Positions 1-64,000 of a stretch of 64,000 nt of DNA are shown here, piece by piece (the first letter of the stretch is position 1; every line of letters starts with the position of its first letter). The position numbers were made by a program, and so were the translations under genes. Below the pieces are notes generated by a model, which saw nothing but the letters and a program-made list of their open reading frames with translations, was not told where the DNA came from and searched no databases. Origin of the DNA: Burkholderiales bacterium (GTDB taxonomy: Bacteria; Pseudomonadota; Gammaproteobacteria; Burkholderiales; JACQAP01); NCBI GenBank assembly GCA_035549715.1, contig DASZQJ010000092.1, forward strand, positions 2,735 to 66,734, in the 5' to 3' direction.

Positions 1-3000
1 GGCGCGGGCAGCGACGTCACCATCAATGCCGATTCGAACGACGACATCTCTTCCCTGGCCGTGACCTTCGCCGCCAGCGGCGGCAACGTCGCCGTCAGCG
101 GCTCCATCGGCGTCCAGGTCGTGACGACCAAGACCGAGGCCTCGATCGAGGACAGCGCGGTGGCGGGCGGGACGATCAAGGCCGGCGGCAATGTCGACGT
201 CACAGCCAACAGTGACCTGAAGGCCCTGATGATCGCAGGCGCGGTCGGCGCCAGCGCCGGCAGCGTCGGCGTGGGCGTCTCGAACACCACGCTGGTGCAC
301 ACCGACACGGTGACGGCGCGGATCGGCGATCGCGCCACGGTCACGTCCGGCGGCGCTTCCGGCATCGATGTCGAGGCGACCTCGACCGAGGAAGTCATCG
401 CCATCACGGTGGCCGGTGGCGTCTCCACCTCCGTGGCGGTAGCGGTATCCCCGACCATCAACATCCTGGACGAGACCACTTCCGCGTCCATCGGCCGGCT
501 GGCCACGACGAACACCACCGGGGCGCTGGGAACCTCGGACCTCGACGTCAAGGCCTCCGACGACACGACCATCGTCTCCGTGGCGGGTTCCATCGCCGCG
601 GCAAGCACCGCCGGCGTGGGCGTCGGCGCGGACGTCCTGTACCTGGTCAAGGACACCACCGCCTACATCGATTCCGGCGTGACCGCGACGGTCAACGGCG
701 ACATCGACGTCTCGGCGAACAACAGCGAGGACATCACATCCGTCGCGGCCGGCCTCGCGGCCGGCGGCACCGCGGGCGTCGGCCTGAATGCCGGCGTCCA
801 CGTGCTGGAAATGAATACGCGCGCCTTCATCGGCGACGACGCCGGCGGCCTGGCGTCGGCCGGCGCCGGCAACGTCCACGCCAAGGGTTCCGTGCGCGTG
901 GCGGCGGATGACCGTACCGAACTCGACAAGTTCGCCGCGACGGTGGCGGTGGGCGGCACGGCCGGCATCGGCGCGGCGGCGACCGTGACCACGATCAACA
1001 AGACAACCGAGGCCTTCATCGGCAACGGTGCCATCGTCTCGGGCGATGGCGTGACGGGCGGCCTGACGGCCGCCACCGGCAACTTCATCATCGGCAACGT
1101 GGCGGAAGCCGCCGGCGCCGACGGCATCGAGGCGCAGGGCGCCAACAAGCAGTCCGCCAGCAGCCTCAAGAGCTCGGGCGAAGTGAAGGCGCCGGACGTC
1201 GAGGGCATCGATACCGACGGCAACAAGAGCACTGACGTCAATCCCGCCGCCTCGGGGTCCCGGACGCTGCAACTGGACACGCAACTGGTCAACGGCGTGG
1301 CGGTGACTGCCACGAACCGCGACGACATCGAAACCTACTCGGCTGCCCTTGGCGCTGCCACGGTGGGCGTTGGCGTCGCGGCGGCGGTCAACGTGATCAA
1401 TACGGACACCCAGGCCTACATCGGCCAGGGCGCGCAGATCAACAAGGATTCCGCCACGGATGGCGGCGCGAACCAGGATGTCGTGGTGGCCGCGGGCAAT
1501 GACTTCCACCACGTGGCGCTGGCCGCGGGTGCCGGCTTCGGTGCCGTGGGTGTGGCGCCGGGAGTGGATGTCACGGTCCTGACGGCCAACACCGGCGCAA
1601 CGATCGGTGCCGGCACGGTGAAGGCCAAGAACGACGTGCGCGTGAACGCGCAATCCTCCGAGGACATCCTGCTGGTCGGCATGGGCATCGCCGCCGGCAC
1701 GGTAGGCGTCGGCGGGGGCGTCAGCGTGCTGTCGCTGACCATCGATACCACGGCCTCGATCCTCGGCAACGTCTCGGCCGGAGGCGATGTGTCGGTCATG
1801 GCTTCCGATGACACCAACGTCTCCGTGATCGCGGGCGCCCTGGGCGCCGGCTTCGTCGGCGTCGGCGCTTCGGTCGGCGTCATGGTGATCGACAAGGACA
1901 CGTCCGCCTTCGTGGCCGATGGTGCCACGGTCAATGCGCTGGGCAATGGCGTCGTGGGGGTGGATGGCGTGCTGGCCGGCACCCTGACCGGCGGCGACGC
2001 CGCCAACGGCTTCGACACCGCGCAGCGCCACGGGCTGGTGGTCCAGGCGGACAGCAGCGAGAAGGTCCTGCAGGTGGGTGTTGCCGCAGGCGCGGGCTTC
2101 GTCGGGGTTTCCGGCGCGGCGAGCGTGAGCGTGATCGACTCCGATACGCAGGCCTTCATCGGTAACGCGGACATCAACCAGGGCGGCAACGCCGGCGCCA
2201 GCGCCTCGCAGGGCGTGTACGTGGGCGCCAGCAACGAGGCCCGGATCACGACGTTCACCGGCGCGATCGCCGGCGGTTTCGTGGGCGTGGGCGGCGCGGT
2301 CAACGTCGGCGTGCTCAAGAACGACGTCAACGCGAAGATCAAGTCCGGTGCGGCGGTCACGGCCCGCGACGACATCCAGGTCAACGCGATGGCCATCAAG
2401 GAGATCGATTCCTTCGTGATCAGCGGCGCCGGCGGTTTCGTCGGCGTGGCCGGCGCGGTGTCGGTCTGGTCGGTCGGCTCGACGCTGGAACGCAACTACA
2501 CCGACGCCGACGGAAATTCCGGCAATTCCCTGGAACGCGAGAAGGAAGACGAAACCACGGATACGGCGGACGCCGATGCGGCGCGCCAGGGCAAGGCGGC
2601 TTCCGACCAGGTGGGCAGCAACCTGAACGCGCTGGGCGAGGGCGACAACGCCTCGGACAGCCAGAGCAAGAAGAGCAGCGACCGCATGCGCGTCATTGCC
2701 GACACGGGCGCAGGCAAACTGAACGCGGCCGCACCTTCGGCTTCGGCGATCACGGGCAAGATCGCGGAGGCGGAACCGGTCAACACCGGCACCGCGGCGA
2801 CGATCGAAGGCGCGACGGTGACGAGCACCAGCGGCGACATCGTCGTCAACGCCAACGAGGACGTCGAGTTCGACACGAAGATGGGTGGTGTCGCCGGCGG
2901 TGTCGTCGGTGTGGGCGCCTCCATCGGCATCCTGACGCTTTCCTCGAACGTGACGGCCACTGCGGCCGGCACGCTGAATGCAGGCGGCCAGGTGGCGGTC

Positions 3001-6000
3001 AAGACCAAGCTCGATGAGGATGTCGGCATCCTGTCGGTGGCGGGCGCCACCGGCTTCGTCGGCCTCGGCGCCGCGGTCATCGTCATCAGTGACGACAGCA
3101 CCAGCCACGCGAAGATCGAGGACGGCACGAGCGTGCAGCGGGCAAGCTCGGTGGTGGTTTCCTCGACTTCCAACCAGACAATCTCCGGCCAGACCGTCGG
3201 CGTTTCCGTCGGCGCGGTCGGGGCAGGTGCGTCCTTCATCAAGATCGATGTCGACGGGGGCACGGATGCCACCATCGGCAACAACGCCAATATCGGCGGG
3301 ACCGATTCCGTCGGCTCGGTGAGCATCAGCGCCAGCTCGACGGTCGACGCGCAGGCCGACGTCTTCGCGATTGCGGGCGGGGCCGCGGCCTTCAACTTCA
3401 ACTTCGCCTTCATCGATGTGGATCCGACCGTCGCGGCCGGCATCGGCTCGGGGACGATCGTCAACGCCGACGGCAATGTCGCCATCTCGGCCGCCACGAA
3501 CCACGATGCGGATGGCAGCGTGTTCAGCGTCAGCACCGGCGGCCTGGCGGCCGGCGCGACCTGGATCGACGTCAAGGTTCGCCCAACCGTCGACGCCTAC
3601 ATCGGCACCAATGCGGCGGTGACTGCGGGCGGCGCGATCTCGCTGCTGGCCGTGCACAACCGAAATGTGGTGACCTTCGCCCCGCTGACGACCAACTGGA
3701 ACTACCTCGGCAATGACGGCGCGCCCGAGTCGGTGAGCGTCAACCGCGGCGCGCGCGCCTACGGCGAAGCGCCGTCGGTGGGCGGCATCGTCGCCCAGGG
3801 CAACATCGTGCGCGCCACGTCGGCGGCGAACGTCGAGACCCACGTGGACGACAATGCCCGCCTGAAGGCCGGCGGCGCCGTGAGCCTCGAGGCCCGCACC
3901 GTCAATGACGCACGCGTCCGCGCCCAGGCCGAATCGCTGTCCTTCGCGAGCTTCGGCGGCATTTTCGCGACCGCGCGCTCGGAAGGCGTGACCCGCGCCC
4001 AGCTCAATGGCGACGTACGCAACCCGAGCGGCGCCCTGAGCGCGGCCAGCAGCGTCACCGTCCGTGCCCAGACGCTCGACATTGCCAACTCGGAAGGCCG
4101 CACCACCAACGGCAGCATCGGCGGCGACGCCACGGACACGGAAGCCAAGGCCTTCGTGACGCCGACCATCGAGGCGTCCATCGGCGCCGGGTCGATCGTG
4201 CGGGCCAGCGGCACCATCCTGGTGAGCGCGGAATCCCAGGCTTCGTCGTACGTGATCGGCCGCGGCACGGCCATCGGCCTCGGCGGCAGCTTCGGCGCCG
4301 CCTCCGCCACCTCCACCATCGACTCCAACGTCGATGCCAAGGTCGGCAACAACGCGACGTTGTCCGGCGGCAATGTGACCGTCCAGGGCTACCACAACTA
4401 CACCACCGGCGGCTCGTCCATCGACCAGGGCGCGCGTTCCGACACGTTCGCCCCCGGCGGCGCGATCGCGGCCATCAAGGTCACGACTGCCACCGCCACG
4501 TCGAACGCCGACGTCGACGCCGGCATCGGCAGCGGTTCCACCATCGCCGCCACTGGTGCGGTGACCGTGCGTGCCTTCAACCACAACAAGGCGCAATCCG
4601 ACTCACGCGGCCTCGGCTTCGGCGCCGTCGCCGTCGGTGTCACGGTGACGAATTCCACCGCCAACGGCTCGACGACCGCCTATCTGGATGGCAACGTGAC
4701 CAGCGGCAGCAGCGTGGAAGTGAATGCCGAGCAGCGCAGCACGGCGCTCGCCAATACGCGCGCCGTGGCCGGCGGCCTGTTCGTGGCCGCCTCCGGCAAT
4801 GTCGCCAATGCGACCGCAAATCCGACGGTCAAGGCCTCCATCGGCCCGAACACCAGCATCTCGGTCAGCGGCCAGGTCGCGGTGAAGGCCAACGGCATCG
4901 TCGCCTCCAGCGCCCAGACCGAAGGCATCAGCGCCGGCAGCATCGGCATCGGCGTCTCGGAAGCGACGGCCAACGCTTCGCCGAACGTCACGGCCTCCGT
5001 CGGCAGCCCGACCAGCTCGGGCTCCGGCAACGTGACCATCAATGCCGGCTCGCTGCTCGTGAACGCCAAGACCACGCTCCCGGGCGGCAGCAACAACTAC
5101 TCCGCCTTCGCCAAGTCCACCGGCTCCAGCGGCGGTCTCGTGGCGGTCGATTCCACCGTCACGCATGCGACCGTGAACTCCACGGTGAACAGCTACGTTG
5201 CGGACGGCTCGACGCTGACCATCAACGGCGCCAGCACGGTCACGGCTAACAACAACACCCGCACCAAGGCCAATTCCGACAGCAATTCGTTCGGCATCGT
5301 GGGCGCGGGCGTGAGCCGCTCGTACGCGACCTCCAACACGACCACCAACGCCTTCCTGGGCAACAACGTGGCGCTCGCCGGCAGGAGCCTCAGCATCGGG
5401 GCCTACGGCGTCGACGACAACTTCGCCGATACGGTGGCGGGCTCCGCCGGCCTGATCGCGGGCAACTCGGCGCATTCCGAGACCACCAACAACAGCTCCA
5501 CCACGGCGGAAATCCGCAATCGCACGCTCGCGGGCCGGACCATCGACCTGACGAACAGCGGCGGCAGCGGGGCGCTCAACATCACCGCCGAGCACACCGC
5601 CCAGTTCAACAGCCGCGTGCAGACCTTCGCGGGCGGCCTGCTGGCCGGCACAGGTGCGGGCATCGACAACAACATGGACGGCGACGTCAGGGCGGGCGTG
5701 GGCAGCAACGCCATCGTCAAGGCCAAGAACATCGTCATCCAGGGCGTCAACCACGTCTTCAAGCCGCTGCTCAGCACCCCGAACGTCGACGGCACCACGG
5801 GCGGCTTCATTTCCGGCGGCGGCGCTGACAGCGACACCAACCTGCACCTGAACACCCAGGTCGTGATCGGCGGCGGTGCATCGATCAGCCTGCTGGGCGA
5901 TGCCAACCTGCCCGGCGACTTCATCATCAGGACGCTCAACGACATCGTCGCCAAGGACAAGGTGGCCTTCACCGCCGGCGGCGCGCTGGCGGGCCTGGTG

Positions 6001-6450
6001 GCCAACACTTCGATCCGCACCTTCGAGGACCTTTCCAAGGTCCAGATCGGCGCGGGTGCGAACCTGTACAGCGTCGGCGACATCAACATCTCGGCCCGCG
6101 GGCAGGGCGACGTGGCGGCCACCGTCGAGGCGGAAGCCTACGGCGTGGGCACCTACACCGGCGCCCTGGCGGAAGCCATCATCACCCCGGACAACACCAT
6201 CGAGATCCTGGGGGATGGCTCGAACACCAACAGCACGGCGACCGACACGGTCATCCGCGCCCGCGGGGACGTGAACCTGTCGACCGGCACGGACACCGAC
6301 TTCAACCGCGACGCGTATCGCATCGACGCGCGCAGCGACACCTTCGCCGGCAGTGCGATCCCCATCGACGACGTCAATTCGACCACGTACCTGCTGACGG
6401 ACAACACCATCACGACGGCGGCGGGCTCGCGCATCGAATCCGCCGGCACC
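1..6450 (+). other. Beta-helix-like rung region of the giant protein (Gly/Ala/Val-rich units with the recurring pattern T-x-A-[YF]-IG ... V-x-V-x-A)
   Basis: Visible periodic pattern, e.g. TTAYIDSGVTATVNGDIDVSA, TRAFIGDDAG, TEAFIGNGAIVSG, TQAYIGQGAQINK, TSAFVADGATVNA, TQAFIGNADINQ. It resembles filamentous haemagglutinin/leukotoxin-type adhesin repeats (from memory, not searched). Confidence 0.5.
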
Positions 6451-9400
6451 GTGCGCCTGCACGCGGACCGCAAGGGCCTCGCCGACCTCTCGGGCTCGGC
6501 CAAGGCCACGAGCTGGGTCAGCGAAGTGCAGGATTTCCTGAACGGCGCGGCCGCGGCCAAGATGAACGACGCGGCGATCCACCAGGAAGGCCACGGGATC
6601 GTGCAGGTGGACGGCACGGTCCAGACCGGCACCGAACGCCACAAGACCCTCACCCTGACCGCATGGAATGATGCGACCGGAACGGTCACCGGCTACACGC
6701 AGACCGGCTGGGACGACACCGACGAGCCCAACGACGGCATCTTCTCGTCGAGCGTTCAGGTGGTGCAGTCCGACCTCATGGACGACCTCGACTTCGCCAA
6801 GGACCAGTTGCGCCTGTACGGGGACGTCAACGCCACGCTGCGGGCCTTCTACCAGACGGAAATCACCCGCATCCAGGGTGAACTGGCCAAGGCGGGGCTG
6901 TTCGAGTTCCGCGCCATCACCCTCAATGGCCACGGCCTGAACACGGGTGACGTGGTGGTCTACCACAGCGCCTCTCCGGGCGCGGCCGGCGACATCGGCG
7001 GCCTGGTCGACGGGCAGTCCTACATCGTCCGCAAGCTGAGCGCGAACAAGTTCGCGCTGCAATCGGTGGCGGGCGGCGTGGCCAACGACATCAAGTTCCT
7101 GCCCAAGAACACGTCGGACTTCAGCCAGAGCCTGACGCGGGGCAGCACGGTGGTGAATTTCAACCTGTCGAACCTGGACGGCGTGGCCGTGGGCCAGTAC
7201 GCCATCACGGTGACGGTCAATCCGATCCGGGCCGAAGCCGGCCCGATCGACGTGCGCACCGACCAGTTGCAGGGCAGCGGCAAGTTCATCGCCCCGGGCG
7301 ACGCCAGCGTGACGATCCTGAACCACACGCCCGCGTTCCTGAAGATCATGGGCATCGAGATCCCGGAATCCACCGGCGGCCTGTACCTGAACGGCACGCC
7401 GGTGACGACGAACGGCGAGATTTTCACCTCCAACAAGGCGGCGCGCGACGACGACAACCGCAACCAGGTGCCCGGGGAAACCATCTCGGTCGCGCTGAAC
7501 CCGACGTTCAACCCGATCCCGGACACGGCCACGAACCCGGATCCCTTCATCATCGTCAACAACGACTTCGTGGCAGGGCCGCAGGGCAACGGCAAGTTCT
7601 ACCCGTGGCCGAGCATCACGGTGATGGGCACGATCACCAACCTGGGCGGCAGCGTCACGCTGCAGACGCACCCCGCGGGCGAGGGCAGCGTCGTCATCAA
7701 GGCGACGGTCGAGGCCAAGAACATTTCCGTCATTGCGGGCGGCACGGTGTTCATCACCGGCGTCACCAAGTACGACGTGCTGGGCGACCCGGCGGCGATG
7801 TGGATGAGCATCACCAAGGGAACGGTGCCCAACGACGACAGCGGGACGGTCTACGAAGGCGTCGGCCAGGCGAGCGTTGCCGACATCAATGCCATGCTGG
7901 CGGCGCAGCCGCCGGAGGGGTCGGGCGTCATCGGCAGCCGCGTGATCATCGATGCCGAGTTCATCAACGTGAACGGCATCATCCAGTCCGGCAAGGACAG
8001 CTACTCGGTGAACATCGGCGGTTCGGCGGTGCTGAACGAGATCGCGGGGATCGATCCGTCCGATGGCACGCTGGTGGTGCTGAACACGGTGTCGAACAAG
8101 GACGTCATCGTCCGCTTCAACACCATCACCAACCAGATCGAGGTGGATCCGCTGCGCGTGCGCGGCGGCTACGTCGACCTGACCGGCCACATCCTGAACG
8201 CGGGCAACGGCATCATCAAGGTGCTGGGCGGCTTTGCCGACTTCAACATCGTCAATACCACGAGCTACGCGCTGGTGGTGAACCGCATCGACGACTCGCA
8301 GCCTGGGCAGGGCACCCTGATCATCAAGGACAAGGCCAAGGGCTCGCCGACCAATCCGTACGTCACGCTCTACCAGAAGACCGGTGACACGATCGTCAAG
8401 ACGGAGGACGACGGCGCCGGCGGCTTTGCCGGAACCAAGGTCTCGAACGTCGGCAGCAATTCGATCTACACGCCCGAAAGCGGCTGGCGTTACGGCTGGA
8501 CCGTCGGCGTGGAAACCAAGGAGTACTACTACTACCACCACGACACGACGGCCTGGATCGGCATCGACTGGCTGGCGGCGGACCCGGATACCATTGAGTG
8601 GGACAACACCGAGTTGCTGGGCACGCCCAAGCTGCTCGATGACAGCAACTACTTCTACCGCGACGTCGGCCTGGACGGCGTCAACTACACCTACAAGCAC
8701 GAATCCATCGCGCAGAGCGAGAAGGTCGTCCACATCATCGACGACCGCGTCGAGACGTCGTGGTACGGCACGACGACCTACCACAACGAGGTGGAGGCCG
8801 AGCAGCGCAAGCTCGAGCTGTTCACGCACTCGATCGAGGCCGACCGCGACATCGCGATCCAGTACATCGGCAAGACCAGTGCGACGGTCGACATCGATTC
8901 GACGGGCTCGGTTGTGTTGCGCGGGCCGATCATCAACCAGAACGGCACGGTCAACATCGACACGAACGGCAACATCACGCAGTCGGGTGACGAGGCGTAC
9001 ATCGCCGCGAAGAACATCAACCTGACGGCGAAGACCGGCATCGGTTCCGACAAGGCGATCCGCACGGACGTTTCCGACCTGTCCGGCGCGAGCGTCAAGG
9101 CGGTCACCAACGCCGGCGCCGTGAAGATCGACGAAATCATCGGTGACCTGTACGTCGACCAGATCGCCAGCAAGCACAACATCTTCGGCAGCGGCGGGGC
9201 GGTCAGCGTGACGTCCCAGGGCGACATCCTGGTGGCGAGCGGCAAGAGCGGCCTGGTCGAGGGCGGGGCGGTCACACTGACCGCGGAGGGCGGCATCGGC
9301 TCCAGCGGCGCCTTCCTCAAGACCGACGCGGGCACCTTCATGTGGGACAAGGTCAACATCGACGCCAAGGGCAACGTCTACGTCTCCGAGCAGTCGGGCA

Positions 9401-12400
9401 GCCTGAACGTGGAGTCGATCAAGACCACGGGCGACGCGCATATCAACGTCGTCAACGGCGGCATCCGGGATGCCAACGAGAACGAGGCGCGCGACGAGCG
9501 CACCTATGAAGAGCTGCTGGGCGGCGTGTGGCACGACCTCCAGCTCACGGATACCACCGGGGCGGGCGGCAAGGTCCAGGAGGCGAAGGACACCCTGGCG
9601 GCCCTGAAGGAGCAGGAATACCGGCAGTACTGGGTCTACCGCGGCACGCAGCCGGACGGCGGCGTCGCCTACGATCCTGACTTCGAGGTCAGCCTGTCCG
9701 CGGCAGAGGAGGCGAACTACCGCGCCTACTACGCCGGCCTGGGTTACTCGACGGGCGAAATCGACGCAGCCATCACCACGCTGCAGAACTCGCGCACGGA
9801 CCAGTACCACGTCCTGCACGCGCAGTACGGCAGCCTGACGTCCACCTACGATCCGGACTTCGAGTACGAACTGACCGATGACGAGAACGATGCGGTCGAG
9901 GCCAGCATCCACGTCTACACCGAGGACGAGCTGCTGTACACGATCAGCACGGGCCTGCTGAAGAACGTCTCCGATACCCAGGCGACGGTGGAAGACCCGA
10001 ACATCGAGGCCAAGAACATCTACCTGACCACCTCGGGCGGCATCGGCCAGGCCACCGGTGAGACGGTCATCGACATCACGGGCGGACCGGCCAGCCTGAC
10101 GCCGGACGAGCGCGTCGCCCTGGCGGCAGCCGAGCGCACCGACGTGTTCTACCTTGGGGCGGACAAGTCCGCGACGGTGAACTTCAGCTCCGGCGGGACC
10201 ATCACGCGCACCGACGGCGGCAGCTGGCTCAGCGACGGCTTCACGGCCGGCACGCGCATCCACATTTCCGGGGCCGGCGTCACGAACGCCACGGGCACCG
10301 GCGAGTACTACACGATCCAGGGCGTGACCGCGGGCACCATCACCCTGGTGCCGGGGGCCGGCCTGGTCAACGAAGCCGGCAAGGCGGTGAAGGTGACCGC
10401 CGAGATCAACGATCCGCTCGCGCCCGGCGCCGCCGCGCAGATCAAGAAGATCGTCATCGACAACCGCGAGGACGTCGACATCGAGATCACCAGCGCGACG
10501 GGCACGGTGAACGTCACGGCGCACGACAGCGTCTACCTCGGTTCGGAGGACAACGACCTGCGCCTGGGCCTGATCCAGACCGACTCGACCGACGCCATCC
10601 GCCTCAAGAGCGGCAAGGGCATCGTGAGCACGCTGGCGCCGATGGCCGTGAACGTGATTGGCGGCGACACCATCCTTGAGGCCGCGGATGGCGCCATCGG
10701 CACGGCAGCCAAGCCGATCGTGACCAACCTGGGGTCGAACGCGACCCTGACGGTCCGCGCCCAGAACGACATCCACGTCTTCGAAAGCGCGGGCAACATG
10801 AACCTGGAGACGGCGTTCTCCGAGTTCGGCAACATCTACCTGACCGCACAGGGCTCCATCGTCGACGGCCTGAATACCGAGTTCGCCAAGATCGCCGCGG
10901 ACCACGTCGAGCTGACCGCGCAAACCGGGTCCATCGGCGAGCCGGGCGACTACCTGGAGATGGACCTGCGCGGCACCGGCACCATCGTGGCCAGCGCGGC
11001 GGGCGACATCCGCCTGGCCGAAACCTTCGGCAACATGTACGTCGAGAACGTCAACTCGACGGGCGGAACCGTCGACCTGCGCGCCCAGGCGTCCATCCTG
11101 GATGCACAGAACGACATCGCGGCCGAGATCTTCGGCAACAGCGTGGTCCTGACCGCGCTGGCCGGCGGCATCGGCGTGTCGGGCAACGACCTCGACATCG
11201 ACACCCATGGCGGCACCCTGACGGCCACCACCAGCGTGGCGAACATCTACATCACCGAGACCATCGGCGACGTGCGCCTGAACCAGGTCGGCACGGGCGC
11301 GGCCTACACCGCGTTCATCAACGCGCTCACCGGCAGCATCTACAACGGCGCGGCCCCGGGCGTGTCGAACGTCACCTCGGGCAACGTGCGCCTGTACGCG
11401 GCCAACAACATCGGCCAGTCCGGCAACGTCCTGACGACGACCGTCGGCAACCTGCAGGGCAAGGCGACCACGGGGAGCACCTGGATCACCAACCTGGGCG
11501 CGTTGAACGTCACGACGGTCAACCAGGAAGGCAACAACTCCAGCGACTCCGAGAACGGGGTCGAGTCCGGCGGCACGATCAACATTTCGACCACGAGCCC
11601 GATCACCGTGTCCTCGGACATCGTGTCGCTCGGCGGGCCGATCACGATCACGTCCGGTGACAGTGCCTCGCCCAACGGGGACTCCATCGTCGTGCTGAGC
11701 GGCGTGACCATCGAGGCGCAGAAGTCCTCGGTGCTGATCCGCTCCGGGGACAACATCGACATCAATGCGGGTGCGACCGTCAAGGCAGCCACGTCCATCG
11801 AGCTGGCGGTCGACTACAACAGCGCGGATGCCAATGGCGCCAAGATGACGATCAATGGCAGCCTCATCGCGCCGGAGATCATCCTGCGCGGCGGCGGCAC
11901 CACCGACACGATCATCATCGACTCGCAGGGCGCCGGCAACGGCGTTGACGGACACGTCCAGGTCAAGGCAGGCGGTGGCGACGACGTCATCATCGTCAAC
12001 CGGCTGCAGGACCATGACTTCGCCCACAAGTACGTGGCGCCGGGCGGCACGCCGGCGTCCCTGGTCACCGGGCGCATCGGCGACACCCGCCGCGACACCG
12101 TCGACCTCGACGGCGAAGGCGGGGCCGACCAGTACATCATCAACACCAGCGGCGACTCGGACTACATCATCAACGCCCACGATTCGGGCGCGCCGAACGA
12201 CGGCGGCGACTGGCTGACGATCAACGGCTCCTCGGCCGATGACGTCTTCCTGCTGCGCAAGGACTTCGTGACGCGCATGCAGCAGACGGGCACGGATGCG
12301 AACGGCAACCCGACCTTCGGGCCCAAGTACGAGCGCATCAACTACGATTCGACCATCAACGGCCGCCTGCAGGTCAACGGCGGGGCGGGCGACGACCGCT

Positions 12401-15400
12401 TCTACGTCGACGACAACGCCACCATCACCACCCTGGATGGCGGCGCCGGCGACGACTTCTTCCAGTTCGGCCAGGTGTTCGGCAACCAGCGCGCCACGCC
12501 CAATGTCGCGCCCGGAGACGAGTTGGAGACGGTCGAGACGACGGTCGGCTTCCTGAGCCGCGGCATCAGCTACTCGACCACCGTGTTCGCCGGGGACGGC
12601 AACGACGACATGGTCGTGTACAGCAACAAGGCACTGCTCAAGCTGTTCGGCGAGGACGGCAACGACAACTTCATCGTCCGTGCCTTCGCCATCGTCGGCA
12701 CCGGCGAACTGGCCACCAAGGACACGGTGGTCAACGGCGGCAAGGGCGACGACCACGTCGAGTACAACATCAACGCCCCCCTGAGCATCGACGGCGGGGC
12801 CGGCGCCGACACCCTGGTGGTGATCGGCACCGAGAAGGACGACCACTTCGTGGTCACCCGCGACGGGGTGCAGGGCGCAGGCCTGAACATCGACTTCACC
12901 GGCATCGAGAAGCTGGAACTCGACGGCATGGAGGGTGACGACCACTTCTACATCCTGAGCACCAAGCAGGACCTGGTCACCACCATCATCGGTGGCCTCG
13001 GCAGCGACACCTTCGACGTGGGTGGCGACGTGCCGGCCAACACGATCGTGGCGCAGTCCGTCGAGGGCGACAGCGGCTTCATCAACCACAGCATGACCAG
13101 CGCCGATCCGACGTTCAACGGCATCTTCGCCGAAGGGATCAGGCTCAACGTGGCCGGCAGCAACACCGGCAAGGTCATCGTCACGCCGACGGACGGCGAG
13201 ACCATGGTGGTCGAGAACAGCGGCGTCAACGACAGCTACAAGGTCAAGATGTCCGAGCTGGCGGCTTCGGTCACCCCGGGCACCGTGGCATACCTGACGG
13301 TCTCCGCGGCCCTGTCCTCGTCCAAGGATGCGGCGCTCGGCGGCAAATCCGTGGAAGTCTCGCTGGACGGAACGAACTTCGCGCAGTCCGTGGTCCTGAC
13401 CTTCGACTCGACGGTCGCGGCCAACTGGCAGGCGGAGCGCACGATCTACGTCCGCGCGAGCAGCGACGGCGCGGCGGAAGGCGAGCGCACGGTGGTGATC
13501 AGCCACTCGATCGTCACCAGCAACCACAACCAGGAGTACGACGGCGCCCTGATCTCCAACGTCGAAGTGTCGGTCATCGACAACGACAAGGCCGGACTGA
13601 TCGTGCGCGAATCCGGCGGCAAGACCAATGTCACGGAAGGCACGTCCAATGACACGTACACGATCGCCCTGAACAAGGCGCCGGCGACCGGCGAGATCGT
13701 GACCGTCAAGCTGAATCTGGACGCCAACCAGATCGACGCCATCTCCGGCACGACCATCTCGTTCCCGACCTTCTGGTCGCTCTGGTTCGGCCTGCCGTCC
13801 AGCATCACCATCCCCGACGGCCGTCTCGACCCGGTGAACCACACCATCACCTTCGACTCGACCAACTGGAACGTGCCGGTCAACGTGTTCCTCAGCGGCC
13901 ATGACGACTCGGTCGCCGAGAACCGCTCGACACAGCGCATCTCGCACGAGATCACGAGCAACCTCTCGGACGGCGTGTATACCGGCGCGACGGACGATGC
14001 GGAGATCGAGATCGACCTGCGCGACAACGACGCCGGCGGCCTGGTGATCGCGGAAAGCGACGGCTCGACCATCGTCTCCGAATCGCATCCCGATTCCTAC
14101 GCCATCAAGCTCACCAAGGCCCCGACCGCGCCGGTGACGGTCAGCATCATGACCGACGGCAAGACGATCGCCTCGGCGGACCCGGCTGGCGAGCAGCCCG
14201 GCCGCTTCAGCATCGTGGACGGCGTGCCCAAGGTCACGTTCGACGCGACCAACTGGGACATCCCGTTCGTGGTCAAGCTCAACGTGGGCGAGAACGCGGG
14301 CGGCGGCGGCCAGCCGGTCCAGAATTACCCGGCGCAACCGCACATCGTGTCGGGCCAGATCGAGGGACCGCTGGTCATCGAAGGCAGCTTCATCCCGGGC
14401 AAGGACCGCTCCCTCAAGATCGCCGTCACCCTGCCGAGCGAAATCAATGCCCCGCTGCCGGTGCTCGACATCAACGTCGACGAGAACACCCAGGTCGACA
14501 AGCTCAACGTCTACAACGACGGCAGCATCGCCAACAACCACGGGATGCTCGCGAACCCCGACCATGCGAGCGGGCTGGAAGCCATCTATGACGTGGCCCC
14601 CGGCAAGCTCAACCTGTCCGAGTTCAAGAACATTTCCGGGCTGGGCATGGGCGGCACGGCCATCGACCAGGCCAACGGCGGCGACCTGACGATCAATTTC
14701 GGCACGTCGACCACTCCGGACCTGCGCACGTTCGACGGCGGCATCACCTACCGCGGCATCGAGACGACCGAGATCTTCCTCGGCACGGGCGACGACACCT
14801 TCCACGTGTCCAACACGGCGGAACGGGTCGACGACCCGTCCACCCCGGACGTCAACGAGGCCTTCCGCACGGTCACGATCCTGAACACCGGTGCGGGCAA
14901 CGACCATGTCACGGTCTCCACCGCGGCGGACGGCAACGGCCTGCTGGCGGTGAACCTGGAGGAGGGCGACGACTACTTCAGCGCGGCAGGCGACGGCAAG
15001 CTGCCGGCAGCCACCCTGCAGCTCGTGATCTTCGGCGGGGAGGGCAGCGACACGATCCTCGGCGGCCAGGCGGCCGACGGGATCTTCGGCGACAAGGGCC
15101 AGGTCGATTACTACGACGCGAACGGCAACCTGGTGACCCGCCTGGGCCTGGGCCTGCACGAGCGTTCCGACAACCCGATTGCCTCGAATTACGTGCCGGA
15201 AAAGCAGACCGACGGCGGCTTCGGCCAGGCGCGCAAGTTCGTCAGCCGCGAATTCGACGTCGGGGGCAATGACGTCATCGACGGCGATGCCGGCAACGAC
15301 GTCATCTTCGGCGGCGCCGGCGACGACCTGATCACCGCGCTCAAGGGCGGCAAGATCATCCTAGGCGACAACGGCCAGGCCAACCTCGCCCTCACCACCA

Positions 15401-18400
15401 ACGACGTGTTCACCATCGACTTCGACCGGCAGCAAGGCCCGGTCGGCGGCAATGACACGATCATCGGCGGCGAGGACGGCATCGGCAACATCATGCTGGG
15501 CGGCGGCGGCAACGACATCCTGCGCGGCGGCTCCGGCAACGACGTCATCCTGGGCGACGGCGGCTACGTCTACCGCAATGCCGCCTCGATCGTGACCCGC
15601 GTCGAGACCCGGTCCCCGGGCATCGGCGGCGTGGACGACATCGAAGGTGGCGCCGGCACGGACGTGATCATGGGCGGCGCCATGGGCGACACGATCAATG
15701 CGCCCTCCGGTGGCAAGATCATCCTGGGCGACAACGGCGTGGCGGTCCTCGACGGCGACAACCGTGACGTCTACAGCACCGACTACGACATCGGCGGCGA
15801 CGACGAGATCCGTGGCGGTGAGGACGGCCTGGGCAACATCATCATCGGCGGCGCCGGCAACGACACCAAGCTGTTCGGCGGCTCCGGCGACGACGTGATC
15901 CTGGGCGACAACGGCTACGTGCAGCGCGCGGCCGACGGCACGCTGATCCAGGTGCGCACCATCGCCCCGGGCATCGGCGGCGCCGACATCATCGAAGGCG
16001 GCGCGGGCACGGACGTGATCATGGGCGGCGCGATGGGCGACAAGATCACCGCGCCTTCCGGCGGCAAGATCATCCTGGGCGACAATGGCGTGGCCAACTT
16101 CGCCGGCGACGATCGCGACGTCTACTCGACCGATCCCGACATCGGCGGGGCGGACGAGATCATCGGCGGCGCCGATGGCGTGGGCAACATCATCATCGGC
16201 GGCGCGGACAGCGACACCAAGCTGTTCGGCGGCTCCGGCGACGACGTGATCCTGGGTGACAGCGGCTATGTGCAGCGTGCGGCCGACAAGTCGCTGGTCA
16301 AGGTCTACACCATCGCCCCGGGCGTGGGTGGCAAGGACGTGATCGAGGGCGGCGCCGGGACCGACGTCATCATGGGTGGTGCCGACGACGACAGGATCAC
16401 CGCCCCGACCGGCGGCAAGATCATCCTGGGCGACAACGGGGTGGCGAACTTTGCCGGCCCGGACCGCGACGTCTACTCCACGGACGAGGACATCGGCGGC
16501 GTCGACCTGATCATCGGCGGTGCCGACGGGGTGGGCAACATCCTGATCGGCGGCGCCAAGGGCGACACCATCAGCGGCGGCACGGGCGATGACGTCATCC
16601 TGGGCGACAGCGGCTATGTCCGCCGCGACGCGACCCGCAAGCTCGTGGAAGTGCACACGACGGCCCCGGCCATCGGCGGCGCGGACCACATCGAGGGCGG
16701 TGCCGGCTTCGACATCATCATGGGCGGCGCGGACGGCGACTTCATCAATGCGCCCACCGGCGGCAAGATCATCCTGGGCGACAACGGCCAGGCAAACCTC
16801 GCCGGCCCGGATCGCAATGTGTTCTCCACGGACGAAGCGATCGGCGGCGTCGACATCATCGTCGGCGGCAAGACGGGCGAGGGCAACATCATCATCGGCG
16901 GCGCAATGGGCGACGAGATCTCCGCGGGCACGGGAGACGACGTCATCCTTGGCGACAGCGGCCGCGTGGTGCGCCGGGCCGACGAGACCCTGGTGCGCGT
17001 CGAGACGACCGCCCCGGGCATCGGCGGGGCGGACAACATCCAGGCCGACGACGGCTTCGACGTGGTCTTCGGCGGCGCCGACGGCGACAACATCCAGGCG
17101 GGCCTCGACGCCAGCCGCGACGTGGTCGTGGGCGACAATGGCTACGCGGTGTTTGACGCCGGCGAGGTGCTCACCGAGATCCGCAGCACGGACGAGAACA
17201 TCGGCGGCGACGACAACATCCTCGTCGGCGACGGTGACGACTTCGTGATCGGCGGCATCGGCAGCGACTACATCAACATGGACCGCGCCACCGGCCTGCC
17301 GATCGGCAGCGACAACGGCAAGGACACGATCATCGGCGACAACGGCTACGCCCGCTTCGACTCCGTCGGCGGCAAGAGCCTGATCCGGGAGATCCGCACC
17401 ACCGCACCGCAGTACGGCGACCGCGACTTCATCTTCGCGGGCAACGGCCAGGACGTGGTGCTGGGCGGCAGCGGCGGGGACTTCATCGACGCGGGCATCG
17501 ACGGCAGCCGCGACATCGTGCTGGGCGACAATGGGGAGGCGTTCTTCAGCCCGACCGAGGTGCTGCTCACCATCCGCACCACGGACCCGACTTTCGGGGG
17601 CGACGACGACATCCGCACCGGCGACGGCGCGGACATCGTGCTGGGCGGTGCTGGCAACGACCTCATCCTGGCGAGCGGGGCGACCGGCTTCCAGGACGCA
17701 CGCGACCTGATCGCCCAGGGCAAGTACAACCAGCTGGATCCGGGTGATGCCGTGCGCGACATCGTGCTCGGCGACAACGGCGAAGCCAACTTCAACGCGG
17801 CCGGCGTGCTGCAGAACGTGAAATCCACCGATACCACGATCGGCGGCGATGACACCATCGTCACCGGCCGCGGCGACGACATCGTGATCGCCGGCATGGG
17901 CAGCGACAAGGTGCTGGCCGATGGCGGCGACGAGGTCCCGGACATGGTCATCGGCGACAGCGGCTACGCGACCTTCGACGGCAGCGCGGCCTTCCTGCCG
18001 GGCGAGGACGAGAAGATCCTGAGCTTCAATTTCACGGGTGCCGACAAGGGCGTGCTGACCGGCGTGGCCGGTGCCGGCGCCGCCCGGGCGGGCAACTGGA
18101 ACAACCTCAACGGCGGCGGCTATCGCGTCTACGGCGACGATGCGGGCGAAATCCTGTACTTCGACGACGGCTCGATTGCCCCCGGCATCGGCATCCAGTG
18201 GGGCGCGGACCTCGATTCGACGTCCAGGCACGACCCGAACAAGCTGCACCTGGAGGACCACCACCAGATCAACCCGGGTTCCAACCAGGACAAGACGCTG
18301 TTCGACGGCTACCTGACGTCCAACTCCAACGACACCGTGGGCGTGGACATCAGCGGCCTCAGCAGCCACTTCAAGTCCTACGACGTCTATGTCTACCTGG

Positions 18401-21400
18401 ACATGGACGACAGTGACAGCAAGTCCGGCACGTCCGTGCGCAGCATCGACGGCAACGGCCTCAAGTACTACCTGAACGACCCGGATGGCAACACGTTCAC
18501 GGGCACGTATGTCGAGGTGACGTCGACCACCGCCAGCGGCGCCCAGAAGGGCAACTACGTGGTGTTCCGGAACGTGACTTCGGACACGTTCAAGATCCGC
18601 ATCGACGACATCGACCCGAGGAACCAGGGCAACAAGCCCGGCGTCACGGGCGTGCAGGTGGTGGGCAGGAGCAACCCGATCGACCGCATCGAATCCATCG
18701 ATTCGGCCTCGGGCGGTGACGACATCATCCTCACGGGGGGTGGAGACGACATCGTGTTCGGCGGCGCCGGCAACGACATCATCAAGACGGCCGGCAACGC
18801 GGCCTACGGTGCCATCGACAACGACATCGTGGCGGGCGACGACGCGCGGGCGACGTTCATGAACGGCGAGTTGCGCAGCCTCGTCACGCTGGATGCCGAG
18901 ACCAATGCCAACGGCCCGGCCGGACGCTTCAATGACACGATCTGGACCGGCAACGGCGACGACGTGGTCATCGGCGGCAACGGCTCCGATTTCATCAATA
19001 CCACGGTGACGGCCGACGATTACGACTACGGCAACGTGTCGGTGATCAGCATGAAGTTCAACAGCCAGGTCGACCAGGGCGGCGTCACGGGCACCGCGGG
19101 TGCGGTGGCGGCCGACAACTGGAACAACCTGGCGAGCGCCGGCAAGGGCGCACAGGCCGGTCTGCTCGATGACGACGGCGGTTCGACGGGCGTCAAGGTC
19201 ACCTGGGGCGAGGAGCAGTACAACTACAAGACCAAGTCCTACGAGCTCACGGCGACGACCGACCGCGACACGCACGACCTGATCGACCCGTCTTCGCAGA
19301 ACGAACGCCTGTTCGAAAGCTCCATCGAGCGCGACGACTGCACGCTGGGTGTGGACCTGACGGGCCTGGGCTCGCTGGGAACCTACGACGTCTACGTGTA
19401 CTTCGACAGCGACGAGGCCGACAACCGCAACCAGGGCACCGCCGCGATGAAGATCACCGCGGGCGGCGTCAGCTACTACGTCAACGACCCGAAGGGCAAC
19501 ACCTTCGACGGGGAGTTCGTCGACGCGACGTCGACTGACAGGTACGCGCCGGGCGTGGGCAACTATGTCGTGTTCCGCGGCCTCACGCTCGACCAGCTCA
19601 AGATCCGCATCTCTGGAGACGAGTCGCTCGGGCGCTTTGCGGACGGACGGCCCACCATTTCCGGGATCCAGATCGTGTCCGGGGCCGACCGCGCCGGCGT
19701 CATCGACCAGCCGGCCGGCAAGATCGGTGGCGATTTCGACAACGACGTGGTGCTGGGCGACAACGCCGCCATCAACTGGTTCCATGGCCAGATGTACGAG
19801 GTCACGGCCACGAACCCGGTGGCGACGGTCCCCGATTCCGGCTTCCAGGCCGACACGATCGAAACGGGCGTGGGGGCGGACGTCGTCATCGGCGGCAACG
19901 GCGACGACAAGATCAAGGGTGGCGAGGGCAACGACCTGCTGCTCGGGGACAATGCCCACCTGCTGATGGACAACTCCCTGCTGCTCGGCCTGGGCGACTT
20001 CGACGAGGACAACTGGGACGACGGGCACCACCACCACGACCACTGGCACCACCATGACCACTGGCACCACCATCACTCGCACTTCAACCCCTACGACATC
20101 ATGGGGGTCGAACTGCTCAACGAGGACATCGGCGGCAACGATACGATCGAAGGCGGCCAGGACGACGACCTGATGTACGGCCAGGCCGGCGCCGACACCT
20201 TCGTGTTCGCGGGCTCGGAGCTGGGCGAGGATGCGGTGGTCGAGGCCGGCACGGACTTCCACGGCGATGACCATTGGGACTGGAACTTCGACTTCTGGCA
20301 CTGGGGCTATGACGCCCATGGCCATGACCATCATGACCACGATTACCACGGTCCCAACGACGTGGGTGACACGCTCGACTTCAGCCAGTTCAGCGGCCCG
20401 ATCAGCGTCGACCTGGGTGTTTCGCACGAGCAGACCGTCAGCGCGGGCAACCTCAAGCTGACGCTGTTCCACGGCGATGCCATCGAGAACGTGATCGGCA
20501 GTGAGTTCGCCGACTGGATCGACGGCAACGACCGCGACAACGTCATCCTCGGCCTGGGCGGCAATGACAGGATCAACGGCCAGGACGGCTACGACTTCAT
20601 CGACGGCGGCGACGGCGCCGATGAGATCAATGGCGGCGGTTACGGCAAGGGCCACTACGGGCACCAGTACTGCCACAGCTACTTCTACCTGTACGGCCAC
20701 TATTGGTATCGCGACGGGGATGAATCCGACGTGCTGCTGGGCGGCGCAGGCAATGACAAGATCTGGGGCGCCGGCGGCAACGACACCATCGAGGGTGGCG
20801 ACGGCGACGACCTGATCTATGGCAACGGCGGCGCCGACAGGATGTACGGCGGGGCCGGCAACGACAGGATGTACGGCAACGCCAGCGACGACTGGATGGA
20901 CGGCGGCGACGGCAACGACTGGCTGTATGGCGATGGCGGCAACGACACGCTCTACGGCGGTGCCGGCAACGATGTCATCTACGGCCAGAGCGGCAACGAC
21001 TGGATGGACGGCGGCGACGGCAACGACACGCTTTGGGCGGACGGCGGCAACGACGTCCTGCTCGGCGGTGCCGGCGACGACCTGCTGTACGGCCAGAGCG
21101 GCGACGACCTCATGGACGGCGGCGACGGCAACGACCAGCTGTGGGGCGACACCGGCCGCGACATCCTCAAGGGCGGCAGCGGCAACGACAAGCTCTACGG
21201 CGGCCGCGACGACGACGTGCTCAACGGCGGTGATGGCGACGACTACCTCGACGGCGAAGGCGATGACGACATCCTGCTCGGCGGTGCCGGAAACGACACC
21301 CTGAAGGGCAACGACGGTGACGACGTGATCCTCGGCCAGGACGGCAACGACACGGTCGACGGCGGCTGCGGCCGTGACCTCGTCGACGGCGGCGATGGCG

Positions 21401-22683
21401 ACGACACGCTGCGCGGCGGGGACGACAACGACATCGTCCTGGGCGGCCTCGGCAACGACAAGGTGTACGGCGACGACGGCAACGATGTGCTCGACGGGGA
21501 GGATGGCGATGACACCCTCTACGGCGGCAACGGCGACGACATCCTGATCGGTGGCGACGGCATCGACTGGCTGAGCGGCGACGCCGGCAAGGACAAGCTG
21601 GAAGGCGGCCTGGGCGTCGACACGCTGAAGAGCGACAGCAAGGACGCCGTGGTGCAGCAGGAGACGGTTGCCGGTTCCCTGGGCCTGAAGTCGTACTTCT
21701 CGTCCTTCGGCTACAAGCACGGCCTGGCCGGGTTCTTCTACAAGGATCCGACCAACGGCAGCTCGACCGCCAACGACCGGCCGCTGCGCTCCTGGATTGC
21801 GGACTACGAGTCCGGCATCCAGTCCAACCCCGACTACATGGTGGCCGCGAAGCCCGCGGCGGGCGGCGGCCTGGCGTACAGCATCGACAGCACGGTGCTG
21901 GCGCCGGTGGTGGATGCCGCGATCGACCTGTGGACCCAGGCCCTGGGGGCGAACGATCCGCGCCTGGCGGCCCTGGCCGACATGGTCGTCGGGATCGGCA
22001 ACCTGGGCGGGCTGGCACTGGGTTCGACGGAAGGCAGCGTCGTCACCATCGACGCCGACGCGGCGGGCCATGGCTGGTTCGTGGACGCCTCGCCGGCGGG
22101 CAGCAGCGAGTTCAAGCTGGGCCTGGACTACGTCCTGCGCGCCGGACCGGGCAGCGAAGCCTTCCATCGGATGGACCTGCTGACCGTGGTGGCGCACGAG
22201 ATCGGGCACGTGCTCGGTTTCGATCACACCGACGCAGGTGCCCATCCGGTGATGAAGGAGGTCCTCGAGGCCAGCCAGCGCCTGGCGGTGAAGAGCGAGC
22301 TGCTGGCGCTCGACAAGGCGGAGGCGGCCGACCTGCGCATCGAGGAGCGCATCGCGGAGTTCGAGGCCTGGGCCGAGAAGCTGGCGACCATCAAGGGCGC
22401 GGCGGGCAAGCCTGCCATCGACTTCGACAAGCTCATCGGGCCGGCAGGCGGCGGCAGCAGCAACGGCGTGAACTGGTCCGGCGCGCTGGACAAGGCGTGG
22501 GATCGCTTCTCGCCGTTCGGCAAGACGGAGAAGGCCGCCTCCAACCTGTCCGACTTCCTGTCCTCCTTCCTGGGCGGGGATGACGACAAGGAAGCGGGTG
22601 GCTTCGACCAGATGGGGACGTCGCTGAACGAGACGGCCCGGAAGGATTCGGGCAAGGCCGGCAACGCCTCGAAGCACAACTGA
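1..22683 (+). CDS. Giant secreted adhesin/RTX-family protein, 5' end outside the window (>7,560 codons visible). Contains beta-helical rungs, Calx-beta-like modules, ~117-aa tandem repeats, His-rich inserts, an RTX nonapeptide block and a C-terminal metzincin-type motif.
   Basis: One uninterrupted frame-1 ORF. The track starts it at GTG 61, but codons 1-60 (GAGSDVTINADSNDDISSLA) are open and continue the same repeat pattern, so the gene begins upstream of the window. Stop TGA 22681-22683. Strong third-position G/C bias, many GGxGxDxxx nonapeptides, and HEIGHVLGFDH at 22195-22227. Confidence 0.9.
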   Translation, partial: GAGSDVTINADSNDDISSLAVTFAASGGNVAVSGSIGVQVVTTKTEASIEDSAVAGGTIKAGGNVDVTANSDLKALMIAGAVGASAGSVGVGVSNTTLVHTDTVTARIGDRATVTSGGASGIDVEATSTEEVIAITVAGGVSTSVAVAVSPTINILDETTSASIGRLATTNTTGALGTSDLDVKASDDTTIVSVAGSIAAASTAGVGVGADVLYLVKDTTAYIDSGVTATVNGDIDVSANNSEDITSVAAGLAAGGTAGVGLNAGVHVLEMNTRAFIGDDAGGLASAGAGNVHAKGSVRVAADDRTELDKFAATVAVGGTAGIGAAATVTTINKTTEAFIGNGAIVSGDGVTGGLTAATGNFIIGNVAEAAGADGIEAQGANKQSASSLKSSGEVKAPDVEGIDTDGNKSTDVNPAASGSRTLQLDTQLVNGVAVTATNRDDIETYSAALGAATVGVGVAAAVNVINTDTQAYIGQGAQINKDSATDGGANQDVVVAAGNDFHHVALAAGAGFGAVGVAPGVDVTVLTANTGATIGAGTVKAKNDVRVNAQSSEDILLVGMGIAAGTVGVGGGVSVLSLTIDTTASILGNVSAGGDVSVMASDDTNVSVIAGALGAGFVGVGASVGVMVIDKDTSAFVADGATVNALGNGVVGVDGVLAGTLTGGDAANGFDTAQRHGLVVQADSSEKVLQVGVAAGAGFVGVSGAASVSVIDSDTQAFIGNADINQGGNAGASASQGVYVGASNEARITTFTGAIAGGFVGVGGAVNVGVLKNDVNAKIKSGAAVTARDDIQVNAMAIKEIDSFVISGAGGFVGVAGAVSVWSVGSTLERNYTDADGNSGNSLEREKEDETTDTADADAARQGKAASDQVGSNLNALGEGDNASDSQSKKSSDRMRVIADTGAGKLNAAAPSASAITGKIAEAEPVNTGTAATIEGATVTSTSGDIVVNANEDVEFDTKMGGVAGGVVGVGASIGILTLSSNVTATAAGTLNAGGQVAVKTKLDEDVGILSVAGATGFVGLGAAVIVISDDSTSHAKIEDGTSVQRASSVVVSSTSNQTISGQTVGVSVGAVGAGASFIKIDVDGGTDATIGNNANIGGTDSVGSVSISASSTVDAQADVFAIAGGAAAFNFNFAFIDVDPTVAAGIGSGTIVNADGNVAISAATNHDADGSVFSVSTGGLAAGATWIDVKVRPTVDAYIGTNAAVTAGGAISLLAVHNRNVVTFAPLTTNWNYLGNDGAPESVSVNRGARAYGEAPSVGGIVAQGNIVRATSAANVETHVDDNARLKAGGAVSLEARTVNDARVRAQAESLSFASFGGIFATARSEGVTRAQLNGDVRNPSGALSAASSVTVRAQTLDIANSEGRTTNGSIGGDATDTEAKAFVTPTIEASIGAGSIVRASGTILVSAESQASSYVIGRGTAIGLGGSFGAASATSTIDSNVDAKVGNNATLSGGNVTVQGYHNYTTGGSSIDQGARSDTFAPGGAIAAIKVTTATATSNADVDAGIGSGSTIAATGAVTVRAFNHNKAQSDSRGLGFGAVAVGVTVTNSTANGSTTAYLDGNVTSGSSVEVNAEQRSTALANTRAVAGGLFVAASGNVANATANPTVKASIGPNTSISVSGQVAVKANGIVASSAQTEGISAGSIGIGVSEATANASPNVTASVGSPTSSGSGNVTINAGSLLVNAKTTLPGGSNNYSAFAKSTGSSGGLVAVDSTVTHATVNSTVNSYVADGSTLTINGASTVTANNNTRTKANSDSNSFGIVGAGVSRSYATSNTTTNAFLGNNVALAGRSLSIGAYGVDDNFADTVAGSAGLIAGNSAHSETTNNSSTTAEIRNRTLAGRTIDLTNSGGSGALNITAEHTAQFNSRVQTFAGGLLAGTGAGIDNNMDGDVRAGVGSNAIVKAKNIVIQGVNHVFKPLLSTPNVDGTTGGFISGGGADSDTNLHLNTQVVIGGGASISLLGDANLPGDFIIRTLNDIVAKDKVAFTAGGALAGLVANTSIRTFEDLSKVQIGAGANLYSVGDINISARGQGDVAATVEAEAYGVGTYTGALAEAIITPDNTIEILGDGSNTNSTATDTVIRARGDVNLSTGTDTDFNRDAYRIDARSDTFAGSAIPIDDVNSTTYLLTDNTITTAAGSRIESAGTVRLHADRKGLADLSGSAKATSWVSEVQDFLNGAAAAKMNDAAIHQEGHGIVQVDGTVQTGTERHKTLTLTAWNDATGTVTGYTQTGWDDTDEPNDGIFSSSVQVVQSDLMDDLDFAKDQLRLYGDVNATLRAFYQTEITRIQGELAKAGLFEFRAITLNGHGLNTGDVVVYHSASPGAAGDIGGLVDGQSYIVRKLSANKFALQSVAGGVANDIKFLPKNTSDFSQSLTRGSTVVNFNLSNLDGVAVGQYAITVTVNPIRAEAGPIDVRTDQLQGSGKFIAPGDASVTILNHTPAFLKIMGIEIPESTGGLYLNGTPVTTNGEIFTSNKAARDDDNRNQVPGETISVALNPTFNPIPDTATNPDPFIIVNNDFVAGPQGNGKFYPWPSITVMGTITNLGGSVTLQTHPAGEGSVVIKATVEAKNISVIAGGTVFITGVTKYDVLGDPAAMWMSITKGTVPNDDSGTVYEGVGQASVADINAMLAAQPPEGSGVIGSRVIIDAEFINVNGIIQSGKDSYSVNIGGSAVLNEIAGIDPSDGTLVVLNTVSNKDVIVRFNTITNQIEVDPLRVRGGYVDLTGHILNAGNGIIKVLGGFADFNIVNTTSYALVVNRIDDSQPGQGTLIIKDKAKGSPTNPYVTLYQKTGDTIVKTEDDGAGGFAGTKVSNVGSNSIYTPESGWRYGWTVGVETKEYYYYHHDTTAWIGIDWLAADPDTIEWDNTELLGTPKLLDDSNYFYRDVGLDGVNYTYKHESIAQSEKVVHIIDDRVETSWYGTTTYHNEVEAEQRKLELFTHSIEADRDIAIQYIGKTSATVDIDSTGSVVLRGPIINQNGTVNIDTNGNITQSGDEAYIAAKNINLTAKTGIGSDKAIRTDVSDLSGASVKAVTNAGAVKIDEIIGDLYVDQIASKHNIFGSGGAVSVTSQGDILVASGKSGLVEGGAVTLTAEGGIGSSGAFLKTDAGTFMWDKVNIDAKGNVYVSEQSGSLNVESIKTTGDAHINVVNGGIRDANENEARDERTYEELLGGVWHDLQLTDTTGAGGKVQEAKDTLAALKEQEYRQYWVYRGTQPDGGVAYDPDFEVSLSAAEEANYRAYYAGLGYSTGEIDAAITTLQNSRTDQYHVLHAQYGSLTSTYDPDFEYELTDDENDAVEASIHVYTEDELLYTISTGLLKNVSDTQATVEDPNIEAKNIYLTTSGGIGQATGETVIDITGGPASLTPDERVALAAAERTDVFYLGADKSATVNFSSGGTITRTDGGSWLSDGFTAGTRIHISGAGVTNATGTGEYYTIQGVTAGTITLVPGAGLVNEAGKAVKVTAEINDPLAPGAAAQIKKIVIDNREDVDIEITSATGTVNVTAHDSVYLGSEDNDLRLGLIQTDSTDAIRLKSGKGIVSTLAPMAVNVIGGDTILEAADGAIGTAAKPIVTNLGSNATLTVRAQNDIHVFESAGNMNLETAFSEFGNIYLTAQGSIVDGLNTEFAKIAADHVELTAQTGSIGEPGDYLEMDLRGTGTIVASAAGDIRLAETFGNMYVENVNSTGGTVDLRAQASILDAQNDIAAEIFGNSVVLTALAGGIGVSGNDLDIDTHGGTLTATTSVANIYITETIGDVRLNQVGTGAAYTAFINALTGSIYNGAAPGVSNVTSGNVRLYAANNIGQSGNVLTTTVGNLQGKATTGSTWITNLGALNVTTVNQEGNNSSDSENGVESGGTINISTTSPITVSSDIVSLGGPITITSGDSASPNGDSIVVLSGVTIEAQKSSVLIRSGDNIDINAGATVKAATSIELAVDYNSADANGAKMTINGSLIAPEIILRGGGTTDTIIIDSQGAGNGVDGHVQVKAGGGDDVIIVNRLQDHDFAHKYVAPGGTPASLVTGRIGDTRRDTVDLDGEGGADQYIINTSGDSDYIINAHDSGAPNDGGDWLTINGSSADDVFLLRKDFVTRMQQTGTDANGNPTFGPKYERINYDSTINGRLQVNGGAGDDRFYVDDNATITTLDGGAGDDFFQFGQVFGNQRATPNVAPGDELETVETTVGFLSRGISYSTTVFAGDGNDDMVVYSNKALLKLFGEDGNDNFIVRAFAIVGTGELATKDTVVNGGKGDDHVEYNINAPLSIDGGAGADTLVVIGTEKDDHFVVTRDGVQGAGLNIDFTGIEKLELDGMEGDDHFYILSTKQDLVTTIIGGLGSDTFDVGGDVPANTIVAQSVEGDSGFINHSMTSADPTFNGIFAEGIRLNVAGSNTGKVIVTPTDGETMVVENSGVNDSYKVKMSELAASVTPGTVAYLTVSAALSSSKDAALGGKSVEVSLDGTNFAQSVVLTFDSTVAANWQAERTIYVRASSDGAAEGERTVVISHSIVTSNHNQEYDGALISNVEVSVIDNDKAGLIVRESGGKTNVTEGTSNDTYTIALNKAPATGEIVTVKLNLDANQIDAISGTTISFPTFWSLWFGLPSSITIPDGRLDPVNHTITFDSTNWNVPVNVFLSGHDDSVAENRSTQRISHEITSNLSDGVYTGATDDAEIEIDLRDNDAGGLVIAESDGSTIVSESHPDSYAIKLTKAPTAPVTVSIMTDGKTIASADPAGEQPGRFSIVDGVPKVTFDATNWDIPFVVKLNVGENAGGGGQPVQNYPAQPHIVSGQIEGPLVIEGSFIPGKDRSLKIAVTLPSEINAPLPVLDINVDENTQVDKLNVYNDGSIANNHGMLANPDHASGLEAIYDVAPGKLNLSEFKNISGLGMGGTAIDQANGGDLTINFGTSTTPDLRTFDGGITYRGIETTEIFLGTGDDTFHVSNTAERVDDPSTPDVNEAFRTVTILNTGAGNDHVTVSTAADGNGLLAVNLEEGDDYFSAAGDGKLPAATLQLVIFGGEGSDTILGGQAADGIFGDKGQVDYYDANGNLVTRLGLGLHERSDNPIASNYVPEKQTDGGFGQARKFVSREFDVGGNDVIDGDAGNDVIFGGAGDDLITALKGGKIILGDNGQANLALTTNDVFTIDFDRQQGPVGGNDTIIGGEDGIGNIMLGGGGNDILRGGSGNDVILGDGGYVYRNAASIVTRVETRSPGIGGVDDIEGGAGTDVIMGGAMGDTINAPSGGKIILGDNGVAVLDGDNRDVYSTDYDIGGDDEIRGGEDGLGNIIIGGAGNDTKLFGGSGDDVILGDNGYVQRAADGTLIQVRTIAPGIGGADIIEGGAGTDVIMGGAMGDKITAPSGGKIILGDNGVANFAGDDRDVYSTDPDIGGADEIIGGADGVGNIIIGGADSDTKLFGGSGDDVILGDSGYVQRAADKSLVKVYTIAPGVGGKDVIEGGAGTDVIMGGADDDRITAPTGGKIILGDNGVANFAGPDRDVYSTDEDIGGVDLIIGGADGVGNILIGGAKGDTISGGTGDDVILGDSGYVRRDATRKLVEVHTTAPAIGGADHIEGGAGFDIIMGGADGDFINAPTGGKIILGDNGQANLAGPDRNVFSTDEAIGGVDIIVGGKTGEGNIIIGGAMGDEISAGTGDDVILGDSGRVVRRADETLVRVETTAPGIGGADNIQADDGFDVVFGGADGDNIQAGLDASRDVVVGDNGYAVFDAGEVLTEIRSTDENIGGDDNILVGDGDDFVIGGIGSDYINMDRATGLPIGSDNGKDTIIGDNGYARFDSVGGKSLIREIRTTAPQYGDRDFIFAGNGQDVVLGGSGGDFIDAGIDGSRDIVLGDNGEAFFSPTEVLLTIRTTDPTFGGDDDIRTGDGADIVLGGAGNDLILASGATGFQDARDLIAQGKYNQLDPGDAVRDIVLGDNGEANFNAAGVLQNVKSTDTTIGGDDTIVTGRGDDIVIAGMGSDKVLADGGDEVPDMVIGDSGYATFDGSAAFLPGEDEKILSFNFTGADKGVLTGVAGAGAARAGNWNNLNGGGYRVYGDDAGEILYFDDGSIAPGIGIQWGADLDSTSRHDPNKLHLEDHHQINPGSNQDKTLFDGYLTSNSNDTVGVDISGLSSHFKSYDVYVYLDMDDSDSKSGTSVRSIDGNGLKYYLNDPDGNTFTGTYVEVTSTTASGAQKGNYVVFRNVTSDTFKIRIDDIDPRNQGNKPGVTGVQVVGRSNPIDRIESIDSASGGDDIILTGGGDDIVFGGAGNDIIKTAGNAAYGAIDNDIVAGDDARATFMNGELRSLVTLDAETNANGPAGRFNDTIWTGNGDDVVIGGNGSDFINTTVTADDYDYGNVSVISMKFNSQVDQGGVTGTAGAVAADNWNNLASAGKGAQAGLLDDDGGSTGVKVTWGEEQYNYKTKSYELTATTDRDTHDLIDPSSQNERLFESSIERDDCTLGVDLTGLGSLGTYDVYVYFDSDEADNRNQGTAAMKITAGGVSYYVNDPKGNTFDGEFVDATSTDRYAPGVGNYVVFRGLTLDQLKIRISGDESLGRFADGRPTISGIQIVSGADRAGVIDQPAGKIGGDFDNDVVLGDNAAINWFHGQMYEVTATNPVATVPDSGFQADTIETGVGADVVIGGNGDDKIKGGEGNDLLLGDNAHLLMDNSLLLGLGDFDEDNWDDGHHHHDHWHHHDHWHHHHSHFNPYDIMGVELLNEDIGGNDTIEGGQDDDLMYGQAGADTFVFAGSELGEDAVVEAGTDFHGDDHWDWNFDFWHWGYDAHGHDHHDHDYHGPNDVGDTLDFSQFSGPISVDLGVSHEQTVSAGNLKLTLFHGDAIENVIGSEFADWIDGNDRDNVILGLGGNDRINGQDGYDFIDGGDGADEINGGGYGKGHYGHQYCHSYFYLYGHYWYRDGDESDVLLGGAGNDKIWGAGGNDTIEGGDGDDLIYGNGGADRMYGGAGNDRMYGNASDDWMDGGDGNDWLYGDGGNDTLYGGAGNDVIYGQSGNDWMDGGDGNDTLWADGGNDVLLGGAGDDLLYGQSGDDLMDGGDGNDQLWGDTGRDILKGGSGNDKLYGGRDDDVLNGGDGDDYLDGEGDDDILLGGAGNDTLKGNDGDDVILGQDGNDTVDGGCGRDLVDGGDGDDTLRGGDDNDIVLGGLGNDKVYGDDGNDVLDGEDGDDTLYGGNGDDILIGGDGIDWLSGDAGKDKLEGGLGVDTLKSDSKDAVVQQETVAGSLGLKSYFSSFGYKHGLAGFFYKDPTNGSSTANDRPLRSWIADYESGIQSNPDYMVAAKPAAGGGLAYSIDSTVLAPVVDAAIDLWTQALGANDPRLAALADMVVGIGNLGGLALGSTEGSVVTIDADAAGHGWFVDASPAGSSEFKLGLDYVLRAGPGSEAFHRMDLLTVVAHEIGHVLGFDHTDAGAHPVMKEVLEASQRLAVKSELLALDKAEAADLRIEERIAEFEAWAEKLATIKGAAGKPAIDFDKLIGPAGGGSSNGVNWSGALDKAWDRFSPFGKTEKAASNLSDFLSSFLGGDDDKEAGGFDQMGTSLNETARKDSGKAGNASKHN
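8880..11930 (+). other. Second beta-helical (FhaB-like) repeat region, interrupted by an acidic/aromatic non-repeat linker at about 9450-9990
   Basis: Recurrent motifs such as GDILVASGKSG, AVTLTAEGGIGSSG, NIYLTTSGGIGQATG, HVELTAQTGSIGEPG, VVLTALAGGIGVSGNDLDI. The linker carries two YDPDFE motifs (9670-9687 and 9847-9864). Confidence 0.45.
13150..14290 (+). other. Calx-beta-like beta-sandwich modules inside the giant protein
   Basis: Module ends of the Calx-beta type: VEVSVIDNDKAGL (IDND at 13576-13587) and EIEIDLRDNDAGGL (RDND at 14020-14031). Each follows a stretch of the form ...ERTVVISHSI.../...TQRISHEI.... Assignment is by motif memory only. Confidence 0.5.
15250..17110 (+). repeat. Five in-frame tandem coding repeats of about 350-360 bp (116-121 aa) in the giant gene. 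Degenerate half-units continue to about 17950.
   Basis: The anchor string AAGATCATCCT(G/A)GGCGACAA recurs at 15352, 15715, 16066, 16417 and 16765. Spacings are 363, 351, 351 and 348 bp, all multiples of 3. The protein unit reads ...GGKIILGDNGVANFAG.DRDVYSTD.DIGG.D.I.GG.DG.GNI.IGGA..D...GG.GDDVILGD.GYV.R.......V.T.AP.IGG.D.IEGGAG.DVIMGGA.GD.I.AP. Confidence 0.9.
18016..18666 (+). other. Module A of a duplicated ~215-aa non-RTX domain (putative beta-sandwich or carbohydrate-binding-like) in the giant protein
   Basis: Sequence LSFNFTGADKGVLTGVAGAGAARAGNWNNL...SYDVYVYLDMDDSDSKSGTS...YYLNDPDGNTFTGTYVEV...GNYVVFRNVTSDTFKIRI...VTGVQVVG is colinear with module B. The fold assignment is a guess. Confidence 0.6.
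19036..19680 (+). other. Module B, paralogue of the 18016-18666 module
   Basis: Sequence ISMKFNSQVDQGGVTGTAGAVAADNWNNL...TYDVYVYFDSDEADNRNQGTA...YYVNDPKGNTFDGEFVDA...GNYVVFRGLTLDQLKIRI...ISGIQIVS shows the same motif order as module A. Confidence 0.6.
20026..20082 (+). other. His/Trp-rich low-complexity insert 1 (HHHHDHWHHHDHWHHHHSH)
   Basis: Read directly from codons CAC/CAT/TGG/GAC at 20026-20082 in the giant ORF frame. Confidence 0.95.
20260..20349 (+). other. His/Trp/Asp-rich insert 2 (HGDDHWDWNFDFWHWGYDAHGHDHHDHDYH)
   Basis: Read directly from the sequence. A third aromatic/His insert (YGKGHYGHQYCHSYFYLYGHYWY) lies at about 20641-20715, inside the RTX block. Confidence 0.95.
20497..21630 (+). 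repeat. RTX (haemolysin-type Ca2+-binding) nonapeptide repeat block
   Basis: Continuous run of GGxGxDxLx units, e.g. GGAGNDKIWGAGGNDTIEGGDGDDLIYGNGGADRMYGGAGNDRMYG...GGNGDDILIGGDGIDWLSGDAGKDKLEGG. Confidence 0.9.
22195..22227 (+). other. Metzincin-type zinc-binding motif HEXXHXXGXXH (HEIGHVLGFDH) in the C-terminal domain of the giant protein
   Basis: Codons cac gag atc ggg cac gtg ctc ggt ttc gat cac. A Met (HPVMKE) follows 8 residues downstream and is a possible Met-turn. The upstream context VTIDADAAGHGWFVDASP...EF resembles matrixin-like modules seen at the ends of large exoproteins (from memory). Confidence 0.75.
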
Positions 22684-22695
22684 TGGCCTGGATGT

Positions 22696-22718
22696 CCCGC
22701 CGCCGTCCTGGCGGCGGG
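22696..22718 (+). terminator. GC-rich hairpin 13 nt after the giant-gene stop (CCCGCCGCC-gtcct-GGCGGCGGG)
   Basis: Perfect 9-bp stem with a 5-nt loop. There is no following U-tract, so function as an intrinsic terminator is uncertain. Confidence 0.4.
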
Positions 22719-22730
22719 GCGCCGGAGGGC

Positions 22731-22755
22731 GGCAGGCGGCGCGCAGCCGCCTGCC
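22731..22755 (+). terminator. Second GC-rich hairpin (GGCAGGCGGC-gcgca-GCCGCCTGCC)
   Basis: Perfect 10-bp stem with a 5-nt loop and no U-tract. Confidence 0.4.
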
Positions 22756-22880
22756 CGCGACCGGCGCGTCCCGCGGCACACATGGCCCCAGGCGAACCGC
22801 GCACGCCGTGCCCGGTCAGCCGATTCGTGTTCTAATTGCGCCTGTTTGCACGGGCAAACCGTCTGATTTCAGGAGAGAAA

Positions 22881-23189
22881 ATGGCTGAGTCCAAGAACCA
22901 GGAAGTGAAGGGCGCCGAAGGCACCAAGATCAAGTGGGATGACTCGAACATGAAGAGCGCCTACGCCAACGTCTGCAACGTCACCAGCACGCGCGAGGAA
23001 GTCGTGATGCTGTTCGGCATCAACCAGGCCTGGAACCGCGGCCAGAAGGAAGTCACGATCCAGCTCACGGACCGGATCATCATCAGCCCGTACGCGGCCA
23101 AGCGCCTGGCCATGCTGCTGGACGGCGTGATGAAGGAGTACGAATCCCGCTTCGGCGCATTGCCGGTCGAACCGGTCGCCGCCAAGTAG
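22881..23189 (+). CDS. Small DUF3467-like protein (102 aa)
   Basis: ATG 22881 lies 4 nt after AGGAGAG (22871-22877). The core YANVCNVTSTREEVVMLFGINQAW...IISPYAAKRLAMLL matches my recollection of DUF3467. The track's earlier start at 22836 has no RBS. Confidence 0.75.
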   Translation: MAESKNQEVKGAEGTKIKWDDSNMKSAYANVCNVTSTREEVVMLFGINQAWNRGQKEVTIQLTDRIIISPYAAKRLAMLLDGVMKEYESRFGALPVEPVAAK

Positions 23190-23197
23190 CAGGGATC

Positions 23198-23216
23198 GAC
23201 GGCGCCCCGCGCCGTC
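23198..23216. terminator. Hairpin between convergent genes (GACGGCGC-ccc-GCGCCGTC)
   Basis: 8-bp stem located between the DUF3467 stop (23189) and the methyltransferase stop (23224). It could act as a bidirectional terminator. Confidence 0.4.
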
Positions 23217-23223
23217 CGGCGCC

Positions 23224-24807
23224 TCAGGCGTCCTGCGCCCGCAGGAAGGCCTGGGCGCCGAGGTTCACCAGGACCTTTTCCAGGGCGGAGCCCAGCAGTT
23301 CGCGTACCGCTTTCTCGTCGGTGACCGGCGCGCCGCCGGCATCGGCCTTCAGCAGGAATTCCCTCGAGTTCACCGCCGCCATCATCGAATCCAGGATCTG
23401 GCCCGCATCGCGGCTGCCGTCGAGCAGCTTCAGGGTCTGGCGATGGATTTCGTCGAGGTTGATGGCCTCGCCCCGCAGGTTCGTCGCCTGGTAGCCCTGG
23501 ATGGCCTGCCAGCGCGCCAGGGGGCTGGTCGTGGGCCTGGCCGGGGCCACCCGGGTCAGGGCGAGGGGTGCCACGCGCATTTCCACCACTCCGGCGCCGA
23601 TCGCCGTCAGGATCTCGCTGGCCAGGAACTCGTCCACCGGCTCGTCGGCGGAAACCTTCTCCAGCGCGAGCTCTTCCCGGCACTTGTGCAGCAGCTCCTG
23701 GTAGCTGATCGGCACCGGCCATTCCCGCTGCAGCACCCGCATCGCCAGCTTGGTGACGGGCGCCTTGCAGACGATGCGCGAGCCGCTCGGCGTCTGGTAG
23801 GTCACCCGCACGGCGGGATCCAGCTGCGCGGGCTCCACGGGTGTGGCCGCCGAGGCCAGCCAGAACTGCCGCACCACGCCCGAGTCGATGGCGCGGTTCA
23901 GGCGGATGCCGTTGTGGCAAATGAGGGTCTTGCGGAAATAGCGGCAGCGCACGAAGTCCATGTACTGCTCCATGCGGACGATGTCATGTGCGCCCAGCTC
24001 GTGCAGCGTCTTGGCGGTATCGGCCGAGAAATTGGTCGAGATCATGGACGAGAACTCGGCGTCCCCGAGGTACTGCAGTCCGTTCACTGCCAGGCGCTGG
24101 GCGAACTCGTGGAAGTACATCGGCTGGTTGTGCTCTTCCAGGTATTCGTGGTGCAGGTAGTAGTCCGTCATCTTGTCGAGCTGCTTGAGCTCGGACTGGA
24201 GCAGGCGCTGGTAGGGCGTGTCGGATTTCGAAGTCGCCTGCGCGGCGAAGGCCACCAGGGACTTGGCCTGCTCCAGGCGCGTGTTGGCGTCGGCGAACTG
24301 GGCGCCGCGGTAGAACATCATGTCGCGCACGATGCCGCGGATGTGCCAGCCGGGGTAGACGTTGTAGCTGATGTAGGCCACGCCGTCGGGCGCGAGGTGG
24401 CGCTGCACGATCTCCAGCATCTTGGCCTGCACGCGCGGCGGCACCCACGAGTAGACGCCGTGGCTGATGATGTAATCGAACTGCCCGAGGCTGTCGTCGA
24501 CGTCGAGGATGTCCATGTGGCGCAGCTGGACGTTCTTGATGCCCAGGGCATGGATGGTCTTCCACCCCTCCGCGATCTGGTGCGACGAGAAATCCAGCCC
24601 CACGCACTGTGCGCCGGGGTGGATCTGCGAGATGGCCACCAGGTTGCCGCCCATGGAGCAGCCCAGCTCGAGAATCCGGGCCCCGTCGGCCGGTGGCGAT
24701 TGCAGGCCGAAGATCCTGGCGATCGCGGACAACCTCGCGGGGTGGGTTTCCGGGAAGGAAATGCTGGGGTAGGGAATGGCGTCGTAGGATTTTTGCAGGG
24801 TGTTCAT
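23224..24807 (-). CDS. Class I SAM-dependent methyltransferase with a long C-terminal 'methyltransferase regulatory' type domain (527 aa)
   Basis: The N-terminus YDAIPYPSISFPETHP and motif I ILELGCSMGGN are followed by about 300 aa typical of this two-domain family (from memory). The ORF has a clean start (CAT 24805-24807) and stop. Confidence 0.85.
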   Translation of the reverse strand: MNTLQKSYDAIPYPSISFPETHPARLSAIARIFGLQSPPADGARILELGCSMGGNLVAISQIHPGAQCVGLDFSSHQIAEGWKTIHALGIKNVQLRHMDILDVDDSLGQFDYIISHGVYSWVPPRVQAKMLEIVQRHLAPDGVAYISYNVYPGWHIRGIVRDMMFYRGAQFADANTRLEQAKSLVAFAAQATSKSDTPYQRLLQSELKQLDKMTDYYLHHEYLEEHNQPMYFHEFAQRLAVNGLQYLGDAEFSSMISTNFSADTAKTLHELGAHDIVRMEQYMDFVRCRYFRKTLICHNGIRLNRAIDSGVVRQFWLASAATPVEPAQLDPAVRVTYQTPSGSRIVCKAPVTKLAMRVLQREWPVPISYQELLHKCREELALEKVSADEPVDEFLASEILTAIGAGVVEMRVAPLALTRVAPARPTTSPLARWQAIQGYQATNLRGEAINLDEIHRQTLKLLDGSRDAGQILDSMMAAVNSREFLLKADAGGAPVTDEKAVRELLGSALEKVLVNLGAQAFLRAQDA

Positions 24808-25069
24808 GGGTCGCCGGGCGGATGTTGGGGTCTTGGGTTCGGGCCGGCGCCTAGTATATGCCCTGAATCTTGCTTTTTCCCTCTGCGAAAGTGGCTCCGG
24901 CGGATGCCGTGCATGGCGCCGGCCCGCCGCGGGCGCCCCGCTTTTGCCTATACAGGGCGGGCCCGAACGTGATGTAATTTCCGAGGATTCTCACCCTGGA
25001 TGAGCAGCCATCGGGCCGGGCGGTCGGCACCCTGGTCGACGGGGCAAGCGGGCCGCAGCGCGGCATAAA

Positions 25070-26986
25070 TTGCCCATTAGCGACATGAATACGCAACCTG
25101 AGCCCCTGGACCCGCGGCCGCGTTCCCACGTCGCCGAGTTGCGCCGCACCGAACCCACGGTCGCGGACTGGCGCGCCTTTTCCGAAGCCTCCTCGCCGGA
25201 GGCCTATTGCCAGAGCTGGCTCAACCTGCAGTGCCTGATGATCCCGGGCTGCCTGGAAGGCGTGGTCGTGCTGCAGAAGCCCGGCGCCCAGGAATTCGTG
25301 CCCGCCGCATTCTGGCCCGCCGACGATCGCCGCAACCGCAGCCACCTCGCGGAAGTGACCGAGCGCACCCTGAAGGAAGGCCGCGGCGTCTTCAGCTCGC
25401 GCGAAGTGCCGTCCACGCTCGACCCGGAACGCATGCAGACGCGCTACCAGCTTGCCTACCCGGTGAAGCTCGACGGGGCGCTGCGCGGCGTGGTCACCGT
25501 GGAAATCGACCAGCGCCCGGAGAGCCAGGTCGAGGGCGTGATGCGCCAGCTGCAGTGGGGTGCCGGCTGGCTCGAGGTGATGCTGCGCCGGGGGCAATTC
25601 GACCCCGGCGAGATCGCGCGCAAGCGCCTCGCCTTCGTGGTGGAGCTGCTGTCCACCTTCCTCGAGCAGTCCAATTTCGAGGCGGCGGCCGCGGCCTGCG
25701 TGACCGAGCTCGCCGCCTTCCTCGGCTGCGACCGCGTCTCGCTGGGCGTGCTCGAGCGCCGCCGCATCCGCATGGTCGCCCTGTCCCACGCCACGCAGTT
25801 CGACCGCCACTCCAACCTGGCGCGCGCCATCGAGGCGGCGATGGAGGAGGCCGTCGACCAGCGCGAGACCATCCTCTACCCGGACGGCATGAGCGGTCGC
25901 CCCACGGTCGACCAGGCCCATGCGGCGCTGGCGACGGGCTTCGGCTCCGGGGTGGTCCTGACCCTGCCGCTCACCTCGCGCAGCCAGGTGGTGGGCGCGC
26001 TGTGCATGGAGCGGGCGGGCAACTATCGCTTCGAGCGGCCCGCGCTCGAACTGGCCGAAGGCGTGGCGGCCCTGATCGGTCCGCTCGCGGACATGCAGCG
26101 CGGCAACGAGCGCGCGCTGCCGGCGCACCTGGCCACCAGGGCGAGCGGCTTCTGGGAACGCCTCGCGGGGCCGCGCAATGCCGGGCTCAAGGTCGTCCTC
26201 CTGCTGGTCCTGGCGGTCATCGCCTACGTCAGCATCGCCAGCGGCACCTACCGGATCACCGCCGAGACCAACGTCGAGGGTTCGGTGCAGCGTGTGGTGG
26301 CCGCGCCCTTCCAGGGCTTCATCGCCGAGGCGAAGGTGCGGCCGGGCGACACGGTGAAGGCGGGCGACCTGGTCGCGCGCCTCGACGACCGCGACCTGCG
26401 CCTCGAGCGCCTCAAGACGCTCGCGCAGCGCGAGCAGTATTCCAAGCAGTACCGCGAGGCGATGGCCAAGGGCGATCGCGCGCAGATCAAGATCCTCGGC
26501 ACCCTGGTGGAGCAGCAGGACGCGCAGGTGCAGCTGCTCGACGAGCAGCTGTCGCGCACGACCATCGCAGCCCCGTTCGACGGCGTCGTGGTGAGCGGCG
26601 ACCTGAGCCAGCAGCTCGGGGCGCCGGTGGAACGCGGCCAGGTGCTGTTCGAGATCGCGCCCCTCGACAGCTACCGCGTGGTCCTGCAGGTGAACGAGCG
26701 CGACATCGCCGACGTTGCGGTCGGCCAGGCCGGCAAGCTGACGCTGTCCTCGCTGCCGGGGGAGAAGATCGACTTTCGCGTCGCCAAGATCACGCCCGTG
26801 AACACGCCCAAGGAGGGCCGCAACTTTTTCCGCGTCGAGGCGGCCCCGCTGGGAGGGATCGACCGCGTGCGCCCCGGCATGGAAGGGGTGGGCAAGATCG
26901 AGGTCGACGAGCGCCGCCTGATCTGGATCTGGACCCGCGACCTCGTGAACTGGGCCCGCCTGTGGGTCTGGTCGTGGATGCCCTGA
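25070..26986 (+). CDS. GAF-like sensor region fused to a HlyD-type membrane fusion protein (periplasmic adaptor)
   Basis: The track start is TTG 25070 and the first ATG is 25085. The ~370-aa cytoplasmic N-terminal region is GAF-like (...CVTELAAFLGCDRVSLGVLERRRIRMVALSHA...). One TM segment follows (GLKVVLLLVLAVIAYVSIA), then barrel-sandwich halves flanking a short coiled coil (VVAAPFQGFIAEAKVRPGDTVKAGDLVARLDD ... TTIAAPFDGVVVSGD). Confidence 0.8.
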   Translation: MPISDMNTQPEPLDPRPRSHVAELRRTEPTVADWRAFSEASSPEAYCQSWLNLQCLMIPGCLEGVVVLQKPGAQEFVPAAFWPADDRRNRSHLAEVTERTLKEGRGVFSSREVPSTLDPERMQTRYQLAYPVKLDGALRGVVTVEIDQRPESQVEGVMRQLQWGAGWLEVMLRRGQFDPGEIARKRLAFVVELLSTFLEQSNFEAAAAACVTELAAFLGCDRVSLGVLERRRIRMVALSHATQFDRHSNLARAIEAAMEEAVDQRETILYPDGMSGRPTVDQAHAALATGFGSGVVLTLPLTSRSQVVGALCMERAGNYRFERPALELAEGVAALIGPLADMQRGNERALPAHLATRASGFWERLAGPRNAGLKVVLLLVLAVIAYVSIASGTYRITAETNVEGSVQRVVAAPFQGFIAEAKVRPGDTVKAGDLVARLDDRDLRLERLKTLAQREQYSKQYREAMAKGDRAQIKILGTLVEQQDAQVQLLDEQLSRTTIAAPFDGVVVSGDLSQQLGAPVERGQVLFEIAPLDSYRVVLQVNERDIADVAVGQAGKLTLSSLPGEKIDFRVAKITPVNTPKEGRNFFRVEAAPLGGIDRVRPGMEGVGKIEVDERRLIWIWTRDLVNWARLWVWSWMP

Positions 26987-26993
26987 GCGCCCG

Positions 26994-29144
26994 ATGGCGG
27001 CCAACGACATCTTCAGTGCGTCCTGGCACCGCGTCAGCGGCCTGAGGCCGCGCCTGCGCGGCCACGCGCAGATGTCGCGGCACTTCTACCGCGGCCAGCT
27101 CTGGTACGTGCTGCAGGACCATTCCTCGCGACGCGTGCACCGGTTTGCCCCGACGGCCTATACGGTGATCGGCCTCATGGACGGCCACCGCACCGTCGGG
27201 GAGATCTGGGACGCGGCCTGCTCGAAGCTGGGCGACGATGCGCCCACCCAGGAGGAGATCATCCGCCTGCTCGCCCAGCTGCACGGCGCCGACATCCTGC
27301 AGTGCGAGATCCCGCCGGACGTGGACGAGATGCTGCGGCGGCGGGACAAGCTGCGCAGCATGAAGCTGATCGCACTGCTGATGAGTCCGCTGTCGATGAA
27401 GTTCCCGCTGTTCGACCCGGAACGCTTCCTCAATGCGACCGTCGGCCTCGTGCGGCCGCTGTTCACCTGGTACGGGGCGCTGCTCTGGCTGGCGATCGTG
27501 GCCGGCGCGGTGGTGGAGGCGGGTCTGCACTGGCCCGAGCTCACCAAGGACATCACCGACCGCGCGCTCGCCCCGCAGAACCTGCTGCTGATCTGGCTCA
27601 CGTTCCCGGTGCTCAAGGCCTTCCACGAGTTCGGCCACGCCTACGCGGTCAAGCGCTGGGGCGGGGAGGTGCACGAGATGGGCATCATGCTGCTGGTGTT
27701 CATGCCGGTGCCCTACGTGGATGCCTCCGCCGCGTCGGCCTTCCGCGAGAAGTACCCGCGCGTCGTGGTGGGCTCGGCCGGAATGCTGGTGGAGGCGGTG
27801 GTGGCCGCGCTGGCGGTGTTCGTATGGGTGAACGTGGAGCCGGGCCTGGTGCGCTCGGTCGCCTACAACGTGATCCTCATCGCCGGCGTCTCGACCCTGG
27901 TCTTCAACGCCAACCCGCTGCTGCGCTTCGACGGCTATTACATCTTTGGCGACCTCATCGAGATCCCCAACCTGCGGGCCCGCGCCAACCGCTATTTCAT
28001 GTACCTGGTCGAGCGCCACCTGCTCGGCATGGCCGAGAGCCAGGAGCCCGAAGGAACGCCGTCGGAAAAGCGCTGGATGCTGGCCTTCGCCATCAGCTCG
28101 TTCATCTACCGGATGTTCGTCACCTTCGCCATCGTCATGCTGGTGGCCGGCAAGTACTTCATCTTCGGCGTGATCCTCGCCGGCTTCGCCCTGGTGGGCG
28201 CGCTGGTGCTGCCGCTCGTGAAGGGCATCGCCTTCCTGCTCTACAGCCCGCGCCTGCGCCGCATGCGCCTGCGCGCGGCGGTGAGCACCACCCTTTTCGT
28301 GGGTGTACTCGGCGCGCTGGTCTTCCTGGTGCCGGCGCCCATGTGGACCCGGGCCGAAGGGGTGATCTGGGTCCCCGAGCAGGCGATCGTGCGCCCGGGC
28401 ACCGAGGGCTTCGTCGCCGAGGTGGTGGCGCGCCCGAACTCGCAGGTCAGGCCGGGCGATCCCATCCTGAAGCTCGACGAGCCGCTGCTGTCGGCGCACA
28501 TCCGGGTGCTGCGGGCGAAGGTCGAGCAGTACGAGGCGCAGTACCGTTCCGAGCGCTACGACGAGCACGGGCAGGTGCGCGCGGAACTGACCCTGGAGAC
28601 GCTGCGCTCCACGCAGGCCGAGCTCGCGCGCGCGCTCGAAAAGGCCGCGGCGCTGGAAGTCCGGGCGCCCGTGGAAGGCCGCCTGGTGCTGGCGCGCGCC
28701 GACGACCTGCCGGCGCGCTTCGTGCGCCAGGGCCAGGACGTGGCCTACATCGTCGACGGCAAGCAGATGACCGCGCGCGTGGTGGTCCCGCAGCAGGACA
28801 TCGACCTGGTGCGCAGCCGCACCCGCGCGATCGAAGTGCGCCTCACGGAGGACGTCGGCGTGGTGCTGCCGGCCAGGGTCCGGCGCGAAGTCCCGGCGGC
28901 GACGGCCGAGCTGCCCAACCTCGCGCTCGCGATGGACGGCGGCGGCAAGGTGGCGCTGGATCCGCGCGAGAAGACCCCGCGGGCGCTGCAGAAGTTCTTC
29001 GACTTCGAGCTGAGCCTGCCGGTGCGCGAGAACGTGCACATCGGCAGCCGCATCTACGTCCGCTTCGACCATGGCTCCGAGCCGCTGGCCTTCCAGTGGT
29101 ACCGCAGCCTGCGCCAGGTCTTCCTCAAGCAGCTGAATGTCTGA
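26994..29144 (+). CDS. Site-2-protease (peptidase M50) domain fused to a HlyD-type membrane fusion domain (716 aa)
   Basis: HEFGH at 27624-27638 and the second S2P motif NPLLRFDG at 27912-27935 sit within a polytopic hydrophobic region. The C-terminal half reads ...IVRPGTEGFVAEVVARPNSQVRPGDPILKLDE..coiled coil..EVRAPVEGRLVL. The start is 7 nt after the upstream stop. Confidence 0.85.
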   Translation: MAANDIFSASWHRVSGLRPRLRGHAQMSRHFYRGQLWYVLQDHSSRRVHRFAPTAYTVIGLMDGHRTVGEIWDAACSKLGDDAPTQEEIIRLLAQLHGADILQCEIPPDVDEMLRRRDKLRSMKLIALLMSPLSMKFPLFDPERFLNATVGLVRPLFTWYGALLWLAIVAGAVVEAGLHWPELTKDITDRALAPQNLLLIWLTFPVLKAFHEFGHAYAVKRWGGEVHEMGIMLLVFMPVPYVDASAASAFREKYPRVVVGSAGMLVEAVVAALAVFVWVNVEPGLVRSVAYNVILIAGVSTLVFNANPLLRFDGYYIFGDLIEIPNLRARANRYFMYLVERHLLGMAESQEPEGTPSEKRWMLAFAISSFIYRMFVTFAIVMLVAGKYFIFGVILAGFALVGALVLPLVKGIAFLLYSPRLRRMRLRAAVSTTLFVGVLGALVFLVPAPMWTRAEGVIWVPEQAIVRPGTEGFVAEVVARPNSQVRPGDPILKLDEPLLSAHIRVLRAKVEQYEAQYRSERYDEHGQVRAELTLETLRSTQAELARALEKAAALEVRAPVEGRLVLARADDLPARFVRQGQDVAYIVDGKQMTARVVVPQQDIDLVRSRTRAIEVRLTEDVGVVLPARVRREVPAATAELPNLALAMDGGGKVALDPREKTPRALQKFFDFELSLPVRENVHIGSRIYVRFDHGSEPLAFQWYRSLRQVFLKQLNV

Positions 29145-31071
29145 CCGCGGACTGGCCGCGTCGGCCGACGCCTACCCCGAGCGCGAGGAGCGGCGCCCGT
29201 CCATGGTCGAAAAGGTGCTGCTCTCGCTCGCCTACCTGCCCCAGTCGCTGCTGGCGCGGGCGCCGTCCCCGTCGACCGTCGCGGGCGTCCAGGCCCGGGC
29301 GAAACTGCCGGCCGACTTCGCCGCGCGGGTGCGCGACCTGCGCTACGAGTTGCGCCGCACCGGGCTCGGCAGCGCCGGCCTGGAGCAGGCGGTCGCGCTG
29401 GCCGCGGCGCAGGTGCACGCGCAACTCGGCATCAAGCCCGGCCCGGGGCCGATTTGCGCCGCGCTGGCGCTGGCCCGGGGCGGCCGCTGTGTCGAGGCCA
29501 CCGACGTGGGTGACTGGCCGCTGGCCGTGGCGCTGGCCGCCGTGGCGGTGGCGCTGGCCGGCATCCCGGTGCACGTCATCACGGTGACCGCACATCTGGC
29601 GCGGCGCGACGCCGAGGCGATGCGCCCCCTGTACGCCGCGTTCGGCCTGTCGGTGGGCGTGGTCGAGGAAACCACGCAGGAGGCGGACCGGCGCCAGGCC
29701 TACGGCGCCGACGTCGCCTACTGCGTGCATCGCGAGGTGGCGCTCGATTACCTGCGCGATCGCCTGGTGCTCAAGGGCCGCCCGCGCGCGCTGCGACTGC
29801 GCACCGAGGCGCTCACGTCCCCGAACCCGCGCGCCCAGCACCTGATGCTGCGCGGCCTGCAGTGCGCCATCGTTTGCGAGGGGGAAACCATCCTGGTCGA
29901 CGCCGCCCAGACCCCGATCACGATTTCCGGGCATGCCAGCGCATCGCAGGAGGCCGCCTGGCTCGTCCAGGGCCTGCAGATGGCGCGGGCGCTCGTGCCC
30001 GGCGCCGAATACGAGATCCCCGAAATCGGTCTGGCGCGGCTGACCGACGCGGGCCGCGCCAGGCTGGCGCAGATGGCCCGCCAGCTGCCCGGGGTCTGGC
30101 AGGGGGCGCGCCGGCGGGAGGAGATCGTGCAACTCGCGCTGGTGGCCGAGCGCATGCTGGAAAAGGACCGGCACTACGAAGTGGCGGGCGAAAGCCTGAC
30201 GGTGGCCGAGGAGGTCCTGCGCCAGCACGCCGGCGACGCGGGCAACGCCAGGCTGCTGCGGCTGCTGCTCGAGAGCAAGGAGAACTGCGCCCTGAGCGGG
30301 GCGCGGGAGACGCTGGCGCGCATCGGCTACCAGCGCTTCTTCCGCCGCTACCTGCGGCTGTCGGCGCTGAGCCTGGGGGCGCGGCAGGTGAGCCGCGAGC
30401 TGTGGGGGATCTACCGGCTGCGGCGCGTCGTCGCGGCCCCGGGCGAGCCGGCGCTGGGCGTACGGCTGCCGGATCGCTTCTATGCCGACAAGGCGAGCGG
30501 CGCAGAAGCGGTGCTGGCACGGGTTCGCGAGTTGCGCGCCCACGGGCACCCGGTGCTGGTCGTCACGCGCACGCCACAGGCCGCGGCGGCCTGGTCACAG
30601 CTGCTGGAAACCGGCGGCGTGCCCAACCAGCGCCTGGCGGGCAGCCAGGACGCGAAGGAGGAGGAAGCCTTCGGGCAGGTCTGCGCGCCGGGAAGGGTCA
30701 CGGTCGCACCGTATTTCGCCGCGCGCGGCAAGCGCGCGGAGGTCATGGCGGCCTCCGCGGACAAGGGCGGCTTGCGGATCATCCAGGTGCAGCCGCTCGC
30801 CTATGGCCGCCAGCTGCAGTATCTGGTGGAGCGGGGCATCCCGCGCGGGTCCAGCGGCAGCGTGCAGCGCATGGTGGTGATGGACGACGACCTGGTGGGC
30901 ATCTACGTGCCGGGGTGGTGGGTGCGCTGGCGCGGGATGCCGCTGCGCCGGGCGATGCTGCGCTACTGCCAGTGGGCTGCCGCGCGCGACCACGCCCAGG
31001 CGCGCAGCGAATTGCTGCGGGTGGAGGATTACCTCGGGGACGTGTTCGCCTTCTCGGGCCGGCAGGGCTGA
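29137..31071 (+). CDS. SecA-like protein (NBD1-PPXD-NBD2 only, 644 aa) with degenerate ATPase motifs
   Basis: Colinear with E. coli SecA as I remember it: [31 protein letters not shown] vs [46 protein letters not shown] vs [30 protein letters not shown]...[20 protein letters not shown] vs GGLHIIGTERHESRR...GSSRFYLSMEDALMRIF. The Walker A equivalent is ATDVGDWP (29494-29523 region) instead of MRTGEGKT. The DEVD equivalent is CEGE (29875-29886). ATG 29137 overlaps the upstream stop (29142-29144). Confidence 0.8.
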   Translation: [644 protein letters not shown]

Positions 31072-31075
31072 GCGG

Positions 31076-31885
31076 TCAGAGCAGGCGGACCCGGCACTTC
31101 ACCCCCGCCGGGATGCGGTTGCCGGGATTGGGAAGCTGCAGGCGCACGCCGAACGTGCCGCTCGCCGCGTCGATGACGCGATCCACCACCTTCACCGAAG
31201 CCTCGTGCCGGCCCCCGATGGGCTGCTCCGGCGTGACCTGGGCGCGCATGCCGACCTTGATCCTGCCGTAGAGCGTCACGGGCAGGATCACTTCCACGTT
31301 GAGCGGGTCGATTTCCGCCAGCTTGGCGATGGGCTGCTTCACGTCGTTGGTGGTGGCGAACTCGCCGGGCTTCTGCTGCACGTCGACCACCACGCCGGTG
31401 AGGGGGCTGCGGATCGTGCGCAGCGCCAGCACTTCCTCGCTGCGCTTGACCTCCAGCTCCGCCAGCTTCTGGTTCTCGCGCGCCTGGCGCAGCTGCTCGC
31501 TCGCGAACTGGTACTCCGCCACGGCCTCGTCCTTGGCATTCACGGACACGAAGTTCTGCTTGTACAGCTCCTCGGCGCGGACCATCTTCTTCTGCGCGAG
31601 GTCCAGGCGCGCCTCGGCGGCCTTGATCTCGCCCTGCATGTTGGCGCGCGATTTGGCCAGGTCGAGCGCCGCGCGCTCCGGGCCGGATTCGAGCGTGGCG
31701 ATGACCTGGCCGCGCTTGATGGTCTCCCCGCGCTGGATGAGCACCGACTCGATCACGGCTTCCACCGGGCTGCGGATCTCGATCTGCTGGCGGGCCTCGA
31801 TCAGGCAGTCGTACTCGTCGGCGGCGGAGGCTGCGCCGGCTGCCGCCAGCGCCAGGGCGCAGAGCGGACGGAAGGAGGGAGTCAT
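31076..31885 (-). CDS. Short periplasmic adaptor (RND/HlyD-type MFP, 269 aa) with a signal peptide
   Basis: The likely start is ATG at 31885 (MTPSFRPLCALALAAAGAASA signal); the track start at 32017 is less likely. It has a lipoyl-like half (IRSPVEAVIESVLIQRGETIKRGQVIATLE), a coiled coil, a second half (IRSPLTGVVVDVQQKPGE) and a beta-barrel. It is convergent with the SecA-like gene, with 4 nt between the stop codons. Confidence 0.8.
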   Translation of the reverse strand: MTPSFRPLCALALAAAGAASAADEYDCLIEARQQIEIRSPVEAVIESVLIQRGETIKRGQVIATLESGPERAALDLAKSRANMQGEIKAAEARLDLAQKKMVRAEELYKQNFVSVNAKDEAVAEYQFASEQLRQARENQKLAELEVKRSEEVLALRTIRSPLTGVVVDVQQKPGEFATTNDVKQPIAKLAEIDPLNVEVILPVTLYGRIKVGMRAQVTPEQPIGGRHEASVKVVDRVIDAASGTFGVRLQLPNPGNRIPAGVKCRVRLL

Positions 31886-32316
31886 CGGCGAAGGCCCAGG
31901 CGGGAAATCCTTGAACAGCGCGGGATTGTATCCAATTGCGGGGTCCCGGGGGGGATGGCCGCCAGGGCCGTCCGGCAGCCTCGCCGCTGCCCATAAGGCC
32001 TTGTTAATTGGAGGCAAGTTTGGGGGTCAGCAGCGCACGGGGCGGGCCCGGGCGGTGGGTGGCGCGGCGCACTATAAGACCAAACCTGACAAGCGGCTTT
32101 ACTTTTGTCTGCGAAAATGTAATAAAAACAATGTAGAGTACGTCGTTCTTAATGGGGAATGCGCAAACCGCCGCCGGGGGTGGCGGGGCGCAGGGCGAGA
32201 AAAACCGAACCATGACAACAATGGGGCCGCACCGCCAGGCGCACCGCTGGCGGGCCGATGATGCTTCGCGCCGCGATTTCGCGCGGCACCGCGCCAGCCA
32301 GGGGCGGGACTGACCC

Positions 32317-34053
32317 ATGCGCACCGGACCGTTCGAACGCTCCCCGCGCGACCGCCGCCGCGGCGACAGCATGCAGGAAAGCGAGGCCCGCTTCCGCGCG
32401 CTGGTGCAGAATTCCTTCGACATCATCACCATCCACGACGAGAGCGGCCTCACCCATTACGAATCGCCGGCTGCCTCGCGCATCCTCGGCTACCCGCCGG
32501 GGTCGCTGATCGGCAAGACGCCGTTCGAGACCGTGCATCCCAAGGACGTGGCCCGCGCGCGCGACGCCTTCGGCGCCGTGCTCAAGGGCGAAGTCTCGCC
32601 GCTGCCGACGGTGCTGCGCTTTCGCCATGCCGACGGCTCCTGGATCCACCTCGAGGTGCTGGGCAACAACCTGCTCGACCATCCCGGCATCCGCGGCATC
32701 GTGCTCACCTCGCGCGACGTCAGCGAGCGCAAGCGCGCCGAGCAGCGTGCCCAGTACCTCGCCAACTACGACGTGCTCACCGGCCTGCCGAACCGCTTCC
32801 TCGTGCAGGACCGCCTGACCCAGGCCGTGGCCCAGGCCCACCGCAACAAGCTGCGCGTGGGCCTGATGCACATCGACCTCGATCGCTTCAAGCTGGTCAA
32901 CGAGACCCTCGGGCACTACGTGGGCGATGCGCTGCTCAAGCAGGCGGCCGACCGCATCCGCAAGCTGGTGCGCGAAGGCGACACCGTGGCGCGGGTGGGG
33001 GGCGACGAGTTCACCATCGTCTATCCGAACGTGAGCAACCTGCCGGCGCTGTCGATCACCGCCGAACGCCTGCTCGAGGACCTGGCGCGGCCCTTCCCGA
33101 GCGAGGGGCAGGACCTGTTCGTCTCGGCCTCCCTGGGCATCAGCCTGTATCCCGACGACGCGGGCAGCGTCGACGAGCTCATCAAGCACGCCGACGCGGC
33201 GATGTACAGCGCCAAGCACCTGGGCCGCAACAACTACCAGTTCTTCACGACGGACCTCAATCGCGAAGTGCAGGAGCGCATGATGATCGAGGCGGGCCTG
33301 CGCACCGCCATCCACCGCAACGAGCTGTCGCTGGTGTTCCAGCCCAAGATCGACCTCGCCACCCGGCGGGTGTTCGGCGCCGAGGCCCTGCTGCGCTGGA
33401 ACCATCCCAAGCTGGGCCTGATCTCGCCGGCGCGCTTCGTGCCCGTGGCGGAGGAGGCGGGCCTGGTCGGGGCGATCGGGGAATGGGTGCTGCGCACGGC
33501 CTGCAGGCAGATCCGCCAGTGGCAGGACGCGGGCTTCCCCATGCAGGTCGCGGTCAACGTTTCCGCGCGCCAGTTCCAGCAGTACGACGTCGCGGACCTG
33601 GTGCTGGGCATCATGCGCGAGTCCGGCGTGCGCGCCGAGCACCTCGAGGTGGAGCTCACCGAGAGCGCGGTCATGAACGACGCCGAGAGCTCCATCGTGA
33701 CGCTGGAGCGCCTGGCCGATTCCGGCGTGCAGATCGCCATCGACGATTTCGGCACCGGCTACTCGAGCCTGTCGTACCTGAAGCGCCTGCCGCTCGACGT
33801 GCTCAAGATCGACCAGTCGTTCGTGCGCGACATCTCTTCCGACCCGAACGATGCGGCAATCGTGCGCGCCATCATCACGCTCGCGCGCAGCCTGGGCATC
33901 AAGGTGATCGCGGAAGGGGTGGAGAACGAGGCCCAGCTCGCCTTCCTCAACGCCTACGGGTGCCAGTACGCGCAGGGCTACCTGTTCGGCAAGCCGCTCA
34001 CCTCGGCGGAGTTCGAGCAGCTGCTCGGCGCGACCTCCGCCGCCGGCGCCTGA
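32317..34053 (+). CDS. PAS-GGDEF-EAL signalling protein (c-di-GMP turnover)
   Basis: PAS (SEARFRALVQNSFDIITIHD), GGDEF (RVGGDEFTIV) and EAL (GAEALLRW ... DDFGTGYSSLSYL ... KIDQSFV). The start is ATG 32317 or ATG 32371. Confidence 0.9.
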   Translation: MRTGPFERSPRDRRRGDSMQESEARFRALVQNSFDIITIHDESGLTHYESPAASRILGYPPGSLIGKTPFETVHPKDVARARDAFGAVLKGEVSPLPTVLRFRHADGSWIHLEVLGNNLLDHPGIRGIVLTSRDVSERKRAEQRAQYLANYDVLTGLPNRFLVQDRLTQAVAQAHRNKLRVGLMHIDLDRFKLVNETLGHYVGDALLKQAADRIRKLVREGDTVARVGGDEFTIVYPNVSNLPALSITAERLLEDLARPFPSEGQDLFVSASLGISLYPDDAGSVDELIKHADAAMYSAKHLGRNNYQFFTTDLNREVQERMMIEAGLRTAIHRNELSLVFQPKIDLATRRVFGAEALLRWNHPKLGLISPARFVPVAEEAGLVGAIGEWVLRTACRQIRQWQDAGFPMQVAVNVSARQFQQYDVADLVLGIMRESGVRAEHLEVELTESAVMNDAESSIVTLERLADSGVQIAIDDFGTGYSSLSYLKRLPLDVLKIDQSFVRDISSDPNDAAIVRAIITLARSLGIKVIAEGVENEAQLAFLNAYGCQYAQGYLFGKPLTSAEFEQLLGATSAAGA

Positions 34054-34096
34054 GGCCCGGCGCGCACCCGGCTCGCGGCCGCGTGGCGGGGACGTA

Positions 34097-34672
34097 ATGG
34101 CCATCAGGATCGTCAGCTTCGCGGGCAGCCTGCGCTCCGCGTCCTTCAACCGGAAGCTCGTCCGCATCGCCGCCGCCGGTGCCCGCGCCGCCGGGGCGCA
34201 GGTCACGGAGGTCGACCTGCGCGACCTGCCCATGCCGCTGTACGACGGCGACATCGAGCGCGAGCACGGCCTGCCCCCCAATGCCAAGGTGTTCAAGCGC
34301 CTGCTGGTCGAGCACCACGGCATGCTGATCGCCTCCCCCGAGTACAACAGCGCTTTTTCCGCCGTGCTCAAGAACGCCATCGACTGGGCCTCGCGACTGG
34401 AGCCGGGCGAGACGCCGCTGCGGGCGTTCAAGGGCAAGGTGGCGGGGCTGATGGCCGCCTCCCCCGGCAACCTCGGCGGGGTGAGGGGACTCGCCGCACT
34501 GCGCCTGGTGCTGGGAAACATCGGCACCATCGTGGTTCCCACCCAGCTCGCCATCCCGCGGGCCGCCGAGGCCTTCGAGGAGGACGGCAGCCTGAAGGAC
34601 GAGCGCCAGCAGGCCGCCATCGAGGCCATCGCCGCCGAAGTCGTGCGCTTCGCGCAACGCCTGTCGGACTGA
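34097..34672 (+). CDS. NAD(P)H-dependent FMN reductase family protein
   Basis: MAIRIVSFAGSLRSASFNRKL...LIASPEYNSAFSAVLKNAIDWASR is a typical signature of this family. Confidence 0.85.
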   Translation: MAIRIVSFAGSLRSASFNRKLVRIAAAGARAAGAQVTEVDLRDLPMPLYDGDIEREHGLPPNAKVFKRLLVEHHGMLIASPEYNSAFSAVLKNAIDWASRLEPGETPLRAFKGKVAGLMAASPGNLGGVRGLAALRLVLGNIGTIVVPTQLAIPRAAEAFEEDGSLKDERQQAAIEAIAAEVVRFAQRLSD

Positions 34673-34853
34673 ACCGCCGTCGCGTTTGCGTCCTCGCCGC
34701 CCGCCGCGGAACAGGGACAACAGCAACAATAGCCGCAAGGTTCCGGGCACGGCGCATCGGAGTGCTGCCTGACGCCGTGTGGCGACACCGCCACGGCTGG
34801 ACGGGGGCGGCGCCGGCGGCTATCGTGTCCGTCGGGCCACCACCGGAGTGCGA

Positions 34854-35258
34854 ATGAAGCCGATCCTGCCTGCCGTCCTGCTGCTTGCCGCATGGCCCGC
34901 CCTGGCGACCGAATGGATCGAGGTGGGCGCGGATACCGAAGCGAAGTACTACGTCGACGTCGATTCGATCCAGGTCGATGGCGAGAACGTCCGCGTGGCC
35001 AAGAAGGGCGTCTACACCCACGTCCTCACCGACAACTTCGGCGGCAGGAGCGCGACGTTCCGCGAGACGCTGGGCGTCGTGGAAATCGACTGCGGCCGGC
35101 GGATCAACCGCATCACACGGATCGACATGATCGGCGAGGACGGCACCGTGGTCTGGTCTTCCGGACCCATGCCGCGCCAGGCCTGGGAAGAGGTCAGGTC
35201 CCAGGGGCACTCATGGAGCACGCTCGAACTGGTCTGCTCGCGGGTGCACAAGACGTAA
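34854..35258 (+). CDS. Small secreted protein (134 aa), possibly surface-adhesin-E-like fold
   Basis: ATG 34854 follows GGAG. Signal peptide MKPILPAVLLLAAWPALA. The mature part (EWIEVG...KYYVDVDSIQVDGENVRV...EIDCGRR...) recalls the Adhesin_E family. The functional call is weak. Confidence 0.65.
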   Translation: MKPILPAVLLLAAWPALATEWIEVGADTEAKYYVDVDSIQVDGENVRVAKKGVYTHVLTDNFGGRSATFRETLGVVEIDCGRRINRITRIDMIGEDGTVVWSSGPMPRQAWEEVRSQGHSWSTLELVCSRVHKT

Positions 35259-35260
35259 GT

Positions 35261-35358
35261 CGTGAGGGGTGATGCGGGAAGCGAGGGGAGGGTGAAGTCG
35301 CGCCCGGCGCCTGCTTCGCCGCCTTTTCCCCCTCACGCTTCAATCCTCACGCCTCACG
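35261..35358. repeat. Long imperfect inverted repeat built from CGTGAGG / CCTCACG motifs, starting 3 nt after the preceding stop codon
   Basis: The left arm CGTGAGGGGTGATGCGGGAAGCGAGGGGAGGGTGAAG pairs imperfectly with the right arm ...CCTTTTCCCCCTCACGCTTCAATCCTCACGCCTCACG (outer 7 bp perfect, several internal blocks). A short GCTTTT...AAAAGC hairpin follows at 35359-35381. Confidence 0.5.
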
Positions 35359-35460
35359 GCTTTTCCCGCCCGGGCAAAAGCCCCCGGTTTTGCACAATCC
35401 GGCGCGCGGGATGGCCTAAGATGGCTCGGCCGTGACAATGCGGCATCCGGGAGGAATCCA

Positions 35461-38400
35461 ATGAGGTCAGTGGCGCGGGCCCGCCTGGGCCTGGTCGTCG
35501 GCCTGTTGCTCGCCGCATCCGCCGGCGCAGCGCAGGTCGAGCGGTTTTCCCCGCAGGGCGAGGCCAGGGGCGTGCGCCAGGTGGCGGTGCGCTTCACCGA
35601 ACCCATGGTCGCCTTCGGCGATCCGCGTCTGCCGCAACCCTTCGACATCGAGTGCGCCGAGGCGGGCACCGGCCGCTGGGCCGATCCCCGGAACTGGGTC
35701 TACGATTTCGACCGCGACCTGCCCGCCGGCGTGCGCTGCCGCTTCACCCTCAAGCCCGGCCTGACCACGGCCGCCGGCGCGGCGATGGAAGGCGCGCCGG
35801 CCTATGAATTCAGCACCGGCGGGCCGGCCGTGCTGCAGAGCCTGCCCTACGAAGGCGCCGAGATCGACGAGGGGCAGGTCTTCCTGCTCGGGCTGGAGGC
35901 CCCCGCCGACGAAGCCTCGGTGGCCGAGCACGCGTGGTGCGACGTCAAAGGCGTGGCGGAGCGCATCGGCGTGCGCGTGCTCTCCGGCGAGGCGCGCCAG
36001 GCGATCCTGGAGGCCCGCAGGGACTTCGTGCAGCGCCTGGGGCGCGTCCTGGGCGCGGACTCGCGGTCCGCGGCGGGCAGCCGCGCCGGACTTGCGGTGG
36101 TGGCCCTCGAGTGCGCGCGGCGCCTGCCCAACGATGCGCCGGTGCGCCTGGTCTGGGGCCGGGGCATCGCGTCGACGAGCGGCGTCGAAACCGCACAGGA
36201 CCAGGTGCTGGCCTTCCAGGTGCGCGGCACGTTCCAGGCGCGCTTTTCCTGCGAGCGCGCCAACCGGGACGCGCAATGCCTGCCGATGCTGCCCATGCAG
36301 CTGTCGTTCTCGGCGCCCGTGCCGCGCGCGCAGGCGGAAAAAATCGTGCTGCGCCCGGCGCGCGGCGGCCCCATCGCCGCGAAGCTCCCGCCCCCCGCCC
36401 AGGCCGGCGAATTCGTCGACCGGGTGAGCTTCGAGGGGCCGTTCGCGGAGCGCGCCCAGTACAGCCTCGAGCTGCCCGCCGGCCTTGCGGACGACGCGGG
36501 CCGCAAGCTGGTCAACCAGAAGCGCTTCCCGCTGGCGGTGCACACCGACGAGTTCCCGCCGCTGGCGAAATTCCCCGCGCGCTTCGGCATCATCGAACTG
36601 AAGGGCGACGGCATGCTCCCGGTGACGCTGCGCAACCTGGAAGCCATGGTGCAGGCGCGCATCGCCGCGACAGGGCGCCAGGACGACCCGCGCGGGCCGC
36701 TGGCCGACAGGGCCGACGAGGCCATCCACTGGCTGAAGAGGAAGCTCGACGAATCGAAGCATGACGAGGCCCCGGGCGTGCCGGCCGCCTACTCGCGGGT
36801 GGCCGACGGCGACGTCATGGCCATGCTGGGCTGGATGAAGCGCATGCGCGAGATGGAGCGCGATCGCTGGCGCTACGACGAGGCGACGCAACAGAGCGTG
36901 CCGGAATACCGCAGCGGCCAGTCGTCGATCTTCGTCGAAGGCGACAGGGTGCGGCGCCTGGACGTGCCCAAGCCGCAGGGCGCGCGCGCCTTCGAGGTGG
37001 TCGGCATCCCGCTGCGCAAGCCGGGGTTCTACGTGGTGGAGCTGGCGAGCCCGCGCCTGGGCGCGGCGCTGTTCAACCAGCGCGCGCCGTACTACGCGCA
37101 GGCGTCCGCGCTGGTGACCAACCTGGCGGTGCACCTGAAGTGGGGGCGCGAGGCGTCCCTGGTGTGGGTGACGGCGCTCGACACCGGCCTGCCCGTGGCG
37201 AAGGCGCACGTGGCGATCCAGGATTGCGCGGGCAAGGTCTATTTCCGCGGCCAGACGGATGCGCAGGGGCGCGCGCGGGTGCCGGTCGCGCTGCCGAACC
37301 GCGACAAGCTGCCGGGCTGCCTCGACGCCTACGACCGGCAACTGGTCGCTTCCGCCCGCGCCGGCGAGGACCTGTCGTTCGTGATGTCCGAATGGAACGA
37401 GGGCATCGCGCGCTGGCGCTACAACCTGCGCGACGCGCAATGGTCCGGCCCGTTCATCGCGACCACCGTCTTCGACCGCCCGCTCCTGCGCGCAGGCGAG
37501 ACCGTGGGCATGAAGCACTACTACCGCCGCCACGGCATGAAGGGCTTCTCCTTCGTGCCGGCGGACGCGCTGCCGAAAAAGATCGTCATCCAGCACCAGG
37601 GCTCCGAGGAAAAGTACGAGCTCCCGGTCGCCTGGGACAGCCGCAACAGCGCCGAGTCGCGCTGGAAGATCCCGGAAGGCGCGAAGAAGGGCGCCTACAC
37701 GGTCCTGATGACCGACACGCTCGAGGCGCGGCCCGGCGCGCGCGGCAACACCCGCGTGAGCGGAAGCTTCCGCGTGGGGGAGTTTCGCGTGCCGCTCATG
37801 AAGGCGGAGGTGGCCGGCCCGAAGGTGGCGCAGGTCAACCCCGGATCGGTGGCCCTCGACCTCGGCCTGCGCTACCTCTCGGGCGGCGGTGCCGGCAACG
37901 CGCCGGTCCGCCTGCGCAGCGTGGTGCGTCCGAAGGCGGTCGACTTCCCGGCCTACGACGGCTTCGCCTTCGCCAACGGCGCGGTGAAGGCGGGCGTCGA
38001 GGCACAAGGCGAGGCCGGGCCGTTCTCCGGCGAGTATGCGTTCGACGACGAGGAAGGCGAACCGGCGACGCCCGTGGCGCCGGGGGTGCGGCCGCTGAAG
38101 ACCGTGACCACCCGCCTCGATGCCGCCGGCGTTGCCCGCGTGCGCGTAACCGACCTGCCGGCGCTCGACAGTCCCCAGGAGCTCAATGCGGAGATGGAGT
38201 ATGCCGACCCGAACGGCGAGCTGCTGACCGCATCGACCCGCGTCAGCCTTTGGCCCGCGCGCGTGATCCTGGGCATCAAGCCCGATGCCTGGGCGATGTC
38301 GCCCGGGCAGCTCAAGTTCCAGGTGCTGGCCCTGGACCTCGCGGGCAAGCCGGTCAGGGGCCAGGCGGTGAAGGTGCAGCTCTACGTGCGGGAAACCTAC

Positions 38401-41301
38401 AGCCATCGCAAGCGCCTGGTCGGCGGTTTCTACGGCTACGAAAGCGGCGCCGAGGTGAAAAAGGTCGATGCCGCGTGTGAGGGCGCCACCGATGAACGCG
38501 GGCGCCTCGCCTGCGCGGTGCAGCCGCCGGTGTCGGGCAACCTGCTGATGTCGGCCGAGGCGCGCGACCGCGACGGCAACCTGGCGCATGCGAACGCCTC
38601 CGCCTGGGTGGCGGGCAAGGACGCCTGGTGGTTCGACCAGGGCAACGACGATCGCATGGACGTCATCCCGGAACGCAGGCGCTACGAGCCCGGCGAGACG
38701 GCGCTGTTCCAGGTGCGCATGCCTTTCCGGGAGGCCACCGCGCTGGTGACGGTGGAGCGAGAGGGCGTGATCGAGTCCTTCGTCCAGCCGCTGTCCGGCA
38801 GCGCCCCGGTCGTCAAGGTGCCGGTCAAGGGCGGGCACGCGCCCAACGTGTTCGTGTCGGTGCTCGCGGTGCGCGGGCGCGTCTCCGGCGTCGCGCCCAC
38901 GGCGCTGGTGGACCTGGGCAAGCCGGCGTTCCGGATGGGCGTGGCGGAAATCAGCGTCGGCTGGAAAGCGCACGAGCTGGGCGTGAAAGTGTCGACGGAC
39001 AAGGCCGTCTACAAGGTGCGCGACCGGGCGAAGGTCAGGGTGCAGGTCAGCCATCGCGCCACGGGCAGGCCCGCCGCGGGCGGCGAGGTCGCCATCGCCG
39101 CCGTCGACGAAGGGCTGCTCGAGTTGCTGCCCAATGATTCCTGGAAGCTGCTCGACGCCATGATGCAGCCGCGTGGCATCGAGGTGGACACCGCCACGGC
39201 GTCGATGCAGGTCGTGGGCAAGCGCCACTACGGCCGCAAGGCGCTCCCCCAGGGCGGAGGCGGGGGGCGTGAGACACGCCGCGAGCTGTTCGACACGCTG
39301 CTGCTGTGGAAGGGGCGCGTGGCGCTGGACGCCAGGGGCCGCGCCACGGTGGACATCCCGCTCAACGACTCGCTCACGACCTTCCGCATCATCGCCGTGG
39401 CGGACGCGGCCCAGGGGAGCTTCGGCACCGGCCAGGCCTCGATCCGCGCGACCCAGGACCTCATGCTGCTCTCCGGCCTGCCGCCGCGGGTGCGCGAAGG
39501 CGACCGCTTCGAGGCCCGCTTCACCGTGCGCAACGCGTCGGACCGCGCCATGCAGGTCGAGGTGAACGGCAAGGTGGAAGGGCAGGCGCTGCCGGCCACG
39601 CGCCTGCAGCTCGCGGCCGGCGAGGCCGCGGACGCGAAATGGGAGGCCAGCGTGTCCGCCGACACGAGCCGGTTGCGCTGGGAGATGGCGGCGGCCGAGG
39701 TCGGCGCATCGGGCGTGCCAGCGGCCGATCGCCTGAAGGTGGAGCAAACGGTCGCGGCCTCGATCCCGGTGCGAACCTACCAGGCCACGCTCGCGCAGCT
39801 CGAGCAGCCTTTCGAGATGTCGGTGGGCCTCCCGGCCGATGCGGTGCCCGGACGGGGCGGCGTTCGCGTAAACCTGCTGCCGCGGCTGGGCGACGGGCTC
39901 GCGGGCGTGCGGGAATACATGGGCGCCTATCCGTACACGTGCCTGGAGCAGCGCGTGTCGCGCGCGGTCGCGCTGCGCGATGCGGCGGCGTGGGAACGCC
40001 TCATGAACGAGCTGCCGTCCCATCTCGACCGGGAGGGGTTCGCGCGCTATTTCCCGTCGATCCGCGAGGGCAGCGACACGCTCACAGCCTACGTGCTGGC
40101 CGTGGCGAACGAGGCGGGATGGACCATTCCCGAGGCGCCGCGCGCGCGCATGCAGGAGGCGCTGCGCAAGTTCGTCGCCGGCCGCGCCGGCCGCGACTCG
40201 CCGCTGCCGGCCGCGGACCTCACCCTGCGCAAGGTCGCGGCGCTGGACGCGCTCACGCGCTACGGCCCCATCGAGCCCGGGATGCTGGATTCCCTGGAGA
40301 TCGCGCCGGACCTGTGGCCGACCTCCGCGGTGCTCGACTGGCAGGGCGTGGTTCGCCGCAGCGATGCCGTCAAGGATCGCGCGCAGCGGCTGGCCGAGGC
40401 CGCGCAGATCGTGCGTTCACGCCTGAACTTCCAGGGCACGACGATGGGATTCTCGACCGGGGACGGCGACTACCTGTGGTGGCTCATGGTGTCCGGCGAC
40501 GTCAACGCCAACCGCGTGCTGCTCGCCGCCCTGGACGACCCGGCCTGGCGCGAGGACGTCCCGCGCCTGGTGCGCGGCACGCTCGGGCGCCAGCAGCGCG
40601 GGCGCTGGAACACCACGGTCGCCAATGCCTGGGGCGTGCTCGCGCTCGAGAAGTTTTCCGCGGCCTTCGAAGCCGGGCCGGTGGCGGGGCAGGCGAGGGC
40701 GGGCCTGGACCACCAGCGCCAGGCGCTCGACTGGGGGGGAAAGCCGGAGGGCGGCGTTCTCGACTTCCCCTGGCCGGCGGCGGCCGCGCCGCTTTCCGTG
40801 GTCCAGGAAGGCGCCGGCAAGCCCTGGGTCATGGTGCAAAGCCGGGCCGCGATCCCGCTCAAGGCCCCGCTTTCCAGCGGTTACCGCATCCAGCGCACCG
40901 TGACGCCCGTCGAGGCGAAGGTGCCGGACGAACTCGTGCGCGGCGACACCGTGCGGGTGCGCCTGGAGATCGAGGCGCAGTCCGACATGGCCTGGGTGGT
41001 GGTGGATGACCCGGTGCCGGCGGGTGCGGCGATCCTCGGCACCGGGCTCGGGCGCGATTCGCAGATTCTCGCCTCCGGCGAGGCGGCACCGGGTCTGCTC
41101 CGGCCCGCCTTCGAGGAGCGGACCCTCGACGCGTTCCGCGCCTACTACCGCTTCGTGCCCAGGGGCCGCTGGAGCGTCGAGTACACGATGCGCCTCAACA
41201 ACCCGGGCCGGTTCGAGCTGCCGCCGACGCGGGTCGAGGCGATGTACGCGCCGGAGATGTTCGGCGAACTGCCCAACTCGGCCGTGATGGTGAATCCGTG
41301 A
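35461..41301 (+). CDS. yfhM: Bacterial alpha-2-macroglobulin family protein (1946 aa) with a thioester motif
   Basis: RBS GGGAGGA precedes ATG 35461. Signal peptide present. CLEQ thioester motif at 39940-39951 (YPYTCLEQRVSR). It lies immediately upstream of pbpC, as in the YfhM-PbpC pair. Confidence 0.9.
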   Translation: MRSVARARLGLVVGLLLAASAGAAQVERFSPQGEARGVRQVAVRFTEPMVAFGDPRLPQPFDIECAEAGTGRWADPRNWVYDFDRDLPAGVRCRFTLKPGLTTAAGAAMEGAPAYEFSTGGPAVLQSLPYEGAEIDEGQVFLLGLEAPADEASVAEHAWCDVKGVAERIGVRVLSGEARQAILEARRDFVQRLGRVLGADSRSAAGSRAGLAVVALECARRLPNDAPVRLVWGRGIASTSGVETAQDQVLAFQVRGTFQARFSCERANRDAQCLPMLPMQLSFSAPVPRAQAEKIVLRPARGGPIAAKLPPPAQAGEFVDRVSFEGPFAERAQYSLELPAGLADDAGRKLVNQKRFPLAVHTDEFPPLAKFPARFGIIELKGDGMLPVTLRNLEAMVQARIAATGRQDDPRGPLADRADEAIHWLKRKLDESKHDEAPGVPAAYSRVADGDVMAMLGWMKRMREMERDRWRYDEATQQSVPEYRSGQSSIFVEGDRVRRLDVPKPQGARAFEVVGIPLRKPGFYVVELASPRLGAALFNQRAPYYAQASALVTNLAVHLKWGREASLVWVTALDTGLPVAKAHVAIQDCAGKVYFRGQTDAQGRARVPVALPNRDKLPGCLDAYDRQLVASARAGEDLSFVMSEWNEGIARWRYNLRDAQWSGPFIATTVFDRPLLRAGETVGMKHYYRRHGMKGFSFVPADALPKKIVIQHQGSEEKYELPVAWDSRNSAESRWKIPEGAKKGAYTVLMTDTLEARPGARGNTRVSGSFRVGEFRVPLMKAEVAGPKVAQVNPGSVALDLGLRYLSGGGAGNAPVRLRSVVRPKAVDFPAYDGFAFANGAVKAGVEAQGEAGPFSGEYAFDDEEGEPATPVAPGVRPLKTVTTRLDAAGVARVRVTDLPALDSPQELNAEMEYADPNGELLTASTRVSLWPARVILGIKPDAWAMSPGQLKFQVLALDLAGKPVRGQAVKVQLYVRETYSHRKRLVGGFYGYESGAEVKKVDAACEGATDERGRLACAVQPPVSGNLLMSAEARDRDGNLAHANASAWVAGKDAWWFDQGNDDRMDVIPERRRYEPGETALFQVRMPFREATALVTVEREGVIESFVQPLSGSAPVVKVPVKGGHAPNVFVSVLAVRGRVSGVAPTALVDLGKPAFRMGVAEISVGWKAHELGVKVSTDKAVYKVRDRAKVRVQVSHRATGRPAAGGEVAIAAVDEGLLELLPNDSWKLLDAMMQPRGIEVDTATASMQVVGKRHYGRKALPQGGGGGRETRRELFDTLLLWKGRVALDARGRATVDIPLNDSLTTFRIIAVADAAQGSFGTGQASIRATQDLMLLSGLPPRVREGDRFEARFTVRNASDRAMQVEVNGKVEGQALPATRLQLAAGEAADAKWEASVSADTSRLRWEMAAAEVGASGVPAADRLKVEQTVAASIPVRTYQATLAQLEQPFEMSVGLPADAVPGRGGVRVNLLPRLGDGLAGVREYMGAYPYTCLEQRVSRAVALRDAAAWERLMNELPSHLDREGFARYFPSIREGSDTLTAYVLAVANEAGWTIPEAPRARMQEALRKFVAGRAGRDSPLPAADLTLRKVAALDALTRYGPIEPGMLDSLEIAPDLWPTSAVLDWQGVVRRSDAVKDRAQRLAEAAQIVRSRLNFQGTTMGFSTGDGDYLWWLMVSGDVNANRVLLAALDDPAWREDVPRLVRGTLGRQQRGRWNTTVANAWGVLALEKFSAAFEAGPVAGQARAGLDHQRQALDWGGKPEGGVLDFPWPAAAAPLSVVQEGAGKPWVMVQSRAAIPLKAPLSSGYRIQRTVTPVEAKVPDELVRGDTVRVRLEIEAQSDMAWVVVDDPVPAGAAILGTGLGRDSQILASGEAAPGLLRPAFEERTLDAFRAYYRFVPRGRWSVEYTMRLNNPGRFELPPTRVEAMYAPEMFGELPNSAVMVNP

Positions 41302-41443
41302 AGGGCCGTGAATACCGTGAATATCGTGAATAACGTGAATATCGAGGAAGCAGGTTTGACGCGACGCCTTCGCCCGCATCGGGCAGTCGTCATTGCGACA
41401 TTCACGGCATTCACGTTATTCACGATATTCACGGTATTCACGG
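41283..41443. repeat. Inverted repeat made of 9-bp tandem units (CGTGAATAN x4-7 versus NTATTCACG x5), with perfect 35-bp arms at 41306-41340 and 41409-41443 and a 68-bp spacer
   Basis: The left arm CCGTGAATACCGTGAATATCGTGAATAACGTGAAT is the exact reverse complement of ATTCACGTTATTCACGATATTCACGGTATTCACGG. Degenerate extra units overlap the last yfhM codons. The right arm encodes the (X-F-T)x5 segment of the PbpC membrane anchor. Confidence 0.95.
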
Positions 41444-43584
41444 CAACCGCAGGCAACGCGATCGCCGACGTTCCGACATTCGCCGATGTGAAGTCGAACT
41501 GGAAGAGCACCGAAGGCATGCTGCTCGACCGCAACGGCGTCCCCATCCACGAGCTGCGCGTCGGCAACCAGGGCCGGCGCCTGCCCTGGGTGCGGCTGGA
41601 GGACATCTCGCCGGCGGCGCTCGCGACCATCGTGCGCGCCGAGGACAAGCGCTTCTACCGGCACGAGGGCGTGGACTGGCTCGCGGTCACCGATGCCGCC
41701 CTGGACACGCTGCTGTTCTCCCGGCCGCGCGGGGCCTCCACGATTTCCATGCAGGTCGCGGCCCAGCTCGATCCGCACCTGAAGGCCGGCCGCCACCAGC
41801 GCACGCTGGCGCAGAAGTGGGACCAGATCCGCGCGGCGCAGGCGCTCGAGGCGCGCTGGACCAAGCGCCAGATCCTCGAGGCCTACCTGAACCTGTCGAG
41901 CTACCGCGGCGAGGTGCAGGGCATCGGCGCCGCCGCCCGCGCCCTGTTCGGCAAGCAGGCGAGCGGCCTCGATGCGCGCGAATCGCTGCTGCTCGCGGTG
42001 CTGTTGCGCGGACCCAATGCCAGCCCGGAGAAAGTGCGGGCGCGCGCCTGCGCGCTCGGCCGCGGGATGGACGCAGGGGCCGATTGCGCCGGCATCGAGC
42101 GCCTGGCGCGCCAGGTCCTCGCGGCCGAGCCTGCGCTCGCGCCCGCGGTGGCCCTGGCGCCGCACCTGGCGCGCGAGCGGCTCTCGCCGGAGCGCCCCCG
42201 CGTGCAGACCACGCTCGACGGGACCCTGCAAGCCCATGCGGCCGGCCTGCTGCGCCAGCAGCTCGCGGCGCTCGCCGACCGCCATGTGGCCGACGGCGCG
42301 ATCCTCGTGGCCGACAACCGCAGCGGGGAGGTGCTGGCGTACGTGGGCAACGGCGGGGAAGGGGCGAGCGCCTGGTACGTCGACGGCGTGCAGGCGCCGC
42401 GCCAGGCCGGCTCGACGCTCAAGCCCTTCCTGTACGAGATGGCGATCGGGCAGCGGCTGCTCACCGCGGCCTCGCTCGCGGACGATTCGCCCGTGAACCT
42501 GCTCACGCCCTCGGGCTTCTACGTGCCGCAGAATTACGACCGCGAGTTCCGCGGCCTCACCAGCGTGCGTACCGCGCTCTCGTCCTCGCTCAACGTGCCG
42601 GCCGTGCGCACGCTGATGCTGGTCGGGGCCGAGCCCTTCGTCGAACGCCTGCGCGAGCTGGGCTTCACGCACGTCACCGGCGACGGCGACTTCTACGGCT
42701 ACTCCCTGGCGCTGGGCTCGGCCGAGGTGAGCCTGTGGGAGCTCGCCAACGCCTACCGCACGCTGGCCAACGGCGGCCGGCAGTCGCCGCTGCGGGTGGA
42801 GCCGGGGACGTCGGCGGCGCATCCGGTGCTGGATCCGGAGGCGGCCTACGTGATCGCCGACATCCTCTCGGACCCGGTCGCGCGCAGCGTCTCCTTCGGC
42901 CTGGAGAATCCGCTGTCCTCGCGCCACTGGGCCGCCGTGAAGACCGGCACCAGCAAGGACATGCGCGACAACTGGTGCGTGGGCTTCACCGGGCGCTACA
43001 CCGTGGCCGTGTGGGTGGGCAACTTCGACGGCAGCCCGATGCACGATGTCTCCGGCGTGACCGGCGCCGCCCCCGTCTGGCTGGAACTCGTGAACTACCT
43101 GCACCGCCACGTGCCGTCGACCCGTCCGCCCGCGCCGCCGGGGCTGGTGAGCGCGCAAGTGTCCTTCGAGGCCGCCATCGAGCCGCCACGCGCCGAGTGG
43201 TTCCTCGCCGGGACCGAGACGGACCGCGTCGCGCGCAAGGCGCCGGAGGCGGCCGCGGCCGCGATCGCCTATCCCGCCAGCGGCACGATCCTCGCGCTCG
43301 ATCCCGACATCCCGCCGGCGGCGCAGCGCGTGCGCCTGCTCGCCTCGGGCGCCGGCGCCGGGCATCGCTTCCGCCTCGATGGCGAGGACGCCGGCGCCGC
43401 GGCGGGTGGCGCCTTCTGGGCGCCCCAGCCCGGGGTGCACGTGCTCGAACTGGTCGATGCCGCGGGAGCGGTGGTGGAGGCCGTGCGCTTCGAGGTCCGG
43501 GGCGCCGCGCTGCACTCGCGCCTGCCCCAGGCCGCCCGCGCCACCCGTTTCGCCGCGGTCCTGCGGGCGATTGCCGCCGCCTGA
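41308..43584 (+). CDS. pbpC: Penicillin-binding protein 1C (transglycosylase/transpeptidase)
   Basis: Transglycosylase motifs (RAEDKRFYRHEGVDW, RKxxE-like KWDQIRAAQALE), a transpeptidase SxxK (GSTLKP) and KTGTS. The track start GTG 41308 lies inside the repeat. A more plausible start is TTG 41356, 5 nt after GAGGAAG, which gives the signal-anchor LTRRLRPHRAVVIATFTAFTLFTIFTVFTATAG. Confidence 0.9.
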   Translation: MNTVNIVNNVNIEEAGLTRRLRPHRAVVIATFTAFTLFTIFTVFTATAGNAIADVPTFADVKSNWKSTEGMLLDRNGVPIHELRVGNQGRRLPWVRLEDISPAALATIVRAEDKRFYRHEGVDWLAVTDAALDTLLFSRPRGASTISMQVAAQLDPHLKAGRHQRTLAQKWDQIRAAQALEARWTKRQILEAYLNLSSYRGEVQGIGAAARALFGKQASGLDARESLLLAVLLRGPNASPEKVRARACALGRGMDAGADCAGIERLARQVLAAEPALAPAVALAPHLARERLSPERPRVQTTLDGTLQAHAAGLLRQQLAALADRHVADGAILVADNRSGEVLAYVGNGGEGASAWYVDGVQAPRQAGSTLKPFLYEMAIGQRLLTAASLADDSPVNLLTPSGFYVPQNYDREFRGLTSVRTALSSSLNVPAVRTLMLVGAEPFVERLRELGFTHVTGDGDFYGYSLALGSAEVSLWELANAYRTLANGGRQSPLRVEPGTSAAHPVLDPEAAYVIADILSDPVARSVSFGLENPLSSRHWAAVKTGTSKDMRDNWCVGFTGRYTVAVWVGNFDGSPMHDVSGVTGAAPVWLELVNYLHRHVPSTRPPAPPGLVSAQVSFEAAIEPPRAEWFLAGTETDRVARKAPEAAAAAIAYPASGTILALDPDIPPAAQRVRLLASGAGAGHRFRLDGEDAGAAAGGAFWAPQPGVHVLELVDAAGAVVEAVRFEVRGAALHSRLPQAARATRFAAVLRAIAAA

Positions 43585-43596
43585 GCCCTCCCGGGG

Positions 43597-43610
43597 TTGA
43601 CCTTTGTCAA
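43597..43610 (+). promoter_or_regulatory. FNR/Anr-type box TTGAC-CTTT-GTCAA
   Basis: Palindromic match to TTGAY-N4-RTCAA, 54 nt upstream of the DUF2892 ATG (43664), at the head of the DUF2892-ccoI-ccoS unit. Confidence 0.65.
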
Positions 43611-43663
43611 TCCCGGCCGCAGAGCCCGGCCCTAGCATGGGGGCCTTGCAAACGGAGGAAACC

Positions 43664-43870
43664 ATGGAAACCAACGTGGGCACTACCGATCGTGTCGTCC
43701 GGATCGTGGCGGGGCTGGTCCTGCTCGGCGCGGTCTTCCTGCTCGATTCACCGCAACGCTGGCTGGGCCTGATCGGCATCGTGCCGCTCGCCACGGGCCT
43801 GGTGCGCTGGTGCCCGGCCTATGCGCTGTTCGGCATCGACACCTGCGGCCGCCCGGGCAAGGCCGGCTGA
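43664..43870 (+). CDS. DUF2892 (YgaP C-terminal-like) small membrane protein
   Basis: RBS GGAGGA precedes ATG 43664. METNVGTTDRVVRIVAGLVLLGA...GIVPLATGLVRWCPAYALFGIDTC is the typical DUF2892 pattern. Confidence 0.8.
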   Translation: METNVGTTDRVVRIVAGLVLLGAVFLLDSPQRWLGLIGIVPLATGLVRWCPAYALFGIDTCGRPGKAG

Positions 43871-43887
43871 GGGTCCGGCTGCAATCC

Positions 43888-46350
43888 ATGCAAGGCGCCG
43901 GCCTCCTGTCCGCCCTGGCCGCGCCTGCGCCTTCCGGTGCCGCGCTGCGCTGCTTCCATTGCGGCGAGGCGTTGCCGGCCGGCGCCCGTTACGAGGCGGT
44001 GGTGCGGGGCGCCGCCCGGCCGATGTGCTGCGCGGGCTGCGCCGCCGTGGCCGAGGCCATCGTGCAGGCCGGCTGCGAGTCCTACTACGAGCGCCGCAGC
44101 GAGTTCGCGCAACCCGGGCGGGACGCACCCGCCGATCCCCTGGCGCGGCTGCGGGTCTACGACCGCGAGGAGATCCAGCGCGCGTTCGTGAGCGCCCCGG
44201 CGCCGCACGAGCGCGAAGCGGCGCTCATCCTCGAAGGCATCCGCTGCCCCGCGTGCGTCTGGCTCAACGAGACCCGCCTCGCCAGGCTCGACGGCGTGGT
44301 CGCCGTCGACATCAACTATGGCTCGCGCCGCGCCCGCGTGCGCTGGGACGAGCGCCGCACCCGGCTGTCCGACCTCCTGGCGGCCGTGGAGGCGATCGGT
44401 TACCGGGCGTATCCCTATGACCCCGCGGCCATGGAGCAGAGCCGCCGGCGCGAGCGCCGCGATGCGCTGCTGCGCCTGGCCGTCGCCGCCCTGGGCATGA
44501 TGCAGGTCATGATGTACGCCTTTCCGGCCTACGTGGCGGGGGCTGCCGAGTTGCAGCCCGCCGACGCCAGGCTCCTGCAGTGGGCGAGCCTGCTGTTGAC
44601 GTTGCCGGTCGTGACGTTCTCGGCCTGGCCGTTTTTCCGCGGCGCCTGGAGCGATCTGCGCGCCCGGCGCCTGGGCATGGACGTGCCCGTGGCGCTGGGC
44701 ATCGGCACGGCGTTCCTGGCGAGTGTGGCGGCGACCTGGCGCGGACGCGGCGACGTGTATTTCGATTCGGTCACCATGTTCGTGTGCCTGCTGCTCGGGG
44801 CCCGCTACCTGGAGTTGCGCGCGCGCCAGCGCGCCGCCGAGCACCTCGAGTTCCTGGCGCGAGCCCTGCCCGCGACGGCGGAGCGGTGCAGCGGCACGGA
44901 TGAGCAAACCGAGGCGGTGCCGGCGGCGAGCCTGCAGGCCGGCGACGAGGTGCTGGTGCGCCCGGGTGCGGTATTTCCGGCCGACGGCCGCATCGTGCGC
45001 GGGAGCACCGAAGTCGACGAATCGCTGCTCACCGGCGAAAGCCTGCCGTGCCGCCGCACCGAGGGCGAGGCGGTCGTCGGCGGCGCCGTCAACCGCGGCA
45101 ATCCCGTGCGGGTGTGCATCGAGCGCGTGGGCGGGCAGACGCTGCTCTCGGGCATCGCCCGCCTGATGCAGCGCGCGGCCGCCGATCGCCCGCGGCTGCA
45201 GCAGCTGGCCGACCGCACCGCCGCCGGCTTCATCGCCTTCATCCTGCTGGCGGCCGCGGTTGCGTGCGCCTGGTGGCTCGTCGTCGACCCCTCGCGCATG
45301 CTCGCGGTGGTGGTATCGGTCCTGGTGGTCACCTGTCCCTGCGCGCTGTCCCTCGCCGTGCCGATGGTGGCTGCCGTGGCGCAGGCGGCGCTGGCGCGGC
45401 GGGGCATCATCGCCACCAACGGGCAGGCCGTGGACGCCCTGGCGCGCGCGACCCACTTCGTGTTCGACAAGACCGGCACGCTGACGGAGGGCCGGTTGCG
45501 CGTGACGGCCGTGGAACCGCTGCGCGACCTCGACCGGGCGCGGGTGCTGGCATTTGCGGGCGCGCTGGAGATCGCCTCGGAGCACCCGATCGGCCACGCG
45601 CTGGCGGCCGCCGCCGGGCCCGGGCCGGTGCGGGCGTCGGCGCTGCGCAACCACCCGGGACTCGGGGTGGAGGGCGTGGTCGAGGGCCGCCGGCTGCGCC
45701 TGGGCCGGCGCGACTTCGCGGCGGAACTCTCGCGCACGGCCTTCATCACGGCGGCCGGCGACCCGGACACCGCGGCCTGGCTCGGCGACGAGTCGGGATT
45801 GCTCGCACGCATCGAGCTGCAGGACGCGGTGCGGCCGGACGCGGCGGCCCTGGTGGCGGAGCTGCGCCGGCGGGGCCGGGCCGTCCTGCTGCTGTCGGGC
45901 GACGGCGAGGCGGCCGTGCGGGCGGTCGCGGCGCAGACCGGCATCGCCTGCTGGCGCGCGCGCATGCGCCCGGAACAGAAGCAGGCGGCGGTGCGCGACC
46001 TGCAGGCGCAGGGCGCCGTCGTGGCGATGGTGGGCGACGGCGTCAACGATGCGCCGGTGCTGGCGCAGGCGCAGGTCTCCATCGCCATGGGCAGCGGGGC
46101 GGCGCTGGCGCAGGGCGCCGCGGATTTCGTGCTGCTGTCCTCGCGGCTCCCGGACATCGCCCGCGGCTTGCGGCTGGCGCGCAAGGCGCGCCGCGTCGTG
46201 CGCGAGAACCTCGCCTGGGCCTTTGCCTACAACGTCGTGGCGCTGCCGCTGGCGATGGGCGGGTGGCTCACGCCATGGATGGCGGGCGCCGGCATGTCGG
46301 CGAGCTCGCTGCTGGTCGTGCTCAACGCCCTGCGCCCGGCGCGCGATTGA
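43888..46350 (+). CDS. ccoI: Cu-translocating P1B-type ATPase for cbb3 oxidase maturation (CcoI/FixI)
   Basis: Cys-rich N-terminus (CFHCGEALP...CCAGCAAVAEAI), CPC (VTCPCALSL), DKTGTLT and GDGVNDAP, and the gene is followed directly by ccoS. The start ATG 43888 is chosen over the track's 43810, which overlaps the DUF2892 gene. Confidence 0.9.
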   Translation: MQGAGLLSALAAPAPSGAALRCFHCGEALPAGARYEAVVRGAARPMCCAGCAAVAEAIVQAGCESYYERRSEFAQPGRDAPADPLARLRVYDREEIQRAFVSAPAPHEREAALILEGIRCPACVWLNETRLARLDGVVAVDINYGSRRARVRWDERRTRLSDLLAAVEAIGYRAYPYDPAAMEQSRRRERRDALLRLAVAALGMMQVMMYAFPAYVAGAAELQPADARLLQWASLLLTLPVVTFSAWPFFRGAWSDLRARRLGMDVPVALGIGTAFLASVAATWRGRGDVYFDSVTMFVCLLLGARYLELRARQRAAEHLEFLARALPATAERCSGTDEQTEAVPAASLQAGDEVLVRPGAVFPADGRIVRGSTEVDESLLTGESLPCRRTEGEAVVGGAVNRGNPVRVCIERVGGQTLLSGIARLMQRAAADRPRLQQLADRTAAGFIAFILLAAAVACAWWLVVDPSRMLAVVVSVLVVTCPCALSLAVPMVAAVAQAALARRGIIATNGQAVDALARATHFVFDKTGTLTEGRLRVTAVEPLRDLDRARVLAFAGALEIASEHPIGHALAAAAGPGPVRASALRNHPGLGVEGVVEGRRLRLGRRDFAAELSRTAFITAAGDPDTAAWLGDESGLLARIELQDAVRPDAAALVAELRRRGRAVLLLSGDGEAAVRAVAAQTGIACWRARMRPEQKQAAVRDLQAQGAVVAMVGDGVNDAPVLAQAQVSIAMGSGAALAQGAADFVLLSSRLPDIARGLRLARKARRVVRENLAWAFAYNVVALPLAMGGWLTPWMAGAGMSASSLLVVLNALRPARD

Positions 46351-46355
46351 GGCCC

Positions 46356-46520
46356 ATGGAGATCCTCTACCTGCTCGTGCCCCTGTCCGTCGCGCTCGCG
46401 TGGCTCATCGGCGCTGCCTTCTGGTGGAGCGTGAAAAGCGGCCAGTTCGACGACCTCGAGGGACCATCGCACCGCATCCTCGACGACGACGAAACCGAGG
46501 CGGACCGCCCCCCGCCTTGA
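46356..46520 (+). CDS. ccoS: cbb3 oxidase maturation protein CcoS/FixS (54 aa)
   Basis: MEILYLLVPLSVALAWLIGAAFWWSVKSGQFDDLEGPSHRILDDD is the canonical CcoS sequence pattern. In the track it is hidden in the tail of a long spurious ORF. Confidence 0.9.
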   Translation: MEILYLLVPLSVALAWLIGAAFWWSVKSGQFDDLEGPSHRILDDDETEADRPPP

Positions 46521-46530
46521 GGCAGGTCAA
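46517..46530 (+). promoter_or_regulatory. FNR-like box TTGAG-GCAG-GTCAA (one mismatch)
   Basis: The left half-site contains the ccoS stop codon (46518-20). It lies 56 nt upstream of the tandem-USP ATG. Confidence 0.45.
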
Positions 46531-46585
46531 GCAAGCGGCCGCGGCGTGGGCGAGAATGTCCATGACCCTACGGAGGACGGCGGAC

Positions 46586-47458
46586 ATGGATGTGGCCAAA
46601 CGTTACAAATATTTGCTGGCGATGGACGGCTCGGTGCATGCGCACCGTGCGGCGCAGTTCCTGGCGCGCCGCGCCGCCGCATTGCGGCCGGCGGAGGCAA
46701 TCATCGTGAACGCGCTGCACGGCGCGCCGGCCCCGGACAAGGGGCCGTTCGAAGCCGATGCGGCCGCCGCCCAGGCGGCGCGGATGCTGGAAGCCGCGGG
46801 CGTGCCCGCGACGGTGCTGACCCCCCTCGGCGATCCGGCCCGGATGATCGTCGAAGCGTCGCAGACGAACGGCTGTGACGAGATCGTGCTGGGCAGCCGG
46901 GGCGCGGGCGCGATGGAGAATTTCGCCATCGGCTCGGTGGCCTACAAGGTGGCGCACCTGGCGCCGGTGCCCGTCACCATCGTCCCGAATCCGTTCGGCA
47001 GCGCCGAGCTGGAACTGGAGGATTCGGGGGGGACGCACCGGATCCTGCTGGCCGCGGACGGCTCGGCCTACGCCACGCGGGCGGCCGACTATGTCTGCCG
47101 GCTGAAGGGCGCGCGCGTGCCCCTGGCCGTCTGCCTGCTCAACGTGCAGTTGCCGATCGTCTCGCGCCAGGTGGGCCGCTATGTATCCAAGGCCACGATG
47201 GACGCCTTCCTCGAGGAGGAGGGCAAGGAGGCGCTGGCTGGCGCGGCCGCGGTGCTGGCCGCCGCAGGCCTGCAGGCCGAAACCCGGGTGCGCATCGGCC
47301 AGGTGGCGCGCACCATCGTCCACGAGGCGGGCCTGATCGGCGCCACCCGCATCGTCCTCGGCAGCCGGGGCCTGGGGGCGCTGGCGGGCATGATGCTTGG
47401 CTCCACCGCCCTGCAGGTCATGCACCTGGCCGAACTGCCCGTGACCCTGGTGAAGTGA
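46586..47458 (+). CDS. Tandem-domain universal stress protein (UspA family, 290 aa)
   Basis: RBS GGAGGA precedes ATG 46586. There are two USP domains, each with G-2x-G-9x-G(S/T) (GSRGAGAMENFAIGSVAYKV and GSRGLGALAGMMLGSTALQV). Confidence 0.85.
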   Translation: MDVAKRYKYLLAMDGSVHAHRAAQFLARRAAALRPAEAIIVNALHGAPAPDKGPFEADAAAAQAARMLEAAGVPATVLTPLGDPARMIVEASQTNGCDEIVLGSRGAGAMENFAIGSVAYKVAHLAPVPVTIVPNPFGSAELELEDSGGTHRILLAADGSAYATRAADYVCRLKGARVPLAVCLLNVQLPIVSRQVGRYVSKATMDAFLEEEGKEALAGAAAVLAAAGLQAETRVRIGQVARTIVHEAGLIGATRIVLGSRGLGALAGMMLGSTALQVMHLAELPVTLVK

Positions 47459-47492
47459 GGCGGGCGCGCGGCAGGCGCGCCGGGCCCGCCGG

Positions 47493-50051
47493 ATGAATCC
47501 GATCGGCACGCCACAGGTCGACCGGACGGGCCTCGACGAAGCCGAGGCCGCGCGGCGGCTGCGGCGCGACGGCCCCAACGAGCTGCCGGCGGCCGCGAGC
47601 CGCGGGCTGGGTGCGATCGTGCTCGGCGTCCTGCGCGAGCCCATGTTCCTGCTCCTGGCGGCGGGCTGCGCCATTTACCTCGCGCTCGGCGACCGCACCG
47701 AGGCCCTGGTGCTGCTGGGCTCCCTGCTGGTCGTCGTCGGCATCACTGCCTACCAGGAACGCAAGACGGAGCGGGCGCTCGAGGCGCTGCGCGACCTGTC
47801 GAGCCCGCGCGCGCTCGTGATCCGGTCCGGCCGGCGCCGCCGCATCCCCGGCCGGGAGGTCGTGGCCGGGGACCTGGTGCTGCTGGGCGAAGGCGATCGC
47901 GTGCCGGCCGATGGCAGCGTGATCGACTGCGAGGCCCTCGCGGCGGACGAATCGCTGCTCACGGGCGAATCGCTGGCGGTGGCCAAGCGCGCCGTGCAAG
48001 GGCAGGCGGTTGCGATGCCCATGCCGATGCCGGGCGGCACCGATACGCCGTTCGTGTATTCCGGGACCCTGGTGGTCTCGGGACACGCCACCGTCCGGGT
48101 GCAGGCGATCGGGCGCGACTCCCACATCGGCCGCATCGGCGTCGCGCTGCAGTCCATCGCCCCGGAACAGACGCCGCTGCAGGCGCAGACGGCGCGCGCG
48201 GTGCGCGTGTTCGCGGCCATCGGCCTTTCGGCGTGCGCGCTCGCGGTCGCCTTGCACGTCCATGCGGGCAGCGGCTGGCTGCAGGCGCTGCTCGCGGGCA
48301 TCACGCTCGCCATGGCCGCGCTTCCGGAGGAATTCCCGGTCGTGCTCACCGTGTTCCTCGCCCTGGGCGCCTGGCGCATCTCCCGGCACAAGGTGCTGAC
48401 GCGGCGCATGCCGGCGATCGAGACCCTGGGGTCGGCGACGGTGCTGTGCGTGGACAAGACCGGCACCCTGACCCAGAACCGCATGGCCGTGGCCGAACTG
48501 GCCGCGGGCGACCGGCGCCATGACGCGGGCGGCGGGCCGCCGCCCGCCGCGTTCGGGCCGCTGCTGCAGGCCGCCGCGCTCGCGTGCGAGCGCGATCCCT
48601 ACGACCCCATGGAACAGGCCATCGTGGGGTACGCGCAGGCGCACGACGCGGACATCGCCGCGGCGAGGAGCGGTGCGCTGGTCCGTGACTACGAGCTGAC
48701 GCGGGACTTGCTCGCGGTGACGCACTGCTGGCAGCTGCCTGGCGAAACGGCCCTGCGCGTCGCGGTCAAGGGCGCGCCCGAGCACGTGGCCGACCTGTGC
48801 CGGGCCGATGCCGCGCTGCGCGCCTGGATCCTGGCGCAGACCGGGCACATGGCGAGCCGCGGCTGCCGCGTGCTCGGGGTGGCCACCGGCGCCTGGACGG
48901 GGGACGGATTCCCCGACAGCCCGCGCGGCTTCGAACTGGAATTCCTGGGCCTGCTGGGCCTCGCCGACCCGGTGCGGCCGGGCGTGGCGCAGGCGCTGCG
49001 TGAATGCGATGAGGCCGGCATCCGCGTGGTGATGATCACGGGCGATTACCCGGGCACCGCCCTGGCCATCGCCGATGCGATCGGACTGCGTTCCCCGGGG
49101 GGCGTCCTGACGGGGGCGGAGCTCGGCGCGCTCGACGCGGGCGCGCTGCGCGCCAGGGCGGCGCGGGTCAATGTCTTCGCCCGCGTGCTTCCCGAGCAGA
49201 AGCTGGCGTTGGTCGAGGCGCTCAAGGCCGACGGCCAGATCGTGGCCATGACCGGCGACGGGGTCAACGACGCGCCCGCGCTGAAGGCGGCCCACATCGG
49301 CGTGGCGATGGGGGGGAGGGGAACCGACGTCGCGCGGGAGGCGGCTTCGCTGGTGCTGCTCGAGGACGACTTCGGTTCGATCGTGCAGGCGGTGCGGCTG
49401 GGGCGGCGCATCTACGACAACATCCGGCATGCGATGAGCTACCTGATCGCCGTGCACGTGCCCATCGCCGGGATGGCGCTGCTGCCGCTTGTCTTCGGCT
49501 GGCCGCCGCTGCTCGCCCCGGTGCACATCGTCTTCCTCGAGTTCGTCATCGACCCGGCCTGCGCGGTGGCGTTCGAGGCCGAGCCCGAGCATCCCGACAC
49601 CATGCGGCGCCCGCCGCGCGATCCCGGCCAGCCCCTGTTCGGACCGCGGCTGCTGGCGCAGGCCCTGCTGCAGGGCCTGCTGGTGCTCGCGGTCGTGGCG
49701 GTGCTCTACCACGTCGCGATCGCGTCGGGTTACGAGGCGGAACGCGCCCGGGCCGTGGCTTTCGCCGCCCTGGTGCTGGCCAACGCCGCGCTGATCCTGG
49801 CCAACCGCTCGCGCAGCCGCGATCCCCTGCAGACGCTGCGCATGCCCAACGCCGCGCTTTGGTGGGTGATCGCCGGCGCCCTGGCCGGCCTGGCAGCCGC
49901 CCTCGGCCTGGCTCCGCTGCGGGCGGTGTTCGGATTCGCAGCCCCGGGCATCGCGGACCTCGCGCTGGCCGCGCTGCCCGCCCTGGCCGTCCTGGCCTGG
50001 GCCACCGCCAGCCGCCGCCTCAGGACCGCCATCGCCCGCTCCCGGGTTTGA
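47493..50051 (+). CDS. Cation-transporting P-type ATPase (P2-like, Ca2+/unknown cation)
   Basis: N-terminal [52 protein letters not shown] and a 10-TM-type C-terminus. Confidence 0.85.
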
Positions 50052-50061
50052 TCCACGTCAA
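50048..50061 (+). promoter_or_regulatory. FNR/Anr-type box TTGAT-CCAC-GTCAA upstream of ccoN
   Basis: The left half-site contains the ATPase stop codon (50049-51). The site is centred about 97 nt upstream of the ccoN ATG. Confidence 0.7.
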
Positions 50062-50151
50062 CGGGCGGCGCATCCCCCCCCGATAGCATGCGATGGCTGG
50101 CCGGACCCGCCACCCGCGGTCCGGGACGGCAACTTCCTCGAAGGGGCGGGC

Positions 50152-51579
50152 ATGAAAGAAGAAACGACCTACAACTACACCGTGGTGCGCCAGTTCGCGC
50201 TGATGACCGTGGCCTGGGGCATCGTCGGCATGGCGGTGGGCGTGCTGATTGCCGCCCAGCTCATGTTCCCCGACCTGACGCAGGGGATATCCTGGCTTTC
50301 CTACGGCCGCTTGCGGCCGCTGCACACCAATGCCGTCATCTTCGCCTTCGGCGGGTCGGCGCTGTTCGCCACCTCCTACTTCGTGGTCCAGCGCACCTGC
50401 CACGTGCGCCTGTTCTGCGGACGCCTGGCGGCCTTCACCTTCTGGGGCTGGCAGGCGGTCATCGTGCTGGCCGCCGTCACGCTGCCGCTCGGGATCACGA
50501 CCAGCAAGGAGTACGCCGAGCTCGAGTGGCCCATCGACATCCTGATCACCCTGGTCTGGGTCGCCTACGCGGTGGTGTTCTTCGGCACCCTGGCCCGGCG
50601 CCGGGTGCGGCACATCTACGTCGCCAACTGGTTCTTCGGCGCCTACATCCTGACCGTGGCCCTGCTGCACGTGGTCAACAGCGCCGAGATGCCCGTCACG
50701 TTGTGGAAGTCCTACTCGGCCTATGCCGGGGTGCAGGATGCCATGGTGCAATGGTGGTACGGCCACAACGCGGTGGGCTTTTTCCTCACCGCCGGCTTCC
50801 TGGGGATGATGTACTACTTCGTGCCCAAGCAGGCCAACCGGCCGGTCTACAGCTACCGCCTGTCGGTGGTGCACTTCTGGGCCCTCATCTTCACCTACAT
50901 GTGGGCGGGGCCGCACCACCTGCACTACACGGCACTGCCCGACTGGACGCAATCGCTGGGCATGGTGTTCTCGCTCATCCTGCTGGCGCCGTCCTGGGGC
51001 GGCATGATCAACGGGATCATGACCCTGTCGGGGGCCTGGCACAAGCTGCGCACCGACCCGATCCTGAAGTTCCTGATCGTCTCGCTGTCCTTCTACGGCA
51101 TGTCGACCTTCGAGGGGCCGATGATGTCGATCAAGACGGTCAACTCGCTTTCGCACTACACGGACTGGACCATCGGCCACGTGCATTCCGGCGCGCTGGG
51201 CTGGGTGGCATTCATCACGATCGGCAGCCTCTATTACCTGATCCCGCGCCTGTTCGGCCGCACCCAGATGCACAGCGTGCGCATGATCACGGCGCATTTC
51301 TGGATCGCCACCATCGGCGTGGTGCTGTACATCGCCGCCATGTGGATCGCCGGCGTGATGCAGGGCCTGATGTGGCGCGCGGTCAACGCCGACGGCACGC
51401 TCACCTACACCTTCGTCGAGAGCGTCAAGGCGACCTATCCGTTCTACGCCATCCGCCTGCTCGGCGGCATCCTGTTCCTGGCCGGCATGCTGCTGATGGC
51501 CTGGAACACCTGGAAGACCGTCGCGGCCGGCAGGGCGGTCGAGGCCGTGATCCCGATGCCCGCCGCGGCCCACGCCTGA
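50152..51579 (+). CDS. ccoN: cbb3-type cytochrome c oxidase subunit I
   Basis: 475 aa, polytopic, with the conserved His ligands (HTNAVIF..., [20 protein letters not shown]) and the expected gene order ccoNOQP. Confidence 0.95.
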
Positions 51580-51588
51580 GGACAGACC

Positions 51589-52209
51589 ATGAGCCAAGCC
51601 AGCCTGCAAGAGAAAATCGAGAACAACGTCACGCTGCTCATCGTGCTGAGCCTGCTGGTGGTCGCCGTCGGCGGCCTGGTGGAGATCGTGCCGCTGTTCT
51701 TCCAGCGCTCGACCACCGAGCCGGTCGCGGGCCTCAAACCCTATCCGGCGCTCGCGCTCGAGGGCCGTGACGTCTACATCCGCGAGGGCTGCTACAACTG
51801 CCACTCGCAGATGATCCGGCCGCTGCGCGCCGAGACCGAGCGCTACGGCCACTATTCGGTCGCGGGCGAATACGTCTACGACCACCCGTTCCAGTGGGGC
51901 AGCAAGCGCACCGGCCCGGACCTGGCGCGGGTGGGCGGGCGCTACAGTGACGAATGGCACCGCCTGCACCTGATGCAGCCGCGCGACGTGGTGCCCGAGT
52001 CGAACATGCCGTCCTACGCCTGGCTCGCCGGCGCCCGGGTGGACGCCGCCGTCACCCCGGCCAAGATGCGCGCGCTGCGGCGCATCGGCGTGCCCTACAC
52101 CGACGAGGACATCGCCGGGGCCGCCGAAACGGTGAAGGACAAGACCGAGATGGAGGCGCTGATCGCCTACCTGCAGGGCCTGGGCACGGCCATCAAGACG
52201 GTGAGGTGA
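51589..52209 (+). CDS. ccoO: cbb3-type cytochrome c oxidase subunit II (monohaem)
   Basis: N-terminal TM segment, haem motif CYNCH, and conserved [16 protein letters not shown]. Confidence 0.95.
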
Positions 52210-52213
52210 GGAC

Positions 52214-52387
52214 ATGGACATCGGACTGAACGAGTTGCGCACCGCGGTCACCGTGGCCGCCTTCCTGACGTTCCTGGGCATCATCGCCTGGGCCTACAGC
52301 GGGCGGCGCAGGAACCACTACGAACAGGCGGCGCGCATGGCGCTCGAGGACGATCCCGCGGAAACGGCAAAGGAGCAGGCAAAGTGA
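52214..52387 (+). CDS. ccoQ: cbb3 oxidase small subunit CcoQ (57 aa)
   Basis: Not in the ORF track because it is shorter than 60 aa. ATG 52214 gives MDIGLNELRTAVTVAAFLTFLGIIAWAYSGRRRNHYEQAARMALEDD.... The stop TGA 52385-87 overlaps the ccoP GTG (GTGA). The position between ccoO and ccoP is canonical. Confidence 0.8.
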   Translation: MDIGLNELRTAVTVAAFLTFLGIIAWAYSGRRRNHYEQAARMALEDDPAETAKEQAK

Positions 52388-53286
52388 GCGATTTCACGCA
52401 CGACCTGTGGAGCTGGTACGTCGGCATCGTCACGGTGGTCAGCATCGCCGCCTGCGGGCTGTTGCTGTGGTCGATGAGCACCCGGCGCGTCCCGGGGCAG
52501 AAGGTCGAGACCATGGGCCACGTCTGGGACGAGGACCTCGCCGAGTACAACAACCCGCTGCCCAACTGGTGGCGCTGGATGTTCTACCTCACCATCGTGT
52601 TCGGCATTGCCTACCTGGCGCTGTATCCCGGCCTGGGCCGCTTCGCCGGCGCCTTCGGCTGGACCTCGCTGGGGCAGTACGACGGCGAGCAGCAGAAGGC
52701 CGCCCAGGATTACGGCCCGTTGTTCGCGAAATACGCCGCCATGGAGGTGCCGGCGGTGGCCGCCGATCCCCAGGCCCGCGAGATCGGGCAGCGGTTGTTC
52801 CTGAACTACTGCTCCCAGTGCCACGCGTCGGATGCGCGCGGCGGCAGGGGCTTTCCCAACCTCGCCGACGGCGACTGGCTCTACGGTGGCGACCCCGCCA
52901 CCATCGAGGCCACCATCACCGCGGGACGCAACGGGATCATGCCGCCGTTCGGACCGGTGCTGGGCGAGGAGGGCGTCAAGGACGCCGCGAACTACGTTCG
53001 CTCGCTCTCCGGCGAGGCGCACGATGCGGCCGCGGCCGCGAAGGGCAAGGCCGTGTTCGCCGCCAGTTGCGCCGTCTGCCACGGCGCGGACGGCAGGGGC
53101 AATCCCATGCTGGGCGCCCCGAACCTCACCGACAAGACCTGGCTCTACGGGGGCAGCGAAGCCACCATCGCCGAGACCATCCGCGGCGGGCGCAACAACC
53201 AGATGCCTGCGTGGGGCGAGTTCCTCGGCAAGGAGAAGACCCGCGTGGTCGCCGCCTACGTCTGGGGGCTGTCGAATGGCAAATAA
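52384..53286 (+). CDS. ccoP: cbb3-type cytochrome c oxidase subunit III (dihaem)
   Basis: N-terminal TM segment and two haem c motifs, CSQCH and CAVCH. Confidence 0.95.
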   Translation: MSDFTHDLWSWYVGIVTVVSIAACGLLLWSMSTRRVPGQKVETMGHVWDEDLAEYNNPLPNWWRWMFYLTIVFGIAYLALYPGLGRFAGAFGWTSLGQYDGEQQKAAQDYGPLFAKYAAMEVPAVAADPQAREIGQRLFLNYCSQCHASDARGGRGFPNLADGDWLYGGDPATIEATITAGRNGIMPPFGPVLGEEGVKDAANYVRSLSGEAHDAAAAAKGKAVFAASCAVCHGADGRGNPMLGAPNLTDKTWLYGGSEATIAETIRGGRNNQMPAWGEFLGKEKTRVVAAYVWGLSNGK

Positions 53287-53863
53287 TGAGGCCGGATCCG
53301 GGGCGGGCGCCGCAAGCGCATGGCGCCATGGCGGCCACCGCTACTCGGGCTGGACGATCGCCCTGCATTGGGTGACCCTGCTGCTGCTCGCGGCCGTCTA
53401 TGCCTGCATCGAACTGCGTGAGCTGTTTCCCCGCGGCAGCGATCCGCGGGAACTGCTCAAGGCCTTGCACTATTCGCTCGGCCTGGCCGTCCTCGCCTTC
53501 CTGTGCCTGCGCTTCGCGGCGCTCGCCGCGGGCGGGGCGCAACCCCCCGTGCGGCCGGCCCTGCCGGGCTGGCAGCGGATGGCGTCGCGGCTGGTACACC
53601 TGATGCTGTACGTCTTCCTGGCGGCGATGCCGGTCCTGGGCTGGCTGATGCTGGGGCTGGAGGGCAAGCCGGTGCTCTTCTTCGGCCTCGAGCTGCCGCC
53701 GCTGGCATCGCCGCATCCCGATCTGGGCAAGGCGGTCGAAGAGATCCATGAAACCCTCGGTGTGGCCGGTTACTGGCTGATCGGCCTGCATGCCGGCGCG
53801 GCGCTGTTCCACCACTACGGGCGGCGCGACGACACGCTGCGCCGCATGCTCCCCTTGCGCTGA
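53276..53863 (+). CDS. Cytochrome b561 family protein (CybB-like, 195 aa)
   Basis: ATG 53276 overlaps the end of ccoP by 11 nt. Four TM helices carry the conserved His residues (ALHWV, ALHYSLG, RLVHLMLY, GLHAGAALFHH). Confidence 0.8.
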   Translation: MANNEAGSGAGAASAWRHGGHRYSGWTIALHWVTLLLLAAVYACIELRELFPRGSDPRELLKALHYSLGLAVLAFLCLRFAALAAGGAQPPVRPALPGWQRMASRLVHLMLYVFLAAMPVLGWLMLGLEGKPVLFFGLELPPLASPHPDLGKAVEEIHETLGVAGYWLIGLHAGAALFHHYGRRDDTLRRMLPLR

Positions 53864-53865
53864 CG

Positions 53866-55293
53866 ATGGCGGCGGACGCAAAAGGGGCGGCCGCGGCGGG
53901 TGCCGCCGACGGCGCCGACGTCGAGCAGGCCCTCTACGAGGTCCGCCGCAAGATCTATCCGCGTGCGGTGACCGGCAGGTTCGCCCTGTGGCGCTGGTTC
54001 TTCGTCTGGGCCACCCAGCTCGTCTTCTACGGACTGCCGTGGCTTTCCTGGAACGACCGCCAGGCGGTGCTGTTCGACCTGGTGCACCGCAAGTTCTACA
54101 TCTTCGGCCTGGTGTTCTGGCCGCAGGACATCGTCTACCTCGCGGTGCTGCTCATCATCAGCGCCTACTCGCTGTTCCTGTTCACGGCGGTCGCGGGGCG
54201 GCTGTGGTGCGGCTTCGCCTGCCCGCAGACGGTCTACACGGAGATCTTCCTGTGGATCGAGAAGGTGATCGAGGGGGATCGCCTGCGGCGCATGAAGCTC
54301 GACCAGTCGCCGCTGTCGGCGCGCAAGGTTGGCCTCAAGGCCGCCAAGCACGGGGTCTGGATCGCCGTGGCGCTGTGGACGGGGTTCACCTTCGTCGGCT
54401 ACTTCACCCCCATCCATACCCTGGGCGCCGGGGTGCTCGGCGCCGGCCTCGGCCCCTGGGAAACCTTCTGGATCCTGTTCTACGGCTTCGCGACCTACGG
54501 CAACGCCGGCTGGATGCGCGAGCAGGTGTGCAAGTACATGTGTCCGTACGCGCGCTTCCAGAGCGTGATGTTCGACCGCGACACCCTGATCATCACCTAC
54601 GACCGCGAGCGCGGCGAGCCGCGGGGCGCGCGCGGCCGCAAGGTGGACGCGAAGGCCCGCGGGCTGGGCGATTGCGTGGACTGCGGGATCTGCGTGCAGG
54701 TTTGTCCCACGGGCATCGACATCCGCGACGGCCTGCAGTACGAGTGCATCGGCTGCGCCGCCTGCATCGACGGCTGCAACCAGGTGATGGACAAGATGAG
54801 CTACCCGCGCGGCCTGATCCGCTACTCGAGCGAGAACGCCCTGCACGAGCACCTGGGCTTCGGACGCATGCTGCGGCGCGTGCTGCGGCCGCGGGTGCTG
54901 CTCTACACGGCCATCCTCTGGGCGATCATCCTCGCTGCGGGCGTGGCGCTGTACGAGCGCGTCCCCGTCAAGGTCGACGTGATCCGCGACCGCGTGGCGA
55001 GCCGCCAGGATTCGGACGAGGCCGAGAACGTCTACCGCCTGCAGGTCATGAACACCACCGAGGCGCCGCGGCGTTTCGTGATCTCGGTGGCCGGGCTCGA
55101 GGACATCGAGATCGAGGATGGCGACCCGCAGGTGGACATCGGCCCCGCGAGCTCGCGCATGATCCCGGTCCGCGTCGAGGTGGATCGCGAGCACGCCCGC
55201 AAGGGCGCCAACCCGATCGTGTTCACCGTGCGCACCGTGGACGACGGCCCGCCCGTCGTCATCACGGAAAAGGCAAGCTTCGTGGTCCAGTGA
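53866..55293 (+). CDS. ccoG: cbb3 oxidase accessory protein CcoG/FixG (polyferredoxin-like)
   Basis: CGFACPQT, CKYMCPYARFQ, CVDCGICVQVCPTGIDIR and CIGCAACIDGCN. Confidence 0.9.
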   Translation: MAADAKGAAAAGAADGADVEQALYEVRRKIYPRAVTGRFALWRWFFVWATQLVFYGLPWLSWNDRQAVLFDLVHRKFYIFGLVFWPQDIVYLAVLLIISAYSLFLFTAVAGRLWCGFACPQTVYTEIFLWIEKVIEGDRLRRMKLDQSPLSARKVGLKAAKHGVWIAVALWTGFTFVGYFTPIHTLGAGVLGAGLGPWETFWILFYGFATYGNAGWMREQVCKYMCPYARFQSVMFDRDTLIITYDRERGEPRGARGRKVDAKARGLGDCVDCGICVQVCPTGIDIRDGLQYECIGCAACIDGCNQVMDKMSYPRGLIRYSSENALHEHLGFGRMLRRVLRPRVLLYTAILWAIILAAGVALYERVPVKVDVIRDRVASRQDSDEAENVYRLQVMNTTEAPRRFVISVAGLEDIEIEDGDPQVDIGPASSRMIPVRVEVDREHARKGANPIVFTVRTVDDGPPVVITEKASFVVQ

Positions 55294-55316
55294 AATTCAT
55301 GCCGGCCCTCGCCCCA

Positions 55317-55454
55317 GGGGACACGGAGGACGCAGAGGAGGAATGGAGAACATGAAATGAGAGATCGGGAACCGTCACCGGATTCCGGGCATTCGATTGC
55401 ACCCGCCATCGGGTCGGGCTTTCTTCGCCTTCCCCCTGCGTCCTCCGCGTCCCC
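55317..55454. repeat. Long-range inverted repeat in the ccoG-ccoH spacer (19-bp arms, one mismatch, ~100-nt lower-GC interior)
   Basis: GGGGACACGGAGGACGCAG (55317-55335) versus CTGCGTCCTCCGCGTCCCC (55436-55454). Confidence 0.7.
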
Positions 55455-55507
55455 TGCGGCTGGCGCCGGGTCCGGCAACCGTGGCGCAGGGAAATAAGGA
55501 GGTGAGC

Positions 55508-56008
55508 ATGCATACGACGTCGCCGATTCGCTGGTACCGGGAACCCTGGCCCTGGCTGCTCATGGCGGGCCCGGTGGGGGTGGTCGCCGCCGGGGTCTTC
55601 ACGACGTGGATCGCCTTCACGCACGAGGACGGGCTGGTGGCCGACGATTACTACAAGCAGGGGCTGGCGATCAACCGGGTGATCGCCCGTGACGCGGCCG
55701 CCGCCGCGGGCAAGGTCGCGGCGCAGGTGCGCTTCAGCGCCGGCACCGTGCACGTGCGCCTCTCGGGCGACAGCCCGCGCGCCCTGGTGGTGTCGCTGGT
55801 GCACCCGACGCGCTCCGGCCTGGACCGCGTGGCGCGCCTGGAGGCCGCGGGAGGGGGCGCCTACGAAGGCGTGCTCGAGATCCCGGTGGGCGGGCGCTGG
55901 CACGTGATGCTGGGCGACGCCGACGGGCGCTGGCGGCTCACGGGCGAGTGGTCTCCCGCCCAGGGACCGTCATTGCCCCTCACGCCCGCGTTGTCCGCCC
56001 GGCCATGA
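55508..56008 (+). CDS. ccoH: FixH/CcoH family cbb3 assembly protein
   Basis: RBS AAGGAGG precedes ATG 55508. IRWYREPWPWLLMAGPVGVVAAGVFTTWIAF...DDYYKQGLAINR is a typical FixH N-terminus. Confidence 0.8.
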   Translation: MHTTSPIRWYREPWPWLLMAGPVGVVAAGVFTTWIAFTHEDGLVADDYYKQGLAINRVIARDAAAAAGKVAAQVRFSAGTVHVRLSGDSPRALVVSLVHPTRSGLDRVARLEAAGGGAYEGVLEIPVGGRWHVMLGDADGRWRLTGEWSPAQGPSLPLTPALSARP

Positions 56009-56304
56009 CGTTCAAGCCGATCTGGATCCTGTGGCCGTCCTTCCTCACGGCGGCGGCCGCCACCGGCGTGTTCTTCACCCTGGTCGATCCCGTCGAACTG
56101 GTGGTCTTCGGCCATCCGGTCGAGCTCGGCCGCATGGCGGCCTATACCGTGGGATTCTTCGGCTTCTGGCTGCTGGGCGCCGCGAGCAGCCTGATGACCT
56201 GTTTCCTGCAGCGCACCGCCGCGCAGATCAATCGCTGCCCGCTGCCGCCCCGCGAGCGTCCGCCGGGCTGTCCGAAGCGGGAGGAGGAGGGCGGTTGTTG
56301 CTGA
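56005..56304 (+). CDS. Small membrane protein (99 aa) with a Cys-rich C-terminal tail, function unknown
   Basis: It has an ATGA overlap with the ccoH stop, 2-3 predicted TM helices (IWILWPSFLTAAAATGVFFTL, AAYTVGFFGFWLLGAASSLM) and the tail RCPLPPRERPPGCPKREEEGGCC. Confidence 0.6.
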   Translation: MTFKPIWILWPSFLTAAAATGVFFTLVDPVELVVFGHPVELGRMAAYTVGFFGFWLLGAASSLMTCFLQRTAAQINRCPLPPRERPPGCPKREEEGGCC

Positions 56305-56507
56305 AGGACGCGCCGGCAGCGCAGCGGCGTCCCCGCAACGTCGATGCCGCGGATCGTGCGGCGAGGATCATCGTCGGCCTGGCGCTGCTCGCCGCGATGC
56401 TGCTGGTTCCGTCTGCCTGGCGCTGGTTCGGACTGCTGGGCCTGGTGCCGCTCGCCACCGGCATCGCCGGATGGTGTCCGCTCTATGCCTGGTTCGCGCG
56501 CGATTGA
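56295..56507 (+). CDS. Second DUF2892 small membrane protein
   Basis: There is no ATG. TTG 56295/56298 follows GAGGAGGAGG (56281-90). RNVDAADRAARIIVGLALLAA...GLVPLATGIAGWCPLYAWF parallels the 43664 copy. It overlaps the preceding gene by 10 nt. Confidence 0.65.
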   Translation: MLLKDAPAAQRRPRNVDAADRAARIIVGLALLAAMLLVPSAWRWFGLLGLVPLATGIAGWCPLYAWFARD

Positions 56508-56527
56508 GCGCAGGGGCTGAGCAGGCG

Positions 56528-57907
56528 ATGCGCGTGGCCCAATCGCCGCTGGAGCTGACCTTCCTCGGTGCCACCGGCACCGTCACGGGATCGAAGACCC
56601 TGGTGGCGGCCGGCGGCCGCCGGCTGCTCGTCGATTGCGGCCTGTTCCAGGGCCTCAAGGCGCTGCGCCTGCGCAATCGCGCCCCGCTGCCCGTGGCACC
56701 GTCCAGCCTGGACGCGGTGCTCCTCACCCATGCCCACCTCGACCACAGCGGCTACCTGCCGCTGCTCGCGCGCGACGGATTCCGCGGCCGCATCTATTGC
56801 AGCGATGCCACGCGCGACCTGTGCGCGATCCTGCTGCCGGACTCGGGGCACCTGCAGGAGGAGGAGGCCGAGTACGCCAACCGCGGCGGCTTTTCGCGCC
56901 ACCATCCCGCCCTGCCGCTGTACACGGAGGAGGATGCCCGGCGCTGCCTGGCGCAGTTCCATCCGGTGCCCTTCGGCACGCCGATCGACCTCGGCGCGGC
57001 GGGAACGGCTCGGCTGCGCCGCGCGGGCCACATCCTCGGAGCAGCCATGGTGGAGCTGCAGTCGGGCGGCCGGCGCATCCTGTTCTCCGGGGACCTCGGC
57101 CGTCCGCGCGATGCGCTGATGCCGGCGCCGGAGGCCGCCGGCGACGTCGACTACCTGGTCCTCGAATCGACCTACGGCGACCGGCGCCACGAGCCCGGCG
57201 ATCCCGGGGACCGGCTGGCGGACATCATCGGCCGCACGGCCGCGCGCGGGGGCGTGGTGGTCGTGCCCACCTTCGCCGTCGGCCGGGCGCAGCAGCTCAC
57301 GTTCCACCTGCACCGCCTCAAGCGCGAACGGCGCATCCCCGACATTCCCATGTACCTGAACAGCCCGATGGCCGTGGACGCGAGCACGATCTTTCGCGCG
57401 CATCCGGCCGACCACCGGCTCTCGCCGCCGGACTGCGCGGCGATGTTCGCCGACGTGCAGATCGTCAACACGGTGGAACAGTCCCGGCGCCTGAACCAGA
57501 GTCGCGGCCCGATGATCATCCTCGCCGCCAGCGGCATGGCCACCGGCGGGCGGGTCGTCCACCACCTCAAGGCCTTCGCGCCGGATCCGCGCAACACCAT
57601 CCTGCTCGCGGGCTTCCAGGCGGCGGGGACGCGCGGCGCGGCGCTCCAGGCCGGTGCGCGCGCCATCAAGATCCACGGCCAGTACGTCCCGGTGAACGCG
57701 CAGGTGGAAGTGCTGGACAGCCTCTCGGCCCACGCCGACACCGACGAGATCCTCGAGTGGCTGGGCGGCTTCGCGCGCGCGCCGCGGCGCACCTTCCTCA
57801 ACCACGGGGAGCCGGTCAGCGCCGACACCTTGCGCCGGCGCATCGAGGAGGACAAGGGCTGGGAGGTGACGGTGCCCGACTACCGCGAGGCGTTCGAGCT
57901 GCCATGA
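56528..57907 (+). CDS. MBL-fold metallo-hydrolase of the beta-CASP (RNA-metabolising) type
   Basis: LTFLGATGTVTGSK, HAHLDHSG, a beta-CASP region and C-terminal HGE (FLNHGEP); 459 aa. Confidence 0.85.
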   Translation: MRVAQSPLELTFLGATGTVTGSKTLVAAGGRRLLVDCGLFQGLKALRLRNRAPLPVAPSSLDAVLLTHAHLDHSGYLPLLARDGFRGRIYCSDATRDLCAILLPDSGHLQEEEAEYANRGGFSRHHPALPLYTEEDARRCLAQFHPVPFGTPIDLGAAGTARLRRAGHILGAAMVELQSGGRRILFSGDLGRPRDALMPAPEAAGDVDYLVLESTYGDRRHEPGDPGDRLADIIGRTAARGGVVVVPTFAVGRAQQLTFHLHRLKRERRIPDIPMYLNSPMAVDASTIFRAHPADHRLSPPDCAAMFADVQIVNTVEQSRRLNQSRGPMIILAASGMATGGRVVHHLKAFAPDPRNTILLAGFQAAGTRGAALQAGARAIKIHGQYVPVNAQVEVLDSLSAHADTDEILEWLGGFARAPRRTFLNHGEPVSADTLRRRIEEDKGWEVTVPDYREAFELP

Positions 57908-58374
57908 GTGCGCCGGCCCCCGTGCCTGTGAACCTGCTGGTGCCGGTCGACGGCTCGGAGGATGCCGAGGCCGCCGTGGGCGAGCTCATCCGGCGTGGCG
58001 GCGGGATGCCGATCCACGCACACCTGCTGCACGTCCAGGCCGGCATGATGGCGGACGAACTGGTCGCCCACCTGCCGCAGAAGGCGGTGGACGCCTGGTA
58101 TGCGCGCGAGGGCGGGGACGCGCTGGCCCAGGCCGCCGCGCGGCTGCAGGCGGCGGGCATCCCGCATACCCTGCATCGCCTGTCGGGCCCGGTGGTGCAG
58201 ACGATCGTGGAGCAATCCCGGCTACTGGGTTGCGAAGGGATCGTCATGGGCACCCGCGGCCGCGGGCGCCTGGTGGGCGCCTTGCTCGGCTCCGTGGCGG
58301 CCGGCGTGGCCGGGCTCGCGCCGGTGCCGGTGACGCTGGTCAAGGCGGGGCGGCGCCCGGACGCGTCCGCCTAG
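57904..58374 (+). CDS. Universal stress protein
   Basis: ATGA overlap with the MBL gene stop. NLLVPVDGSEDA...GTRGRGRLVGALLGSVAAGV. Confidence 0.85.
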   Translation: MSAPAPVPVNLLVPVDGSEDAEAAVGELIRRGGGMPIHAHLLHVQAGMMADELVAHLPQKAVDAWYAREGGDALAQAAARLQAAGIPHTLHRLSGPVVQTIVEQSRLLGCEGIVMGTRGRGRLVGALLGSVAAGVAGLAPVPVTLVKAGRRPDASA

Positions 58375-58958
58375 GCGGCGCGCCGCCCCAGGTCGCGCAT
58401 GCGGCGCAGCCAGCGTTGGCGCCGCGCGGGACGCGGGGACTCGACGCCGCCGAACAGGCAGGCGGACACCGGCCCGACGCCGCTGAAGGCGAGGATGTTG
58501 CGCTGGAGCACGCGCAGGCCGTGGGCGCGGAAAATCCAGCGGTACACGAAAGCCGGCATGCCCATGGTCACCACCACGCGCGCCGAACGGCCGGCGAGGC
58601 GCCTGCGCCAGCCGGTGGCCCTGCCGGTGCGATCCGCGGCGAAACCCGGCCGCAGCGCCTGCTCGAAAAAGGCCTTGAGCAGGGCGGGCATGCACCCGAG
58701 CCACAGCGGATAGAGGATCAGCAGGTGCGTGGCCCAGGCCAGGGTGTCCTGCGCCTGGGCGATGTCCGGCGCGGGCAGCCCGTCCTCCCACTCGTCCCGG
58801 GTCCGCAGGACGGGAAACTGCAGGCGGGCAACCTCGATGCGCCGGAGCTCGTGGCCGGCCGCCAGCGCGGCCTCGGCGTAGGCATCGGCGAGCGCGTGGC
58901 CCAGATGGCCGCCGCGCGCATCCGGGTGGCCCTGGATCAGCGCAATGCGCGCGCCCAT
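58371..58958 (-). CDS. Flavodoxin-like-fold NAD(P)H dehydrogenase (quinone) family protein
   Basis: The start at 58958 gives MGARIALIQGHPDARGGHLGHALADAY...LLILYPLWLGCMPALLKAFFEQ (Flavodoxin_2-like). The track's longer N-terminus is Arg/Cys-rich and implausible. Confidence 0.75.
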   Translation of the reverse strand: MGARIALIQGHPDARGGHLGHALADAYAEAALAAGHELRRIEVARLQFPVLRTRDEWEDGLPAPDIAQAQDTLAWATHLLILYPLWLGCMPALLKAFFEQALRPGFAADRTGRATGWRRRLAGRSARVVVTMGMPAFVYRWIFRAHGLRVLQRNILAFSGVGPVSACLFGGVESPRPARRQRWLRRMRDLGRRAA

Positions 58959-58968
58959 GCGGCGCCCT

Positions 58969-59280
58969 TCAATCGCGCCGCAGGAGCAGGCCCACCAGCA
59001 GCCCGGCGGCGGCGGCGAGGCCGGCCGCGCCCCAGGGATGCAGGCGCACCTGGCGGTCGGCCGCGTCCATCGCGTCCCGGGCCCGATGCGCCGCATCCGC
59101 TTCCACGGCCTGGACCTGGGCCTTGAGGGAACGCACCCGCTCCTGCAGGCGCTCGCGCAGGCCATTCGCCTGCTCGCCGGCATCCGCCGCCTTCAGGCGC
59201 AGCAGGTCCTCGACGTCGGTGATCATTGCGCGCACGTCCTGCGCCAGCTTCGCGCGGACGGCATCCGTGAGGTCGCTCAT
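58969..59280 (-). CDS. DUF883/ElaB-YqjD-like membrane-anchored stress protein (103 aa)
   Basis: MSDLTDAVRAKLAQDVRAMITDVEDLLRL...HPWGAAGLAAAAGLLVGLLLRRD. This is the 3' tail of an 890-aa track ORF, the remainder of which is antisense to mgtA. Confidence 0.8.
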   Translation of the reverse strand: MSDLTDAVRAKLAQDVRAMITDVEDLLRLKAADAGEQANGLRERLQERVRSLKAQVQAVEADAAHRARDAMDAADRQVRLHPWGAAGLAAAAGLLVGLLLRRD

Positions 59281-59338
59281 GTCGATGCTCCCTGTCGATG
59301 TAGTCGGAACACTCTGCGCCGGGGACGCGGCGCGGGGG

Positions 59339-59352
59339 TTGACACAGATCAA
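59339..59352. promoter_or_regulatory. FNR/Anr-type box TTGAC-ACAG-ATCAA in a divergent intergenic region
   Basis: Perfect half-sites, 59 nt from the elaB-like start (minus strand) and 100 nt from the mgtA-like start (plus strand). A weaker second site, TTGAT-CCAG-GACAA, lies at 59378-59391. Confidence 0.7.
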
Positions 59353-59451
59353 CGGCCGCCCGTCCCGTGGCCGCCCCTTGATCCAGGACAAACCACGGCG
59401 CGCCACCGGGTCCAGCATCCCGACCCATCCACTCGACGAGCGCGACGCCGC

Positions 59452-61968
59452 ATGCACGCAGCAAGTTCCAGGGGGCCGGAGGCCGCGGCCGAGATTCCGC
59501 TGCCGGGGCTGACCACCGCGCAGGCGCGGCGCCTGCTGCGCGAGCACGGCCACAACGTGCTGGAGGATCCCGAGCGCTTCGTCGTCCCGCGCGAGCTGCT
59601 GCGCCGCTTCGCCAATCCGCTGGTGCTCGTCCTGCTCGGGGCGAGCCTGGTGGCGGGGCTGACCGGCGAGATGACGAGCTTCGTGCTGATCGTGGCCATG
59701 GTCGCGGGCAGCGTGGGCCTGGATTTTTTCCAGGAGTTCCGGGCGCGCAAGGCCTCCGAGCAGCTGCGCAAGTCGGTGCAGTTGCGCGTGGATGCCGTGC
59801 GCGACGGGGCCCGGCACCGCCTCCTGGCCACCAGCCTCGTGCCCGGCGACCTCGTCCTGCTCCAGGCGGGCAGCCTCATCCCGGCCGACGGCCGCCTGGT
59901 GCGGGGCCTGCACCTGTTCGTCAACCAGGCGGCCATGACCGGGGAGCCGTACCCGGTCGAAAAGCGCCCGGCGGGCCCCGAAGGGCCGGGCGACGACGAA
60001 CTGCTCATGGGATGCTCGGTCGTGAGCGGCTCGGGCCTGATGCGGGTCGAACGCACCGGCGCGCGCACCGCGCTGGGCAAGCTGTCCGGGGCGCTGTCCC
60101 GGCGTCCGCCGCCGAGCGCCTTCGAGGCCGGGACGCGCCGATTCGGCTTCCTGGTCATGCGGGTGACGCTGCTCATGGTGCTCTTCGTCCTGCTCGCGAG
60201 CACGGCCGCGCACCGGCCGCTGCTGGAGACCTTGCTGTTCGCGCTGGCGCTGGCGGTCGGGCTCACCCCCGAGCTGCTGCCGATGGTGCTGACCGTGACG
60301 CTGGCGCGCGGCGCGATGCGCCTGGCGGGCCGGGGCGTCATCGTCAAGCGGCTCGCCGCCCTGCACGACCTGGGCACCATGGACGTGCTGTGCACCGACA
60401 AGACGGGCACCCTCACGCGCGCGCGCATCCGCCTCGAGCGCAGCGTCGATGCGGCGGGGCGCGACGAGCCCGGCGTGTTCGAACTGGCCTGGCTCAACAG
60501 CCGCTTCGAAACCGGCATCCGCAACACCCTGGATGAGGCGATCCTGGACGCGCCTGCGCCGCCGGCGGGGTCGTGGCGCAAGATCGACGAGCTGCCGTTC
60601 GACTTCGAGCGCAAGCGGGTGTCCGTGCTGCTCGACGACGGGCAACGGCGGCTGCTCATCGTCAAGGGCGCCCCGGAGGACGTCCTCGCGCTGTGCGCCA
60701 CCGGGACCCGGGGAGGGGAGGGTGCGATGCCCTGGGACGAGGCGGCGCGCGCGCTCGCCGAGGGCACGCGCCGCGCGCTCGAAGGCGCCGGCTTTCGCGT
60801 GCTGGCCGTGGCCTGCCGCAGCCTGCCGCGCACGCACGAACGCGCCCGCCCCGATGACGAGTCGGGACTGGCGTTGCGCGGCTTCCTTGCCTTCCTCGAT
60901 CCGCCCAAGGCGACGGCGGGCGAGGCGGTGGCGCTGCTGCGCGAGGGCGGCGTCGAACTCAAGATCCTGACCGGCGACAGCGACCAGGTCACGCGCCACC
61001 TGTGCGGGCAGCTCGGCATCCCGGTGGCGGGCGTGCTTACCGGGCGCGACATCGACGCCATGGGGGACGATGCGCTGGCGGCCGCGGCCGCCGGGGCCAA
61101 CCTGTTCTGCCGCGTCACGCCCGCGCAGAAGAACCGCATCATCCTCGCGCTCAAGGGCCGGCGGCGCGTGGTGGGCTACCTGGGCGACGGGATCAACGAC
61201 GCCCCGGCCCTGCATTCGGCCGATGTCGGCCTGTCGGTCGACGACGCGGCGGACGTGGCCAGGGAAGCGGCCGACCTGATCCTCACCCGCGGCGACCTGC
61301 GCGTCGTGCACGAGGGCGTCCTCGAGGGCCGGCGCACCTTCGCCAACGTGCGCAAGTACGTGATGATGGTCACCAGCTCCAACTTCGGCAACATGTTCAG
61401 CATGGCGGCGGCCGTCACGTTCCTGCCGTTCCTGCCGATGCTGCCGCTGCAGGTGCTGCTCAACAACGTGCTCTACGACCTGTCCGAACTGGCCCTGCCG
61501 CTCGACCGCGTCGATGCCGAGGATGTCCGGCAGCCGCAGGCCTGGGACCTGCGCCAGGTGTCGGGTTTCATGCTGGTCATGGGGCTGGCGAGCTCGCTGT
61601 TCGACTTCCTGACGTTTTTCGTGATGCTCCACCTGCTGCATCTGCCCGAGGCGCTGTTCCAGACCGGCTGGTTCGTCGAATCCCTCGCGACCCAGGTGCT
61701 CGTGGTGTTCGTGATCCGCACGCGGCGCAGCCCGTTCGCAAGCCGTCCCGCCCCGGCGCTCGCGGCCGCATGTCTGGGCGTGGTCGCGTTCGCCTGCCTG
61801 CTACCCTGGCTGCCCTGGTCCGCCGCCTTCGGCTTCGCGCCGTTGCCGGTCAGCCTGTGCCTCGCCATCGCCGCCCTGGTGGCGGCCTACCTCGGGGTCG
61901 CGGAATTCGCCAAGCGCCTGTTCTATCGGCGGTCGTCGCGTCGGCCGCCGGGCGTGTCCGCCGGTTGA
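59452..61968 (+). CDS. mgtA: Mg2+-importing P-type ATPase (MgtA family)
   Basis: DKTGTLTRARI, GDGINDAPAL and the family-specific C-terminal stretch NFGNMFSMAAAVTFLPFLPMLPLQVLLNNVLYDLSELALPLDRVD. Start chosen at ATG 59452 (838 aa). Confidence 0.85.
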   Translation: MHAASSRGPEAAAEIPLPGLTTAQARRLLREHGHNVLEDPERFVVPRELLRRFANPLVLVLLGASLVAGLTGEMTSFVLIVAMVAGSVGLDFFQEFRARKASEQLRKSVQLRVDAVRDGARHRLLATSLVPGDLVLLQAGSLIPADGRLVRGLHLFVNQAAMTGEPYPVEKRPAGPEGPGDDELLMGCSVVSGSGLMRVERTGARTALGKLSGALSRRPPPSAFEAGTRRFGFLVMRVTLLMVLFVLLASTAAHRPLLETLLFALALAVGLTPELLPMVLTVTLARGAMRLAGRGVIVKRLAALHDLGTMDVLCTDKTGTLTRARIRLERSVDAAGRDEPGVFELAWLNSRFETGIRNTLDEAILDAPAPPAGSWRKIDELPFDFERKRVSVLLDDGQRRLLIVKGAPEDVLALCATGTRGGEGAMPWDEAARALAEGTRRALEGAGFRVLAVACRSLPRTHERARPDDESGLALRGFLAFLDPPKATAGEAVALLREGGVELKILTGDSDQVTRHLCGQLGIPVAGVLTGRDIDAMGDDALAAAAAGANLFCRVTPAQKNRIILALKGRRRVVGYLGDGINDAPALHSADVGLSVDDAADVAREAADLILTRGDLRVVHEGVLEGRRTFANVRKYVMMVTSSNFGNMFSMAAAVTFLPFLPMLPLQVLLNNVLYDLSELALPLDRVDAEDVRQPQAWDLRQVSGFMLVMGLASSLFDFLTFFVMLHLLHLPEALFQTGWFVESLATQVLVVFVIRTRRSPFASRPAPALAAACLGVVAFACLLPWLPWSAAFGFAPLPVSLCLAIAALVAAYLGVAEFAKRLFYRRSSRRPPGVSAG

Positions 61969-61978
61969 CGTGGATCAA
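61965..61978 (+). promoter_or_regulatory. FNR/Anr-type box TTGAC-GTGG-ATCAA
   Basis: Perfect half-sites. The left half contains the mgtA stop (61966-68). It lies 85 nt upstream of the USP ATG at 62063. Confidence 0.7.
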
Positions 61979-62062
61979 CCCCTGTCCGGGGCGAATGGGA
62001 TGAAATGGGTCCATTACGCAACCGACGCCCGGCCGATGGCCGCGGCACCGCAAGGAGGACGC

Positions 62063-62530
62063 ATGCGCAGGATCCTGTTGCCGGTGGACGGATCGCTTGA
62101 ATCGCTGGGGGCCGTGAACCAGGCGATCCTGGAGGCGCGCGCGCCGGAAGGCGTCGAGGTGCACCTGATCAACGTCCAGCCGCGCACCATCCCGGAGGAA
62201 TCGATGGTGGCCATCCCGGCGGAGGACGTGGATACCTACTATTACCGGCGCAGCGTGGCGGCGCTCGAATGCGCCGAGCGCTGCCTGCATGACGCCGGCG
62301 TGAATTTCGTGTCCCACCACGTCGTCGGGCCGGTGGCCGAGCGCATCCTCGAGAAGCAGCGCGAGCTCGGCTGCGACTCGATCCTCATGAGCACCCACGG
62401 GCACGGCCGCGTGGCCAACGCCTTGCTCGGCTCCGTCTCGGCCCGCGTCATGCGCACGGCAAGGGTGCCCGTGGTGCTCGTCAAGGCGCGCGAGGTCCCG
62501 GACTTCACGGGACGCCTGGGCGCGACCTGA
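62063..62530 (+). CDS. Universal stress protein
   Basis: RBS AAGGAGG precedes ATG 62063. RILLPVDGSLES...STHGHGRVANALLGSVSARV. Confidence 0.85.
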   Translation: MRRILLPVDGSLESLGAVNQAILEARAPEGVEVHLINVQPRTIPEESMVAIPAEDVDTYYYRRSVAALECAERCLHDAGVNFVSHHVVGPVAERILEKQRELGCDSILMSTHGHGRVANALLGSVSARVMRTARVPVVLVKAREVPDFTGRLGAT

Positions 62531-62625
62531 GGCCGCGCCGGCCGGATCGAGGTGAAGTACGGGGGGCGACGAGTGCCTGGCACGGGTCCGGTGGACGCGC
62601 TGACGCCCCCGCAGCACGACGCCCC

Positions 62626-63264
62626 GTGATGTTCGCCGACCGCCTCGATGCCGCCCGTCGCCTGGCGGCCGCGCTCGCCGCCTATCGCGGGCGCCATCCG
62701 CTGGTGCTCGCGGTCCCGCGCGGCGCGGTGGGCATGGGCAGGGTCATTGCACAGGCGCTCGGCGGCGAGCTCGATGTCGTCCTGGTCCGCAAGCTGCGAT
62801 CGGCCTGGAACCCGGAGTTCGCCATCGGCGCGATCGACGAATCGGGCTGGACGCACGTGAACGCCGGGGCCGGGGGCGCGGGTGCGGACGCGCGCCACCT
62901 GGACGCGGAGAAACGCGCGCAGCTCGAGACGCTGCGGCGGCGGCGCGAGCGCTATACGCCTTCGCGCACGCCGGCTGATCCGGCGGGGCGCATCGTGATC
63001 GTCGTCGACGACGGCCTCGCCACCGGGGCCAGCATGGTCGCCGCGCTGCATGCGGTGCGCGCCCGCCACCCCGCGCGCCTGGTCTGCGCGGTGCCCGTGG
63101 CCGCCCCCGAGGGCCTGGAAAGGGTGCGGACGCTTGCGGACGAGGTGGTCTGCCTCGAGGCGCCGGCGGCGTTCCACGCGGTCGGCCAGTTCTATCGCGA
63201 ATTTCCCCAGGTCGAGGACGAGGAAGTGGTCGCGGCGCTGGCGCCACCCGGCGCATTGACCTGA
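62626..63264 (+). CDS. Phosphoribosyltransferase-family protein
   Basis: FADRLDAARRLAAALAAYRGRHPLVLAVPRGAVGMG... and the PRPP loop IVIVVDDGLATGASM. The start is GTG 62626 or ATG 62629. Confidence 0.8.
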   Translation: MMFADRLDAARRLAAALAAYRGRHPLVLAVPRGAVGMGRVIAQALGGELDVVLVRKLRSAWNPEFAIGAIDESGWTHVNAGAGGAGADARHLDAEKRAQLETLRRRRERYTPSRTPADPAGRIVIVVDDGLATGASMVAALHAVRARHPARLVCAVPVAAPEGLERVRTLADEVVCLEAPAAFHAVGQFYREFPQVEDEEVVAALAPPGALT

Positions 63265-63269
63265 ATCAA
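63256..63269 (+). promoter_or_regulatory. FNR/Anr-type box TTGAC-CTGA-ATCAA
   Basis: Perfect half-sites. The spacer contains the PRTase stop (63262-64). It lies 81 nt upstream of the USP ATG at 63350. Confidence 0.7.
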
Positions 63270-63349
63270 GGCGGCGTGGCCGCGCGTTCCCATACTGCAA
63301 CCAGCGCCCGGGGCGTTTCCCGGGGCGACCAACGGCGAAGGAGCCTTCC

Positions 63350-63796
63350 ATGTACAAGCACATCCTGGCGGCAACGGACGGATCGAGGCTGTCCGACAAG
63401 GCGATCAACACGGCGATCGAGCTGGCCCGCACCCTGGGTGCGAAGCTCACCGTCTTCCATGCCACCGAGCCGTATCCGGTGGGCATGTATTCCGAGTACG
63501 CCATGCTGAGCGACGCGGCAACCCCGGGCGCGTGGGCGAAGACCCAGAAAAAGCGCGCCGATGCCATCCTCGAGAAGGTCCGCGCGAAGGCCGCGAAGGC
63601 GGGCGTGGACGTCGCCGGCGCCACGTCGGAAACCATGGATCCCTACGACGCGATCCTGGCGACGGCGAAGAACAAGCGCTGCGACCTCATCGTCATGTCC
63701 TCGCATGGCCGCCGCGGCCTGGAGGGCATGATCCTGGGCAGCGAGACGCACAAGGTGCTCACCCACGGCAGGCTGCCGGTGCTCGTATGCCGCTAG
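63350..63796 (+). CDS. Universal stress protein
   Basis: RBS GAAGGAG precedes ATG 63350. MYKHILAATDGSRLSDKA...SSHGRRGLEGMILGSETHKV. Confidence 0.9.
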   Translation: MYKHILAATDGSRLSDKAINTAIELARTLGAKLTVFHATEPYPVGMYSEYAMLSDAATPGAWAKTQKKRADAILEKVRAKAAKAGVDVAGATSETMDPYDAILATAKNKRCDLIVMSSHGRRGLEGMILGSETHKVLTHGRLPVLVCR

Positions 63797-64000
63797 GGCA
63801 AGCCCGCCGGGGCGGCGCGGTCCTGGTGACCGTGAACCTGGTGGTGAGCGGCTGCGCCACCGAAGCGGACCTGCGCAACGTGGGCGGCGCGCTCCGATGC
63901 ATCCGCGGGGTCGCCAGTGCCGAGCCGGCGGCCGACGGCGGGCATGTCACGGTGGCCTACGATGCCGACAAGGTCATCCCGGTGCAGCTCGAGCGGGCGG
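63787..64000 (+). CDS. Partial ORF running off the window (>=71 codons), possibly an HMA-like ferredoxin fold lacking the CxxC motif
   Basis: ATG 63787 overlaps the USP stop by 10 nt. MPLGQARRGGAVLVTVNLVVSGCATEADLRNVGGALRCIRGVASAEPAADGGHVTVAYDADKV... shows high GC3 and a beta-alpha-beta-beta pattern like heavy-metal-associated domains, but with a single Cys where GMTCxxC would be. Confidence 0.35.
   Translation, partial: MPLGQARRGGAVLVTVNLVVSGCATEADLRNVGGALRCIRGVASAEPAADGGHVTVAYDADKVIPVQLERA

Follow-up and report, generated by a model that had tools for sequence, protein, structure and literature searches.

The long inverted repeat lying between the genes for an alpha-2-macroglobulin (A2M, yfhM-like) and penicillin-binding protein 1C (pbpC) is, with a probability of about 0.7, a member of a dispersed family of palindromic repeats that had not been described before, termed here the nonamer-array hairpin element. 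Judged from sequence comparison, the copy is best regarded as an exapted REP/MITE-like element with a putative regulatory role. Exaptation of a repetitive palindromic element was among the possibilities raised by the sequence-only reading, and it is favored by the recurrence of this unit and this architecture at numerous loci in numerous genomes, and by the right arm being the sole candidate for the PbpC anchor.

Hairpin geometry and the start of pbpC

The window, the whole 64-kb stretch of DNA analysed, carries both genes on the + strand: A2M at 35461..41301 (Pfam bMG3, MG2, A2M_BRD, A2M and bMG10) and pbpC, its start corrected as described below, at 41356..43584 (Pfam Transgly, Transpeptidase and BiPBP_C), with a stop-to-start spacer of 54 nt. 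The intercistronic left arm (41305..41340, 36 nt, + strand) is the exact complement of the right arm (41409..41444, + strand). The pairing had been described as a perfect 35-bp repeat; its exactness stands, whereas its length is 36 bp. Imperfect pairing extends the stem to 57 nt at 82% (41305-41361/41388-41444). The left arm comprises four canonical units, GTGAAT followed by AC, AT, AA or AT and a closing C, with every GTG in the pbpC frame; the arm units are CGTGAATNN. The left array also has two outer units of variant sequence, GTGAATCC and GTGAAGGGCC (41290..41307, + strand), which contain the A2M stop TGA (41299-41301). Matches to CGTGAATA start on the + strand at 41307, 41316, 41325 and 41334, the four 9-bp-spaced positions proposed earlier, and three further matches lie on the - strand within 41417-41442. 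These seven are the only occurrences in 64 kb (0.34 expected), a number reached in 0 of 100 shuffles. The two-unit pattern likewise yields seven matches in 64 kb, every one at this hairpin, and the GTGAAT family is present as a single copy within the window.

The 68-nt interior (41341..41408, + strand) forms the loop and carries an SD-like GAGGAAG (41344-41350), a TTG (41356-41358) in the pbpC frame, a basic n-region (M-T-R-R-L-R-P-H-R) and the beginning of the hydrophobic segment, in agreement with the loop length, ribosome-binding site and start codon first read from the sequence. The first ATTCACG unit (41400-41408) pairs imperfectly and sits within this interior. The hairpin region has a G+C content of 53-56% compared with ~72% in the flanks. 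Folding, which had been suggested as a check, gave -89.5 kcal/mol as RNA (z -8.25) and -57.9 kcal/mol as DNA (z -8.7). The stem by itself contributes -66 kcal/mol and begins 4 nt past the A2M stop. The same architecture recurs in independent JGI, ENA and NCBI assemblies, so the hairpin is not an assembly artefact, a concern raised at the outset. An intrinsic terminator was considered and rejected, since neither a U-tract nor a terminator-like site occurs in 40900-41800 and the right arm, which precedes GGCAACCGC, lies inside pbpC. No internal promoter was found at the hairpin region.

Read in the TTC-ACG-NNN frame, the right arm translates as T-F-T-A-F-T-L-F-T-I-F-T-V-F-T and would form the h-region of the PbpC signal-anchor, as the sequence-only reading had it. 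The arm-encoded anchor AVVIATFTAFTLFTIFTVF has a Kyte-Doolittle value of 2.17 (KD19, residues 10-28 counted from TTG 41356), at the same place as the E. coli PbpC transmembrane segment (KD19 1.79), while the maximum KD19 attainable from GTG 41488, where the pipeline protein begins, is 0.75. By this measure nothing hydrophobic other than the right arm precedes the periplasmic domains of PbpC. The arm must then be translated as (F-T-x)n, and the pipeline start at GTG 41488 would consequently be wrong. The comparison supports TTG 41356, with its ribosome-binding site, as the probable start: in relatives an ATG occupies the corresponding site of the loop and precedes a basic stretch and the arm, and FT/VT-periodic N-termini occur in ~33 of the 120 best PbpC homologs. 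By inference from the sequence, repeat-derived DNA is here translated in frame within a host protein, as in-frame exaptation demands. TTC-ACG is used in every unit. The copies read show no synonymous variation, and this suggests a constraint at the level of the DNA rather than of the protein.

A dispersed family adjoining stop codons

The family has the architecture GGCC-(GTGAAT-R-Y-C)n, a variable interior, and (G-R-Y-ATTCAC)m-GGCC. It was observed at no fewer than 72 loci in 20 betaproteobacterial (beta/proteobacterial) MAG assemblies, with up to 11 copies per MAG as a lower bound, and is thus multi-copy in uncultured Burkholderiales-type genomes. Among the matches listed, the three-unit pattern occurs in more than 116 stretches, and 57 of the stretches listed show the order + array, interior, - array. 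A logo of 390 units gives GTGAAT, R (99%), Y (95%) and C (99%) at a spacing of 9. Unit number ranges from 2 to 21 across copies, as in a VNTR. The interiors span 17-418 nt and are mostly unrelated, with a subset sharing the core GATCTAGAGCTCTAG. With a GGCC cap at each end, the inverted arrays amount to terminal inverted repeats of the MITE type. The variable interiors, for their part, count against a likeness to classic MITEs.

The copies lie at gene ends. Among 42 classified contexts, 30 are tandem, 11 convergent and 1 divergent, and 41 of the 42 copies adjoin at least one gene 3' end. The stop codon is located 4-7 nt ahead of the first canonical unit, or within it, in 29 of 45 cases; in the remainder it is found at ~9-nt increments through variant units. 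The arrangement of stop, RRGGCC and GTGAAT is also seen at dispersed copies. The outer end of the element typically starts directly at a stop codon and the element fills the space to the next gene, and the window copy follows this rule at the A2M stop. Of the earlier suspicion that the array might prove a common, REP-like repeat with no positional preference, the dispersal holds but the lack of preference does not, given the strong preference for stop codons. Nor is the structure tied to the A2M-PbpC pair: two of the at least 72 loci (L034 and L075) are A2M-pbpC junctions. A family-wide role of the arm as signal peptide was rejected: arrays followed by at least 150 open codons show no frame preference (FT 42, IH 38, SR 42), and in called downstream genes (FT 8, SR 11, IH 5) the readable starts fall after the arm.

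At L034 a GTGAAT element is nested within a GTGAC hairpin. The flanks past the GGCC caps show stop and start codons and no direct repeat that would mark a target-site duplication. In 8-kb windows around the matches, the 521 ORFs adjoining copies include no recurrent transposase-like ORF or RAYT, and no autonomous partner or related autonomous IS was seen near the copies. Mobility of the family therefore rests on its dispersal and on the one nested copy. An Rfam scan of 40800-41900 at E ≤ 1 gave as its best hit a plant miRNA model (26.5 bits against a gathering threshold of 73 bits), and so no known RNA family. A phage origin was discarded, as viral contigs contain 11 solo arrays only and lack the paired architecture, and so was a plasmid origin, for which there was no plasmid match. 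A search of the open-access literature, covering the unit sequences verbatim as well as tandem palindromic repeats of 9 bp in Betaproteobacteria, returned nothing relevant, which is weak evidence.

Junction turnover and the origin of the pairing

Comparison of yfhM-pbpC junctions, proposed with the original observation, shows the element in relatives with 68-92% identical PbpC, built of GTGAAT or GTGAC units, but not in distant relatives or E. coli. Orthologous junctions of the same architecture are L117, L118, L119, L124, L205, L034 and L075. At all GTGAAT/GTGAC junctions the hairpin potential is kept and the unit types of the two arms match (GTGAAT/ATTCAC or GTGAC/GTCAC). Other relatives, one of them ~90% identical to a carrier, have a different and unrelated 9-bp hairpin family, CACGGAGGA, at the same place. 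Directly past the A2M stop, tandem heptamers of GTGAA type are present, (GGGTGAA)x7 in L128 and (GGTGACC)x4 in L202. The presumed ancestral junction is seen in distant relatives and E. coli, where stop and start adjoin or overlap, as TTGA in L122 and as TAA followed directly by ATG in E. coli, and in most relatives of 45-60% identity the spacing is only a signal peptide's worth. On the PbpC similarity tree, carriers of the different junction states are intermingled, which indicates repeated replacement or recombination rather than one clean insertion; a single ancient insertion is further contradicted by the cassette swap between ~90% identical relatives.

The last A2M codons in the window, GTG AAT CCG TGA (V-N-P-stop), are themselves unit-like. 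Carriers of GTGAAT/GTGAC arrays that end in V-N-P use the same codons, and family-2 genomes have GTA AAC CCC/CCG TAG. The C-terminus V-x-V-x-P-stop is kept with and without the element, down to ..VRP* in E. coli. For this locus, the idea that the element supplies the A2M stop codon was accordingly dropped: even E. coli has V-x-P-stop at this position, and the unit pattern has instead been superimposed on the final codons by synonymous choice.

Comparison suggests that at this junction the loop of the element came to carry the pbpC ribosome-binding site, start codon and basic n-region, and its downstream arm, lying in pbpC and translated as (Phe-Thr-x)n, would have replaced the ordinary hydrophobic core of the signal-anchor. 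The outer units of the window right arm (AC, AT, AA) mirror the left arm, and the AA variant is rare (14 of 390 units); the right arm of L124 retains GC, AT, GC and GT. From this pattern we infer that the perfect pairing reflects recent arm-to-arm copying. The 36-bp pairing would then belong to the element as DNA, palindrome-perfecting template switching being the means of its renewal, and would probably not be the product of selection on mRNA structure. In the polycistronic transcript the stem probably behaves as a REP hairpin would a few nucleotides from a stop, and it may be a barrier that uncouples genes originally coupled through stop and start, keeping PbpC synthesis low relative to A2M.

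A dedicated mRNA hairpin maintained by selection, which would couple PbpC synthesis to A2M translation, insulate it from that translation, or offer a duplex for RNase III, is rather unlikely. The strong stem does adjoin the A2M stop and enclose the pbpC ribosome-binding site and start, matching arms are retained at every GTGAAT/GTGAC junction, and a second, unrelated hairpin family has settled at the same junction; moreover, ribosome stalling has been reported for REPs that lie within 15 nt of a stop, and mRNA upstream of REPs is reported to be stabilised by them (PMC5082802). Matching arms can, however, also come from template switching, as in the arm copying of the window itself. Both the ribosome-binding site and the start codon belong to the loop, and removal of the left arm changes their predicted unpaired probability from 0.40 to 0.62 (SD) and from 0.54 to 0.51 (start). 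The hairpin is missing from E. coli and most relatives of 45-60% identity and differs between ~90% identical ones. Stem mismatches in copies of known transcription direction comprise 44 G·U and 43 A·C, showing no mRNA-strand bias, and because these counts are nearly equal, selection at the mRNA level is not supported. Given the small change in accessibility, the missing strand bias and the variable junctions, the computed evidence likewise does not support the earlier proposal that the stem makes pbpC translation depend on termination of yfhM.

Local growth of the arrays out of the unit-like A2M terminus GTGAANCCNTGA, through replication slippage combined with template switching, would account for the VNTR-like unit numbers and for a terminus that is unit-like even where GTGAAT arrays are absent (GTGAAGCCCTGAAG in L121), and the short arrays of L128 and L202 leave room for it. 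It is nevertheless very unlikely, as the identical R-Y-C unit and GGCC caps stand beside unrelated genes at no fewer than 72 loci in the 20 MAGs, several copies share an interior core, and the element nested in the older GTGAC hairpin of L034 is complete. Least probable, and very improbable, is an iteron-like array recognised by some DNA-binding protein, such as a regulator, DnaA, or a partition or nucleoid protein; an iteron-like array was another early suggestion. The invariant hexamer, fixed 9-bp register and two tolerant positions resemble a protein recognition code, and one unit per arm is 1 mismatch from the DnaA box TTATNCACA. Yet the copies sit at gene 3' ends and avoid divergent, promoter-bearing regions (1/42), no gene recurs among the neighbours and no cognate gene was found, and the inverted, matched arms suggest hairpin or cruciform logic. 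The DnaA-box reading itself was set aside, as the rare AA unit alone comes within 1 mismatch of the box and the window shows no enrichment (5 found, 6.1 expected).

A broader generalization of the dispersed-element reading is unlikely. Nonamer-array hairpins may form a new class of intercistronic elements that target stop/start junctions of adjacent genes (ATGA/TTGA overlaps). The palindromic termini of such elements (TGAARGGCC ... GGCCYTTCA) would restore a stop codon at one side and, together with the flanking TG, a start codon at the opposite side; folding of the stem would place the two next to each other so that translational coupling survives insertion, and arms open in the hydrophobic F-T-x or V-T-x frame could repeatedly overwrite signal-peptide cores, as in PbpC.

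Known repeats and biological significance

A close likeness is to REP/BIME/REPIN sequences, which are also multi-copy intergenic palindromes at gene 3' ends or within operons and form hairpins near stops (PMC5082802). REPs, however, are single imperfect palindromes of 20-40 nt with a GTAG-type head and a link to RAYTs; the nonamer element shares their many dispersed 3'-end copies but neither the single palindrome nor the head (GT[AG]G), and its tandem 9-bp arms do not fold alone, vary in copy number and enclose interiors of up to 418 nt. Rickettsia palindromic elements (RPEs) and MITEs fused in frame likewise place part of a dispersed palindrome in a translated host protein (PMC10969869). RPEs are units of ~150 bp inserted whole into Rickettsia ORFs, whereas here one arm only is coding and supplies the signal-anchor, and the dispersed copies examined are otherwise intergenic and without frame preference. 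Homology to RPEs is not indicated, the sequence and host clade being different and no Rfam match reaching gathering level. Cyanobacterial STRR and Beggiatoaceae heptamers are dispersed short tandem arrays near gene ends or starts whose function is unresolved (bioRxiv 10.1101/2022.06.06.494920); they have 7-bp units in mostly direct arrays and belong to a different phylum, and they are not known to show stop-anchoring or paired inverted arrays of this kind. The ordinary yfhM-pbpC junction, that of E. coli and most bacteria, has the same gene pair and order as the window, with an ordinary hydrophobic anchor in E. coli and L122; the window differs in its 54-nt spacer and arm-encoded anchor from the abutting TAA-ATG of the former and the overlapping TTGA of the latter. 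Mycobacterial MIRUs are variable-number tandem units between operon genes that touch the flanking stop and start codons, but they are direct repeats of 46-101 bp without inverted arrays or long hairpins.

The corrected gene model would have PbpC of this lineage start in the hairpin loop with a repeat-encoded anchor, a protein that automatic callers either truncate or extend through the left arm. A bacterial protein-targeting segment would thereby be supplied by a selfish-looking palindromic repeat, and palindrome 'repair' at the DNA level would rewrite residues of that segment. Co-expression of A2M and PBP1c from a single operon is described, and the 'periplasmic defence' operon model takes it as given (PMC5764988); in this clade the A2M-pbpC junction is a fast-changing cassette. 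The analysis also brings to light, in abundant and uncultured Burkholderiales of soil and freshwater, a repeat family tied to stop codons with unusual strictness, by which the choice of sites by such elements and the effects of stop-adjacent hairpins on operon expression become directly testable.

The hairpin is a copy of a dispersed palindromic element

The A2M-type ORF (35461-41301, plus strand; Pfam bMG3, MG2, A2M_BRD, A2M and bMG10) ends in the codons GTG AAT CCG TGA and is followed on the same strand by AGGGCC and a left array of four canonical units, GTGAAT-AC/AT/AA/AT-C. Reading on along the sequence, a 68-nt interior (41341-41408) leads to five units in reverse complement, the right array. 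The inverted repeat of 9-bp units that a sequence-only reading had placed across the stop of yfhM (the A2M gene) and the start of pbpC is present as described, with exact complementarity over 36 bp (41305-41340 with 41409-41444) rather than 35, and imperfect pairing extends to 57 nt at 82%. Among the 51 copies measured, this perfect stem is the longest. The 64-kb window contains the string CGTGAATA seven times against an expected 0.34, always inside the hairpin, and the region forms a low-G+C island (53-56% versus ~72%). Folding calculations, which had been proposed as a check, predict a strong stem far exceeding shuffled sequences as RNA (-89.5 kcal/mol, z -8.25), and the same holds against shuffles for DNA (-57.9 kcal/mol, z -8.7). 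No Rfam family was found for the hairpin structure.

The search for similar 9-mer arrays in other genomes, also proposed earlier, showed that GTGAAT units are dispersed. A scan for three consecutive units, using one genome per species, gave more than 116 stretches among the matches listed, about two-thirds of them in betaproteobacterial, Burkholderiales or 'Alcaligenaceae' MAGs (at least 72 loci in 20 assemblies), and the copy number among these matches reaches at least 11 loci in one MAG. Fifty-seven elements among the matches listed have the order plus array, interior, minus array, with 2-21 units per arm and GGCC caps at both ends. The consensus of 390 units is GTGAAT followed by R (99%), Y (95%) and C (99%); 390 spacings measure 9 bp and another 30 measure 8 bp. 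Interiors measure 17-418 nt and are mostly unrelated to each other, with GATCTAGAGCTCTAG common to several short ones; the 418-nt interior of the locus L012 (3869-4370) carries a small but complete minus-strand gene, framed by the nonamer arrays, for a 23S rRNA-intervening-sequence protein (PF05635, E 1.3e-37). Four different MAGs (L012, L025, L072 and L074) have a GTGAAT element beside the same orthologous gene (N-terminus ...FNQPAPELGNQY...), which indicates that some dispersed copies were inherited vertically across species. Viral contigs yielded solo arrays only and plasmids none, and the exact unit strings were not found in the searchable open-access literature. The window hairpin is a copy of this dispersed element.

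The placement of 55 paired copies was analyzed at loci of at least 55% G+C, with neighbor genes called by codon-position G+C. The gene context was tandem for 30 copies, convergent for 11 and divergent for one. Convergent and divergent spacers are equally common in genomes; since they are expected equally often, one divergent case in 12 corresponds to P ~0.003. A stop codon lies 4-7 nt ahead of the first canonical unit in 23 of the 45 3'-facing sides, typically as stop, RRGGCC and GTGAAT, and within the first canonical unit in six more. Nearly all other 3'-facing sides have the stop at ~9-nt steps (13-16, 20-27, 31-35, 40-41 and 49 nt), and the flanks inspected show the intervening sequence to consist of variant units such as GTGAC and GTAAA. 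None of the called genes extends its 3' end through an arm; the deepest stop is 12 nt into the array. On 5'-facing sides the start of the next gene is often within a few codons. At the right ends of four loci (L099, L102, L021 and L048) the terminal motif directly joins it as GGCCTTTC-ATG-A, and the arm shows no clear Shine-Dalgarno sequence. At five of eight readable 5'-facing ends the start belongs to ATGA, as though a stop and a start had once overlapped where the element now lies. In most cases the element takes up the entire intergenic spacer. The left side of the window copy (TGA, AGGGCC, GTGAAT) abuts its stop codon like the related copies. Of the earlier suggestion that the array might prove a dispersed element without positional preference, the dispersal is borne out and the lack of preference is contradicted by this stop-codon placement.

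The window element works most like the REP/BIME and MITE-type palindromic repeats, and its exaptation in PbpC resembles the in-frame Rickettsia palindromic elements (PMC10969869). However, the family lacks the GTAG head of REPs, and no RAYT was found in 8-kb windows around the copies; unlike MITEs, it has neither a target-site duplication nor a conserved core, and its arms differ from those of all three groups in being tandem nonamers. The element is therefore not a member of these families. The short tandem heptamers of cyanobacteria and Beggiatoaceae provide a looser parallel. Elsewhere in the window, long nested tandem arrays at 15443-21609 (periods 27, 54, 81, 108 and 351 bp, rich in GGCGACGAC/GGCAACGAC) probably encode glycine/aspartate-rich, RTX-like nonapeptide repeats unrelated to the hairpin.

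The A2M-pbpC junction in relatives

Comparison of yfhM-pbpC junctions, as the sequence-only reading had recommended, revealed inverted arrays between the A2M stop and pbpC at seven loci. GTGAAT units are found in L118, L124 and L205 (PbpC 73%, 72% over the first 120 mature residues, and 74% identical to the window) and in the MAG locus L075; L119 (68%) has GTGAC/GTCAC units, L117 (91%) a GTGAC-type left arm and a mixed right arm, and the MAG locus L034 GTGAAT nested in GTGAC. Apart from the mixed L117, both arms are of the same unit type at most of these junctions. In L034 (~596-840) a complete GTGAAT/ATTCAC element lies within an outer GTGAC/GTCAC hairpin, next to its left arm, and in the predicted fold outer pairs with outer and inner with inner. 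This nesting is direct evidence of insertion as a unit.

Five close relatives (L120, L121, L123, L125 and L206) carry a second, unrelated 9-bp family at the same junction, with CTGAACCACGGAGGACACGGAGG in the left arm and CCTCCGTGTCCTCCGTGGTGAAAG in the right; there the pbpC start is the terminal GTG and the hydrophobic core is ordinary. Thus, two unrelated 9-bp hairpin families repeatedly occupy one operon junction. A copy of the second family also occurs in the window at 55302-55469 (units CACGGAGGA/CGCAGAGGA, arms 84% complementary), between a gene ending at TGA 55292-55294 and one starting at ATG 55509. The N-termini of two further PbpC homologs, P0098 and P0105 (...LRDLCVSVVK...), suggest a third short-unit family at this junction in still other relatives.

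In relatives at greater distance (45-60% identity) the junction has no 9-bp periodicity, and the last A2M codon is separated from mature PbpC by mostly 68-110 nt, enough for just a signal peptide. The L122 junction is an overlapping TTGA, and in E. coli K-12 TAA is followed immediately by ATG. It follows that the junction was tightly coupled at first and that the hairpin is an addition specific to the lineage. In more distant relatives, other tandem arrays directly follow the A2M stop, as in L128 (~1195-1265, (GGGTGAA)x7) and L202 (~1105-1145, (GGTGACC)x4), as do GTGAAGGAG-type units in L126 (~120-195), a hint that this stop codon tends to collect short units containing GTGA.

PbpC similarity was clustered for 102 of the 120 best homologs, the other 18 lacking the alignment anchor motif. 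N-termini with periodic F-T-x (FT) or V-T-x (VT) cores, those of the second family and ordinary ones are interleaved. The mature part of P0005 (FT) is 89.7% identical to that of P0009 (second family), whereas P0005 and the window protein, both FT, share only 75.8%. Their aligned DNA agrees well through the last three A2M codons and again from the PbpC c-region, with 210-250 unrelated bases between. A single ancient insertion at the junction was dropped as an explanation because the N-terminus types are interleaved and the block is swapped between P0005 and P0009. The block of stop, element, start and signal peptide behaves as a replaceable cassette, and the junction history involves repeated replacement or recombination.

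Origin of the perfect pairing

The variable dinucleotides of the units were compared from the outside in, with the right arm read as reverse complement. The window has AC, AT, AA, AT on the left and AC, AT, AA, GC, GT on the right, and L124 has AT, GT, AA, AT and GC, AT, GC, GT. The inner right (GC, GT) and inner left (AA, AT) units appear to be shared by descent, while the three outer right units of the window, which include the rare AA variant (14 of 390 units), are apparently copies of its own left arm. The PbpC residues are I-L-T-A-F-T in L124 versus L-F-T-I-F-T-V-F-T in the window; the event that perfected the palindrome thus altered the protein. In 38 copies of known transcription direction, G·U mismatches on the mRNA (44) equal A·C mismatches (43), which gives no sign of selection for pairing on the mRNA strand. 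We infer that the arms are kept matched by copying at the DNA level.

The A2M stop is native, since V-x-P-stop is conserved down to E. coli. At GTGAAT/GTGAC junctions where A2M ends in V-N-P, V-N-P-stop is written GTG AAT CCG TGA, with the rare AAT codon, and in second-family genomes GTA AAC CCC TAG; the unit pattern has spread over the last A2M codons through synonymous sites. Nearly all units of the GTGAAT-type junction copies read use TTC-ACG, the exception being one CTC in L124. Selection on the protein would tolerate synonymous changes here, yet none are seen, which places the constraint on the DNA unit.

PbpC start, signal-anchor and expression

The protein on record, P0001 (698 aa; Pfam Transgly, Transpeptidase and BiPBP_C), starts at GTG 41488, 3' of the repeat. 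This start provides no anchor, the maximum 19-residue Kyte-Doolittle mean being 0.75, although the glycosyltransferase and the transpeptidase domain have to end up in the periplasm. Translation from TTG 41356 yields M-TRRLRPHR-AVVIATFTAFTLFTIFTVFTATAGNAIA-DVPTF, in which a basic n-region is followed by a hydrophobic core (mean 2.17) and then an A-x-A end. In alignment, this stretch corresponds to the E. coli PbpC anchor (1.79) and to MRRLRT-IFTTFTIFTVFT-...A-EIPTF of relatives. Periodic F-T-x or V-T-x cores occur in ~33 of the 120 best homologs. In keeping with the sequence-only reading, the right arm is thus predicted to lie within the only possible signal-anchor of PbpC, and TTG 41356, in the loop, is probably the translation start.

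The stem does not qualify as an intrinsic terminator, and no promoter-like site was found at the junction; A2M and pbpC are therefore probably co-transcribed. The 36-bp duplex would be a candidate RNase III substrate. The two genes share one reading frame parted by the single TGA 41299-41301, and the left arm is open in this frame (V-N-x), such that read-through would fuse A2M and PbpC; the shared frame is not conserved, L118 being in a different phase. The dependence of pbpC translation on yfhM termination, suggested earlier, is not favored. The loop contains both the ribosome-binding site and the start, and removing the left arm is predicted to alter their accessibility only modestly (with versus without it, 0.40 versus 0.62 for the Shine-Dalgarno sequence and 0.54 versus 0.51 for the start). 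A ribosome terminating at 41299-41301 would, by the usual footprint, reach only the first few bp of the 36-bp stem, which argues against termination-dependent opening. REPs near stop codons were reported to stall ribosomes and protect upstream mRNA (PMC5082802). By analogy, the stem may plausibly, if speculatively, damp or uncouple PbpC relative to A2M.

Dispersed copies were also considered as general suppliers of N-termini; this was rejected, as they show no frame preference and readable downstream starts come after the arm. Other gene callers extend the PbpC of relatives through the left arm, giving N-termini such as VNIVNAVNI... and VTDVTIVT.... Gene callers systematically misplace starts at such elements.
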